A model generated the notes under the pieces. The model saw nothing but the letters and a program-made list of their open reading frames with translations. It did no database searches and was not told the DNA's origin. From Clostridiaceae bacterium (lineage in GTDB: Bacteria > Bacillota > Clostridia > DSM-8532): a DNA stretch of 24,000 nucleotides. The position numbers were made by a program, and so were the translations under genes. The stretch spans positions 4,577 to 28,576 of the forward strand of contig JAAYXD010000144.1 in the NCBI GenBank assembly GCA_012516065.1, written 5' to 3'. Positions 1 through 24,000 of this stretch are shown one piece after another (within the stretch, counting starts at the first letter, position 1; every line of letters begins with the position of its first letter).

Positions 1-1532
1 AAGGGTTAAAAGCTCTTGCTAACGATTACCGTATAATAAACTTGTGTAAACGACAAACAAAGGAACAGACTGCAAATGTAAATCGCCTGCTCTATGATTT
101 CTCAAATTCTCAGGAAATTCGTGGAGTATTTACTCTTGTAGATTTACAAGGAAACTTAATTTGTTCAAATCTGTATAAAGACAATCGCAATATATTTTTG
201 CAAAGTTTTCTGTATAAAAGTTTAGTTTCAAAAATGTTATCAGATCCCCAGAGAACTTTTTTGGTTCCCAGTCGTCTGAATTATTCCTATAATCAGACGG
301 GAGATTTGCTGATAGGATGTACTGTGAAGGATGGAAATGAAGCTGTAGGCTTTTTGTTTTTTGAATTGCTTGATGAGGAAATATATGAGACTGTAAGCAG
401 ATATAATGTAGATGATGTGATTTTAACCGATCAATTTAACAATTTAATTTTTTCTATTGGAAGACAAAGCGAGGACTCTATGGGAAAGTATCCCGTTGGA
501 AGTTCTCAGTTTGAAAAAAATCAAGTTGATATAATTGAATTAAATGGGAAGCAATATCTGATAATAAAGAGCATTCTTAACGACGGCACCTTGTATCTGT
601 ATACTTTGACATCTATAAGTTTCCAGCAGGATCTTTTTCGATATGCGATTTTGTTCGTTGTGATTATGGGAATATTAATACTGACACTTCTGAAACCTCT
701 GACTTTGCTTGTTACAGACAAAAATTTACATGCCATAGAAGAGCTTAGAAAATCTATATTGGAAATGGGAAGAGGGAATATGGAGTATTCGTTGCGTCCG
801 CATGTTTTTGAGGAGTTTCAGGAATTGAATGATACTTTCCGGCAAATGGTGTTGCAGCGCGAAGAGCTTCAAAAAAGAAACAATGAGCTGATGGAGAGAA
901 AAAGAATAATGGAAATCAGACAACTGGAAGAAAAAATTAATCCTCATTTTTTATTTAATGTTCTGGAAACTTTACGTTATGAGGTTATGATTGATCCGGC
1001 TAAAGCTTCAGAGATGATAATGGCTTTCGCAAATATAATGCGTTATAACATATATTATCGAGATACCATTGTACCTCTTAAGACGGACATAGAACATGTA
1101 AAAGATTATTTAATGTTGCAAAAGATGCGTTATAATCGTCGTTTGACATATAGTATTGATATACCTGAGGAACTTATGGAATGTAAAGTTCCCAAATTAG
1201 TAATCCAACCAATTGTAGAGAATGCATTAAAACATGGGATGAAAAATGTTGAAACTATTAATGTAAACATTACTGCCTCCGTTGAAAATGAAAATTTGAG
1301 GCTGAGTGTTGAGGATAATGGTTCAGGGATTGAACCTGAAATACTGAACGAATTAATTAAGGATTTGGAAAGAGAAGATGTATATAAAGAACACATAGGA
1401 ATGTATAATTCCCACAGAGTTATCAGACTGCTATACGGACCGCCGTATGGATTAAAAATAGAAAGTACCTATGGAAAAGGCACAGTGGTAAATATAATTC
1501 TTCCAATAAACAGGGGAGATGATAATGAATAA
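1..1532 (+). CDS. Sensor histidine kinase, YesM/LytS-type, 5'-truncated by the window edge
   Basis: The reading frame is open from nt 3 to the listed TTG at 42 with no stop, so the true start is probably upstream of the window. It has a hydrophobic TM segment (AILFVVIMGILILTLL). It has the phospho-acceptor box 'INPHFLFNVLETL' typical of the LytS/YesM His_kinase family. It has a C-terminal GHKL ATPase region (VENALKHG, DNGSGI, GKGT). The stop at 1530-1532 overlaps the next gene. Confidence 0.85.
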   Translation, partial: GLKALANDYRIINLCKRQTKEQTANVNRLLYDFSNSQEIRGVFTLVDLQGNLICSNLYKDNRNIFLQSFLYKSLVSKMLSDPQRTFLVPSRLNYSYNQTGDLLIGCTVKDGNEAVGFLFFELLDEEIYETVSRYNVDDVILTDQFNNLIFSIGRQSEDSMGKYPVGSSQFEKNQVDIIELNGKQYLIIKSILNDGTLYLYTLTSISFQQDLFRYAILFVVIMGILILTLLKPLTLLVTDKNLHAIEELRKSILEMGRGNMEYSLRPHVFEEFQELNDTFRQMVLQREELQKRNNELMERKRIMEIRQLEEKINPHFLFNVLETLRYEVMIDPAKASEMIMAFANIMRYNIYYRDTIVPLKTDIEHVKDYLMLQKMRYNRRLTYSIDIPEELMECKVPKLVIQPIVENALKHGMKNVETINVNITASVENENLRLSVEDNGSGIEPEILNELIKDLEREDVYKEHIGMYNSHRVIRLLYGPPYGLKIESTYGKGTVVNIILPINRGDDNE

Positions 1533-2304
1533 GGTGTTAATTGTAGAAGATGAAGACATTATGCGAAAAGGATTAATGTTTATGCCAAAATGGCATGAAG
1601 TGGATTGCATTGTGGTAGGAGAGGCGGTAAATGGCCAGGATGGTTTGGAGAAAATTCAAAAGTACCGTCCGGACATTGTAATTGCAGACATTAACATGCC
1701 GGTCATGGACGGGCTTGAAATGCTGGAAAAAAGTATACGGGAATATGGGTATGATGCTATTATTGTGTCAGGCTATGGGGAATTTGAATATGCAAGAAGA
1801 GGTATTAGCCTGGGAGTTACGGAATACCTGTTAAAGCCAATTGATTATTCTAAGCTCTATGAAGCCATTCGAAAGATTCAGGCTAAGAGAAATGCCGATA
1901 CGAATATAAAGAATGCAATTCGTCAGATAGATGCTGAAAAGAAAAAGTTAGGAATCCTGGAATATAAGGAAAGGAAAACAGGGAACCGTTATGTAGATTT
2001 TATGATTCAAACAATTCATGACAATTATCATACACGGCTGGCTCTTACCGATATTAGTGAGCAATGCCGAATGTCCTGTACTTATCTGAATGTAAAATTT
2101 AAAAATGAGACGGGATATACATTTAACGATTATCTGAATCGGTATCGTATCCAAAAGGCGGTAGATTTGTTAAGAGAAAATCAGTATAAGATATATGAAA
2201 TTGCAGAAATGGTTGGTTTTTCCGATTATAAATATTTTATTAAGGTATTCAAAAAATATATCGGTTGTTCTCCGGCACGTTTCATAAGCGAAAACACAGA
2301 TTAG
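1525..2304 (+). CDS. Response regulator with CheY-like receiver and AraC/XylS-type HTH output (YesN-like)
   Basis: The receiver domain shows VLIVEDE, the phospho-Asp context 'DIVIADINMPVMDG' and 'LLKP'. The C-terminal AraC HTH shows 'YLNVKFKNETGYTFNDYLNRYRIQKA ... IAEMVGFSDYKYFIKVFKK'. I prefer the ATG at 1525, which has GGGAG 6 nt upstream, over the listed ATG at 1519, which has no spacing to any SD. The gene overlaps the kinase stop, which is typical two-component coupling. Confidence 0.88.
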   Translation: MNKVLIVEDEDIMRKGLMFMPKWHEVDCIVVGEAVNGQDGLEKIQKYRPDIVIADINMPVMDGLEMLEKSIREYGYDAIIVSGYGEFEYARRGISLGVTEYLLKPIDYSKLYEAIRKIQAKRNADTNIKNAIRQIDAEKKKLGILEYKERKTGNRYVDFMIQTIHDNYHTRLALTDISEQCRMSCTYLNVKFKNETGYTFNDYLNRYRIQKAVDLLRENQYKIYEIAEMVGFSDYKYFIKVFKKYIGCSPARFISENTD

Positions 2305-2324
2305 AAGGCAGTCACTTTTTTACA

Positions 2325-2353
2325 GGAGGTAGCTGAAATAATCAGCTACCTCC
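2325..2353 (+). terminator. Perfect 11-bp stem-loop downstream of the response-regulator gene (possible terminator with an atypical tail)
   Basis: GGAGGTAGCTG (2325-2335), loop AAATAAT, then CAGCTACCTCC (2343-2353). The T-run (TTTTTT, 2315-2320) lies 5' of the stem on the + strand, and the 3' tail (TAATCGGTTCC) is only weakly U-rich. The structure is certain; the terminator function is not. Confidence 0.45.
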
Positions 2354-2367
2354 TAATCGGTTCCTTG

Positions 2368-2424
2368 TTATAATGTACTTTTATAATGTACTTTCTCTTT
2401 CTCAAATACTTTCACTTTCTCAAA
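2368..2424. repeat. Two abutting tandem duplications in a convergent intergenic region
   Basis: TTATAATGTACTT occurs twice back to back (2368-2380 and 2381-2393). It is followed by TACTTTCTCTTTCTCAAA (2389-2406) and TACTTTCACTTTCTCAAA (2407-2424), 18-mers that differ at one position. Read directly from the sequence. Confidence 0.85.
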
Positions 2425-2529
2425 GCATTTCCCGGCACTTTGGTTCCGGCAGTCAGCGCAACTTGCTTTAGCTCTTCTCCCGATAACGCCGTGCTACCTT
2501 AACAGAGGAACGTGAAACTATAAAACAGT

Positions 2530-3198
2530 TCAATACAAACCGTCATACGACTGGGATTTCATGAGTTTCACCAGACGGCTGGTTCCCAGACGGTCAGCAC
2601 CGAGCTCTATATATTTCCTGGCATCATTAAAATTGGAAATGCCACCCGCTGCCTTAATTTTGACATTGGGGCCAACATGTTTTGCAAACAGCTCAATATC
2701 CTCAAAGGTGGCGCCTGCAGTGGAAAATCCCGTACTGGTTTTGATATAGTCTGCCCCGGATCTGGTTACCAAATCGCACATAACAATCTTTTCTTCTTCA
2801 GTAAGCAGGCATGTTTCAATGATGACTTTCAGAATACGTTCACCGCAGGCTTGCTTAATGGCTTTAATTTCCTTAAGTACATAGTCGTATTCTTTGTTTT
2901 TCAAGGCGCCTATATTGATGACCATATCGATTTCATCTGCGCCGTTTGCTATGGCGTCCTGGGTTTCAAAAACTTTGGCGGCAGTAGTCATATTGCCATT
3001 GGGAAAGCCGATAACGGTACAGATAACCATGCGGTCGCCTACATACTCTTTTGCGCGGGCCACATAGCATGGCGGAATGCATACTGAAGCGGTTTGATAC
3101 TTGATAGCATCGTCACAAAGTGCCTGGATTTCGGGCCAGGTAGCAGTTTGCAACAGTAATGTGTGATCCACATGGGATAATATGTCTTGTGTATTCAT
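2530..3198 (-). CDS. deoC: Deoxyribose-phosphate aldolase
   Basis: 222 aa. It has the N-terminal 'DHTLL' motif and 'ASVCIPP'. The Schiff-base lysine context is 'DYIKTSTGF', followed by 'KIKAAGGI'. SD GAAAGGAAGG lies upstream of the ATG at 3198. Confidence 0.93.
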
Positions 3199-3254
3199 AA
3201 GATTGCCTTCCTTTCTACCGATTAATATATTCCGAAGTATTGTATATTCTATTG

Positions 3255-3671
3255 TTATTTTTCCAAATCCTTTGGTCCAAAACCCATGGGGAGGATTTGC
3301 TCCAATGTGAAAATTTCATAATGCTGAGGGTCTTTTGCAAGTATTACTTCGAAAGTTTTTGGATCGCAAAATTCCATCATGACTTGGCGGCACACGCCGC
3401 AGGGGGCACACAAAGCCAGAGTGTCCGCTCCTTCCGGACCACCAACAATGGCAATGGCGGAAAACTCCCTGACACCTTCGCTGACTGCTTTAAAGAAAGC
3501 AGTACGTTCAGCGCAGTTGCTGGGTGTATAGGCCGCATTTTCTATGTTGCAGCCGGTATACAGCCTCCCATCTTTGGACAGCAGTGCTGCACCTACCGCA
3601 AAATGCGAATAGGGGGAATAGGATTGTTTACGTGCTTGTAAAGCATGGGAAATCAACTCAGATCGTGTCAT
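3255..3671 (-). CDS. cdd: Cytidine deaminase (small tetrameric type)
   Basis: 138 aa. The zinc and catalytic motifs are '[11 protein letters not shown]' and '[14 protein letters not shown]'. SD AGAAAGGAG lies upstream of the ATG at 3671. Confidence 0.93.
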
Positions 3672-3693
3672 AAATATGCTCCTTTCTTATATA

Positions 3694-3736
3694 CAAAGGG
3701 AAAAAGGATACTCCGCCGGCAGAAACGCACGGCGGA
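3694..3736 (-). terminator. Stem-loop with T-rich tail between the second permease gene and cdd (partial terminator or mRNA-stabilising hairpin)
   Basis: The minus-strand RNA reads TCCGCCG-tgcgtttctgc-CGGCGGA, a 7-bp GC stem at 3712-3718 and 3730-3736. It is followed by GTATCCTTTTTCCCTTTGT. Only about 40 nt separate it from the cdd start, so read-through is likely. Confidence 0.5.
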
Positions 3737-3752
3737 ATACCGACTGCCCCAT

Positions 3753-4688
3753 TTACTTCTGTTTTAAATACGGTTTGCCGCTGGCGGCAGGTACGCGGGA
3801 TTTACCGACAAACAGTACCAGCGTAATGATTGTTACAACGTAAGGAATCATGGAAATCAGGTTGGGCGATATTACATTGCCTGAACCCAAAAGAACCTTT
3901 AAGCCGTTGCACAATCCGAACAGCAGGCAGGCACCCATGGCTCCGTGAGGGGTGAATTTACCGAAGATAACAGCGGCGATGGCGATAAAGCCCTGGCCGA
4001 CAATAACTTCCGGACGGAACTGGCTGACAGTGCACAGGGTAACATAAGCACCACCAAGACCTGCGAAAAAGCCGGAAGCAATCACGGCAATGTAGCGGAT
4101 GCGGAATACATTGATACCTTGAGTTTCACAAGCCTTGGGATGCTCACCTACGGCACGAAGACGCATGCCGAATCTGGTCTTGTAGAAGATAAACCATACG
4201 ATAGCCACTGCCACAAAAGCCAGATAAGTAGCAACGTAGGTGTTAAGAACATTATTCCAGAAACTTCCCACCTCGAAAACACCGTTGAACAGCTTGGGCA
4301 GCTTTTGAGCTGTGTCCAGCGGAGGAGTGTTTGAGGATTGTTCAAACAGTGCTTTGCATACGAAGATAGCTACGCCGGGTGCCAAAAAGTTTATGGCAGT
4401 ACCGGAAATGGTCTGGTCTGCGCCGAAAGAAACGCAGGCTATGGCATGAATCAGTCCGAAGAGAGCTCCAACCAGTCCTCCGCATAAAAAGGCCAGCCAG
4501 GCATTGCCGGTGAAATGAGCCACTGCCGCGCCTACAAAAGCACCGATGGTCATCATACCTTCAATACCAATGTTAACGACGCCACTGCGTTCCGAAAAAG
4601 TGGAGCCCAATGCAGCATAAAGCAAAGGAGGTGTAGCTATCAGTGTGGCGTTAATAACCAAGCCGAGATTTTTAATCAGTTCTTCCAT
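3753..4688 (-). CDS. ABC transporter permease, nucleoside/BMP-type (YufQ/NupQ-like)
   Basis: 311 aa, polytopic and glycine-rich in its TM helices, as in the BPD_transp_2 family. The start ATG directly abuts the stop of the upstream permease (TAAATG junction at 4688/4689). Confidence 0.88.
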   Translation of the reverse strand: MEELIKNLGLVINATLIATPPLLYAALGSTFSERSGVVNIGIEGMMTIGAFVGAAVAHFTGNAWLAFLCGGLVGALFGLIHAIACVSFGADQTISGTAINFLAPGVAIFVCKALFEQSSNTPPLDTAQKLPKLFNGVFEVGSFWNNVLNTYVATYLAFVAVAIVWFIFYKTRFGMRLRAVGEHPKACETQGINVFRIRYIAVIASGFFAGLGGAYVTLCTVSQFRPEVIVGQGFIAIAAVIFGKFTPHGAMGACLLFGLCNGLKVLLGSGNVISPNLISMIPYVVTIITLVLFVGKSRVPAASGKPYLKQK

Positions 4689-5807
4689 TTATTTGTCCTC
4701 CTTATTCTTAAGCCGTCTTGTAATTAAATAGCGGAATACATGTGATATGGCGATAAAGAGCACGATGGTGCCCATAATGATGTCAACGACTTCTGTGGGA
4801 GCATCAATTAGATTGAGCTTGGAGCCGCCGTATTTCATGGCACCGTAAAACAGCCCTGAAAAAATACAACCAATAGGGTGAGAGCTTGCGATTAACGCAA
4901 CGGTGATTCCCTGGAAGCCGAAGCCTTCCTGTCCGGCAAACTGACTGATGCGCATGGAGTTACCCATCAGTTGCACGGCACCGCCCAAAGCTGCCAGAGC
5001 ACCCGACAGGCTCATGGCAATATACATCGTCTTGTTGGAATTAATACCGCCGTATTTGGCTGCGTGAGGATTGAGACCAACGGCCTGTACTTTATAGCCA
5101 AGAGTGGTTTTCGTCAGGATAAACCAAATAACAATTGCCGCAATAATTGCCAGGAAAATACCGTAGTTGGCTTTATTACTCTGAAAAATATTCTGCAACG
5201 ATTGGGGCAGCAGAATTCTTGCAGATTCGCGAATATCCTTGGAAGCCTCTCCGCCGCCAACCTTGTGAATAGCTGCAGTATTGACTACATAATTTGAAAA
5301 ATAAAAGGCGATCCAGTTGAACATAATGAAGGACAAAACTTCATTGATACCGAACCGGACGCGCAGCACTGCCACCAGAAAGCTCCACAGCATGCCGGCG
5401 GCAACAGCGGCCAGCATACATAGCAGCACGTGCAACCCGGGAGGAGCGTCCACCAGGATGCCTACGCACAGAGCAGCCAGTGAGCCTACAACAAACTGCC
5501 CTTCGGCGCCGATGTTGAAAACACCCATTTTGTAAGAAAATGCCACGCTTAACCCCGTAAATATCAGCGGAGTTGCATAGATCACCGACCAAATGAGATA
5601 CTTGGGACGGCTGAACACGCTGCTGAACAGCTTTGCATATGCTTCAATGGGACTGAAGCCGGCTGCCCACAGGAAAATGCCGCCGACCAGAAATCCGAAG
5701 AAAATAGCAATAATGGTATATAGGGCATTTTGATGAATTAGTCTTTGTGCTTTAATTTTCAAAATATTCTGAGAGGGCTTGTTATTCTGGTTGTTTTTGT
5801 GTTTCAT
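4689..5807 (-). CDS. ABC transporter permease, nucleoside/BMP-type (YufP/NupP-like)
   Basis: 372 aa and polytopic. AGGAGGAA lies 6 nt upstream of the ATG at 5807. It overlaps the 3' end of the ATPase gene by 26 nt. Confidence 0.88.
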   Translation of the reverse strand: MKHKNNQNNKPSQNILKIKAQRLIHQNALYTIIAIFFGFLVGGIFLWAAGFSPIEAYAKLFSSVFSRPKYLIWSVIYATPLIFTGLSVAFSYKMGVFNIGAEGQFVVGSLAALCVGILVDAPPGLHVLLCMLAAVAAGMLWSFLVAVLRVRFGINEVLSFIMFNWIAFYFSNYVVNTAAIHKVGGGEASKDIRESARILLPQSLQNIFQSNKANYGIFLAIIAAIVIWFILTKTTLGYKVQAVGLNPHAAKYGGINSNKTMYIAMSLSGALAALGGAVQLMGNSMRISQFAGQEGFGFQGITVALIASSHPIGCIFSGLFYGAMKYGGSKLNLIDAPTEVVDIIMGTIVLFIAISHVFRYLITRRLKNKEDK

Positions 5808-7344
5808 TTTTAGTTCCTCCTGCCATCATCAGTCCTAGGACTTTTTCATCGGCCTCGTGGCCTGGCACACTGCCTACGATATTACCGCTGTAAATGACTT
5901 CAATCCTGTCGGAAAGGCTCATGATTTCATCCAGTTCAAAGGACACCAGCAGTACAGCTTTATTTTTATTGCGCTGCTCCACAATATAACGGTGAACAAA
6001 CTCGATGGCGCCTACGTCCAAACCGCGAGTCGGATTAACGGCGATAAGCAAATCCTTGTCATTGGTAACCTCACGGGCAATGATTACCTTTTGCTGGTTA
6101 CCGCCGGACAGCTTGCCTGCTTCTTTGGTGCCGCCGTCAGCACCCCGGACGTCAAATTTTTCGACAAGCTCTGCCGCATGCTTGTAAATCGCATCTTTCT
6201 TTAAAATACCGCGTTTGGAGAAAGGGGGTTGTTCATAATTTTGCAGAACCAGATTGTAAGCTACAGAATAATCCAGTATCAGCCCGTGCTTTTGCCGGTC
6301 GGCCGGAATGCTGGATACGCCGTTATCAAACAGTGTACGTGCATCGGCGTTGAACAAATCTTTGCCGCCTATTATGACTTTTCCGGATTCGCCTTTCCGC
6401 AAACCGGTTAAAATCTCCACCAGCTCGGTCTGACCATTGCCGTCTACGCCGGCTAGGCCCACGATTTCACCACGGCGCACTTTAAGGCTTAAACCCTTAA
6501 GCACTTCCACGCCGCGGTAATCCCTGGCGTGCAGGTCCTGTATGTCAATAATGACTTCACCTGGCTCAATGGGCTTCTTGTCCACCACAAATTGAACATC
6601 GCGGCCTACCATCATGGAAGCCAGATCGTGTTCACTGACAGCTTCTACATCGACAGTGCCGATATATTTGCCCTGTCGGATAATGGTACACCTGTCAGCC
6701 GAAGCCTTGATTTCCTTCAGCTTGTGGGTGATTAGCAACACGGTTTTGCCGTCGGCTGTGAGGTTGTGGATGATGTTGATCAGTTCCTCGATTTCCTGCG
6801 GTGTCAGCGAGGCGGTGGGCTCGTCGAGAATAAGGATATTGGCGCCCCGGTACAGAACTTTAAGGATTTCAACACGCTGCTGCATTCCTACCGAAATGTC
6901 TTCGATTTTGGCATCGGGATCCACATGCATGCCATAGCGCTCGGACAGTTCCAACACTTTCCGGCGTGCCTTTTTGATGTCCACCACCATACCTTTGGTG
7001 GGCTCCATGCCGAGAATAATGTTTTCGGTAACGGTAAAGGGTTCCACCAGCATGAAGTGCTGATGCACCATGCCGATTCCAAGTTCGATGGCATGGCGCG
7101 GACTCTCGATATGCACAGGAGAACCGAATATGGAGATGCTACCGGATGTCGGTTTATACAGTCCGTACAATATGTTCATCAGCGTACTTTTCCCGGCGCC
7201 GTTTTCGCCAAGAATAGCGTGAACTTCGCCTTTGTAAACGGTTAGGTTGATGTGATCGTTTGCCACGAAGTTACCGAACTTTTTGACGATGTCAGTCATT
7301 TGAACGGCAACTACGTTCGGATCAATATGGCTTGTTTTTTCCAA
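5782..7344 (-). CDS. ABC transporter ATP-binding protein with two fused ABC domains (YufO/NupO-like)
   Basis: There are two Walker A sites (GENGAGKST, GVDGNGQTE), two signature-like motifs (VGMQQRVEILKVL, LSGGNQQKVIIARE) and Walker B sites (ILILDEP, LLIAVNP). The listed 609-aa ORF runs into the upstream activase gene. I trimmed it to the TTG at 7344, which follows AAGGAGGG. The ATG at 7299 is the alternative start. Confidence 0.88.
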   Translation of the reverse strand: MEKTSHIDPNVVAVQMTDIVKKFGNFVANDHINLTVYKGEVHAILGENGAGKSTLMNILYGLYKPTSGSISIFGSPVHIESPRHAIELGIGMVHQHFMLVEPFTVTENIILGMEPTKGMVVDIKKARRKVLELSERYGMHVDPDAKIEDISVGMQQRVEILKVLYRGANILILDEPTASLTPQEIEELINIIHNLTADGKTVLLITHKLKEIKASADRCTIIRQGKYIGTVDVEAVSEHDLASMMVGRDVQFVVDKKPIEPGEVIIDIQDLHARDYRGVEVLKGLSLKVRRGEIVGLAGVDGNGQTELVEILTGLRKGESGKVIIGGKDLFNADARTLFDNGVSSIPADRQKHGLILDYSVAYNLVLQNYEQPPFSKRGILKKDAIYKHAAELVEKFDVRGADGGTKEAGKLSGGNQQKVIIAREVTNDKDLLIAVNPTRGLDVGAIEFVHRYIVEQRNKNKAVLLVSFELDEIMSLSDRIEVIYSGNIVGSVPGHEADEKVLGLMMAGGTKNETQKQPE

Positions 7345-7405
7345 GTCCGTTTTTCCCTCCTTATATGTTGGCTTGCGGGAATTGTGTAGTGTATTTGCTT
7401 GTAAT

Positions 7406-8248
7406 TTAAATGATAATAATATCTTTAAAGCCTTTGGCTGCAAGCAGCCCGGCGTAATATTCCATTTGATTACGTGTCGGAATTTGCAAAGTCTCCTTAT
7501 ATTGCGGGCGAACCCCCATCGGACGATAGGATATAAGCTTATATCGGATGGGGCGAATGGGTAAGTAGCTACTGAGCATGTCGCCGATTTGTGTAATGGT
7601 TTGTTCTGCATCGAAAAGGCCTGGTGAAACTACTGTACGAACCTCAAACAGCTTACCCTTTGATGCAAGAAAACGTGCATTTTTCAATACAACCTGGTTG
7701 CTCCATCCGGTCACCCGCTTGTGTTCTTCACAGTCAAATGCTTTTATGTCAAGCATTACGCCGTCGGTAACAGCCAGCAAATCAGGATAGTGTTCAAAAT
7801 CGAGGGTTCCATTGGAGTCAATCAGGGTGGACAGGCCATGAGCCTGTGCCAGAATAAACAGCTCTGTCAGAAACTCCGGGTAAAGTGTGCATTCTCCGCC
7901 GGAAACGGTGATACCGCGGATAAATGGGATTTGCTTTTCCACCTTTCGCCAAACCTGTTCCGGTGTCATATCAACGGTTTTGGGGCTGCTGTCATGAGGG
8001 CATGCCTTGATGCAGCTGTCACAATGGACGCATTTGGCACAGTTGTAACGAACTTTTTCATCTTCGAAGCTTAATGCCCCTGTGGGGCATGAGTTGACAC
8101 ATGCCCCACAGTGCATACATTTGCATCTTGTTTCAGGATTATGGCAATACAAACAGTTCATATTGCAGCCCTGTAAAAAGATAGCGGTACGGTTGCCAGG
8201 CCCGTCAACGGTGCTGAAAGGTATGATTTTGTTGACAGTGGCCACCAT
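7406..8248 (-). CDS. yjjW: Glycyl-radical enzyme activating protein (radical SAM), YjjW-like
   Basis: 280 aa. The N-terminal 'VDGPGNRTAIFLQGCNMNCLYCHNPE' carries the CxxxCxxC radical SAM cluster. Two ferredoxin-like Cys clusters follow (CMHCGACVNSCP, CVHCDSCIKACP), as in GRE activases. 'VSGGE' forms the SAM-binding glycine motif. The start lies 2 nt after the stop of the upstream GRE gene. Confidence 0.85.
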   Translation of the reverse strand: MVATVNKIIPFSTVDGPGNRTAIFLQGCNMNCLYCHNPETRCKCMHCGACVNSCPTGALSFEDEKVRYNCAKCVHCDSCIKACPHDSSPKTVDMTPEQVWRKVEKQIPFIRGITVSGGECTLYPEFLTELFILAQAHGLSTLIDSNGTLDFEHYPDLLAVTDGVMLDIKAFDCEEHKRVTGWSNQVVLKNARFLASKGKLFEVRTVVSPGLFDAEQTITQIGDMLSSYLPIRPIRYKLISYRPMGVRPQYKETLQIPTRNQMEYYAGLLAAKGFKDIIII

Positions 8249-8250
8249 AA

Positions 8251-9795
8251 TCAGCGCACCTTTCTATCCAAAATCTTTCCATTCATGACGGCGCCCATTC
8301 CCAAAGCGGTGGTGTCCTGCAGCACATTCTGACCGCTTTTCAGCTTTTCGATTTCCGACCGTTTGACCAGGTAGCCCGTGATACGGATAACATCGCTGTT
8401 CTTCTCATAGAAGGACAGATAGCGCAATTCCTTGCGGAAGGAGCCTTTGACGATGTCCAGCACGTATTCGGGATTTTGGTGAACAGTAACATCAATAGGG
8501 AAAATGTCGCCCGTTCCGGATGGAAAATATTTATGGAAATGATTGACAACCATGAGGTGATCAATCATTTCGTCGGGTTCCTCTCCTATGGGGATACGGG
8601 TACCCGGCGAGATATTTTGATCTTCTGAAATTCCTACTTGCGCATGAAGCAGAAAATGACCGCCGGTTATTTCGCAGTAGGGGTTATGGTGTTTCTCACT
8701 GAATTCATATATCTGCTTGATGATGGATTCACCAAGCTCGGTAGCGTACTCATCGTGGCCAAAGCGGCCGGGACGGCCCTCTTTTTCCAGCAGGATATTT
8801 ACACATTCCGCCAGACCCACCAGGCCAAACATGGCAGTGAAGCGTTTGCGGCTGATAAAGCCTTCCCTGGCCAGGAAGTTATTTTCAAAGAAGCCGCTTT
8901 CTTCGACTTCAAAGCGGATACGGGAGTCCATGTAACGTGCCATGATGTCCATAACATAGGGCAGCTGGTTGGTCCTGAAATCTTCAATTCCGCCCGCGCG
9001 TTTTGCAATGTTGCCCAAAATCAGGCGGCAAAGGGTGTATGATCCGCCGCCCAGCGGCAATCCGTTATAGCAGCTGGCAATGACATAATTCTCACCAAGT
9101 TCCTGCGTAAACATGCGGTGGTTGGCAAAGCTGGGCTTGGCCGAACGCAGGGCTGTCTTGACAGCCTGAATGGCGAAGTCGTCATCGGTTACGCCTTCTT
9201 CGTATTTTAAGGTCAGATTGGGAACGGCCTGCGTAAGCTCTGCCTCCACCTCAAGCAGCAAGCGGCCGGTCCGTGTGGGCTTGGGACCGATATTTGCATG
9301 GGAGAAGGAGTCAAGAATAGTACGGTCCACGTGCACCAAAAAGCCTCGCAGAAGTTTTTTGGCCGTAGTGTCGTCAACGTCTTGCATAAAAGGTTCCAGC
9401 AGCGTATCCAACTGTCCCAGATATACCGGGAAGTTGGTTACGCTTGGAACATGCTTGTAGAAAATCAGCAGAGAATTAAGCGCTTCATATAAGTCGGTCG
9501 GTGGCGCAAGCTGCAGAAACCGGCTGCCTTCCTTCATGAATTTGGCATAGTCGGGAATGATATATCGGGGACGAAGCGGAGCGTGTCCCTCATTCAGGTC
9601 GCAGATGCATTTTCTGTCTGCCGGGACATTCATCAGCTCGTCCAGCCCCTGCGGCAAATCCAATACTTCCAGCAGAGAATCGGCAGTATTGGCCAGTGAA
9701 GCAACCTTTTGCTCGTGAGTTAGTATCGGGCTTTTGATGATATCCAGTATTTTCTTGCGCGTTTCATTCACGCGCTCCATGGAAATGTCTCTCAA
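8251..9795 (-). CDS. yjjI: YjjI-family glycyl-radical enzyme, function unknown
   Basis: 514 aa, about the size I recall for E. coli YjjI. The C-terminal 'DVIRITGYLVKR' matches the glycyl-radical fingerprint RVxG[FYW]. It is tightly coupled to a dedicated activase. The start is a TTG at 9795 preceded by GGAAGGGTGG with 7-nt spacing. Family assignment is by recollection of family features, not by alignment. Confidence 0.78.
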   Translation of the reverse strand: MRDISMERVNETRKKILDIIKSPILTHEQKVASLANTADSLLEVLDLPQGLDELMNVPADRKCICDLNEGHAPLRPRYIIPDYAKFMKEGSRFLQLAPPTDLYEALNSLLIFYKHVPSVTNFPVYLGQLDTLLEPFMQDVDDTTAKKLLRGFLVHVDRTILDSFSHANIGPKPTRTGRLLLEVEAELTQAVPNLTLKYEEGVTDDDFAIQAVKTALRSAKPSFANHRMFTQELGENYVIASCYNGLPLGGGSYTLCRLILGNIAKRAGGIEDFRTNQLPYVMDIMARYMDSRIRFEVEESGFFENNFLAREGFISRKRFTAMFGLVGLAECVNILLEKEGRPGRFGHDEYATELGESIIKQIYEFSEKHHNPYCEITGGHFLLHAQVGISEDQNISPGTRIPIGEEPDEMIDHLMVVNHFHKYFPSGTGDIFPIDVTVHQNPEYVLDIVKGSFRKELRYLSFYEKNSDVIRITGYLVKRSEIEKLKSGQNVLQDTTALGMGAVMNGKILDRKVR

Positions 9796-9849
9796 TTGTT
9801 CGCCACCCTTCCTTGGATAATCAAGGTTATTTTGCTCAAATCGTTAAAA

Positions 9850-10917
9850 TTAGTCGTCTAATTCGTATATGTTGCCGTATTTTGCTTCAAACTCAGCCTT
9901 GGTCTTCGGAACGGTAATTTTACCGTTGATGATGTCCTGCTTAGCTTGGTTTACATAATCGAGAACTTCCTTTGGCAGGTTGGTGGTGGTAGGAGCGATG
10001 TCTACACCTGCGGACTTTAAGTCATACGTGATGATGCCAGGCTTAACATTGCCTTCCTTTACGGCTTTGGCAATATCAAAGCATGCATTGTCAACGCGTT
10101 TCATAGCAGAGGTCAGAATGTTTTCAGGAGCAAGCGGGGACTGGTCGCTGTCTACACCGATTGCCCATTTGCCTGCGTCTTTACAGCCTTCGATTACGCC
10201 TAAGCCCGTTCCGCCAGCTGCGTGGAAGATTACATCCGCGCCGTTGGTGATCATTGTGGTAGCAGCGGATTTACCGGTTTCGGTGCTGCTGAAAGAGTTA
10301 GCGTTGAACTGCAGGATAGTAGCATTGGGGTTGGCATCTTTCACGCCGGCAAGATACCCGTAACCGAATTCGTTCATGGTCTGGCTGACCATACCGACAA
10401 CAAATCCTACTTTGTTTGTTTTGGTCATTTTACCGGCAACAAGGCCAACCAGGTAGGAAGCCTGGCTCTGCTCGAACATCAGGCAGGTAACGTTGGGCAA
10501 ATCGATGGAAGCATCGTCAATGATGGCAAATTTCTGATTTGGATTGGCTTCAGCTGCTTTTCTGGTGGCATCAGCCAGCATGTATCCTACACAGATGATG
10601 AGGTCATAGCCTTCATCAATGAAAGCCTCAATGTTGGGAGCATAGTCGGCATCGGTTGCAGATTCGGCATAGCGAACTTCTACACCAAGTTCTTTTTGAG
10701 CGCGCTGCAGACCTTCCCAGGCAGACTGGTTGAATGAGCCGTCGTTTACACCGCCAACATCGGTAACCATACCAATCTTAATCTTCTTGCCCCCGGTATT
10801 GTTGCTGCTGTTGTTATTACTGCTGTTATTGCTGTTGTTGCCGGAATTTTTTCCGCCACATGCAGTCAGGGAAAAGACTATTATAACGGATAATAGTAAT
10901 GCCAGAAATTTTTTCAT
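9850..10917 (-). CDS. BMP-family (PnrA/NupN/Med-like) nucleoside-binding lipoprotein, ABC substrate-binding component
   Basis: The signal peptide carries the lipobox 'FSLTAC'. An Asn/Ser-rich linker follows. The BMP-family core shows 'KIGMVTDVGGVNDGSFNQSAWEGL', 'GYDLII' and 'WAIGVDSDQ'. Confidence 0.9.
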   Translation of the reverse strand: MKKFLALLLSVIIVFSLTACGGKNSGNNSNNSSNNNSSNNTGGKKIKIGMVTDVGGVNDGSFNQSAWEGLQRAQKELGVEVRYAESATDADYAPNIEAFIDEGYDLIICVGYMLADATRKAAEANPNQKFAIIDDASIDLPNVTCLMFEQSQASYLVGLVAGKMTKTNKVGFVVGMVSQTMNEFGYGYLAGVKDANPNATILQFNANSFSSTETGKSAATTMITNGADVIFHAAGGTGLGVIEGCKDAGKWAIGVDSDQSPLAPENILTSAMKRVDNACFDIAKAVKEGNVKPGIITYDLKSAGVDIAPTTTNLPKEVLDYVNQAKQDIINGKITVPKTKAEFEAKYGNIYELDD

Positions 10918-10964
10918 GTTCTTATCTCCTTTTCAATATATTTTGTTTAATTTATTTTTCTCAT

Positions 10965-10987
10965 TTTCAACATATTTAATGTTGAAA
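10965..10987. promoter_or_regulatory. Perfect 9-5-9 palindrome between deoD and the BMP lipoprotein gene (candidate operator or RNA hairpin)
   Basis: TTTCAACAT (10965-10973), ATTTA, then ATGTTGAAA (10979-10987). No U-tract follows it on the minus-strand transcript, so it is not a canonical terminator. Confidence 0.4.
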
Positions 10988-10999
10988 CCAAATTATTTG

Positions 11000-11710
11000 T
11001 TAGATAATTCCAAGGGCGACTTCAATCATATTTTTGAAACCGAGCTGGCGTTCCTGAGCCGACAGTTCTGTACCTTTGTAGATGTGGTCGGAGATGGACA
11101 GGATACACAAAGCATTTTTTCCTGCCTGGGCCGCATTCATGTATAAAGCTGCCGCTTCCATTTCGATACACAACACGCCCATGCTTTTCCAGGCATCGTT
11201 AGCGCCTTTATTGGCGTTGTAAAACACATCCGTGGAAAGAACATTGCCGATGGCGACGCTGATTCCTTTTTTCTGTGCTTCCTCAATGGCTTTTTGCATC
11301 AGCGTGTAGCTGGCAATAGGTGCAAACGTTCCGGGGAGCTGGTATTGGTTGGCGTAATTGGAGTCGGTGCAGGCTCCCATGGCGATAACGAGATCTTTTA
11401 GATCCAGATCGTCGCTTAAGGCACCGGCCGAGCCTATGCGGATGATATTGTCCACATCGTAGAAATTGAAAAGCTCGTATGAATAAATACCGATAGAGGG
11501 AATACCCATCCCGTGACCCATAACAGACACCGGCTTTCCCTGATAGGTGCCGGTAAAACCTAACATATTGCGCACTGTATTAAAACAAGTGACATTTTCC
11601 AGATAGGTTTCGGCAATAAATTTTGCACGAAGTGGATCACCGGGCATCAAAACCGTTTTTGCAATTTGTCCTTCCACCGCTGCGTTGTGCGCAGTGGGCA
11701 CTCTGCTCAT
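11000..11710 (-). CDS. deoD: Purine nucleoside phosphorylase, DeoD type
   Basis: It runs colinear with my recollection of E. coli DeoD: 'VLMPGDPLRAKFIAETYLE', 'MLGFTGTYQGKPVSVMGHGMGIPS', 'GACTD', 'IEMEAAALY' and 'SDH'. I trimmed the listed ORF to the ATG at 11710, which has AAAGGAGGTG 5 nt upstream. Confidence 0.93.
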   Translation of the reverse strand: MSRVPTAHNAAVEGQIAKTVLMPGDPLRAKFIAETYLENVTCFNTVRNMLGFTGTYQGKPVSVMGHGMGIPSIGIYSYELFNFYDVDNIIRIGSAGALSDDLDLKDLVIAMGACTDSNYANQYQLPGTFAPIASYTLMQKAIEEAQKKGISVAIGNVLSTDVFYNANKGANDAWKSMGVLCIEMEAAALYMNAAQAGKNALCILSISDHIYKGTELSAQERQLGFKNMIEVALGII

Positions 11711-12098
11711 TTTTTCACCTCCTTTCTTTTGATTGAGTTTCATCTTCACGAATAAGTTCACGAATGGCATCAACCGCAGCGGCCGGTGCCAATTCGGTAT
11801 CGTGCACCTGGGGATTATTTTCCTCCTTCTAAGGAAATTATTGGCAAAAGAACAGATGTATTTATATAAGCTTTAGGACCTGCAATAAAGTTTTGCATTT
11901 TTACAATCCTGATATGAAGCTTTAATTAAGTCCTCCACGTGAATTAATTTTTCCACTTGCTTCATGTTTTCTTCTGCTCATAATACCGGAGCCTTTCTAA
12001 AGTAAATGCTCTGATATTATGATAACTTATAGTATGTGAATATTGTACAGGTAATATAATGTAATTACATTTTTGCAAAAGGCTAAACAATATGCTTA

Positions 12099-12127
12099 TT
12101 GATACTTATAAATTGTTAGTATATAAT
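12099..12127 (+). promoter_or_regulatory. Sigma-A-type promoter candidate
   Basis: TTGATA (12099-12104), a 17-nt spacer, then TATAAT (12122-12127). It faces the orphan gene at 12386 and implies a leader of roughly 250 nt. Confidence 0.6.
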
Positions 12128-12385
12128 GTTTAAAAAAAGAATGCAAAAATATACATTTTGAGGATGAATTTATCGAAAAAATGGAGAAGAAAATAACAAG
12201 AATAGAAAAAGATTTTGAAGAAGGAAATAAAACACCTGAAGAATTACTGAAAGAATTAGATGATAGTTCAGATATAGACTGATAAACATTAATCCGGGAA
12301 ACTCGTAGCTATATAGCCAGGAAAGGGAATTTTTTGGTTGAATAAAAAGATTACAAAAAACCAATTTCAAATATCAGGAGTGAAA

Positions 12386-13129
12386 ATGATGAATGATGGG
12401 AAAGAAAAAAAGAATGAAAGCAATGCTGAGAGCGGGAGTGATTACGAAAGAATAGATGATATATTTTTCCGCCAGATTAATGAGAGGAGAAAGGAAGACC
12501 CGTTGATAGGCGCCAAACTGGGTGCTAAAGAAATTTTCAACACTTTATTGAATGCTGTCAGGGATTCAAGAGGTGTACATATTGAGACTCTTATATGCGC
12601 ACTGGGAGCCCTTGCGGGTTATTCATGCCAGGCGAGCCTGAGGAAAGAATTCGTTGAGATCAGAGGACTGAGTGAAGAACAGGTGTTTACGGTCATACAG
12701 GCGAAAAACGGCAAGAGGTACTTTTTTGGCGACCTTATAAACAAGCCGCTGTTTGAAAATCAATATTCTGTATGGTCCCTGGCTGCCGGCATAGTGCAGC
12801 ACATGGGTGTGAATATTGATTTTGACATCCTTGAGATTTTCAAATATGTCTCTGCCACGGTCGGTACCGAGAACTACGGCATTCCAAGGATTCCAGAGGG
12901 ACACCGGACGGCAGACGTTCCGATCAATTTTGTCAAGGCTTTTTGGCCGTTGTTCCTCCCCCGTATTGAGAAGTATTGCGCTTCCCCGCGTGAGTGGCCG
13001 GTTTTATTTGGATTGGCGATACAGGATGGACTGCTTCAGGGGAAGGATGTCATAGACCCTTCACTGGCGCTTAAAATAGTTATGGAAAGTGCCATTCCGA
13101 TGGCAAAGGCTGAGATTGTGTTTGATTAG
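12386..13129 (+). CDS. Hypothetical protein with no recognisable family
   Basis: I trimmed the 263-aa ORF to the ATG at 12386, which has AGGAG 5 nt upstream, giving 247 aa. It has a charged, low-complexity N-terminus (KEKKNESNAESGSDYER) followed by a globular-looking region. A strong terminator follows at 13150. I could identify no motif. Confidence 0.6.
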   Translation: MMNDGKEKKNESNAESGSDYERIDDIFFRQINERRKEDPLIGAKLGAKEIFNTLLNAVRDSRGVHIETLICALGALAGYSCQASLRKEFVEIRGLSEEQVFTVIQAKNGKRYFFGDLINKPLFENQYSVWSLAAGIVQHMGVNIDFDILEIFKYVSATVGTENYGIPRIPEGHRTADVPINFVKAFWPLFLPRIEKYCASPREWPVLFGLAIQDGLLQGKDVIDPSLALKIVMESAIPMAKAEIVFD

Positions 13130-13149
13130 GGGTTATTCATTCTTATTTT

Positions 13150-13180
13150 GCCGCCGGATGTCCCGGTGGCTTTTGTTTTT
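13150..13180 (+). terminator. Rho-independent terminator of the orphan gene
   Basis: GCCGCCGG (13150-13157), loop ATGTC, then CCGGTGGC (13163-13170). This makes an 8-bp stem with one G-U pair. TTTTGTTTTT (13171-13180) follows immediately. Confidence 0.85.
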
Positions 13181-13370
13181 GGCTCAAACTCTGATTTTCA
13201 ATTTCAGGGTATTAGTATACAGATTTTTACACTGCCATGCTTGGGACTATTTATGGGATTTGTTACAGGTTCTTATTTAAGTGCATTTGAATAGTGTATT
13301 ATTGAAGTTTTTAAGTTTCTTGGTCTTACATTTGAGCTGGAAGAGGATAAAATGTCTCAGAATGAATGCT

Positions 13371-13417
13371 AAAAATAAACAAAAGCTCCGAGGGCATCGA
13401 GCCCCCATCGCTTTTTG
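13371..13417 (-). terminator. Rho-independent terminator, distal member of a tandem pair ending the nitrogenase-like operon
   Basis: The minus-strand RNA reads AAAAGC-gat-GGGGGC-tcgat-GCCCTC-gga-GCTTTTGTTTATTTTT. The inner stem's second position is a G-U pair on the minus transcript and an A-C mismatch on the + transcript. That favours function for the minus-strand operon. A T-run is also present on the + side. Confidence 0.65.
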
Positions 13418-13440
13418 TTCATTTCAGTTCGTGAAATTTC

Positions 13441-13475
13441 GCTAAGTAAAGCGGTCAACAGAAACTGCCGACCGC
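13441..13475 (-). terminator. Stem-loop directly after the nifH-like stop, proximal member of the terminator pair
   Basis: The minus-strand RNA reads GCGGTCGGCAG-ttt-CTGTTGACCGC, an 11-bp stem with two G-U pairs that would be A-C mismatches on the + strand. TTTACTT follows. The loop is only 3 nt and the U-tract is short. Confidence 0.5.
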
Positions 13476-13480
13476 TCCAA

Positions 13481-14341
<861 letters not shown>

Positions 14342-14355
14342 CTAACCTCCGTAAT

Positions 14356-15159
14356 CTATATGGTATATTCCGGCTGTGGCAGCGCACTTGCCAGATGCAG
14401 TTTTTCTAATATATTCCGTCGAAGGGAAAGAAATTCGGTTCCTCCACGATGCCGAGGATGTGGGAGATTAATCTCCATGATCTCACTGATTTTTCCGGGC
14501 CGCGGAGTCATAACCACAATACGGTCGGAAAGATAGATTGCTTCGTCCACATCGTGGGTTACCAGAATCATTGTCGTTTTATTTTCTTTATGAAGCTCAA
14601 GCAATTTATCCTGAATATCGGAACGGGTAAAGGAATCTAAGGCACTCATGGGTTCATCAAGAAGCAGTACCTTTGGATTATTGATCAATGCCCTGGCAAT
14701 AGCAACTCTCTGAGCCATACCTCCGCTTAACTGATGCGGGTAACATTTTTCAAACCCCTTAAGTCCAATCAGGTCTATATAATGGGCAATACGGTGTTTA
14801 TTCTCCCTATAAACATGGCGTGCCTTAAGTCCGGTTGCGATATTTTTCTCAACAGTCAGCCATTGAAAAAGACCTCCATGCTGAAAAACGTAGCCCCGCT
14901 CTGGATCTGGTCCGGAGATTTGCTCTCCGTTAAGAATCAGGGTTCCTGTTTCCGGCTTGTCAAGACCTGCTATAAGCCGTAAGAGCGTCGTCTTTCCGCA
15001 ACCGGAGGAACCTATGATGGAAAGGAATTCTCCCCGGCGGACGGACAAATTGATATCCCGAAGTACCTCAACATGGTTTCCGGCGTCGTCATAATAAGTG
15101 TAATTTACATTTTCTATATGTAAAATAATATCACTGATTACCGATAAGTTTTTGCTCAT
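14356..15159 (-). CDS. ABC transporter ATP-binding protein, NitT/TauT (nitrate/sulfonate/taurine) family
   Basis: Walker A is GSSGCGKTT, the signature is LSGGMAQRVAIARAL, Walker B is LLLDEP and the H-loop is VTHD. An ATGA overlap joins it to the permease stop at 15156-15159. Confidence 0.9.
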   Translation of the reverse strand: MSKNLSVISDIILHIENVNYTYYDDAGNHVEVLRDINLSVRRGEFLSIIGSSGCGKTTLLRLIAGLDKPETGTLILNGEQISGPDPERGYVFQHGGLFQWLTVEKNIATGLKARHVYRENKHRIAHYIDLIGLKGFEKCYPHQLSGGMAQRVAIARALINNPKVLLLDEPMSALDSFTRSDIQDKLLELHKENKTTMILVTHDVDEAIYLSDRIVVMTPRPGKISEIMEINLPHPRHRGGTEFLSLRRNILEKLHLASALPQPEYTI

Positions 15160-16223
15160 TCCTTAACCCATCCTTTCTGCCACCGGAGCACATTCGCCTG
15201 TATTAGCCCCAGTATTTTCATAATTAGACTGAACAGCAGGGCCATAACGAGAATGGAGGCAAATACCTTATAGTAGGCAGACCACACCTTGCTTAAATTT
15301 ATGTAGTAACCCAATCCTCCCGGCTGGCCCATCATCTCTGCCATTACCAAAGTTGTAAAAGCAAAACCATTGGCATTGGAAATACCGGTAAAAATCTGGG
15401 GCATGGCCTGAGGCACTGCAACATGGAATATTAAAAATGGCGTTTTTGCCCCCAGGGTGCGAGCTACTTCGAACTGATACTTTGGGGTGGATTGTATGCC
15501 CTGGGCTGTAAGAGCCGCAATGGAAAACCATGCGCATATTACAATAAGAAAAACAGCTGCTGAAAACGGAGACGGGAAAAGCGTCAGTGCAAAGGGCATC
15601 CACGCTACGGCAGGAATGACACCGGTAATCTTTAATATTGGATATACCCAATAATATACCTTTGGAAACCAACCGATTAAAATTCCCGTACCCACTCCAA
15701 ACACCACACCCAGAGTAAATCCGGCCAAAAAAAGTTTAATGGAGTAAAGGGTATTTTGTAAAATAAAATCTCCTTCAATCAAAAAGGATTCAAGAATTTT
15801 TGCCGGTCCCGGGAAAAACGGCTGCGGTAATAAAAGAAGCTTTGTTCCTAATATATCCCAAGCTGTAATAGCCAGACCCATAGCGAAACGAAAGGGAGCC
15901 TGCCTGGAAAATTTTTCTCTTCGCACAGGATCAAAATATGAAAATATTCCCATACCGGCATAAATCAAAATAATTACTACCAGGACCAATCGGTAAAGCA
16001 AATTAAATGTGAAGGGAATTCCTGCAACAAAATAAGTTTTGATTTCCACATTTGCCACTTGCTTCACCAGAATATTGGCTGCTATGGCTACAGCAAACCC
16101 TGCCAGTGTCAGTACAAAATTAGTACTCCAATTTTGGGCCGAAACCGTTTTTAGTTTTCCATATTGTTGCTTTACTTTTAATTCCGAGGATGTTGGGCTT
16201 TGTAGTTTTACTAAATCGTACAT
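15156..16223 (-). CDS. ABC transporter permease, NitT/TauT family (SsuC/TauC-like) with an N-terminal extension
   Basis: It is polytopic with an EAA-loop region 'ARTLGAKTPFLIFHVAVPQAMPQIFTGI'. AGGAGGT lies 8 nt upstream of the ATG at 16223. At 355 aa it is longer than I recall for SsuC/TauC, which are roughly 250-280 aa. Confidence 0.85.
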   Translation of the reverse strand: MYDLVKLQSPTSSELKVKQQYGKLKTVSAQNWSTNFVLTLAGFAVAIAANILVKQVANVEIKTYFVAGIPFTFNLLYRLVLVVIILIYAGMGIFSYFDPVRREKFSRQAPFRFAMGLAITAWDILGTKLLLLPQPFFPGPAKILESFLIEGDFILQNTLYSIKLFLAGFTLGVVFGVGTGILIGWFPKVYYWVYPILKITGVIPAVAWMPFALTLFPSPFSAAVFLIVICAWFSIAALTAQGIQSTPKYQFEVARTLGAKTPFLIFHVAVPQAMPQIFTGISNANGFAFTTLVMAEMMGQPGGLGYYINLSKVWSAYYKVFASILVMALLFSLIMKILGLIQANVLRWQKGWVKE

Positions 16224-16250
16224 AGCAGAATACCTCCTGTGGGGTGTTTA

Positions 16251-16285
16251 TTATTTCCGCCCGGTTCCTCCGGTTCACCGGGCGG
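16251..16285 (-). other. Perfect 11-bp GC-rich intercistronic stem-loop after the substrate-binding-protein gene
   Basis: TTTCCGCCCGG (16251-16261), a 13-nt loop, then CCGGGCGGAAA (16275-16285). No U-tract follows on the minus transcript. Its position just 3' of the SBP gene is typical of hairpins that stabilise the SBP segment of ABC operon mRNAs. Confidence 0.6.
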
Positions 16286-16303
16286 AAACAATCTTTGGAA
16301 ATA

Positions 16304-17365
16304 TTATAAACCCAGGTTGATGTCGACCTCGACATAAGCATTCTTTGTGAAAGTATCAGGATCCGTCTTTAAATATCCAATTTGGTTCAATTGTTCGGCA
16401 AAATAGTAAACATTGTCTCGAACCTGTGTTTTATTTTTTTCCCGTTCGGCATAAGAAGGGTATTGATAGCTCTTGATAAGCTTAATGGCTAATTCTCTGT
16501 CTTCAATCTGCGCGTATTTACCATTTATTATAATGTCGACGGCTTCTTCCGGGTTTTCCGAAATCCAGTTTTGGGCTGCCCTATATGCACGCAGCAATGC
16601 GGCAACCTGTTCTGGTTTTTCGTCAAGCAGCTTTTCCGAAGCATAAAGGAAACAGCAGTATTTTCCGGCAAAAGGTTCATCCTTGGAAATATCAAGAATT
16701 ACACGGTAATTTCCCGTTTTTTCCTGAACAGAGCCGAAGGGATCCCACAGTGCCGCAACATCAACCTCTCCTTTTCTCAGGGCTTCCACTGCCAGATTTC
16801 CGTCGGAGAAGGGAAGGAACGTAACTTCTCCGTCCTCCTGCTTTGCGGAAATTCCGTTTTTCTCCAGCCACACCGATGCTACCTGATGGGGAGTGCCGCC
16901 TATTTCATCAACGCTGATCTTTTTTCCCCTAAGGTCTTGAACTCCTTGAATCGGTGAATCCTTCGGAACAATCAGTTTTATGCATCCATAGTGGAGACCG
17001 TCCACCACCTTTACCTTCACATTGTTTTCAATAGAGGGAAAGAACTGAAAGTCCCCGTTGACAATCGGGATGGTACCGTTGTTCAAACCGATTTTACGGG
17101 TTTCGGTATCTGCCGATATAAGGTTGACATCAAAGCCCTCTTGCTTGAAAAAGCCCTTTTCATATGCAATATAGATAGGTGCACCGCAAAGTGAACCGTC
17201 TTTACCGGGAATATCAATTTTTCCGTATTTGTATTCTGCTGAAGATGTCCCCGTTTTCCCGTTGTCCTGGGTACCTCCCGTATTCGTCCTGCCACATCCG
17301 GAAAACAAGCCTATAAAAATGGAAAACAGAGCGACTGCACTGATCAATTTTATAAAACCTTTCAT
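16304..17365 (-). CDS. ABC transporter substrate-binding lipoprotein, NMT1/SsuA/TauA-like (NitT/TauT family)
   Basis: The signal peptide carries the lipobox 'LFSGCG'. The periplasmic-binding fold region resembles the aliphatic-sulfonate/NMT1 type. I trimmed the ORF to the ATG at 17365, downstream of GGGGTG. It starts 24 nt after the metY-like stop. Confidence 0.82.
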   Translation of the reverse strand: MKGFIKLISAVALFSIFIGLFSGCGRTNTGGTQDNGKTGTSSAEYKYGKIDIPGKDGSLCGAPIYIAYEKGFFKQEGFDVNLISADTETRKIGLNNGTIPIVNGDFQFFPSIENNVKVKVVDGLHYGCIKLIVPKDSPIQGVQDLRGKKISVDEIGGTPHQVASVWLEKNGISAKQEDGEVTFLPFSDGNLAVEALRKGEVDVAALWDPFGSVQEKTGNYRVILDISKDEPFAGKYCCFLYASEKLLDEKPEQVAALLRAYRAAQNWISENPEEAVDIIINGKYAQIEDRELAIKLIKSYQYPSYAEREKNKTQVRDNVYYFAEQLNQIGYLKTDPDTFTKNAYVEVDINLGL

Positions 17366-17389
17366 GATAAAACACACCCCTTTACGAAA

Positions 17390-18706
17390 TTATATATATG
17401 CCTTTTCAAACGCCTGTTCCAAATCAGCTATTAAATCTGCCGGATCTTCCAGTCCTGCCGATATGCGAATTAAGTTTTCCGGAATATCGGCAAATTTTTT
17501 CTCATCAGGCTCCAGTTCACTATGGGTGGTTTGCGGAGAATTTACAATCAGGCTGCGGGCATCCCCAATATTGACATGATAATGAAAGAGTTTCACTGAG
17601 TTCAAGAAAGTTTCCCTTTGAGCCGTTGTCCCTTTGAAACCGAATGACAGGATTCCTCCCGCTCCTTTTGGGAAATCCCTTTGTGCCAGCTCATAATAGG
17701 GGCTATCCTTCAAACCGGGGTAACGAACCCATTCCACCGACTTGTGGGATTTTAGGTATTCCGCCAGGATACTGGCATTACGCACTTGTTTTTCAACGCG
17801 CTCAGACAGGGTTTCCAATCCGATTAAAACAAGGTAGGCATCAAAAGGCGATAATGCCGCTCCAAAGTAGTTGAGATAGTTAAAGCGTATCCTGCCGGTA
17901 AACGGAGCCTCCGGAAATACTTCAAGAAAACTGCGGTAGTTATCGTTAATGTCCCGCAGGGTATAATACTTTTCCGAAAACTGAGGGAATTTATCGCTCT
18001 GCCAGTTGAATTTACCGCTTTCCAGCACCAGTCCGGCAATAACGTTTCCGTGTCCCGTCAATCCTTTGGTCGCAGAGTAGACCACAATGTCGGCCCCATG
18101 GGAAATAGGGTTATACAAGTACGGCGTTGCAACTGTATTGTCTACAATCAGAGGTATGCCATGTTCATGGGCGACTTTCGCAATCGCATCAATGTCCAAA
18201 AGAGCGGCATTGGGATTGCTGATGCTTTCCACATAGATTGCTTTGGTATCGGGCTTAATTTCTTCCGAAAGCTTTTCAGGATTTTCTATATTTTTAGCAA
18301 AATCGAAGGTTATACCAAATTTAGGATAAACTTTTTTAAAACTGTCCGCACTGCCGCCATAGAGATAGGGAGAAGTCAAAATACGACCTCCGCCCTCTGC
18401 AACATTGAGCAGAGTATAACTGATAGCTGCCATGCCGGAAGCCAGTGCCACTGCACCGCTGGCTCCGTCAAGGGCCGCTACCCGTTGCTCCAGTACAGCA
18501 ACCGTAGGATTTCCAATGCGGGTATAAAGGTTTCCCAATTCGCGAAGTCCAAATAAAGCTTTTGCATGCTCTACATCGCGAAAGTCAAAGGAAGTGGTCT
18601 GATAAATGGGCGGCGATACGGCATAGTTATGCTCCTTTGGATCATAGCCTGCCCGCAGTCTTTGAGTATCAAACCGATATGCAGTTTTTTCTAATTCGTT
18701 TGCCAT
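17390..18706 (-). CDS. metY: O-acetylhomoserine sulfhydrylase / aminocarboxypropyltransferase (Cys/Met-metabolism PLP enzyme)
   Basis: It belongs to the Cys_Met_Meta_PP family. Supporting motifs are 'YTRIGNPT', 'ASGMAAI', 'VDNTVATPYL' and the PLP-lysine context 'YSATKGLTGHG'. I trimmed the ORF to the ATG at 18706, which has AGGAGGAG 7 nt upstream. Confidence 0.9.
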   Translation of the reverse strand: MANELEKTAYRFDTQRLRAGYDPKEHNYAVSPPIYQTTSFDFRDVEHAKALFGLRELGNLYTRIGNPTVAVLEQRVAALDGASGAVALASGMAAISYTLLNVAEGGGRILTSPYLYGGSADSFKKVYPKFGITFDFAKNIENPEKLSEEIKPDTKAIYVESISNPNAALLDIDAIAKVAHEHGIPLIVDNTVATPYLYNPISHGADIVVYSATKGLTGHGNVIAGLVLESGKFNWQSDKFPQFSEKYYTLRDINDNYRSFLEVFPEAPFTGRIRFNYLNYFGAALSPFDAYLVLIGLETLSERVEKQVRNASILAEYLKSHKSVEWVRYPGLKDSPYYELAQRDFPKGAGGILSFGFKGTTAQRETFLNSVKLFHYHVNIGDARSLIVNSPQTTHSELEPDEKKFADIPENLIRISAGLEDPADLIADLEQAFEKAYI

Positions 18707-18780
18707 GTTAAATCTCCTCCTATAAATAAATTTGAAAGTATACATCGGGGCATTTCCGTCATGTCACAGTCACTACACAT
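18691..18780 (-). CDS. 29-codon upstream ORF MCSDCDMTEMPRCILSNLFIGGDLTWQTN (candidate Cys/Met-sensing leader peptide or Cys-rich micro-protein)
   Basis: It is below the ORF-track size cutoff and was found by hand translation of the minus strand. The ATG at 18780 has AGGAGGTG 7 nt upstream, one of the best SDs in the window. Three Cys and three Met (including the initiator) fall in the first 13 codons. The ORF reads across the metY SD and ends in a TAG 16 nt inside metY, in a different frame. Confidence 0.45.
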   Translation of the reverse strand: MCSDCDMTEMPRCILSNLFIGGDLTWQTN

Positions 18781-18860
18781 ATCAAACCACCTCCTAAAGG
18801 ATTGATAAATATACAGCTTTATTTCATCAAGTTACACTTGCTGCTGCCAATTTTTTATTT

Positions 18861-18908
18861 TTTTCAATCATGTAAACTTCTCTCTGTTCATCTGTTTTCA
18901 ATCATGTT
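18861..18908. repeat. Direct repeat TTTTCAATCATGT x2 with 35-nt periodicity in the nifB-like/metY spacer
   Basis: There are perfect 13-mers at 18861-18873 and 18896-18908. Extended to 17 nt they differ at two positions (TTTTCAATCATGTAAAC versus TTTTCAATCATGTTTAC). They lie in the only long non-coding gap (232 nt) of the cluster. Confidence 0.85.
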
Positions 18909-18977
18909 TACTTTCAACCTGCACAATATATAGGGCAATATCATTAACAAACTCTTAAGCTTTCAATTGCGCAACTT

Positions 18978-19853
18978 TTAGCCATGGGAAAAGGTATTTT
19001 CCAATTTTACAGGCCTAATATATAAACTTGAGGATATATCCTTACCGCCTGGAATTCCGGCAGCATCTGCTCTACAACGCTGGCAATGCCGGAATACATT
19101 GATATAGGCCTGGGCTTCTGACCTCACTTTGCTGATGAGATCACATCCCGGTGTGCTGCACCAGCTAAGCTTGTGCTGGGGAATCAGCGGAATAATGTTA
19201 TAGATTTTTGCTCCGTGCTGTGCAACAGTCTTTGCCACTTCCACCACATGATCCGCGTTGATCTCCGGGATTAACACTGTATTTACTTTTACGGTTATTC
19301 CTGATTGGGATACTTTCTTAATTCCGGCAAGTTGATTTTGAATAAGAATTTTTGCGGCTTCAATTCCTGTATAGCGCTTACCATGATAGACAATACCCTC
19401 GCAAATCTGTGCCTGTATTTCCGGGTCAACTGCATTGACGGTAACAGTCAGGCTGTCAATGCCCACATCAATAATCTCATCAGCGTATTCCGGCAGAAGA
19501 AGGCCGTTGGTGCTCATGCATTTTATAATATGAGGGAATTCCTGCTTGATAAGGCGAAAGGTCTGCAGTGCATAAGGTGTTGCCAGGGTATCACCCGGTC
19601 CGGCCACTCCCGCTACAGTAATATCGGGGCAAAGTTCCACCGCTCTTCTCACTGCATCTACAGCTTCCTGTGGTGTGATTATTCCGCTTGCAACCCCGGG
19701 ACGGTTATCCGTATCGTTGATGTCACGCTTGCAAAAATTGCAGGCAATATTGCACCCGTAAGATACCGGCAAATGAACACGACCCTTATTGTTTTTAGCT
19801 CCCGCCGCAAAACAGGGATGATTTTTTTTCAGATCTTCATATGTAAATGCCAT
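18978..19853 (-). CDS. NifB-like radical SAM protein (core domain only)
   Basis: 291 aa. 'RVHLPVSYGCNIACNFCKRD' carries the CxxxCxxC cluster in a NifB-like context. 'GPGDTLA' and the C-terminal 'CQRCRADAAG' resemble the NifB 'CRQCRADA' motif. SD AAGGAGGAA lies upstream of the ATG at 19853. Confidence 0.86.
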   Translation of the reverse strand: MAFTYEDLKKNHPCFAAGAKNNKGRVHLPVSYGCNIACNFCKRDINDTDNRPGVASGIITPQEAVDAVRRAVELCPDITVAGVAGPGDTLATPYALQTFRLIKQEFPHIIKCMSTNGLLLPEYADEIIDVGIDSLTVTVNAVDPEIQAQICEGIVYHGKRYTGIEAAKILIQNQLAGIKKVSQSGITVKVNTVLIPEINADHVVEVAKTVAQHGAKIYNIIPLIPQHKLSWCSTPGCDLISKVRSEAQAYINVFRHCQRCRADAAGIPGGKDISSSLYIRPVKLENTFSHG

Positions 19854-19865
19854 AAAACTTCCTCC

Positions 19866-20201
19866 TTAACCGCCTTCTTCATGCAAGCGGCCACCGACCA
19901 GTTGGGCAAGGATCTCTTCCACTTCACCGGTTGCTTCAAAGACTCTTTTGCCTTTGGCTATCATAACAGCTGCCGCAGCCTGACCTATTTTCAAAACAAA
20001 TATTGCATCACAGTCCTCCAACACTGAAAGAAGATGGTCAAATCCGCCTTCGCAATGACCCTGACATTTGGCGGCCGTTTTTCGGGTCTCCACAAAACGC
20101 GCCTCTTTATCCACATCATATATCTGCCAGTATCTGGCCGAGCCAAAGTGTTGATCAATAACAGTGCCGTCAATACTGGCAAATCCAATACGGTAACTCA
20201 T
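19866..20201 (-). CDS. NifX/NafY/NifB-C-terminal-domain protein (dinitrogenase Fe-Mo cofactor biosynthesis domain)
   Basis: 111 aa after trimming to the ATG at 20201, which has AAGGAGGG 7 nt upstream. 'IDQHFGSARYWQIYDV' matches the HFG-type motif of this small cofactor-binding fold. It sits directly upstream of the NifB-like gene, like a split NifB. Confidence 0.78.
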   Translation of the reverse strand: MSYRIGFASIDGTVIDQHFGSARYWQIYDVDKEARFVETRKTAAKCQGHCEGGFDHLLSVLEDCDAIFVLKIGQAAAAVMIAKGKRVFEATGEVEEILAQLVGGRLHEEGG

Positions 20202-20214
20202 ACGGTCGCCCTCC

Positions 20215-21558
20215 TTATGCATAGGTTGAAAGAACCGTCTGGTAGATGTCCTCTATAACCCGAAGCCCTCCTGTAAATCCTGCGTAATTGGTTGTCAAGA
20301 CCAACCGGTAGGGAGAAGGTAAAGCAGCTGAAAGGAAATCATAGCCTTTTTCTTTTGCCAGTTCCTTATCCCATCCTGAACCGATGATGAGGCCCCTTCC
20401 TTTATGATGGATTCCCCTAAGAATCTCCTGCGCCTTTCCCGCATCGGGCTCAAAATAAAGCGGAATTTCCTTTTTATCGCTGGTGCTTTTCAAATCGGCG
20501 CGAATGGCTTCATGGAATTTTTCCGGTGTAGCATCGGTAATAAATTGTTCCTTTGGTACAATTCCCACCTCGTGCAGCAAAAACTTAGACAGTGCGACGA
20601 CATATCCCGCGTCATGAAGGATATGGGCATGGTTGGGAAGACCGTAGCGAAACTCCAAAAGGAAGGTGGCAAGGTTATCAATCTCCTCATAGTAGGCATG
20701 GGACTCGTGACGGATAAACTCCTGGGCTGATTCTTTGTCAATATCTGCTCCTTGTTCGATGGCAAATTCCACAACTTGATTAAGGAACGCCTCGGTTTGA
20801 TTGGCACCTATGGGAATGTGATGAAACCATGTATATTCCTGCCCGTATTTGGATTTGAGGTGATCCGCAATGGGTTTTCCGTACCATGGGGAAACTAAAA
20901 TATTGAAAAGTGCTGTAGGTATGGACTGCCACTCTTTTACACCTCCCGACTGGGGTCCGAATAAAACATTGGCTTTAAGCCCAATACCGGCAAGCAGACG
21001 CTTGTATTCGGCCAGATTACCCTTCCAAAACGGATCCTGATACGGAATGGAGGCTATAAGATTCACTGTGTTTTTTTGCGATTTTGGCTTATTCTCATCT
21101 TCAAACCGGCTTACATATTGATCTATAATGGCATTAACCACAAGGCTGTGAGCTTCAAAGTTGGTGGCCTTAAATCCTGCAGTTTCCACGGATACAATCG
21201 GCTTACCCTTTTGGGCAAATTCAGAAACAAGGCTGTCCACATCGTCTCCGACAATACCGGCGGTGCAGCCGGTCAGAACCACCTGCAAATCCGTATCCAA
21301 TACTTTGTAGGTGTTTTCTATAATATCCCTCAGCCGGTTGATTCCGCCAAACACAACTTCTTTTTCTGTAAAGTTTGTGCAGGGAGATGTGGAACCGCCG
21401 GCGTATCCCGTTGACCGTTCAAAAAATCCGGCAATCATCTCGCCGCAGCCGGGACCGGAATGAAGAATCGGCACGGCCCGCGGAATAGCCACCACGGTTT
21501 GCAAAGCACCGATTGCACAGGTAAAACGTTCTTGTTCAATCAATCCGGATCTACTCAT
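20215..21558 (-). CDS. Nitrogenase component-1 beta-like subunit (NifK/NifN-like)
   Basis: 447 aa. The contexts 'FTCAIGALQ', 'ILHSGPGCGEM' and 'VLTGCTAGIVGDDVDS' correspond to the three P-cluster Cys contexts of NifK as I recall them. An ATGA overlap joins it to the alpha-like gene. Confidence 0.85.
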   Translation of the reverse strand: MSRSGLIEQERFTCAIGALQTVVAIPRAVPILHSGPGCGEMIAGFFERSTGYAGGSTSPCTNFTEKEVVFGGINRLRDIIENTYKVLDTDLQVVLTGCTAGIVGDDVDSLVSEFAQKGKPIVSVETAGFKATNFEAHSLVVNAIIDQYVSRFEDENKPKSQKNTVNLIASIPYQDPFWKGNLAEYKRLLAGIGLKANVLFGPQSGGVKEWQSIPTALFNILVSPWYGKPIADHLKSKYGQEYTWFHHIPIGANQTEAFLNQVVEFAIEQGADIDKESAQEFIRHESHAYYEEIDNLATFLLEFRYGLPNHAHILHDAGYVVALSKFLLHEVGIVPKEQFITDATPEKFHEAIRADLKSTSDKKEIPLYFEPDAGKAQEILRGIHHKGRGLIIGSGWDKELAKEKGYDFLSAALPSPYRLVLTTNYAGFTGGLRVIEDIYQTVLSTYA

Positions 21559-23030
21559 TTACCGGTACCTCCTTTCAGGAAATAATACGGCGGCTGCTCA
21601 AGCCACCATTTGGTGTATGGATTGATGGCATGCTTTTCGAGGTTTTTTACAAATTCATCGTTTTCAATAACTTCTAAAATACGCTCACCGTAATTGACCA
21701 GACCTTCATAACCCATGGAGTAATGTTCATCGCCAATTAAAAGTGACGGAATGCCCAGTTTTGCTCCCCAGAGAGTCATGCCGCCATGCCGGGCCAGCAA
21801 TACATCGGGACGGAGGCGGTTTAAGGCATTGACCAGCTCAAACTCCTGCTTGTTGCAAACATTGTAGTTAAAAACATTTCCATAATCGGCTACGCGCTGA
21901 GCCAGTTGGTCGTTTTCCTCACGTCCGCTGTCATAGATGGGGTCGTGATGGAAAATCGCTGCACCGACTGCTTTAATGCCAAGCTCTCCCAGTACATCCA
22001 GCAACGCATGGCCATGGGCAGCACCTGCTGTTACATAAGCCGTTTTTCCGGCCAATTTTTCCCGTAGAGCTTCAATTTTGGGCAGATACTCTTTCTTTTT
22101 TTCCGCAATGATTTTTTCAGCAATTTCTTCTTTGCCGAGGATCTTTCCCAACGCCCTGAACCATCTATCCGTTTGTGCAATACCGTAGGGTGGGGCGGCA
22201 GGAATTTCGGGAACACCAAAATCCTGTTCCAGCACTGCTCCCAGGTAGCTTCCCAGCGTGGAGCAAGCCTGGACGGTGGCAGCGGCCTCGCTGGCATATT
22301 TTAATCCGTTCACTGTAGAAAAAGGGATTATGTAATTGGGTTTTGCTCCAAAGGGAGCAAACCATTCGTAAAACACATCGCTGCCCCAGAAATTGATTAC
22401 ATTGATCATGTCATCCCGCCGCCTCCGGGGTTTTTGAATCAGCTTGCGTGCAATGCCGTGGTAAGCAGCGTCAAAACCTGTGGTCCATACTTTGGAACGA
22501 AAACCTTCGCAAAAGATGGCTACCACCGGTATTCCCAACTCTTCCTCGGCTTCGTTGCAAACGCTTTCCACATCATCGCCGATAATTCCGGCAGCGCATG
22601 TGGTCAATACAAAAATAGCGTTGGCATGCGTTCTCTCATATACCTCTCGAATGGTATTGGCAAGCTTTATATTTCCTCCGTAAACTGTATCCTTTTCCTT
22701 TAGATTGGTGGAAAAGATACGGCGTGGTGTGGGACGTTCAATACCGCGCAAAGGATAATTCACCCGATAGGTAAAGGCAAATTCATGCAGACAGGAAGCA
22801 CAGCCCACCGGTCCATGGCTGATGACTGCAGCGTCCTGAATTAACACAGTCATACAGGCCGCTTTTGAGGTAGCACAGCCCAGGCATTGGCTAAAGGAAC
22901 GTTCTTTATCCTTCAGACCGAATTCGCGGGCTTCTACCAGTTCCTTAGCATCTCCCTGATAACCCGTTATTGAATTAATACGAATTTCCCTTATCTGTAC
23001 TTCCGGAAGGGATAAATTTATTTTTGACAT
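21555..23030 (-). CDS. Nitrogenase component-1 alpha-like subunit (NifD/NifE-like)
   Basis: 491 aa. 'CLGCATSKAACMTV', 'VISHGPVGCASC' and 'VLTTCAAGIIGDDVESV' match NifD P-cluster Cys contexts. 'VQACSTLGSYLGAVLEQDFGVPE' aligns by eye with the NifD '[22 protein letters not shown]' cofactor-Cys region. 'KLGIPSLLIGDEHYSMGYEG' resembles the cofactor-His region. GGAGTG lies 7 nt upstream of the ATG at 23030. Confidence 0.85.
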   Translation of the reverse strand: MSKINLSLPEVQIREIRINSITGYQGDAKELVEAREFGLKDKERSFSQCLGCATSKAACMTVLIQDAAVISHGPVGCASCLHEFAFTYRVNYPLRGIERPTPRRIFSTNLKEKDTVYGGNIKLANTIREVYERTHANAIFVLTTCAAGIIGDDVESVCNEAEEELGIPVVAIFCEGFRSKVWTTGFDAAYHGIARKLIQKPRRRRDDMINVINFWGSDVFYEWFAPFGAKPNYIIPFSTVNGLKYASEAAATVQACSTLGSYLGAVLEQDFGVPEIPAAPPYGIAQTDRWFRALGKILGKEEIAEKIIAEKKKEYLPKIEALREKLAGKTAYVTAGAAHGHALLDVLGELGIKAVGAAIFHHDPIYDSGREENDQLAQRVADYGNVFNYNVCNKQEFELVNALNRLRPDVLLARHGGMTLWGAKLGIPSLLIGDEHYSMGYEGLVNYGERILEVIENDEFVKNLEKHAINPYTKWWLEQPPYYFLKGGTGK

Positions 23031-23514
23031 TTGTCATCACTCCGTTCGCTAAAGATTCCAAACTTTTTTCACTCATTCGATATGTACGCCGGTCTAAAAG
23101 GGGAACTGCCCCCAGATGCTTATAAAACCTTGAGCCGCTTTTATTGTCCTCAAGTACATACCAGTCAAGACGTTTCGCATCCATTTGCAAAGCTTTCTTT
23201 GCAAGCTGTTTCATAAGTGCTTTACCAATACCCTTACCTCGATATTCTTCTTTCACAAACAGGTCTTCTAAAAAGAGGTTTTGCCGTCCGGAGAAGGTGG
23301 AATATACGGGATAAAACAGTGCAAAGGCTGCGGGATTACCGTCAATTTCAGCTATTAAAACATTTGCCTGTCTTTTTTGAAAAAGGGATTCCCGAAGCTC
23401 TGCTTCAGTCGTTGTAACCTCTTTGCCCATCCCCTCAAATTCTGCAAGTTCTTTAATAAACGAAAGCACCAATGCACTGTCAGATATATCCGCTTCTCTA
23501 ATATGTAAGTCCAT
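22975..23514 (-). CDS. GNAT N-acetyltransferase, spermidine/spermine (SSAT)/diamine acetyltransferase-like
   Basis: 179 aa after trimming to the ATG at 23514, which has GGGGTGG 5 nt upstream. It runs colinear with my recollection of human SSAT. The matching pairs are 'FIKELAEFEGM' versus 'LIKELAKYEYM', 'LFLEDLFVKEEYRGKGIGKAL' versus '[21 protein letters not shown]', and 'SRFYKHLGA' versus 'INFYKRRGA'. The 3' end overlaps the NifD-like start by 56 nt. Confidence 0.85.
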   Translation of the reverse strand: MDLHIREADISDSALVLSFIKELAEFEGMGKEVTTTEAELRESLFQKRQANVLIAEIDGNPAAFALFYPVYSTFSGRQNLFLEDLFVKEEYRGKGIGKALMKQLAKKALQMDAKRLDWYVLEDNKSGSRFYKHLGAVPLLDRRTYRMSEKSLESLANGVMTNVKNKFIPSGSTDKGNSY

Positions 23515-23562
23515 AAAAACCACCCCTTTTGTATTAAACATATATGATTAGTATGTTTTAAA

Positions 23563-23591
23563 ATATTACACTTTTCTATATACAATGTCAA
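23563..23591 (-). promoter_or_regulatory. Sigma-A-type promoter candidate for the GNAT/nitrogenase-like operon
   Basis: On the minus strand, TTGACA (23591-23586) is followed by a 17-nt spacer and TAATAT (23568-23563). It lies about 45 nt upstream of the GNAT start. A 7-bp inverted repeat, AAACATA-N9-TATGTTT (23536-23558), lies between the -10 element and the SD. Confidence 0.55.
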
Positions 23592-23618
23592 GCATTTTTT
23601 ATTAAACTTATATGAATG

Positions 23619-24000
23619 CTATGTATTATGGGATTTTAATTTTCCGTTGTCCATTTGATAAACATGTTTTCCATAGTGAATGGTACTAAGATCATGGGTA
23701 ACCAACAGAACCGCCGTACCTTCATTGGCGATATCGGAAAACAGTTGCATAACTTCATAAGTAGTCTGCGCATCCAAATCATTTGTAGGTTCATCGGCCA
23801 AAAGAAGTTTCGGTTTATTCATAAGTGCCCTGGCTATGGTGACCCGCCTAAGTTCACCCCCGGACAAATGCTGTGGATAGGCATTGGCCAAATGTGCAAT
23901 GCCGACCTGCTCCAAAAGGGATAGGGCTCTCTTATTTACATCTCCTTGACGTTTTTGTAAATAATGCGGCAAACGGACGTTATCGAAAACGGACAAATTC
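23619..24000 (-). CDS. ABC transporter ATP-binding protein (LolD/FtsE/MacB-like), 3' part only; the 5' end lies beyond the window
   Basis: The signature is 'LSGGELRRVTIARAL', Walker B is 'LLLADEPTNDLD' and the H-loop is 'VTHD'. No Walker A is present. The listed start is a TTG in the middle of the conserved 'L..FDNV.LP' region, so the gene continues past nt 24000. Confidence 0.85.
   Translation of the reverse strand, partial: NLSVFDNVRLPHYLQKRQGDVNKRALSLLEQVGIAHLANAYPQHLSGGELRRVTIARALMNKPKLLLADEPTNDLDAQTTYEVMQLFSDIANEGTAVLLVTHDLSTIHYGKHVYQMDNGKLKSHNT

Follow-up and report, generated by a model that had tools for sequence, protein, structure and literature searches.

The glycyl-radical enzyme (GRE) YjjI and its activase YjjW are encoded, in the 24,000-nucleotide stretch of DNA analysed here (the window), inside an operon for nucleoside import and catabolism, and we consider it somewhat probable that the pair is linked to nucleoside or ribosyl metabolism. 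This role, which the first-pass annotation had put forward as a link to nucleosides or (deoxy)ribose, is supported by the genes neighbouring yjjI in five to six lineages and by the fold of YjjI, whose nearest match is the class III ribonucleotide reductase NrdD, as well as by the guanosine found in the crystal of the adjacent binding lipoprotein. The source DNA is that of Clostridium (Acetivibrio) thermocellum; the YjjI sequence is identical to an entry recorded for A. thermocellum, and residues 23-355 of the lipoprotein, Lbp, are 100% identical to PDB 7X0R. In agreement with the earlier statement that the YjjI family lacks an assigned reaction, no paper in the literature searched, in which YjjI was last mentioned in August 2026, assigns it one. 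To our knowledge, YjjI is the last E. coli GRE without a reaction. At least 594 bacterial species carry the protein, abundant Lachnospiraceae of the gut and Haemophilus among them.

The gene order, on the minus strand throughout, is deoD-lbp(bmp)-yjjI-yjjW-ABC ATPase-permease-permease-cdd-deoC, with intergenic gaps of no more than 82 nt, and a sequence scan detected no terminator-like site on the minus strand in any of these gaps. Specifically, deoD (11000-11710; TIGR00107, 307 bits) encodes a purine nucleoside phosphorylase of 236 aa that starts with the ATG at 11710, with the ribosome-binding site AAAGGAGG; lbp (Clo1313_2342; 9850-10917; PF02608, 2e-78; lipobox LTAC) encodes a Bmp/PnrA-type nucleoside-binding lipoprotein; yjjI (Clo1313_2343 / Cthe_1577) occupies 8251-9795 and yjjW (Clo1313_2344 / Cthe_1578) 7406-8248; the ABC transporter ATPase of 520 aa, with two ATP-binding domains (5782-7344; two PF00005 matches), starts with a TTG preceded by the ribosome-binding site AAGGAGGG, 61 nt past the yjjW stop; the two BPD_transp_2 permeases lie at 4689-5807 (PF02653, 2.7e-43) and 3753-4688 (PF02653, 1.9e-46); and cdd (cytidine deaminase; 3255-3671; TIGR01354, 142 bits) and deoC (deoxyribose-phosphate aldolase; 2530-3198; TIGR00126, 253 bits) complete the operon. 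The matches lie far above the curated cut-offs, and chance is therefore not an issue for these family assignments. The arrangement is the one first described for this DNA, with the pair between the lipoprotein gene and the ATPase and permease genes, deoD upstream, and cdd and deoC downstream on one strand.

With the TTG at 9795 as start codon, YjjI comprises 514 aa, and with the ATG at 9780 that RefSeq uses it comprises 509 aa. It matched TIGR04040 with 693 bits (cut-off 498), and its match to PF11230 (E = 3e-228) spans the whole profile, positions 1-485 of 485. The RITGY glycyl-radical motif previously noticed at the C-terminus was located at residues 471-475 (8371-8385, minus strand), with Gly474 as the predicted radical site, and a Cys-loop, SCYN (residues 241-244; 9064-9075, minus strand), contains Cys242, which alignments mark as the predicted thiyl-radical cysteine. 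In an alignment of 50 YjjI sequences, 38-96% identical to the window protein, 69 positions were invariant, R471, T473, G474, S241, C242, Y243 and N244 among them, which argues for one single function; the Tyr following the glycyl-motif Gly was also conserved. E. coli YjjI (b4380) belongs to the same family, sharing 41% identity with the window protein and retaining all 31 positions that are invariant in a 19-sequence YjjI alignment. Its Gly465, the equivalent of Gly474, was labelled in vivo by a radical probe (bioRxiv 10.64898/2026.08.13.742689), an indirect hint that this glycine carries a radical.

YjjW matched TIGR04041 with 398 bits (cut-off 250), and its gene begins 2 nt past the yjjI stop codon, exactly as the initial reading had it. 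A radical-SAM CX3CX2C motif (8144-8167) and two ferredoxin-type Cys motifs (8084-8119 and 7997-8032) were located on the minus strand, and the protein scored 161 bits with the PflC/PflE subfamily model and only 39-78 bits with NrdG models. The activase is thus PFL-type and not NrdG-type, an observation that we count against our main reading. A YjjW activase was present at 142 of the 171 YjjI loci surveyed.

The importer set of the window consists of the PF02608 lipoprotein, the two-domain ATPase and two BPD_transp_2 permeases. Lbp resembles the binding proteins of PnrA/Bmp importers, such as Treponema pallidum PnrA (2FQW, to which it scores 177 bits) and Borrelia BmpD (6SHU), and these importers have the same partners. 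In such importers the binding-protein gene is normally followed directly by those for the ATPase and the two permeases, as seen uninterrupted at three of the surveyed loci (L039, L069 and L070), whereas in the window yjjI-yjjW separates the binding-protein gene from the rest. Lbp crystallised with guanosine bound (PDB 7X0R, 1.5 A), and an insertion mutant of transporter L showed normal growth when supplied with glucose, cellobiose, Avicel or laminaribiose (PMC9601137). In C. thermocellum, a viable mutant with disrupted yjjI has been described, for which no phenotype was reported (PMC3706431). The tag Cthe_1862 designates the ATPase of transporter B.

To place the window in a wider context, 171 YjjI loci were grouped at 65% identity into 21 lineages. 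Nucleoside genes were found no more than one gene away from YjjI in five to six of these lineages, and the partners belong to non-homologous families, namely Bmp-ABC, NupC, DeoD/Udp, IUNH with ribokinase, and deoCABD. In the clade 67-92% identical to the window YjjI, the order Bmp-YjjI-YjjW-ATPase-permease-permease is the rule, and the 64 loci included Bmp in 48, a PNP-family protein in 29, Cdd in 25, DeoB and DeoC in 16 each and Add in 14; where loci of this clade were rearranged, the linkage of YjjI to nucleoside genes was kept. A Haemophilus-like lineage has yjjI-yjjW-nupC-deoD, a context also described elsewhere (PMC5609409), and another independent context reads ABC-IUNH-LacI or ribokinase-YjjI-YjjW. 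A further one is locus L129, a tight operon of RbsK-IUNH-IUNH-PNP-x-YjjI-YjjW. Among small gene families, PNP and IUNH turn up beside YjjI in the largest number of lineages. An association limited to one clade and E. coli, as suggested by an initial set of 80 loci and nine loci inspected singly, was overturned by a metagenome scan seeded with distant YjjI representatives, from which the Haemophilus-like NupC/DeoD and the IUNH/ribokinase contexts came. The PfkB kinases of lineage 14 were rejected as nucleoside evidence, the kinase at L145 failing to qualify as a ribokinase (score 69 bits; cut-off 300).

In E. coli K-12, yjjW (b4379) and yjjI adjoin deoCABD, as stated in the first-pass annotation, being divergent from it across a 257-bp gap, and two DeoR operators, separated by 599 bp, flank the 5' end of yjjI. 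Unlike the window pair, the E. coli pair lies outside any transporter operon; FNR regulates it, and a DeoR operator is located inside yjjI.

The close relatives also bear on an argument made earlier from the window alone. No homologue of deoB or of a pyrimidine nucleoside phosphorylase occurs within the 24,000 nt, as had been observed, and this gap was thought to leave room for an alternative radical route feeding DeoC. Relatives, however, encode both functions beside YjjI: the YjjI cluster of close relatives includes deoB (16 loci) as well as a genuine uridine phosphorylase (331 bits with TIGR01718), so the idea of a replacement route is unsupported.

A rough binomial estimate gave P of about 1e-4 for the nucleoside linkage, with a background rate that is our own estimate and not a measured genome-wide control. 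In the analysis of neighbourhoods, the expected linkage appeared in five to six lineages, whereas about two thirds showed none: in 13 to 15 of the 21 lineages no nucleoside gene was found within 8-10 kb of YjjI. Among the latter are Vibrio, Ferrimonas, Proteus, a number of Clostridia and one actinobacterial MAG, and deo genes are absent from the Proteus equivalent of the same chromosomal neighbourhood. A rival explanation is that the association is fortuitous or reflects nothing more than regulation, with YjjI-YjjW as a self-contained two-gene module for an unrelated anaerobic metabolite that chanced to land in, or was recruited into, operons induced under similar conditions. The pair stands alone in variable contexts in most lineages, and in some genomes of the nucleoside clade it lies beside amylase/FtsH or NfnAB-like genes; the mutants described above have no sugar-growth phenotype; and E. 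coli yjjI is FNR-activated (PMC3688515) and co-expressed with nitrate-respiration genes (PMC3228777). Nevertheless, non-homologous nucleoside genes (Bmp-ABC, NupC, PNP, IUNH, RbsK and deoCABD) recur beside YjjI in five to six distinct lineages, chance would hardly account for the spacers of -14 to 100 nt seen in several of these, and the association outlasts rearrangement inside the clade, so that we regard incidental linkage as unlikely. On balance, YjjI and YjjW appear to be a dedicated GRE/activase pair whose function lies in nucleoside utilisation, a conclusion that we hold with modest confidence.

The AlphaFold (AF2) model of YjjI (pLDDT 91.9) was compared by Foldseek with known structures, as had been suggested at the outset, and matched those of NrdD and PFL-like enzymes. 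NrdD structures took each of the top 21 places, the best E value being 1.5e-16 and TM about 0.65-0.75 (reference structures 8P23/8P2C from Prevotella copri, 1H7B from phage T4 and 4COJ from Thermotoga maritima), and PFL-like dehydratases and lyases formed a second tier. Alignment with E. coli NrdD by hhalign gave 92% probability over YjjI residues 47-370, and the score with the NRDD family model PF13597, 21.9 bits, was under the gathering score of 26.2. YjjI resembles NrdD in its C-terminal glycyl loop, the segment RITGYLV being identical to that of P. copri NrdD, in a Cys at the finger-loop tip and in its similarly compact size. It differs in that Cys242 sits on a finger loop nine residues shorter than that of NrdD, in that its activase is PflC/PflE-like with two extra clusters whereas that of NrdD is NrdG, and in being encoded with genes of nucleoside import and catabolism instead of nucleotide synthesis.

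The active site departs further from that of NrdD. The second cysteine of NrdD, which is carried by the first strand of the barrel (Cys171 in PcNrdD and Cys175 in the E. coli enzyme; PMC11226230), has no counterpart in YjjI, Cys175 falling in a gap beside R77-Y78 in the hhalign alignment. The HxHD motif, which binds the triphosphate in NrdD (PMC11226230), is not present in YjjI; hhalign against E. coli NrdD placed there a remnant, ICDL (residues 64-67; 9595-9606, minus strand), which reads IHDL in some members and retains the Asp alone. Cys65 of this remnant was considered as a second redox cysteine and rejected, since it aligns with the NrdD phosphate motif and is His in several distant members. 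A zinc Cys4 site is a defining feature of NrdD, as in the T4 enzyme; YjjI has no cysteine past residue 375, and both a C-terminal zinc Cys4 and an ATP-cone are absent from it.

These features bear on the possibility that YjjI is a true reductase, a pared-down relative of NrdD that would convert ribonucleosides, their monophosphates or ribose phosphate to 2-deoxy compounds with formate as reductant, thereby feeding DeoC. Such a reaction would fit the NrdD-nearest fold, the NrdD-like glycyl motif with its conserved Tyr, the presence of deoC in the window operon and next to yjjI in E. coli, and the anaerobic regulation through FNR in E. coli. However, the first-strand cysteine required in all described NrdD mechanisms is replaced by R77-Y78, the only other frequent cysteine, C65, is not kept in distant members, HxHD, the zinc site and the ATP-cone are all missing, and deoC is not found in the Haemophilus-like and IUNH/RbsK contexts. 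We therefore judge a true reductase to be improbable.

The second-tier matches (Foldseek E of 1e-13 to 1e-11) were the PflD/YbiW anhydro-sugar-phosphate dehydratases (8ID0/8YJO), glycerol dehydratase (1R8W), HypD (6VXC) and CutC. These enzymes share with YjjI the type of activase, with a ferredoxin-like insert, and show that redox-neutral elimination has a precedent among sugar phosphates. They are, in contrast, proteins of 760-850 aa with a C-x-E motif, and the sequence similarity of YjjI, with its 514 aa and C-Y-N, is confined to a short stretch. In the C-x-E motif of GRE 1,2-eliminases (glycerol/propanediol dehydratase, CutC and HypD), a general-base Glu lies two residues past the Cys; this motif was not found in YjjI, in which C242-Y243-N244 is invariant in all 50 aligned sequences. 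C-Y-N in place of C-x-E is a second point counted against our main reading. An old annotation, 'hypothetical formate acetyltransferase, hfat', would make YjjI a PFL-type ketoacid formate-lyase, and there is a local PNLT...C-loop similarity to formate acetyltransferases, a weak PF02901 match (19.5 bits, under the cut-off of 24.3) and the resemblance of YjjW to PFL activase. We consider this highly improbable, given that Ser241-Cys242 provides a single cysteine where PFL needs the pair C418-C419, that YjjI is far from the approximately 760 aa of PFL, that NrdD ranks first by fold, and that a distinct gene of the organism, listed as 'fat' (Clo1313_1717; PMC3706431), encodes formate acetyltransferase.

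Because YjjI combines a ribonucleotide reductase (RNR)-like core with the loss of the second redox cysteine and of the triphosphate motif, redox-neutral elimination seems the most likely form of its chemistry, and our best guess for the reaction is thiyl-radical chemistry at the ribose ring, with a redox-neutral course more likely than a reductive one. In the pathway that we propose for nucleoside utilisation, Lbp and the ABC transporter would import nucleosides, whose bases and sugars would be processed by DeoD and Cdd, and in relatives by Udp, Add, DeoB and DeoC as well, according to their family assignments. As expected from its family, YjjW would use SAM and a low-potential electron to generate the radical on Gly474 of YjjI, which would pass to Cys242, and this residue would abstract a hydrogen atom from a ribosyl compound, either a nucleoside or a derived pentose phosphate. 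Once hydrogen has been abstracted from the ribose ring, a neighbouring substituent might leave by beta-elimination, as in dehydratases and lyases, in a redox-neutral reaction with no nucleotide reduction. That YjjI performs ribose-ring elimination specifically is a tentative proposal, with the chances against it. In a still more doubtful version, YjjI would be a new kind of ribose-ring radical enzyme, standing in evolution between NrdD and the PFL-type enzymes, and would strip ribonucleosides or ribose phosphate of the 2'-substituent, either through dehydration or through formate-dependent reduction. If true, this would open an anaerobic radical shunt from RNA-derived ribose to deoxyribose-5-phosphate, which DeoC would turn into acetaldehyde and glyceraldehyde-3-phosphate.

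YjjI may instead act on a special nucleoside or on a base, and not on the common ribose moiety; candidates would be modified nucleosides released by RNA turnover, e.g. queuosine, 2'-O-methyl nucleosides or pseudouridine, that resist phosphorylases and hydrolases. DeoD, Udp and IUNH are always co-encoded, so YjjI probably does what they cannot; locus L079 has IUNH followed by an ECF S-component, and several Clostridia carry YjjIW directly upstream of ruvAB-queA-tgt. The last order, however, is a widespread housekeeping arrangement, no partner is consistent with any one modified nucleoside, and the many invariant Arg and Lys residues suggest from sequence an anionic, possibly phosphorylated, substrate. 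We regard a special nucleoside as quite improbable.

For a role in nucleoside or ribosyl metabolism, the RNR-nearest fold and the repeated linkage to nucleoside genes give a substrate shortlist of nucleosides, nucleotides and pentose phosphates. The organism is genetically tractable, and a yjjI disruptant, a transporter mutant and the guanosine-bound Lbp structure already exist. Elimination or reduction on the ribose ring outside nucleotide synthesis, if true, would be a new class of GRE reaction and a new anaerobic route for RNA-derived carbon.

The AT-rich region at 11711-12337 (minus strand) probably holds the operon's promoter and regulatory elements; its promoter-like hexamers, at 12118-12176, are consensus matches only. 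An Rfam scan of this region returned no family, and its matches to an FNR-like palindrome were not above chance expectation. Clo1313_2342, 2343, 2345-2347 and 2348 were jointly upregulated 1.9- to 3.0-fold on xylose versus cellobiose (PMC7471329 supplement). In addition, a sequence scan located a palindromic hairpin, CCTTGGATAATCAAGG (9811-9826), in the 54-nt spacer between lbp and yjjI, which may serve in transcript stabilisation or attenuation past the binding-protein gene.

We found that the nine minus-strand genes from deoD through deoC form a single compact unit by ORF calls and by Pfam and NCBIfam matches: deoD (11000-11710; TIGR00107, 307 bits), a Bmp/PnrA lipoprotein gene (9850-10917; PF02608, 2e-78; lipobox LTAC), yjjI (8251-9795; TIGR04040, 693 bits against a cut-off of 498; PF11230, 3e-228), yjjW (7406-8248; TIGR04041, 398 bits against a cut-off of 250), a gene for an ABC ATPase with two domains (5782-7344; PF00005 twice), two permease genes (4689-5807 and 3753-4688; PF02653 in each), cdd (3255-3671; TIGR01354, 142 bits) and deoC (2530-3198; TIGR00126, 253 bits). 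Spacers did not exceed 82 nt, with only 2 nt between the yjjI stop and the yjjW start, and scanning turned up no terminator-like site on the minus strand between any two genes of the operon and no Rfam RNA element. The first-pass annotation had placed the YjjI/YjjW pair within a nucleoside operon, and the gene calls, family scores and spacers agreed with this in every detail. Two start codons are candidates for yjjI: a TTG at 9795 (514 aa), which follows a GGAAGGGTGG ribosome-binding site at a distance of 7 nt and fits the 514-aa homologues, and an ATG at 9780 (509 aa), which is used in RefSeq records.

The family and its genomic position are already catalogued, so the object is no novelty in itself. 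The lipoprotein matches PDB 7X0R ('Lbp') with 100% identity over residues 23-355, and records of Acetivibrio (Clostridium) thermocellum (Cthe_1577/1578, ADU75365/6) contain the very same YjjW together with a YjjI belonging to the same 90%-identity cluster. Lbp was originally named a laminaribiose-binding protein, a name that the literature still uses, and its 1.50 A structure held co-purified guanosine (PMC9601137); the name looks like a misnomer, since the protein is a Bmp/PnrA nucleoside-binding lipoprotein crystallised with guanosine. The gene-map legend of the same paper lists 'hp' and 'rsam' genes, which fit YjjI and YjjW but go undiscussed there; disrupting the operon by insertion left growth normal on glucose, cellobiose, Avicel and laminaribiose (PMC9601137). 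Co-expression is seen in the transcriptome of a xylose-engineered strain, in which growth on xylose versus cellobiose raised Clo1313_2342 (lbp) 2.0-fold, Clo1313_2343 (yjjI) 2.2-fold, Clo1313_2345-2347 (ABC transporter) 2.7- to 3.0-fold and Clo1313_2348 (cdd) 1.9-fold (PMC7471329 supplement). In addition, thermotargetron disruption of Clo1313_2343, then described as a 'hypothetical formate acetyltransferase', gave a clean single insertion in 2013, with no phenotype reported (PMC3706431). The present analysis contributes the identification of an organism that is genetically tractable and for which mutants and a structure of the binding protein with bound ligand already exist.

The literature searched yielded no assigned reaction for the YjjI/YjjW family, and TIGR04040 is a hypothetical equivalog in the NCBI classification, in keeping with the first-pass annotation. 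An August 2026 preprint still treats YjjI as an uncharacterised putative glycyl-radical enzyme, its predicted radical glycine having been labelled in vivo (bioRxiv 10.64898/2026.08.13.742689). E. coli yjjI is directly activated by FNR (PMC3688515) and is co-expressed with nitrate-respiration genes (PMC3228777).

At 50% identity the family falls into about 20 clusters of full-length sequences, and at least 594 species carry it in a one-genome-per-species collection. For the survey of genomic context, ORFs were called in 171 loci (given L-numbers here) and all proteins clustered, recurrent neighbour clusters were named by Pfam and NCBIfam, and the YjjI proteins were grouped by identity. In the clade of the window (67-92% identity, mainly Lachnospiraceae and Acetivibrio), the usual order was Bmp-YjjI-YjjW-ATPase-permease-permease, with Bmp in 48 of 64 loci, a PNP-family gene in 29, Cdd in 25, DeoC in 16 and adenosine deaminase in 14, and with uridine kinase and a Crp-like regulator in some. 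Nucleoside linkage was kept despite cluster rearrangement in L027, L037, L039, L059 and L070, and in two sub-lineages the YjjI-YjjW pair had been relocated elsewhere. The window itself lacks both deoB and a pyrimidine nucleoside phosphorylase, an absence that had been taken to leave room for a radical route. The absence stands, but YjjI is no substitute for these enzymes, because relatives encode both in its own cluster: DeoB in 16 of the 64 loci and, as a second member of the PNP family, a true uridine phosphorylase (TIGR01718, 331 bits; cut-off 280).

Eight loci (L016, L018, L020, L021, L047, L103, L114 and L121) had a full-length, intact YjjI and no YjjW within 8-10 kb by tblastn; in L016 the Bmp-YjjI-ABC operon was otherwise intact. 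Such loci either have their activase gene elsewhere or rely on a different activase.

Nucleoside genes of other kinds were found beside YjjI in other lineages. In Haemophilus-like contigs, yjjI, yjjW, nupC and deoD followed one another on the same strand, separated by 8, 100 and 83 nt (NupC, 547 bits on TIGR00804), and an H. influenzae genome note independently gives the same neighbours (PMC5609409). A low-GC group had an ABC transporter, an IU-nucleoside hydrolase and a LacI or true ribokinase gene (TIGR02152, 334 bits), followed by YjjI-YjjW, and locus L129 was a tight operon of a PfkB kinase, two nucleoside hydrolases, a DeoD-type phosphorylase, a sulfatase-family gene, YjjI and YjjW. The sulfatase/alkaline-phosphatase-superfamily gene of L129 (3322-4857; PF00884, 1.8e-52) lies 3 nt upstream of YjjI. 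In E. coli K-12 (L001), the pair lies beside deoCABD, as the first-pass annotation stated, and is divergent from it. Two DeoR operator sequences, a perfect one inside the yjjI coding region and a one-mismatch one 45 bp upstream of deoC (10665-10680 and 11264-11279, 599 bp apart), bracket the 5' end of yjjI, so that the promoter and 5' end of this gene lie within the deo repression loop.

Other neighbourhoods were of a different character. Proteus alimentorum (L092) has radA-serB-smp-yjjI-yjjW as in E. coli but without the intervening deoCABD-hipH-lplA; within this conserved neighbourhood, adjacency to deo is therefore particular to Enterobacteriaceae. In seven Clostridia-like contigs (L132, L135, L136, L142, L165, L168 and L177), YjjI-YjjW immediately precedes ruvA-ruvB-(SpoIID-like)-queA-tgt, and upstream there is a gene with a phosphoribosyltransferase domain, xpt-like by eye and matching only PF00156 in Pfam. 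This is probably housekeeping synteny, though queuosine genes are near. In Caminicella sporogenes (L088), a dihydrofolate reductase gene (7499-8008) shares 8 nt with the start of yjjI, and yjjW is followed by a gene for an Asp/Glu racemase.

When YjjI proteins were grouped into 21 lineages at 65% identity, specific nucleoside genes lay at most one gene away in five, and weakly in a sixth (L079), and PNP and IUNH topped the small neighbour families ranked by lineage recurrence. The binomial P was about 1e-4 to 3e-3 at a background of 4-7% per lineage, this background being an estimate from E. coli gene counts and not a measured control. The association thus extends beyond E. coli and the window, with varied partners, but about two-thirds of lineages do not display it, the pair standing alone in unrelated contexts in, for example, Vibrio, Ferrimonas, Proteus, several Clostridia and an actinobacterial MAG. 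Among 50 sequences 38-96% identical to the protein of the window, 69 positions, among them R77, Y78, H166, N193, K220, N244, R257, E311, H384, Q386, D392 and R400, are invariant, which argues for one function throughout the family, so that context from any lineage is informative for all. The idea of a role in nucleoside metabolism has gained substantial support, and we regard such a link as moderately probable; a family-wide association with multiple partners is what these data add.

No solved structure was found for any YjjI family member. A confident AlphaFold model built on a 50-sequence alignment (pLDDT 91.9, pTM 0.91) predicted a reductase-like fold: its best 21 Foldseek matches in the PDB were without exception ribonucleotide reductases of class III (E 1.5e-16 to 5e-14), followed by PFL-like dehydratases and PFL (E 1e-13 to 1e-11). 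Likewise, hhalign aligned residues 47-370 with residues 142-532 of E. coli NrdD at 92% probability. YjjI shares with NrdD the glycyl loop (RITGYLV, identical in P. copri NrdD; RITGY at residues 471-475), the Tyr that follows the radical Gly, and a Cys on the central finger loop, which in YjjI lies within the invariant SCYN loop (241-244). Compared with NrdD features taken from PMC11226230, however, the first-strand cysteine is absent, its position falling in a gap next to R77-Y78; of the HxHD triphosphate motif only (C/H)-D-L is left; the finger loop is shorter by 9 residues; and the C-terminal cysteine cluster and ATP-cone are missing. YjjW, which has its CX3CX2C motif at residues 28-35 and a further two cysteine motifs of ferredoxin type, is a PflC/PflE-type activase carrying two extra clusters rather than an NrdG. 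YjjI also lacks the Cys-Cys of PFL and the C-x-E of glycyl-radical eliminases. Since the features of none of these groups are present in full, YjjI is a separate branch, with a reductase-like core yet outside the reductase family; its ranking beside the class III enzymes, with an explicit list of absent features, is a further addition.

By analogy with its family, YjjW would place the radical on Gly474, from which it would pass to Cys242, and this residue would take a hydrogen atom from the substrate. The genomic context suggests that the substrate may be a nucleoside or a pentose phosphate derived from one. At a guess, abstraction of a ribose-ring hydrogen could be followed by beta-elimination of a neighbouring group, a proposal we make with low confidence. 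A redox-neutral dehydratase or lyase reaction is more likely than net reduction, because no second redox cysteine is conserved in YjjI.

The surroundings of the operon differed among strains and genomes. Genes for a histidine kinase (His_kinase/HATPase_c) and an AraC-type response regulator (42-2304, plus strand), convergent with deoC, were not conserved beside YjjI in other genomes, and the regulator, Clo1313_2350, was only 1.5-fold up on xylose. In L004, a metagenome contig with an identical YjjI, an AMP-binding enzyme and an aldo-keto reductase replace deoC and the two-component genes from 16734, showing that the distal end of the operon (2530-3198 in the window) is subject to strain-level variation. 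In both L003 and L004, moreover, the SsuA-type ABC region contains an inversion. A 263-aa ORF divergent from deoD (12338-13129, plus strand) had no Pfam or NCBIfam match and was kept only in same-species contigs. A nitrogenase-like cluster (13481-23541, minus strand) adjoins the operon, with no linkage to YjjI outside C. thermocellum. It encodes a NifH (TIGR01287, 463 bits, above the cut-off), two NifD/K-like proteins far under nitrogenase cut-offs, a short NifB-like radical-SAM protein, a NifX-like protein, an O-acetylhomoserine sulfhydrylase, an SsuA-type ABC transporter and a GNAT acetyltransferase, and resembles sulfur-salvage nitrogenase-like systems more closely than nitrogen fixation.

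Follow-up and report, generated by a model that had tools for sequence, protein, structure and literature searches.

The window analysed here, a 24,000-nt stretch of contig JAAYXD010000144.1 from a Clostridiaceae bacterium, carries a nitrogenase-like gene cluster (Table 1) in which PF00148 occurs twice, together with PF00142, a NifB-like radical SAM protein, PF02579, PF01053 and an SsuA-type ABC system. Among its genes is metY, a paralog specific to the cluster; a second metY paralog, 48% identical, is found elsewhere in the genome. Synteny of the cluster is conserved, and the order MetY-SBP-permease-ATPase is preserved in related loci. As judged by gene content, nifB-, nifH-, nifD- and nifK-like genes alongside genes of sulfur assimilation place the cluster in a Mar-type context; with metY and an SsuA-type importer added to them, as in the methylthio-alkane reductase systems (PMC13753814), this context would fit control by sulfur. 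Gene order suggests that the window may match the C. thermocellum locus Cthe_1565-1573. Published arrays recorded a 4-8-fold rise of Cthe_1569 (metY) along with other Cys/Met genes (PMC4236516), which, if the two loci correspond, would count in favour of control by sulfur amino acids.

Table 1. Position of the leader ORF, its neighbouring elements and the surrounding genes in the window.
Feature	Position	Strand	Basis or remark
NifD-like	21555-23030	-	Upstream half of cluster
NifK-like	20215-21558	-	Upstream half of cluster
NifX-like	19866-20222	-	Upstream half of cluster
NifB-like radical SAM	18978-19853	-	Upstream half of cluster
Upstream half of cluster, whole	18978-23030	-	
Small two-stem element	18813-18847	-	18-52 nt 5' of leader Shine-Dalgarno; RNAalifold consensus
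Leader Shine-Dalgarno, AGGAGGTG	18788-18795	-	7-nt spacer to leader ATG
Leader ORF, 29 sense codons MCSDCDMTEMPRCILSNLFIGGDLTWQTN plus TAG stop	18691-18780	-	ORF listing and minus-strand reading
Leader start, ATG	18780-18778	-	Minus-strand reading
N-terminal sensor block, leader codons 2-5, Cys-Ser-Asp-Cys (TGT AGT GAC TGT)	18766-18777	-	
Leader Met codons 7 and 10 (ATG ACG GAA ATG)	18751-18762	-	
Pro-Arg-Cys, leader codons 11-13 (CCC CGA TGT)	18742-18750	-	
metY Shine-Dalgarno, AGGAGGAG, within leader ORF	18714-18721	-	7-nt spacer to metY ATG
metY start, ATG	18706-18704	-	
Leader stop, TAG	18693-18691	-	Minus-strand reading
metY, O-acetylhomoserine sulfhydrylase, 438 aa, cluster-specific paralog	17390-18706	-	Pfam PF01053 5.9e-122; TIGR01326 2.6e-148
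SsuA-like binding protein	16304-17377	-	Downstream, co-directional with metY
Permease	15156-16223	-	Downstream, co-directional with metY
ATPase	14356-15159	-	Downstream, co-directional with metY
NifH-like	13481-14335	-	Downstream, co-directional with metY
Downstream co-directional block, whole	13481-17377	-	

A short Cys/Met-rich ORF, noticed upstream of metY in a preliminary description of this DNA, was confirmed on the minus strand in its position, in the spacing of its Shine-Dalgarno (SD) sequence and in its overlap with metY: it runs across the metY SD and ATG and terminates 16 nt within the gene. Minus-strand translation gives an N-terminus of MCSDCDMTEMPRC, with Cys at codons 2, 5 and 13 and Met at codons 1, 7 and 10, so that six of the first 13 codons specify Cys or Met, as had been described. 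There are no consecutive Cys codons in this leader, only C-S-D-C and then the isolated Cys13, and the last base of Pro-Arg-Cys lies 20 nt 5' of the metY SD. Codons 2-13 hold three Cys and two internal Met, residues with genome frequencies of 1.2% and 2.5%, respectively; in this genome TGT, with 31%, is the less used of the two Cys codons, and CGA the rarest one for Arg (4%). A scan of the 3.07-Mb genome for GGAGG-led ORFs of at least eight codons returned 1,538, nine of which have at least three Cys in codons 2-13, and the leader is the sole one with Cys+Met of at least five. Of the eight other Cys-rich ORFs, the six short ones, when checked, all proved to sit inside longer ORFs, and the remaining two have 64 and 167 codons. 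By itself, then, the composition of the leader is only moderately unusual. A genome-wide 'Cys ribulon' was also considered and rejected, given the nesting of the six short ORFs, the lack of any other MCxDC start pattern in the genome and the single copy of the upstream motif described below.

Fourteen distinct leader variants were found 5' of cluster-type metY genes in Acetivibrio and other Bacillota (WIN denotes the window, L-numbers the related loci); many of them share descent, and the counts given here overstate their independence. A strong SD (GGAGGTG, or GGCGGTG or AGGGGTG, with a spacer of 6-8 nt), a start codon and the N-terminal Cys codons (the MC[SC]DC core) are kept in all 14, with two to four Cys codons in the first 5-13; L027, a close relative of the window, has Ser at codon 2. 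The Cys codons vary synonymously, from TGT to TGC at codons 2, 3 and 5 in L077, L036 and L048, and the Ser (AGT/AGC) and Asp (GAC/GAT) codons of the sensor block likewise change between lineages, which argues for selection on the meaning of the codons rather than on the bases. Only L002, L036, L048, L077 and L034 have Cys codons in succession, and the nine bases of Pro-Arg-Cys are identical in WIN, L026, L027, L030, L002, L036 and L077. Met codons, in the form of D-M repeats, are confined to WIN, L026, L027, L028, L074 and L075, where the Acetivibrio-like sub-clade shows the patterns DMTEM, DMSDMADM and DDMSDM; in other lineages additional Cys takes their place. The rest of the leader is free: its length ranges from 12 to 87 codons, its tail sequence, frame and stop position vary, and between L026 and L030, whose MetY is 96% identical to that of the window, a 1-nt indel produces a different tail frame and stop. 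Leader stops fall anywhere between 20 nt upstream and 193 nt downstream of the metY ATG, while the leader and metY start codons are 59-89 nt apart and a gap of 17-30 nt, with a mode of 20 nt, separates the last Cys/Met sensor codon from the metY SD. The leader frame is open beyond the metY ATG in 13 of the 14 variants, the exception being L031, where it stops 20 nt before that codon; the other two frames are open in 0/14 and 1/14.

The cluster-type clade of the MetY tree has a support of 100/100 and includes the leader in 13 of its 18 rows, across its sub-clades, and five members without it; none of the eight outgroup rows has one. In L027 the nifDKXB genes upstream have been lost, and the leader and metY are retained. 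Conservation of the ORF and of its Cys/Met codons in related genomes, on which the preliminary description had staked its interpretation, was found for the ORF, its SD and the Cys codons in these variants and clade rows, but the Met codons persist in the Acetivibrio-like sub-clade alone. The putative signal that is universally conserved is Cys, with Met joining it in that sub-clade.

No terminator-like site was found in 18600-19100, the spacer folds no better than shuffled sequences (z = +0.75; -1.3 to +2.1 over the 14 leader regions), and no helix sequestering the metY SD is common to the 14 variants, in which the predicted unpaired probability of this SD is 0.37-0.89; in the window it is predicted to be mostly unpaired. 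The earlier statement that no obvious terminator/antiterminator pair is present therefore holds, and an ermC-like hairpin over the metY SD was rejected for want of a common helix. Several MFE folds paired the region around the leader start (GGUUUGAUAUG) with that around the metY start; this pairing was likewise discarded, as RNAduplex values compared with shuffles were non-significant in 13 of the 14 variants. Rfam models gave no match at gathering score in the whole window; in 18400-19300, relaxing the cut-off to E of 10 brought up snoRNA/CRISPR noise only, and upstream of metY there was no SAM, T-box or other match. Elsewhere the same genome has a single SAM-I riboswitch and no fewer than 12 T-boxes, none of them at the leader-metY locus. 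Nor did Rfam find a regulator 5' of the housekeeping metY paralogs or of the loci that lack a leader. The small two-stem element upstream of the leader, as modelled by RNAalifold on six sequences, consists of P1 (GCAGC/GCUGU) and P2 (CAAGU-GUA-ACUUG), includes the invariant block AAUAAAGCUG and has compensatory changes in four of its ten pairs; its motif is single copy in the genome. A promoter was considered for this conserved element and dismissed, since manual inspection found no consistent -35/-10 pair across the variants; a promoter scan returned one weak site only, farther upstream.

Several other readings of these observations have to be weighed. That a chance ORF in an AT-rich spacer could account for the leader is hardly credible, even though short ORFs are plentiful (103 of at least 25 residues in 8 kb) and nine SD-led ORFs with at least three Cys exist genome-wide. 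What raises the leader above chance is its conservation in 14 variants spread through the cluster-type MetY clade, with codon-level signatures; besides, the core pattern was matched in three of 401 Clostridia genomes, only at this type of locus, and the reversed control in none. The conserved bases might instead act at the RNA or DNA level, as a protein or sRNA site, as an mRNA 5' stabilizer built on the strong SD, or as part of a promoter or operator with the two-stem element, the reading frame being incidental. In nine variants, a 30-nt block spanning the GGAGGTG through codon 6 hardly varies in its bases, so a constraint of this kind could also act; CCCCGATGT is identical in seven, and the element with compensatory changes lies just upstream. 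Yet L031, L034, L036, L048, L064 and L077 alter bases while keeping the Cys codons and an open frame, the openness past the metY start is particular to the leader frame, and the single copy of the motif speaks against a regulon-type operator, which leaves this reading very unlikely. The preliminary description had named a genuine CxxC micro-protein as its alternative, for instance a Cys/Asp/Met-rich peptide binding a metal or cluster for the nitrogenase-like enzyme, or one modified by a radical SAM enzyme. CxxC with Asp/Met resembles metal-binding motifs, the N-terminal MC[SC]DC[DE] motif is conserved, and in the window the leader adjoins the NifB-like radical SAM gene; that gene, however, is not beside the leader in L031, L036 and L064. 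Only about five or six residues are conserved in peptides of 12 to 87 residues, and the tail is whatever the out-of-frame reading of metY yields, free to vary along with the stop, which argues against such a product. The peptide is absent from a collection of 15 billion proteins, was predicted by no gene caller there and, up to E of 10, matches no Pfam or NCBIfam family; we hold a micro-protein to be quite improbable.

The effect of leader translation may also be activating, not repressing. Its strong SD would then recruit ribosomes that reinitiate at the metY start or open it, and the Cys codons would lower expression when Cys-tRNA is scarce, or be irrelevant. A stop 16 nt past the metY ATG, as seen in the window and its closest relatives, fits the geometry of termination-reinitiation, and a boost to downstream translation by leader ORFs has been proposed (PMC4833913). 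Against this stands the scatter of stop positions between -20 and +193 nt around the metY ATG, too wide for reinitiation to be conserved; it makes termination-reinitiation coupling, also raised in the preliminary description, unlikely as a general mechanism. Moreover, metY has a strong SD of its own with ideal spacing, and the region has no structure that would need melting. To switch off sulfur salvage during cysteine scarcity would be physiologically senseless, and the conservation of the Cys codons would be left unexplained. An enhancing role is, on balance, unlikely.

It is instead probable, as far as comparison of the variants can tell, that the leader ORF works in cis as a leader peptide reporting to the translation start of metY how much charged tRNA-Cys is available and, in the Acetivibrio-like lineage, how much charged elongator tRNA-Met as well. 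The leader-peptide interpretation of the preliminary description is supported in this sense, the response to Cys/Met being putative. Because the leader overlaps the metY start, its output is most likely translational, and metY would be gated by ribosome traffic across its start, not by alternative RNA folds; the transporter and nifH-like genes downstream are possibly under the same control. Stalling, the direction of its effect and its reach beyond metY are all steps that we infer.

How such control might operate can be proposed only tentatively, in the form of a structure-independent 'traffic gate', a bacterial counterpart of ATF4-type control. The leader, with its very strong SD, would be translated constitutively, and with ample cysteine the ribosomes would traverse it out of frame over the metY SD and ATG, keeping 30S subunits off the metY start and metY repressed. 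When Cys-tRNA (or Met-tRNA) becomes scarce, ribosomes would stall within codons 2-5 and on the codons for Pro-Arg-Cys or Asp-Met, parked at a fixed distance of about 20 nt upstream of the SD of metY. With the last sensor codon in its A site, a ribosome would reach to within about 7-10 nt of that SD, and a queued ribosome would then block the leader start, so that traffic over the metY start would halt, and the unstructured, strong metY SD would be freed for translation. Very short peptidyl-tRNAs tend to drop off, and stalling at codons 2-5 may therefore be inefficient. In ermC of Bacillus, a stalled ribosome near the 5' end protects the mRNA from decay; a ribosome parked near the 5' end of the present transcript could similarly shield it from 5'-end-dependent decay, in which case the transporter and nifH-like genes would be affected as well. 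The leader would then be a dual Cys/Met sensor that switches on the uptake and reductase half of an organosulfur-salvage system in Clostridia.

Firmicutes normally use T-boxes and riboswitches, and amino-acid leader peptides are rare among them. As of 2010, the His leader of Bacilli was the sole amino-acid leader reported in this phylum (PMC2965389), and cysteine-sensing leaders have so far been shown mainly in mycobacteria (10.1101/834739). If correct, a Cys (and Met) leader in Clostridia would extend cysteine-sensing leader control to a new phylum, in a form that works without alternative RNA folds. It would also provide the first concrete regulatory handle on the Mar/Nfl-type nitrogenase-like sulfur-salvage clusters, which are important in anaerobic organosulfur cycling and in the release of methane and ethylene. 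Members of the cellulolytic Acetivibrio/C. thermocellum group are usually cultured with cysteine in the medium, and half of the cluster would, on the same reading, be held off in them under standard laboratory conditions.

Several known systems share features with this locus. By its gene content it resembles the Mar / Group IV nitrogenase-like sulfur clusters, in which nifB/H/D/K-like genes likewise accompany metY and an ABC importer of the organosulfur type; excerpts of the papers on these systems (PMC13753814, PMC12552129, PMC13474568) describe their expression under sulfur limitation in the organisms studied and contain no mention of a leader peptide or riboswitch. As in leader peptides generally, the ORF has its own SD and start directly 5' of metY, the putatively sensed codons are enriched and conserved and the remainder is free. 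Like trpL, hisL, leuL and thrL of Proteobacteria and the His leader of Bacilli (PMC2965389), it is short, SD-led and rich in codons for the amino acid served, and ribosome position would be the signal, as in classical transcription attenuators; unlike these, it has no terminator/antiterminator pair. A true classical Cys leader was seen in passing at the Dehalococcoidia locus L054. With ermC and cat-type attenuation in Firmicutes the locus shares an SD-led leader immediately 5' of the regulated gene, where a stalled ribosome would change access to the second SD and may also stabilize the mRNA, yet the trigger would be a hungry codon rather than a drug acting with the nascent peptide, and no hairpin covers the second SD. 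In its logic only, without homology, the proposed gate resembles the eukaryotic ATF4 uORF2, which depends on scanning and reinitiation: there too, an ORF ahead of the main one runs out of frame across its start, represses when translated and releases when untraversed.

The nearest known parallel is offered by the mycobacterial polycysteine sORFs (Ms5788A, the 'Cys ribulon'), which are Cys-responsive translational attenuators (Canestrari et al. 2020, 10.1101/834739) and had been predicted before by Seliverstov et al. 2005 (PMC1262725); these differ in several respects. They are leaderless, with a 5' AUG/GUG at the transcription start site, and belong to Actinobacteria, whereas the present leader is SD-led in all variants and occurs in Clostridia (Bacillota). 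Their Cys codons come as at least two in a row, whereas those of the window are spaced (C-x-x-C ... C); the mycobacterial leaders form a multi-operon set, this one a single locus that physically overlaps the downstream start and adds Met codons in one sub-clade. In mycobacteria a duplex sequestering the ribosome-binding site is blocked by the stalled ribosome, and no such duplex over that of metY was detected here. What the two have in common is a short Cys-rich ORF directly 5' of sulfur or cysteine genes without an intrinsic terminator, and a proposed pausing of ribosomes at scarce Cys-tRNA with its output on downstream translation.

Upstream of metY, the cluster-specific O-acetylhomoserine sulfhydrylase gene, the window carries a 29-codon ORF rich in Cys and Met that we regard as quite likely to be a regulatory leader. 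The minus-strand sequence bears out each element of the preliminary description of this ORF, namely its SD, start, peptide, overlap with metY and stop 16 nt into that gene. The longest in-frame ORF of metY starts at 18745, while its SD and the N-termini of homologues back the ATG at 18706 as the start; the leader therefore spans the metY SD and ATG in a different frame and ends inside metY. The genome has 1,538 ORFs of eight or more codons with a GGAGG SD, and this one alone has at least five Cys plus Met in codons 2–13. Nine of the 1,538 have at least three Cys in these codons; of the other eight, two have 64 and 167 codons, and the six short ones, which were checked, are nested in longer ORFs. 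Cys and Met make up 1.2% and 2.5%, respectively, of codons in the long ORFs of the genome, and the composition by itself is suggestive, a pointer beyond chance and not proof. The peptide has no gene-caller prediction in a collection of 15 billion proteins and matched no Pfam or NCBIfam model.

Features of the gene cluster and of the metY upstream region (window coordinates)
Feature	Position	Strand	Remark
Near-consensus promoter TTGACA, 17 nt, TAATAT, and AAACATA...TATGTTT inverted repeat	23514-23600	-	5' of GNAT gene
GNAT gene	opens cluster	-	co-directional gene
NifD/E-like	21555-23030	-
NifK/N-like	20215-21558	-
NifX-like	19866-20222	-
NifB-like radical SAM	18978-19853	-
Spacer, ~270 nt	NifB-like gene to metY ATG	-	contains leader ORF
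Direct repeat ACATGATTGAAAA	18861-18873 and 18896-18908	-	perfect, 13 nt
Two-stem element	18813-18847	-	18-52 nt upstream of leader SD
Leader SD AGGAGGTG	18795-18788	-	7-nt spacer to ATG
Leader ORF start ATG	18780	-
Leader peptide MCSDCDMTEMPRCILSNLFIGGDLTWQTN	TAG stop 18693-18691	-
metY SD AGGAGGAG	18721-18714	-	7-nt spacer to ATG 18706
metY	17390-18706	-
SsuA-type binding protein, permease, ATPase	between metY and NifH-like gene	-
NifH-like	13481-14335	-

Judged from gene content, the ten co-directional genes on the minus strand are arranged like a nitrogenase-like system for sulfur salvage of the methylthio-alkane reductase type. The enzyme of such systems releases methanethiol, which O-acetylhomoserine sulfhydrylase then fixes (PMC13753814, PMC12552129). 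The nearest public relatives are Acetivibrio species (MetY 96% identical), and the gene order agrees with that of Cthe_1565 (nitrogenase homologue), Cthe_1569 (metY) and Cthe_1573 (nifH) as numbered in publications. A second, housekeeping-type metY paralog (48% identical; contig C81:2207-3478) has no Rfam element within 1.5 kb; elsewhere the genome holds just one SAM-I riboswitch, on a different contig (C90:2606-2706), and at least 12 T-boxes. The GNAT gene, which probably starts with its SD at ATG 23514 rather than 23541, is preceded by a near-consensus promoter and an inverted repeat; no Cys-rich leader was found in that region.

MetY searches of genomes and metagenomes yielded loci with the same synteny, and a homologous leader ORF lies upstream of metY in 14 distinct sequences, many of them related by descent. 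The N-terminus reads MCSDCDM(A/T)(E/D)MPRC in the Acetivibrio group (MSSDC in one member); other variants are MCSDCDMCSDCDMPEM, with the module duplicated, MCSDCDDMSDMYQ, MCSDCDMSDMADMYQ, MCSDCDGRYSNF (12 codons), MCCDCTRKDNPRC, MCCDCSKQDKPRC, (TTG)CCDCELQEIPRC, MCCDCDPSDCTGMP, MECECSVSDCCS and MCTESECSHC. A GGAGGTG-type SD with 6–8 nt spacing precedes all 14. The variants differ by synonymous changes in Cys (TGT/TGC), Ser (AGT/AGC) and Asp (GAC/GAT) codons, and selection therefore appears to act on codon meaning. Past about codon 13–17 conservation ceases: lengths range from 12 to 87 codons, and stops from 20 nt before to 193 nt after the metY ATG. L026 and L030, loci whose MetY proteins are each 96% identical to that of the window, are set apart by a 1-nt indel that falls after the metY SD and before its ATG. 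It shortens the SD spacing from 7 to 6 nt and switches the frame of the leader tail, whose stop then lies 38 instead of 16 nt into metY, a natural experiment showing that the tail sequence is dispensable. The tandem duplicate of the sensor module in L028 (L028:2912-3049 (+); MCSDCD MCSDCD M...) shows that the Cys block evolves as one unit.

In the MetY tree, the cluster-type clade (100/100 support) carries the leader in 13 of 18 rows, across its sub-clades, and the outgroup in none of eight; the simplest history would be an ancestral leader followed by about three losses. In L027 (Clostridiaceae bacterium DTU079; L027:1-3000 (+)) the upstream nifDKX genes are replaced and the NifB-like gene is a short 3' remnant, yet spacer, leader, metY and transporter genes are all intact; the upstream region also holds a distant Cys/Met PLP-enzyme gene. 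Of 401 Clostridia genomes sampled, 3 contain the core leader pattern, always at this locus type, and none contains its reversed control. Conservation of the ORF and its Cys codons in related genomes, proposed as a check in the preliminary description, was thus found, and it is this comparative evidence, not composition, that appears decisive in separating the leader from chance. The label 'Cys/Met' suits the window and not the whole family, whose signal is Cys: Cys codons are present in all 14 variants, whereas Met codons (D-M repeats) are confined to six, all in the Acetivibrio-like sub-clade, with extra Cys in place of Met in the other lineages. Since the D-M arrangements differ (DMTEM, DMSDMADM, DDMSDM, DMCSDCDMPEM), the Met codons look maintained in that sub-clade.

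Known RNA regulators are excluded at the leader/metY region within reach of the methods used. It contains no Rfam family and no terminator, and neither the spacer nor any of the 14 leader regions folds better than shuffled sequence, in keeping with the earlier failure to find an obvious terminator/antiterminator pair. The metY SD is largely unpaired in predicted folds, and no helix sequestering it is common to the 14 variants; pairing of the leader start with the metY start, seen in some folds, was rejected as no better than shuffles in 13 of 14. A conserved two-stem element (P1 GCAGC/GCUGU; P2 CAAGU-GUA-ACUUG; invariant AAUAAAGCUG) shows compensatory changes in L026 (CUGC/GCAG), L028 and L074 (CGAGU/ACUCG) and L075 (CGGC/GCCG), and in L028, L074 and L075 lies almost directly after the NifB-like stop codon. 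It occurs once in the genome and has no Rfam match; possible roles are those of leaky terminator, mRNA end structure and operator. The 13-nt direct repeat sits in the extra ~150 nt of the Acetivibrio group between the NifB-like gene and this element. L027 has related TTAACATG-type repeats; of the 13-mer itself the genome has only two other copies, both unrelated.

How the leader might act is suggested by its geometry. Its frame runs past both the SD and the ATG of metY without a stop in 13 of the 14 variants (the remaining two frames do so in 0 and 1 of 14), the two starts lie 59–89 nt apart, and the last Cys/Met sensor codon precedes the metY SD by 17–30 nt, most commonly 20 nt. A ribosome covers ~10 nt past its A-site codon, so that one starved at the last sensor codon would halt just before the region where metY translation initiates, and the next ribosome in the queue would cover the start of the leader. 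Seven variants of the Pro-Arg-Cys sub-group share all nine bases of CCC CGA TGT; with CGA the least used Arg codon of the genome (4%) and TGT the less frequent of its Cys codons (31%), this fits a site built for slow translation. With ample Cys-tRNA, ribosomes from the strong leader SD would run over the metY start and hamper initiation. When Cys-tRNA (or Met-tRNA in the Acetivibrio-like clade) is scarce, ribosomes would be held upstream, traffic over the start would stop, and the strong, unstructured metY SD could be used. A ribosome parked near the 5' end might also stabilise the mRNA, as happens with ermC in Bacillus, and would then bring the transporter and nifH-like genes under the same control. 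Every step from Cys-tRNA supply to mRNA stabilisation is inferred from sequence, and we hold this occlusion mechanism and its direction only tentatively, at best as an even prospect. Termination-reinitiation coupling between leader and metY, also raised in the preliminary description, is compatible with the 16-nt overlap in the window but at odds with the variable stops of the other variants. The broader proposal made there, an attenuator-type leader sensing amino acids, is supported by the conserved SD, the Cys codons with synonymous changes and the free tail.

Up to 2010, reports of leader peptides in Firmicutes were limited to a His leader of Bacilli (PMC2965389), and the portions consulted of the literature on methylthio-alkane reductase and nitrogenase-like sulfur clusters, including a 2026 review, mention no leader peptide or riboswitch. 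Cthe_1569 rose 4-8 fold with other Cys/Met genes on arrays of hydrolysate-stressed C. thermocellum (PMC4236516), an mRNA-level change that is consistent with the leader model and favours no mechanism. What looks like classical transcription attenuation by a cysteine leader peptide, in Chloroflexota, was seen in a Dehalococcoidia MAG (L054:649-770 (+), also L055). There an 18-codon ORF, MLCVCCCTTRYRLSVRCS, and after it a strong intrinsic terminator (GC stem and T-run; fold z = -3.05) precede cysH (PAPS reductase), a gene for a 2-hydroxyacid dehydrogenase and metY. Cys leaders without terminators have been predicted upstream of cys/cbs genes in Actinobacteria (PMC1262725), and those of M. smegmatis are translational attenuators, in which ribosome stalling prevents an RNA duplex from sequestering the next RBS (10.1101/834739). 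Unlike these mycobacterial leaders, which form a regulon, the leader described here belongs to a single locus, is SD-led, overlaps the downstream start, lacks consecutive Cys codons in the window and has no detectable duplex. The logic is nevertheless common to both, and the sequence evidence supports an amino-acid-sensing leader peptide whose nearest kin would be the mycobacterial Cys attenuators.

Follow-up and report, generated by a model that had tools for sequence, protein, structure and literature searches.

A Group IV-A (Nfa-type) nitrogenase-like operon linked to metY and an ABC importer in a Clostridiaceae genome

The D- and K-like proteins encoded in the 24,000-nucleotide stretch of Clostridiaceae DNA analyzed here (the window) are, by sequence, a Group IV-A (Nfa-type) pair that falls within the clade of Endomicrobium proavitum NfaD and outside methylthio-alkane reductase (MAR) proper, Group IV-C. 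Homology to MAR supports the prediction that the pair carries a nitrogenase-type complex cluster, not the cubane of BchNB or CfbD, and that this cluster is matured without NifEN. The linkage of these genes to metY and an importer favours a role in organosulfur assimilation. The locus supplies a concrete sulfur lead on what Group IV-A enzymes do: a conserved operon that joins nfa genes with metY and an SsuA-like importer occurs in several phyla, the linkage is also present in a genome matching E. proavitum, and His194, which is invariant in MAR, is replaced clade-wide.

Operon layout and gene assignments

The genes form one operon of ~10 kb on the minus strand, in the order GNAT, D, K, NifX-like, NifB-like, MetY, substrate-binding protein, permease, ATPase and NifH-like. 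From 5' to 3' along the operon its features are as follows.

23563..23591, minus strand: putative promoter-like site TTGACA-17-TAATAT just 5' of the first gene (consensus scan only)
22975..23541, minus strand: GNAT acetyltransferase, first gene (Pfam Acetyltransf_1, E 1e-19)
21555..23030, minus strand: D-like (NfaD-type) catalytic subunit, 491 aa (Pfam Oxidored_nitro, E 7e-93)
20215..21558, minus strand: K-like (NfaK-type) subunit, 447 aa (Pfam Oxidored_nitro, E 7e-62)
19866..20222, minus strand: NifX-like cofactor carrier (NflX) as a separate gene, 118 aa (Pfam Nitro_FeMo-Co, E 9e-23)
18978..19853, minus strand: NifB-like radical-SAM maturase (NfaB), core only, 291 aa (NifB structures 7jma/7bi7, E 1e-83, residues 7-282)
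18691..18780, minus strand: Cys/Met-rich leader ORF of 29 codons beginning MCSDCDM, spanning the metY ribosome-binding site and start
17390..18745, minus strand: O-acetylhomoserine sulfhydrylase MetY (Pfam Cys_Met_Meta_PP, E 6e-122)
16304..17377, minus strand: ABC substrate-binding protein, NMT1/SsuA-like (SsuA_fam, 104 bits, below cut-off)
15156..16223, minus strand: ABC permease of the nitrate/sulfonate/taurine family (profile match)
14356..15159, minus strand: ABC ATPase of the same transporter family as the permease (profile match)
13481..14335, minus strand: NifH-like Fe protein, last gene, 284 aa (Pfam Fer4_NifH, E 3e-129)
13389..13407, minus strand: putative terminator-like hairpin 3' of the last gene (consensus scan only)

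With these E-values, the Oxidored_nitro matches of the D- and K-like proteins are far beyond chance. Both open reading frames have exactly the coordinates given in the first-pass annotation and contain every motif that it quoted, and the NifB-like (19853-18978) and NifX-like (20222-19866) genes adjoin them as it had described. The computed overlaps are 56 nt between the 3' end of the GNAT gene and the start of D, and 4 nt between the D stop and the K start. A GNAT gene was seen in only three of 39 related loci (clade X1, among the matches listed) and is thus regarded as a lineage-specific add-on.

The maturase retains the motifs HPC (residues 12-14), CX3CX2C (34-41), TNG (115) and CxxCRADA (257-264). 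Its score against TIGR01290 (279.8 bits) is below the cut-off since the NifX domain has been split off as its own gene; the product of that gene matched both the nifX model and the NifB C-terminal domain, each below cut-off. A split nflX accompanied by a truncated B is an arrangement already described in the literature. The Fe protein scored 462.9 bits against the TIGR01287 nifH model, above the cut-off of 394; among solved structures it is nearest to C. pasteurianum NifH (1cp2, E 2e-137; MarH 9fmg_D, E 4e-88), with Walker A at residues 12-19 and Cys98 and Cys133 at the [4Fe-4S] ligand positions. With B, H, D and K and the NifX-like gene in one operon, the Group IV-A gene set is complete.

MetY fell marginally below the TIGR01326 cut-off (494.2 against 495.1 bits), and its translation probably starts 13 codons past the first ATG, at a downstream Met. 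Leaders resembling MC(S)DC occur at the same position in four other loci (L010, L062, L017 and L020), and the Cys-rich leader upstream of metY may have a regulatory role. No riboswitch or other RNA family in the window passed the Rfam gathering thresholds. Published work on C. thermocellum and on the rumen yielded no usable information about expression of the operon. The top PDB match of the substrate-binding protein is an uncharacterised exported protein, with SsuA itself at just E 2e-6. Neither nitrogen-regulatory genes nor a sulfite reductase gene were found in the operon.

Placement within Group IV-A

The closest solved relative of the D-like protein in sequence and structure is the MAR of Rhodospirillum rubrum, MarBHDK (PDB 9FMG, 9D9U). 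Among PDB entries, 9fmg_A (E 5e-130) and 9d9u_C (E 1e-113), both MAR chains, matched best, with true NifD at 1e-38 or weaker, and Foldseek likewise placed 9fmg_A first (TM 0.82/0.86, 42% identity) using a structure model of moderate confidence (pLDDT 74) in which the cluster-binding loops were weakest. The cut-offs of the curated nifD/vnfD/anfD and nifK models were not reached by the two subunits (nifD 139 bits against a cut-off of 653.55; nifK 82 against 427).

These top PDB matches, together with the MetY context, had pointed to identity as MAR (Group IV-C), an assignment that was dropped because the D-like protein is only ~42% identical to MarD, because trees and an AU test separate the two, and because the R. 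rubrum-type family has clostridial members of its own, one of them a second paralogue in R. sufflavum. The matches listed in a genome contig search reached down to 56% identity, a range that takes in neither MarD of R. rubrum nor IsrD of R. capsulatus, and MarD was represented by a proxy anchor, P0130 (616 bits against 9fmg_A, compared with 437 bits for the window D). The NfaD anchor, G052, exactly matches the published cysteine numbering of NfaD, NfaK and NfaH and comes from a closed genome with a single NFL system. In an IQ-TREE quick analysis (LG+C20 PMSF), the window D and the NfaD anchor formed one clade (SH-aLRT 99), separate from the R. rubrum-type clade (support 100), and a FastTree of 190 rows agreed in placing the window D in the NfaD clade. 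Grouping the window D with R. rubrum-type MarD was rejected by the AU test (p = 5e-6), for which the R. rubrum-type group was named after the tree had been seen and contained MarD by proxy.

Identity to the E. proavitum-type proteins is 69% for D and 66% for K. The window shares with E. proavitum NfaBHDK the Arg-His cofactor motif and separate genes for a truncated NifB and a NifX-like protein. The published NfaD/NfaK pattern comprises three P-cluster cysteines in each subunit, extra D cysteines at positions 50, 60 and 81, a cofactor ligand at Cys257 and a MAR-type His; the cysteine pattern of the window proteins is identical, the three extra D cysteines (Cys49, Cys59 and Cys80) included, with D and K each offset by one residue. 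In contrast, the Fe protein is NifH-like, closest to that of C. pasteurianum and with ~48% identity to its E. proavitum-type counterpart, and the gene order differs from that of the E. proavitum-type locus.

A sister clade (X2) includes R. cellobioparum, C. akagii, Paenibacillus and Sporomusa, and the five genomes counted for it hold 9-18 D/K-type genes each.

Cluster ligands, maturation and the substrate pocket

Ligand positions were mapped by alignment to the solved R. rubrum MAR chains 9fmg_A and 9d9u_C and to a published ligand list (PMC12552129). The six cysteine contexts that the first-pass annotation had recognized as holding the P-cluster were confirmed: Cys52, Cys77 and Cys145 of D correspond to MarD Cys66, Cys91 and Cys158, and Cys14, Cys38 and Cys98 of K to MarK Cys32, Cys56 and Cys121. 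Of the cysteines that D has in addition to these ligands, Cys49 and Cys80 are near the P-cluster and distinguish the protein from MarD, as does an N-terminus 14 residues shorter.

The two cofactor ligands proposed earlier, by eye, fared differently in this alignment. The Cys in 'VQACSTLGSY' is Cys256, equivalent to MarD Cys270 and to Cys275 of Azotobacter NifD, and an independent profile alignment to true NifD also put it at the Cys275 position, so it occupies the ligand site. The His in 'GDEHYSMGY' (His436) does not. It corresponds to MarD His450, which shares a loop with Azotobacter His442 but is not a ligand and whose mutation has no effect; in 9p1x_A, the only sequence alignment covering the region, the nitrogenase His aligns to Gly433, three residues before His436. 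Since the hhalign alignment to true NifD ends at residue 367, the His442 region is not reliably alignable by sequence. The actual His ligand position is His415 (MarD His429), next to Arg414 (MarD Arg428) in the motif 'LARHGG'. All MAR ligand positions are conserved in the window proteins and are invariant in 53 of 53 clade members among the matches listed. Cys256, His415 and Arg414 thus correspond to the full mar2 (L-cluster) ligand set of Cys270/His429 and Arg428; this set is common to nearly all Group IV proteins and therefore not diagnostic of MAR.

A cubane-only pattern of the BchNB/ChlNB or CfbD type was not found in the window proteins, given the six cysteines, the Cys/His pair and the adjoining NifB-like gene; the cysteine set is incomplete in BchNB and CfbD, and DPOR and Cfb models scored far below cut-off. 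In its cryo-EM structure, MAR contains a P-cluster together with an [Fe8S9C] cluster whose ligands are exactly the Cys/His pair conserved here (PMC12552129), and MAR maturation requires MarB or NifB, not NifEN. The proposal of a complex NifB-derived cluster assembled without an EN scaffold thus stands by homology to MAR, apart from its misassigned His ligand. The underlying idea is already known: it was published for MAR in 2025 and predicted for Group IV-A Nfa proteins in a 2026 review, as a P-cluster plus a NifB-derived L-cluster matured without NifEN.

The host genome, rated 99.98% complete, has a single D/K pair along with one NifB-like gene and one true NifH-type gene. NifDK and NifEN are absent from the whole genome, in which only two Oxidored_nitro proteins score above cut-off, and the lack of a NifEN scaffold noted in the window accordingly extends to the whole genome. 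By homology, the NifB-like radical-SAM enzyme would assemble an [Fe8S9C] L-cluster, which the NifX-like carrier would pass straight to apo-D2K2 with no NifEN step. In D, Cys256 and His415 would coordinate the L-cluster, with Arg414 beside it, an [Fe8S7] P-cluster would span D Cys52/77/145 and K Cys14/38/98, and the NifH-like ATPase is predicted to supply low-potential electrons.

The D pocket is formed by Cys59-Met60, Val181, Trp182, Phe186 and His361. That the Gln191/His195 segment of nitrogenase is replaced, as first suggested by eye, was borne out independently by the profile alignment to true NifD, in which Trp182 aligns with Gln191 and Phe186 with His195. Overall, the nitrogenase pocket residues Val70, Gln191 and His195 are absent from D, where Cys59-Met60, Trp182 and Phe186 are found instead. 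The window system shares with Mo-nitrogenase the fold, the alpha2beta2 logic, the P-cluster cysteines, the Cys275 position, a near-canonical NifH and the NifB core. It differs in this pocket, in having the cofactor His on another loop, in D and K scores far under the nifD and nifK cut-offs and in a host genome without NifEN; nor is there support for a heterometal or homocitrate in the window enzyme.

Compared with MarD, equivalents of Trp195, Phe199, His375 and Arg428 are kept in D. However, at the S2B site, where Trp195 and His375 are retained, His194 is changed to Val, and Gln74 is changed to Met. Among the matches listed, the His194 position is His in all 14 R. rubrum-type proteins and Val, Ile or Met in all 53 clade members; Gln74 is replaced as well.

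Linkage to sulfur genes and candidate roles

According to the literature, Group IV-A systems and sulfur genes co-localise, and the linkage to metY and a weakly SsuA-like importer recurs across phyla. Among the matches listed, 21 of the 39 related loci included metY and 14 the transporter trio, and seven had the exact gene order of the window; about half of the 39 had no metY within the retrieved sequence. The E. proavitum-type genome has metY, the same ABC set, cysK and a cystathionine-gamma-synthase/lyase-family gene interspersed among its nfa genes. The window has the linkage to metY and the SsuA-like ABC transporter in common with this locus, but has the GNAT gene and is without the interleaved cysK and cystathionine-synthase-like genes.

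Because the operon holds sulfur amino-acid genes, the enzyme is more likely to harvest sulfur than to fix nitrogen. From this conserved gene linkage we consider it probable that the window encodes a Group IV-A Nfa-type reductase acting on an organosulfur compound: the compound would be imported by the neighbouring ABC system and cleaved reductively, and the sulfide or methanethiol released would pass to MetY for conversion to homocysteine or methionine. The sulfur assignment draws chiefly on metY, cysK and neighbours of that kind, since the substrate-binding protein is only weakly SsuA-like and the transporter family also moves nitrate, nitrite and cyanate.

A true MAR, which would split volatile thioethers (DMS, EMS, 2-methylthioethanol) into methanethiol and methane, ethane or ethylene, with MetY then making methionine, would agree with the nearest solved relative, with the conserved cluster ligands and the four retained MarD residues (Trp195, Phe199, His375 and Arg428), and with a MetY neighbour as expected for the MAR pathway; as predicted for the window system, R. 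rubrum MarBHDK requires a NifB-type maturase but not NifEN, and both have a methionine-synthesis context. Nevertheless, we regard this reading as unlikely. The window D lies outside the MarD-type clade, His194 is replaced throughout its own, and Gln74 is replaced too. The Group IV-A systems tested, including that of R. rubrum itself, failed to act as MARs on MT-EtOH and EMS, and in R. rubrum Group IV-A systems gave no MAR-level ethylene or ethane (published), although a Clostridium magnum Group IV-A system produced methane from DMS above the cut-off (published) and low heterologous activity may stem from NifH-like Fe proteins that are incompatible with R. rubrum, a problem demonstrated for a IV-C system. 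Both types co-occur in some genomes, such as that of R. sufflavum, which suggests distinct roles, and a volatile, freely diffusing substrate would not be expected to need an ABC importer of its own.

An alternative nitrogenase, reducing N2 (or nitrite or N2O) to ammonia as proposed for E. proavitum Nfa, is in our view improbable for the window enzyme. The D-like protein is a 69% orthologue of an NfaD-type protein from the clade's type organism, E. proavitum, for which 15N2 incorporation, acetylene reduction and nfaH expression only without ammonium have been reported; the Fe protein is nearly canonical NifH, and the transporter family includes nitrate and nitrite importers. Against this, the equivalents of Val70, Gln191 and His195 are Cys, Trp and Phe, the operon is without nitrogen-regulatory genes, and sulfur amino-acid or transport genes are the only non-NFL neighbours to which a role can be assigned, as is also the case in the E. 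proavitum-type locus. A review doubts that N2 fixation is the primary function of Nfa and notes contaminant nitrogen in N2 gas, and in MAR the L-cluster alone is reported not to reduce N2.

Similarly improbable is a sulfonate-cleaving reductase akin to isethionate reductase IsrBHDK (Group IV-F), fed by an Ssu-like transporter: the operon does contain an SsuA-family-like binding protein and permease, and IsrBHDK is co-induced with ssuCAB (published), but only a [4Fe-4S] cluster is predicted for Isr, whereas every ligand of the P-cluster and the L-cluster is retained in the window protein, the sulfite produced would have no sulfite reductase gene in the operon to process it, and the match to SsuA is weak.

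Returning to organosulfur cleavage, we tentatively suggest, at somewhat less than even confidence, that all Group IV-A Nfa enzymes, that of E. proavitum included, may be primarily organosulfur-cleaving enzymes with a P-cluster and an L-cluster, coupled to an importer and MetY, with N2 reduction as a side activity. With one NFL system and neither a nitrogenase nor NifEN, the host offers a clean background for substrate identification, and such a single-NFL host could separate sulfur salvage from N2 fixation.

The D/K operon and its Cys-rich leader

The nitrogenase-like pair is encoded by two overlapping minus-strand ORFs, at exactly the coordinates proposed in the first-pass annotation:

23030-21555, minus strand: D-like protein, 491 aa (Pfam Oxidored_nitro, E 7e-93)
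21558-20215, minus strand: K-like protein, 447 aa (Pfam Oxidored_nitro, E 7e-62)

Both belong to a compact operon of ten genes, in the order GNAT, D, K, NifX-like, NifB-like, MetY (an O-acetylhomoserine sulfhydrylase), NMT1/SsuA-like binding protein, permease, ATPase and NifH-like. The NifB-like/MetY gap is 232 nt and all other junctions range from -56 to +80 nt. A promoter-like site 5' of GNAT and a terminator-like hairpin 3' of H were seen in consensus scans only, and an Rfam scan of the window returned no match.

The longest metY ORF (17390-18745, minus strand) opens 13 codons 5' of the Met aligned with orthologue N-termini, and the gene probably begins near 18706. Overlapping the metY ribosome-binding site and start is a 29-codon leader ORF (18691-18780, minus strand) beginning MCSDCDM. 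Leaders of the MC(S)DC type were also observed 20-35 nt 5' of metY in two close and two more distant relatives (L010, L062, L017, L020), that is, in 5 of 12 sequences examined, window included; the metY leader may act as a Cys/Met-sensing translational attenuator.

Assignment to Group IV-A and distribution

The best solved relatives of D and K are chains of the Group IV-C methylthio-alkane reductase (MAR) of Rhodospirillum rubrum (D, 9fmg_A/9d9u_A, E 5e-130; K, 9d9u_C, E 1e-113); true NifD and NifK matched at E 1e-38 or weaker. A Foldseek search with an AlphaFold model of D (pLDDT 74, pTM 0.76) likewise had 9fmg_A on top (TM 0.82/0.86, 42% identity). Classing the window system as MAR was considered and dropped, given the 42% identity, a separate R. 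rubrum-type family, the trees and the AU test. A representative search with window D found one near cluster before falling to at most 43% identity. Against 9fmg_A, P0130 (the representative used as proxy anchor for R. rubrum MarD) scored 616 bits, P0128 453 and window D 437, and a search with P0130 revealed many clostridial, Bacteroidia and Succinivibrio members in the R. rubrum-type family.

In Endomicrobium proavitum, NfaD has Cys53/78/146, the extra Cys50/60/81 and Cys257, NfaK has Cys13/37/97 and NfaH Cys97/133 (PMC13474568). The cysteine pattern of the window proteins is colinear with this, offset by one residue. A family search from an Endomicrobium locus led to a closed 1,588,979-bp genome containing one match, whose D, K and H reproduced the published numbers exactly; window D and K are 69% and 66% identical to its D and K.

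In D trees rooted on K subunits, window D and the NfaD anchor (D of the closed genome) fell in one clade, X1 (SH-aLRT 99). X1 had another clade, X2, as its sister (joint support 100), and the R. rubrum-type MarD clade was separate (support 100). Uniting window D with the R. rubrum-type clade was rejected by an AU test (p = 5e-6), the group having been named after the tree was seen. None of 10 sampled distant representatives reached the nifD/nifE cut-offs. Because of the X1 placement with the NfaD anchor, the separate MarD clade and the AU test, the window system is assigned by sequence to Group IV-A (Nfa-type), not Group IV-C, and window D is a new member of this already known clade.

Scanning named genomes with window D gave at least 80 loci. 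Among the matches listed, identities were 97-56%, hosts belonged to Clostridia, Spirochaetota, Synergistota, Elusimicrobiota and Actinomycetota, and the nearest named relatives were Acetivibrio clariflavus and A. straminisolvens (97%). A D protein identical to the window's is on record in 277 contigs. An X1-type orthologue of at least 83% identity was present in 3 of 56 genomes of the window's own family and 0 of 3 same-genus genomes, and X1-type genes at 64-74% identity occur in Treponema, Synergistaceae, Endomicrobium and an Olsenella MAG (L043-L060). This distribution of the X1 gene, sporadic in the window's own family yet reaching distant taxa, would fit horizontal spread between anaerobes of gut and sediment.

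Genomes with both X1-type and R. rubrum-type D/K pairs exist, such as Ruminiclostridium sufflavum, with an R. rubrum-type second paralogue (P0308) and a 79% relative of window D (L020). In genomes of Paenibacillus, Propionispira, R. cellobioparum and C. akagii (G090-G094), D/K-type genes number 9-18 per genome; the window genome has one pair. Two X2-type loci labelled as a Methanosarcina MAG (L088) and a Patescibacteria MAG (L078) are nested among Bacillota sequences; these labels are probably binning errors, not real hosts.

Cluster ligands, pocket and cofactor

All motif strings quoted in the first-pass annotation were found in the window. Residues were mapped by comparing phmmer alignments with the ligands listed for the MAR cryo-EM structure (PMC12552129).

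Window residues and MAR counterparts (Av, Azotobacter NifD numbering)
D Cys52/77/145; MarD Cys66/91/158; P-cluster
K Cys14/38/98; MarK Cys32/56/121; P-cluster
D Cys256; MarD Cys270 (Av Cys275); cofactor ligand
D Trp182, Phe186; MarD Trp195, Phe199 (Av Gln191, His195 sites); pocket
D Cys59-Met60; MarD Cys73-Gln74 (Av Val70 site); pocket
D Arg414-His415; MarD Arg428-His429; cofactor ligand pair

The six P-cluster cysteines recognized by eye all have MarD or MarK counterparts. A family profile alignment against a true NifD (P0443, from one of the loci analysed), independent of the MAR mapping, set Trp182 at Gln191, Phe186 at His195 and Cys256 at Cys275; both alignments bear out the claimed cofactor Cys and the claimed pocket replacement. 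The His of 'GDEH' (His436), also proposed as a cofactor ligand, corresponds instead to MarD His450, which shares a loop with Av His442 and can be mutated without effect on MAR. MarD His429 and Cys270 are essential in MAR, and its His ligand was missed by earlier sequence analyses because it lies on a MarD-specific loop (PMC12552129). The ligand position of window D is, by alignment, His415, within 'LARHGG'.

The window assembly (3.07 Mb; completeness rated at 99.98%) has one D/K pair above the Pfam cut-off, the window's own, one NifH-type protein, one NifB-like gene and the NifX-like gene, and therefore no nitrogenase and no NifEN, so the reported lack of a NifEN scaffold holds for the whole assembly. 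The NifB-like protein matches archaeal NifB structures along its whole length (E 1e-83) and carries HPC, CX3CX2C, TNG and CxxCRADA motifs. Apart from its His ligand, the earlier proposal of a NifB-derived complex cluster made with no NifEN step is well supported by homology; this cofactor idea is already published for MAR and predicted for Nfa.

The window Fe protein matches C. pasteurianum NifH (E 2e-137) more closely than MarH (E 4e-88), scores above the nifH cut-off and belongs to the type that an mBio paper describes as 'Group I NflH'. In 32 of 39 X1 loci, H is NifH-like, with no less than 70% identity to the window protein (13481-14335, minus strand); a distant H (~48%) occurs in a few other X1 loci, as it does in the E. 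proavitum-type genome. This variation of the Fe protein inside a single D/K clade suggests that it was swapped in the course of the clade's history.

Conserved without exception in 53 X1, 25 X2 and 14 R. rubrum-type sequences are all three P-cluster cysteines of D, the Cys that binds the cofactor, the Arg-His pair, Trp182, Phe186 and His361. The clades differ at pocket positions and close to the P-cluster.

Residues that differ between clades
MarD His194 (at belt sulfur S2B): R. rubrum type, His 14/14; X1, Val/Ile/Met 53/53; X2, Ile 24, Val 1
MarD Gln74: R. rubrum type, Gln 14/14; X1, mostly Met or Thr; X2, Gln 23, Met 2
Window Cys49: R. rubrum type, Gln/Ser/Glu; X1, Cys 52/53; X2, Cys 25/25
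Window Cys80: R. rubrum type, Arg/Asp/Glu and others; X1, Cys 50/53; X2, Asp 24, Glu 1

Sulfur context and possible function

Of 39 X1 loci spanning 14 kb or more, 21 contain metY and 14 the transporter trio, and the window's exact gene order is common to seven loci of different lineages. At the E. proavitum-type locus of the closed genome (L110, G052:C1:832000-851900), nfa and sulfur genes are interleaved on one strand over ~5.6-18.2 kb, in the order metY, SBP, permease, ATPase, NfaD, NfaK, NifX-like, cystathionine-gamma-synthase/lyase family, CysK, NfaB, NifX-like and NfaH, which gives a sulfur context to the very system that named this clade after nitrogen fixation. Such gene linkage (metY, transporter, the L110 run and the leader ORF) adds weight to a putative sulfur role. 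A caution is that the binding protein resembles SsuA only weakly and belongs to a transporter family with nitrate, nitrite and cyanate among its substrates. Most likely, the window enzyme would reductively cleave an organosulfur compound taken up by the cell and so supply MetY. Fixation of N2 and strict MAR activity are less likely. Limited diazotrophic growth is known for E. proavitum and Heliophilum fasciatum, and N2 fixation as the primary role has been questioned in a review (PMC13474568). In an R. rubrum host, Group IV-A systems gave no MAR-level ethylene or ethane; one of them, that of C. magnum, produced methane from DMS.

A 263-aa ORF w/o Pfam match (12338-13129, plus strand) lies between the two operons of the window. 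At 7406-9795 (minus strand), a YjjI-like glycyl-radical enzyme and a radical-SAM activase are encoded within a nucleoside ABC-transporter/phosphorylase operon.
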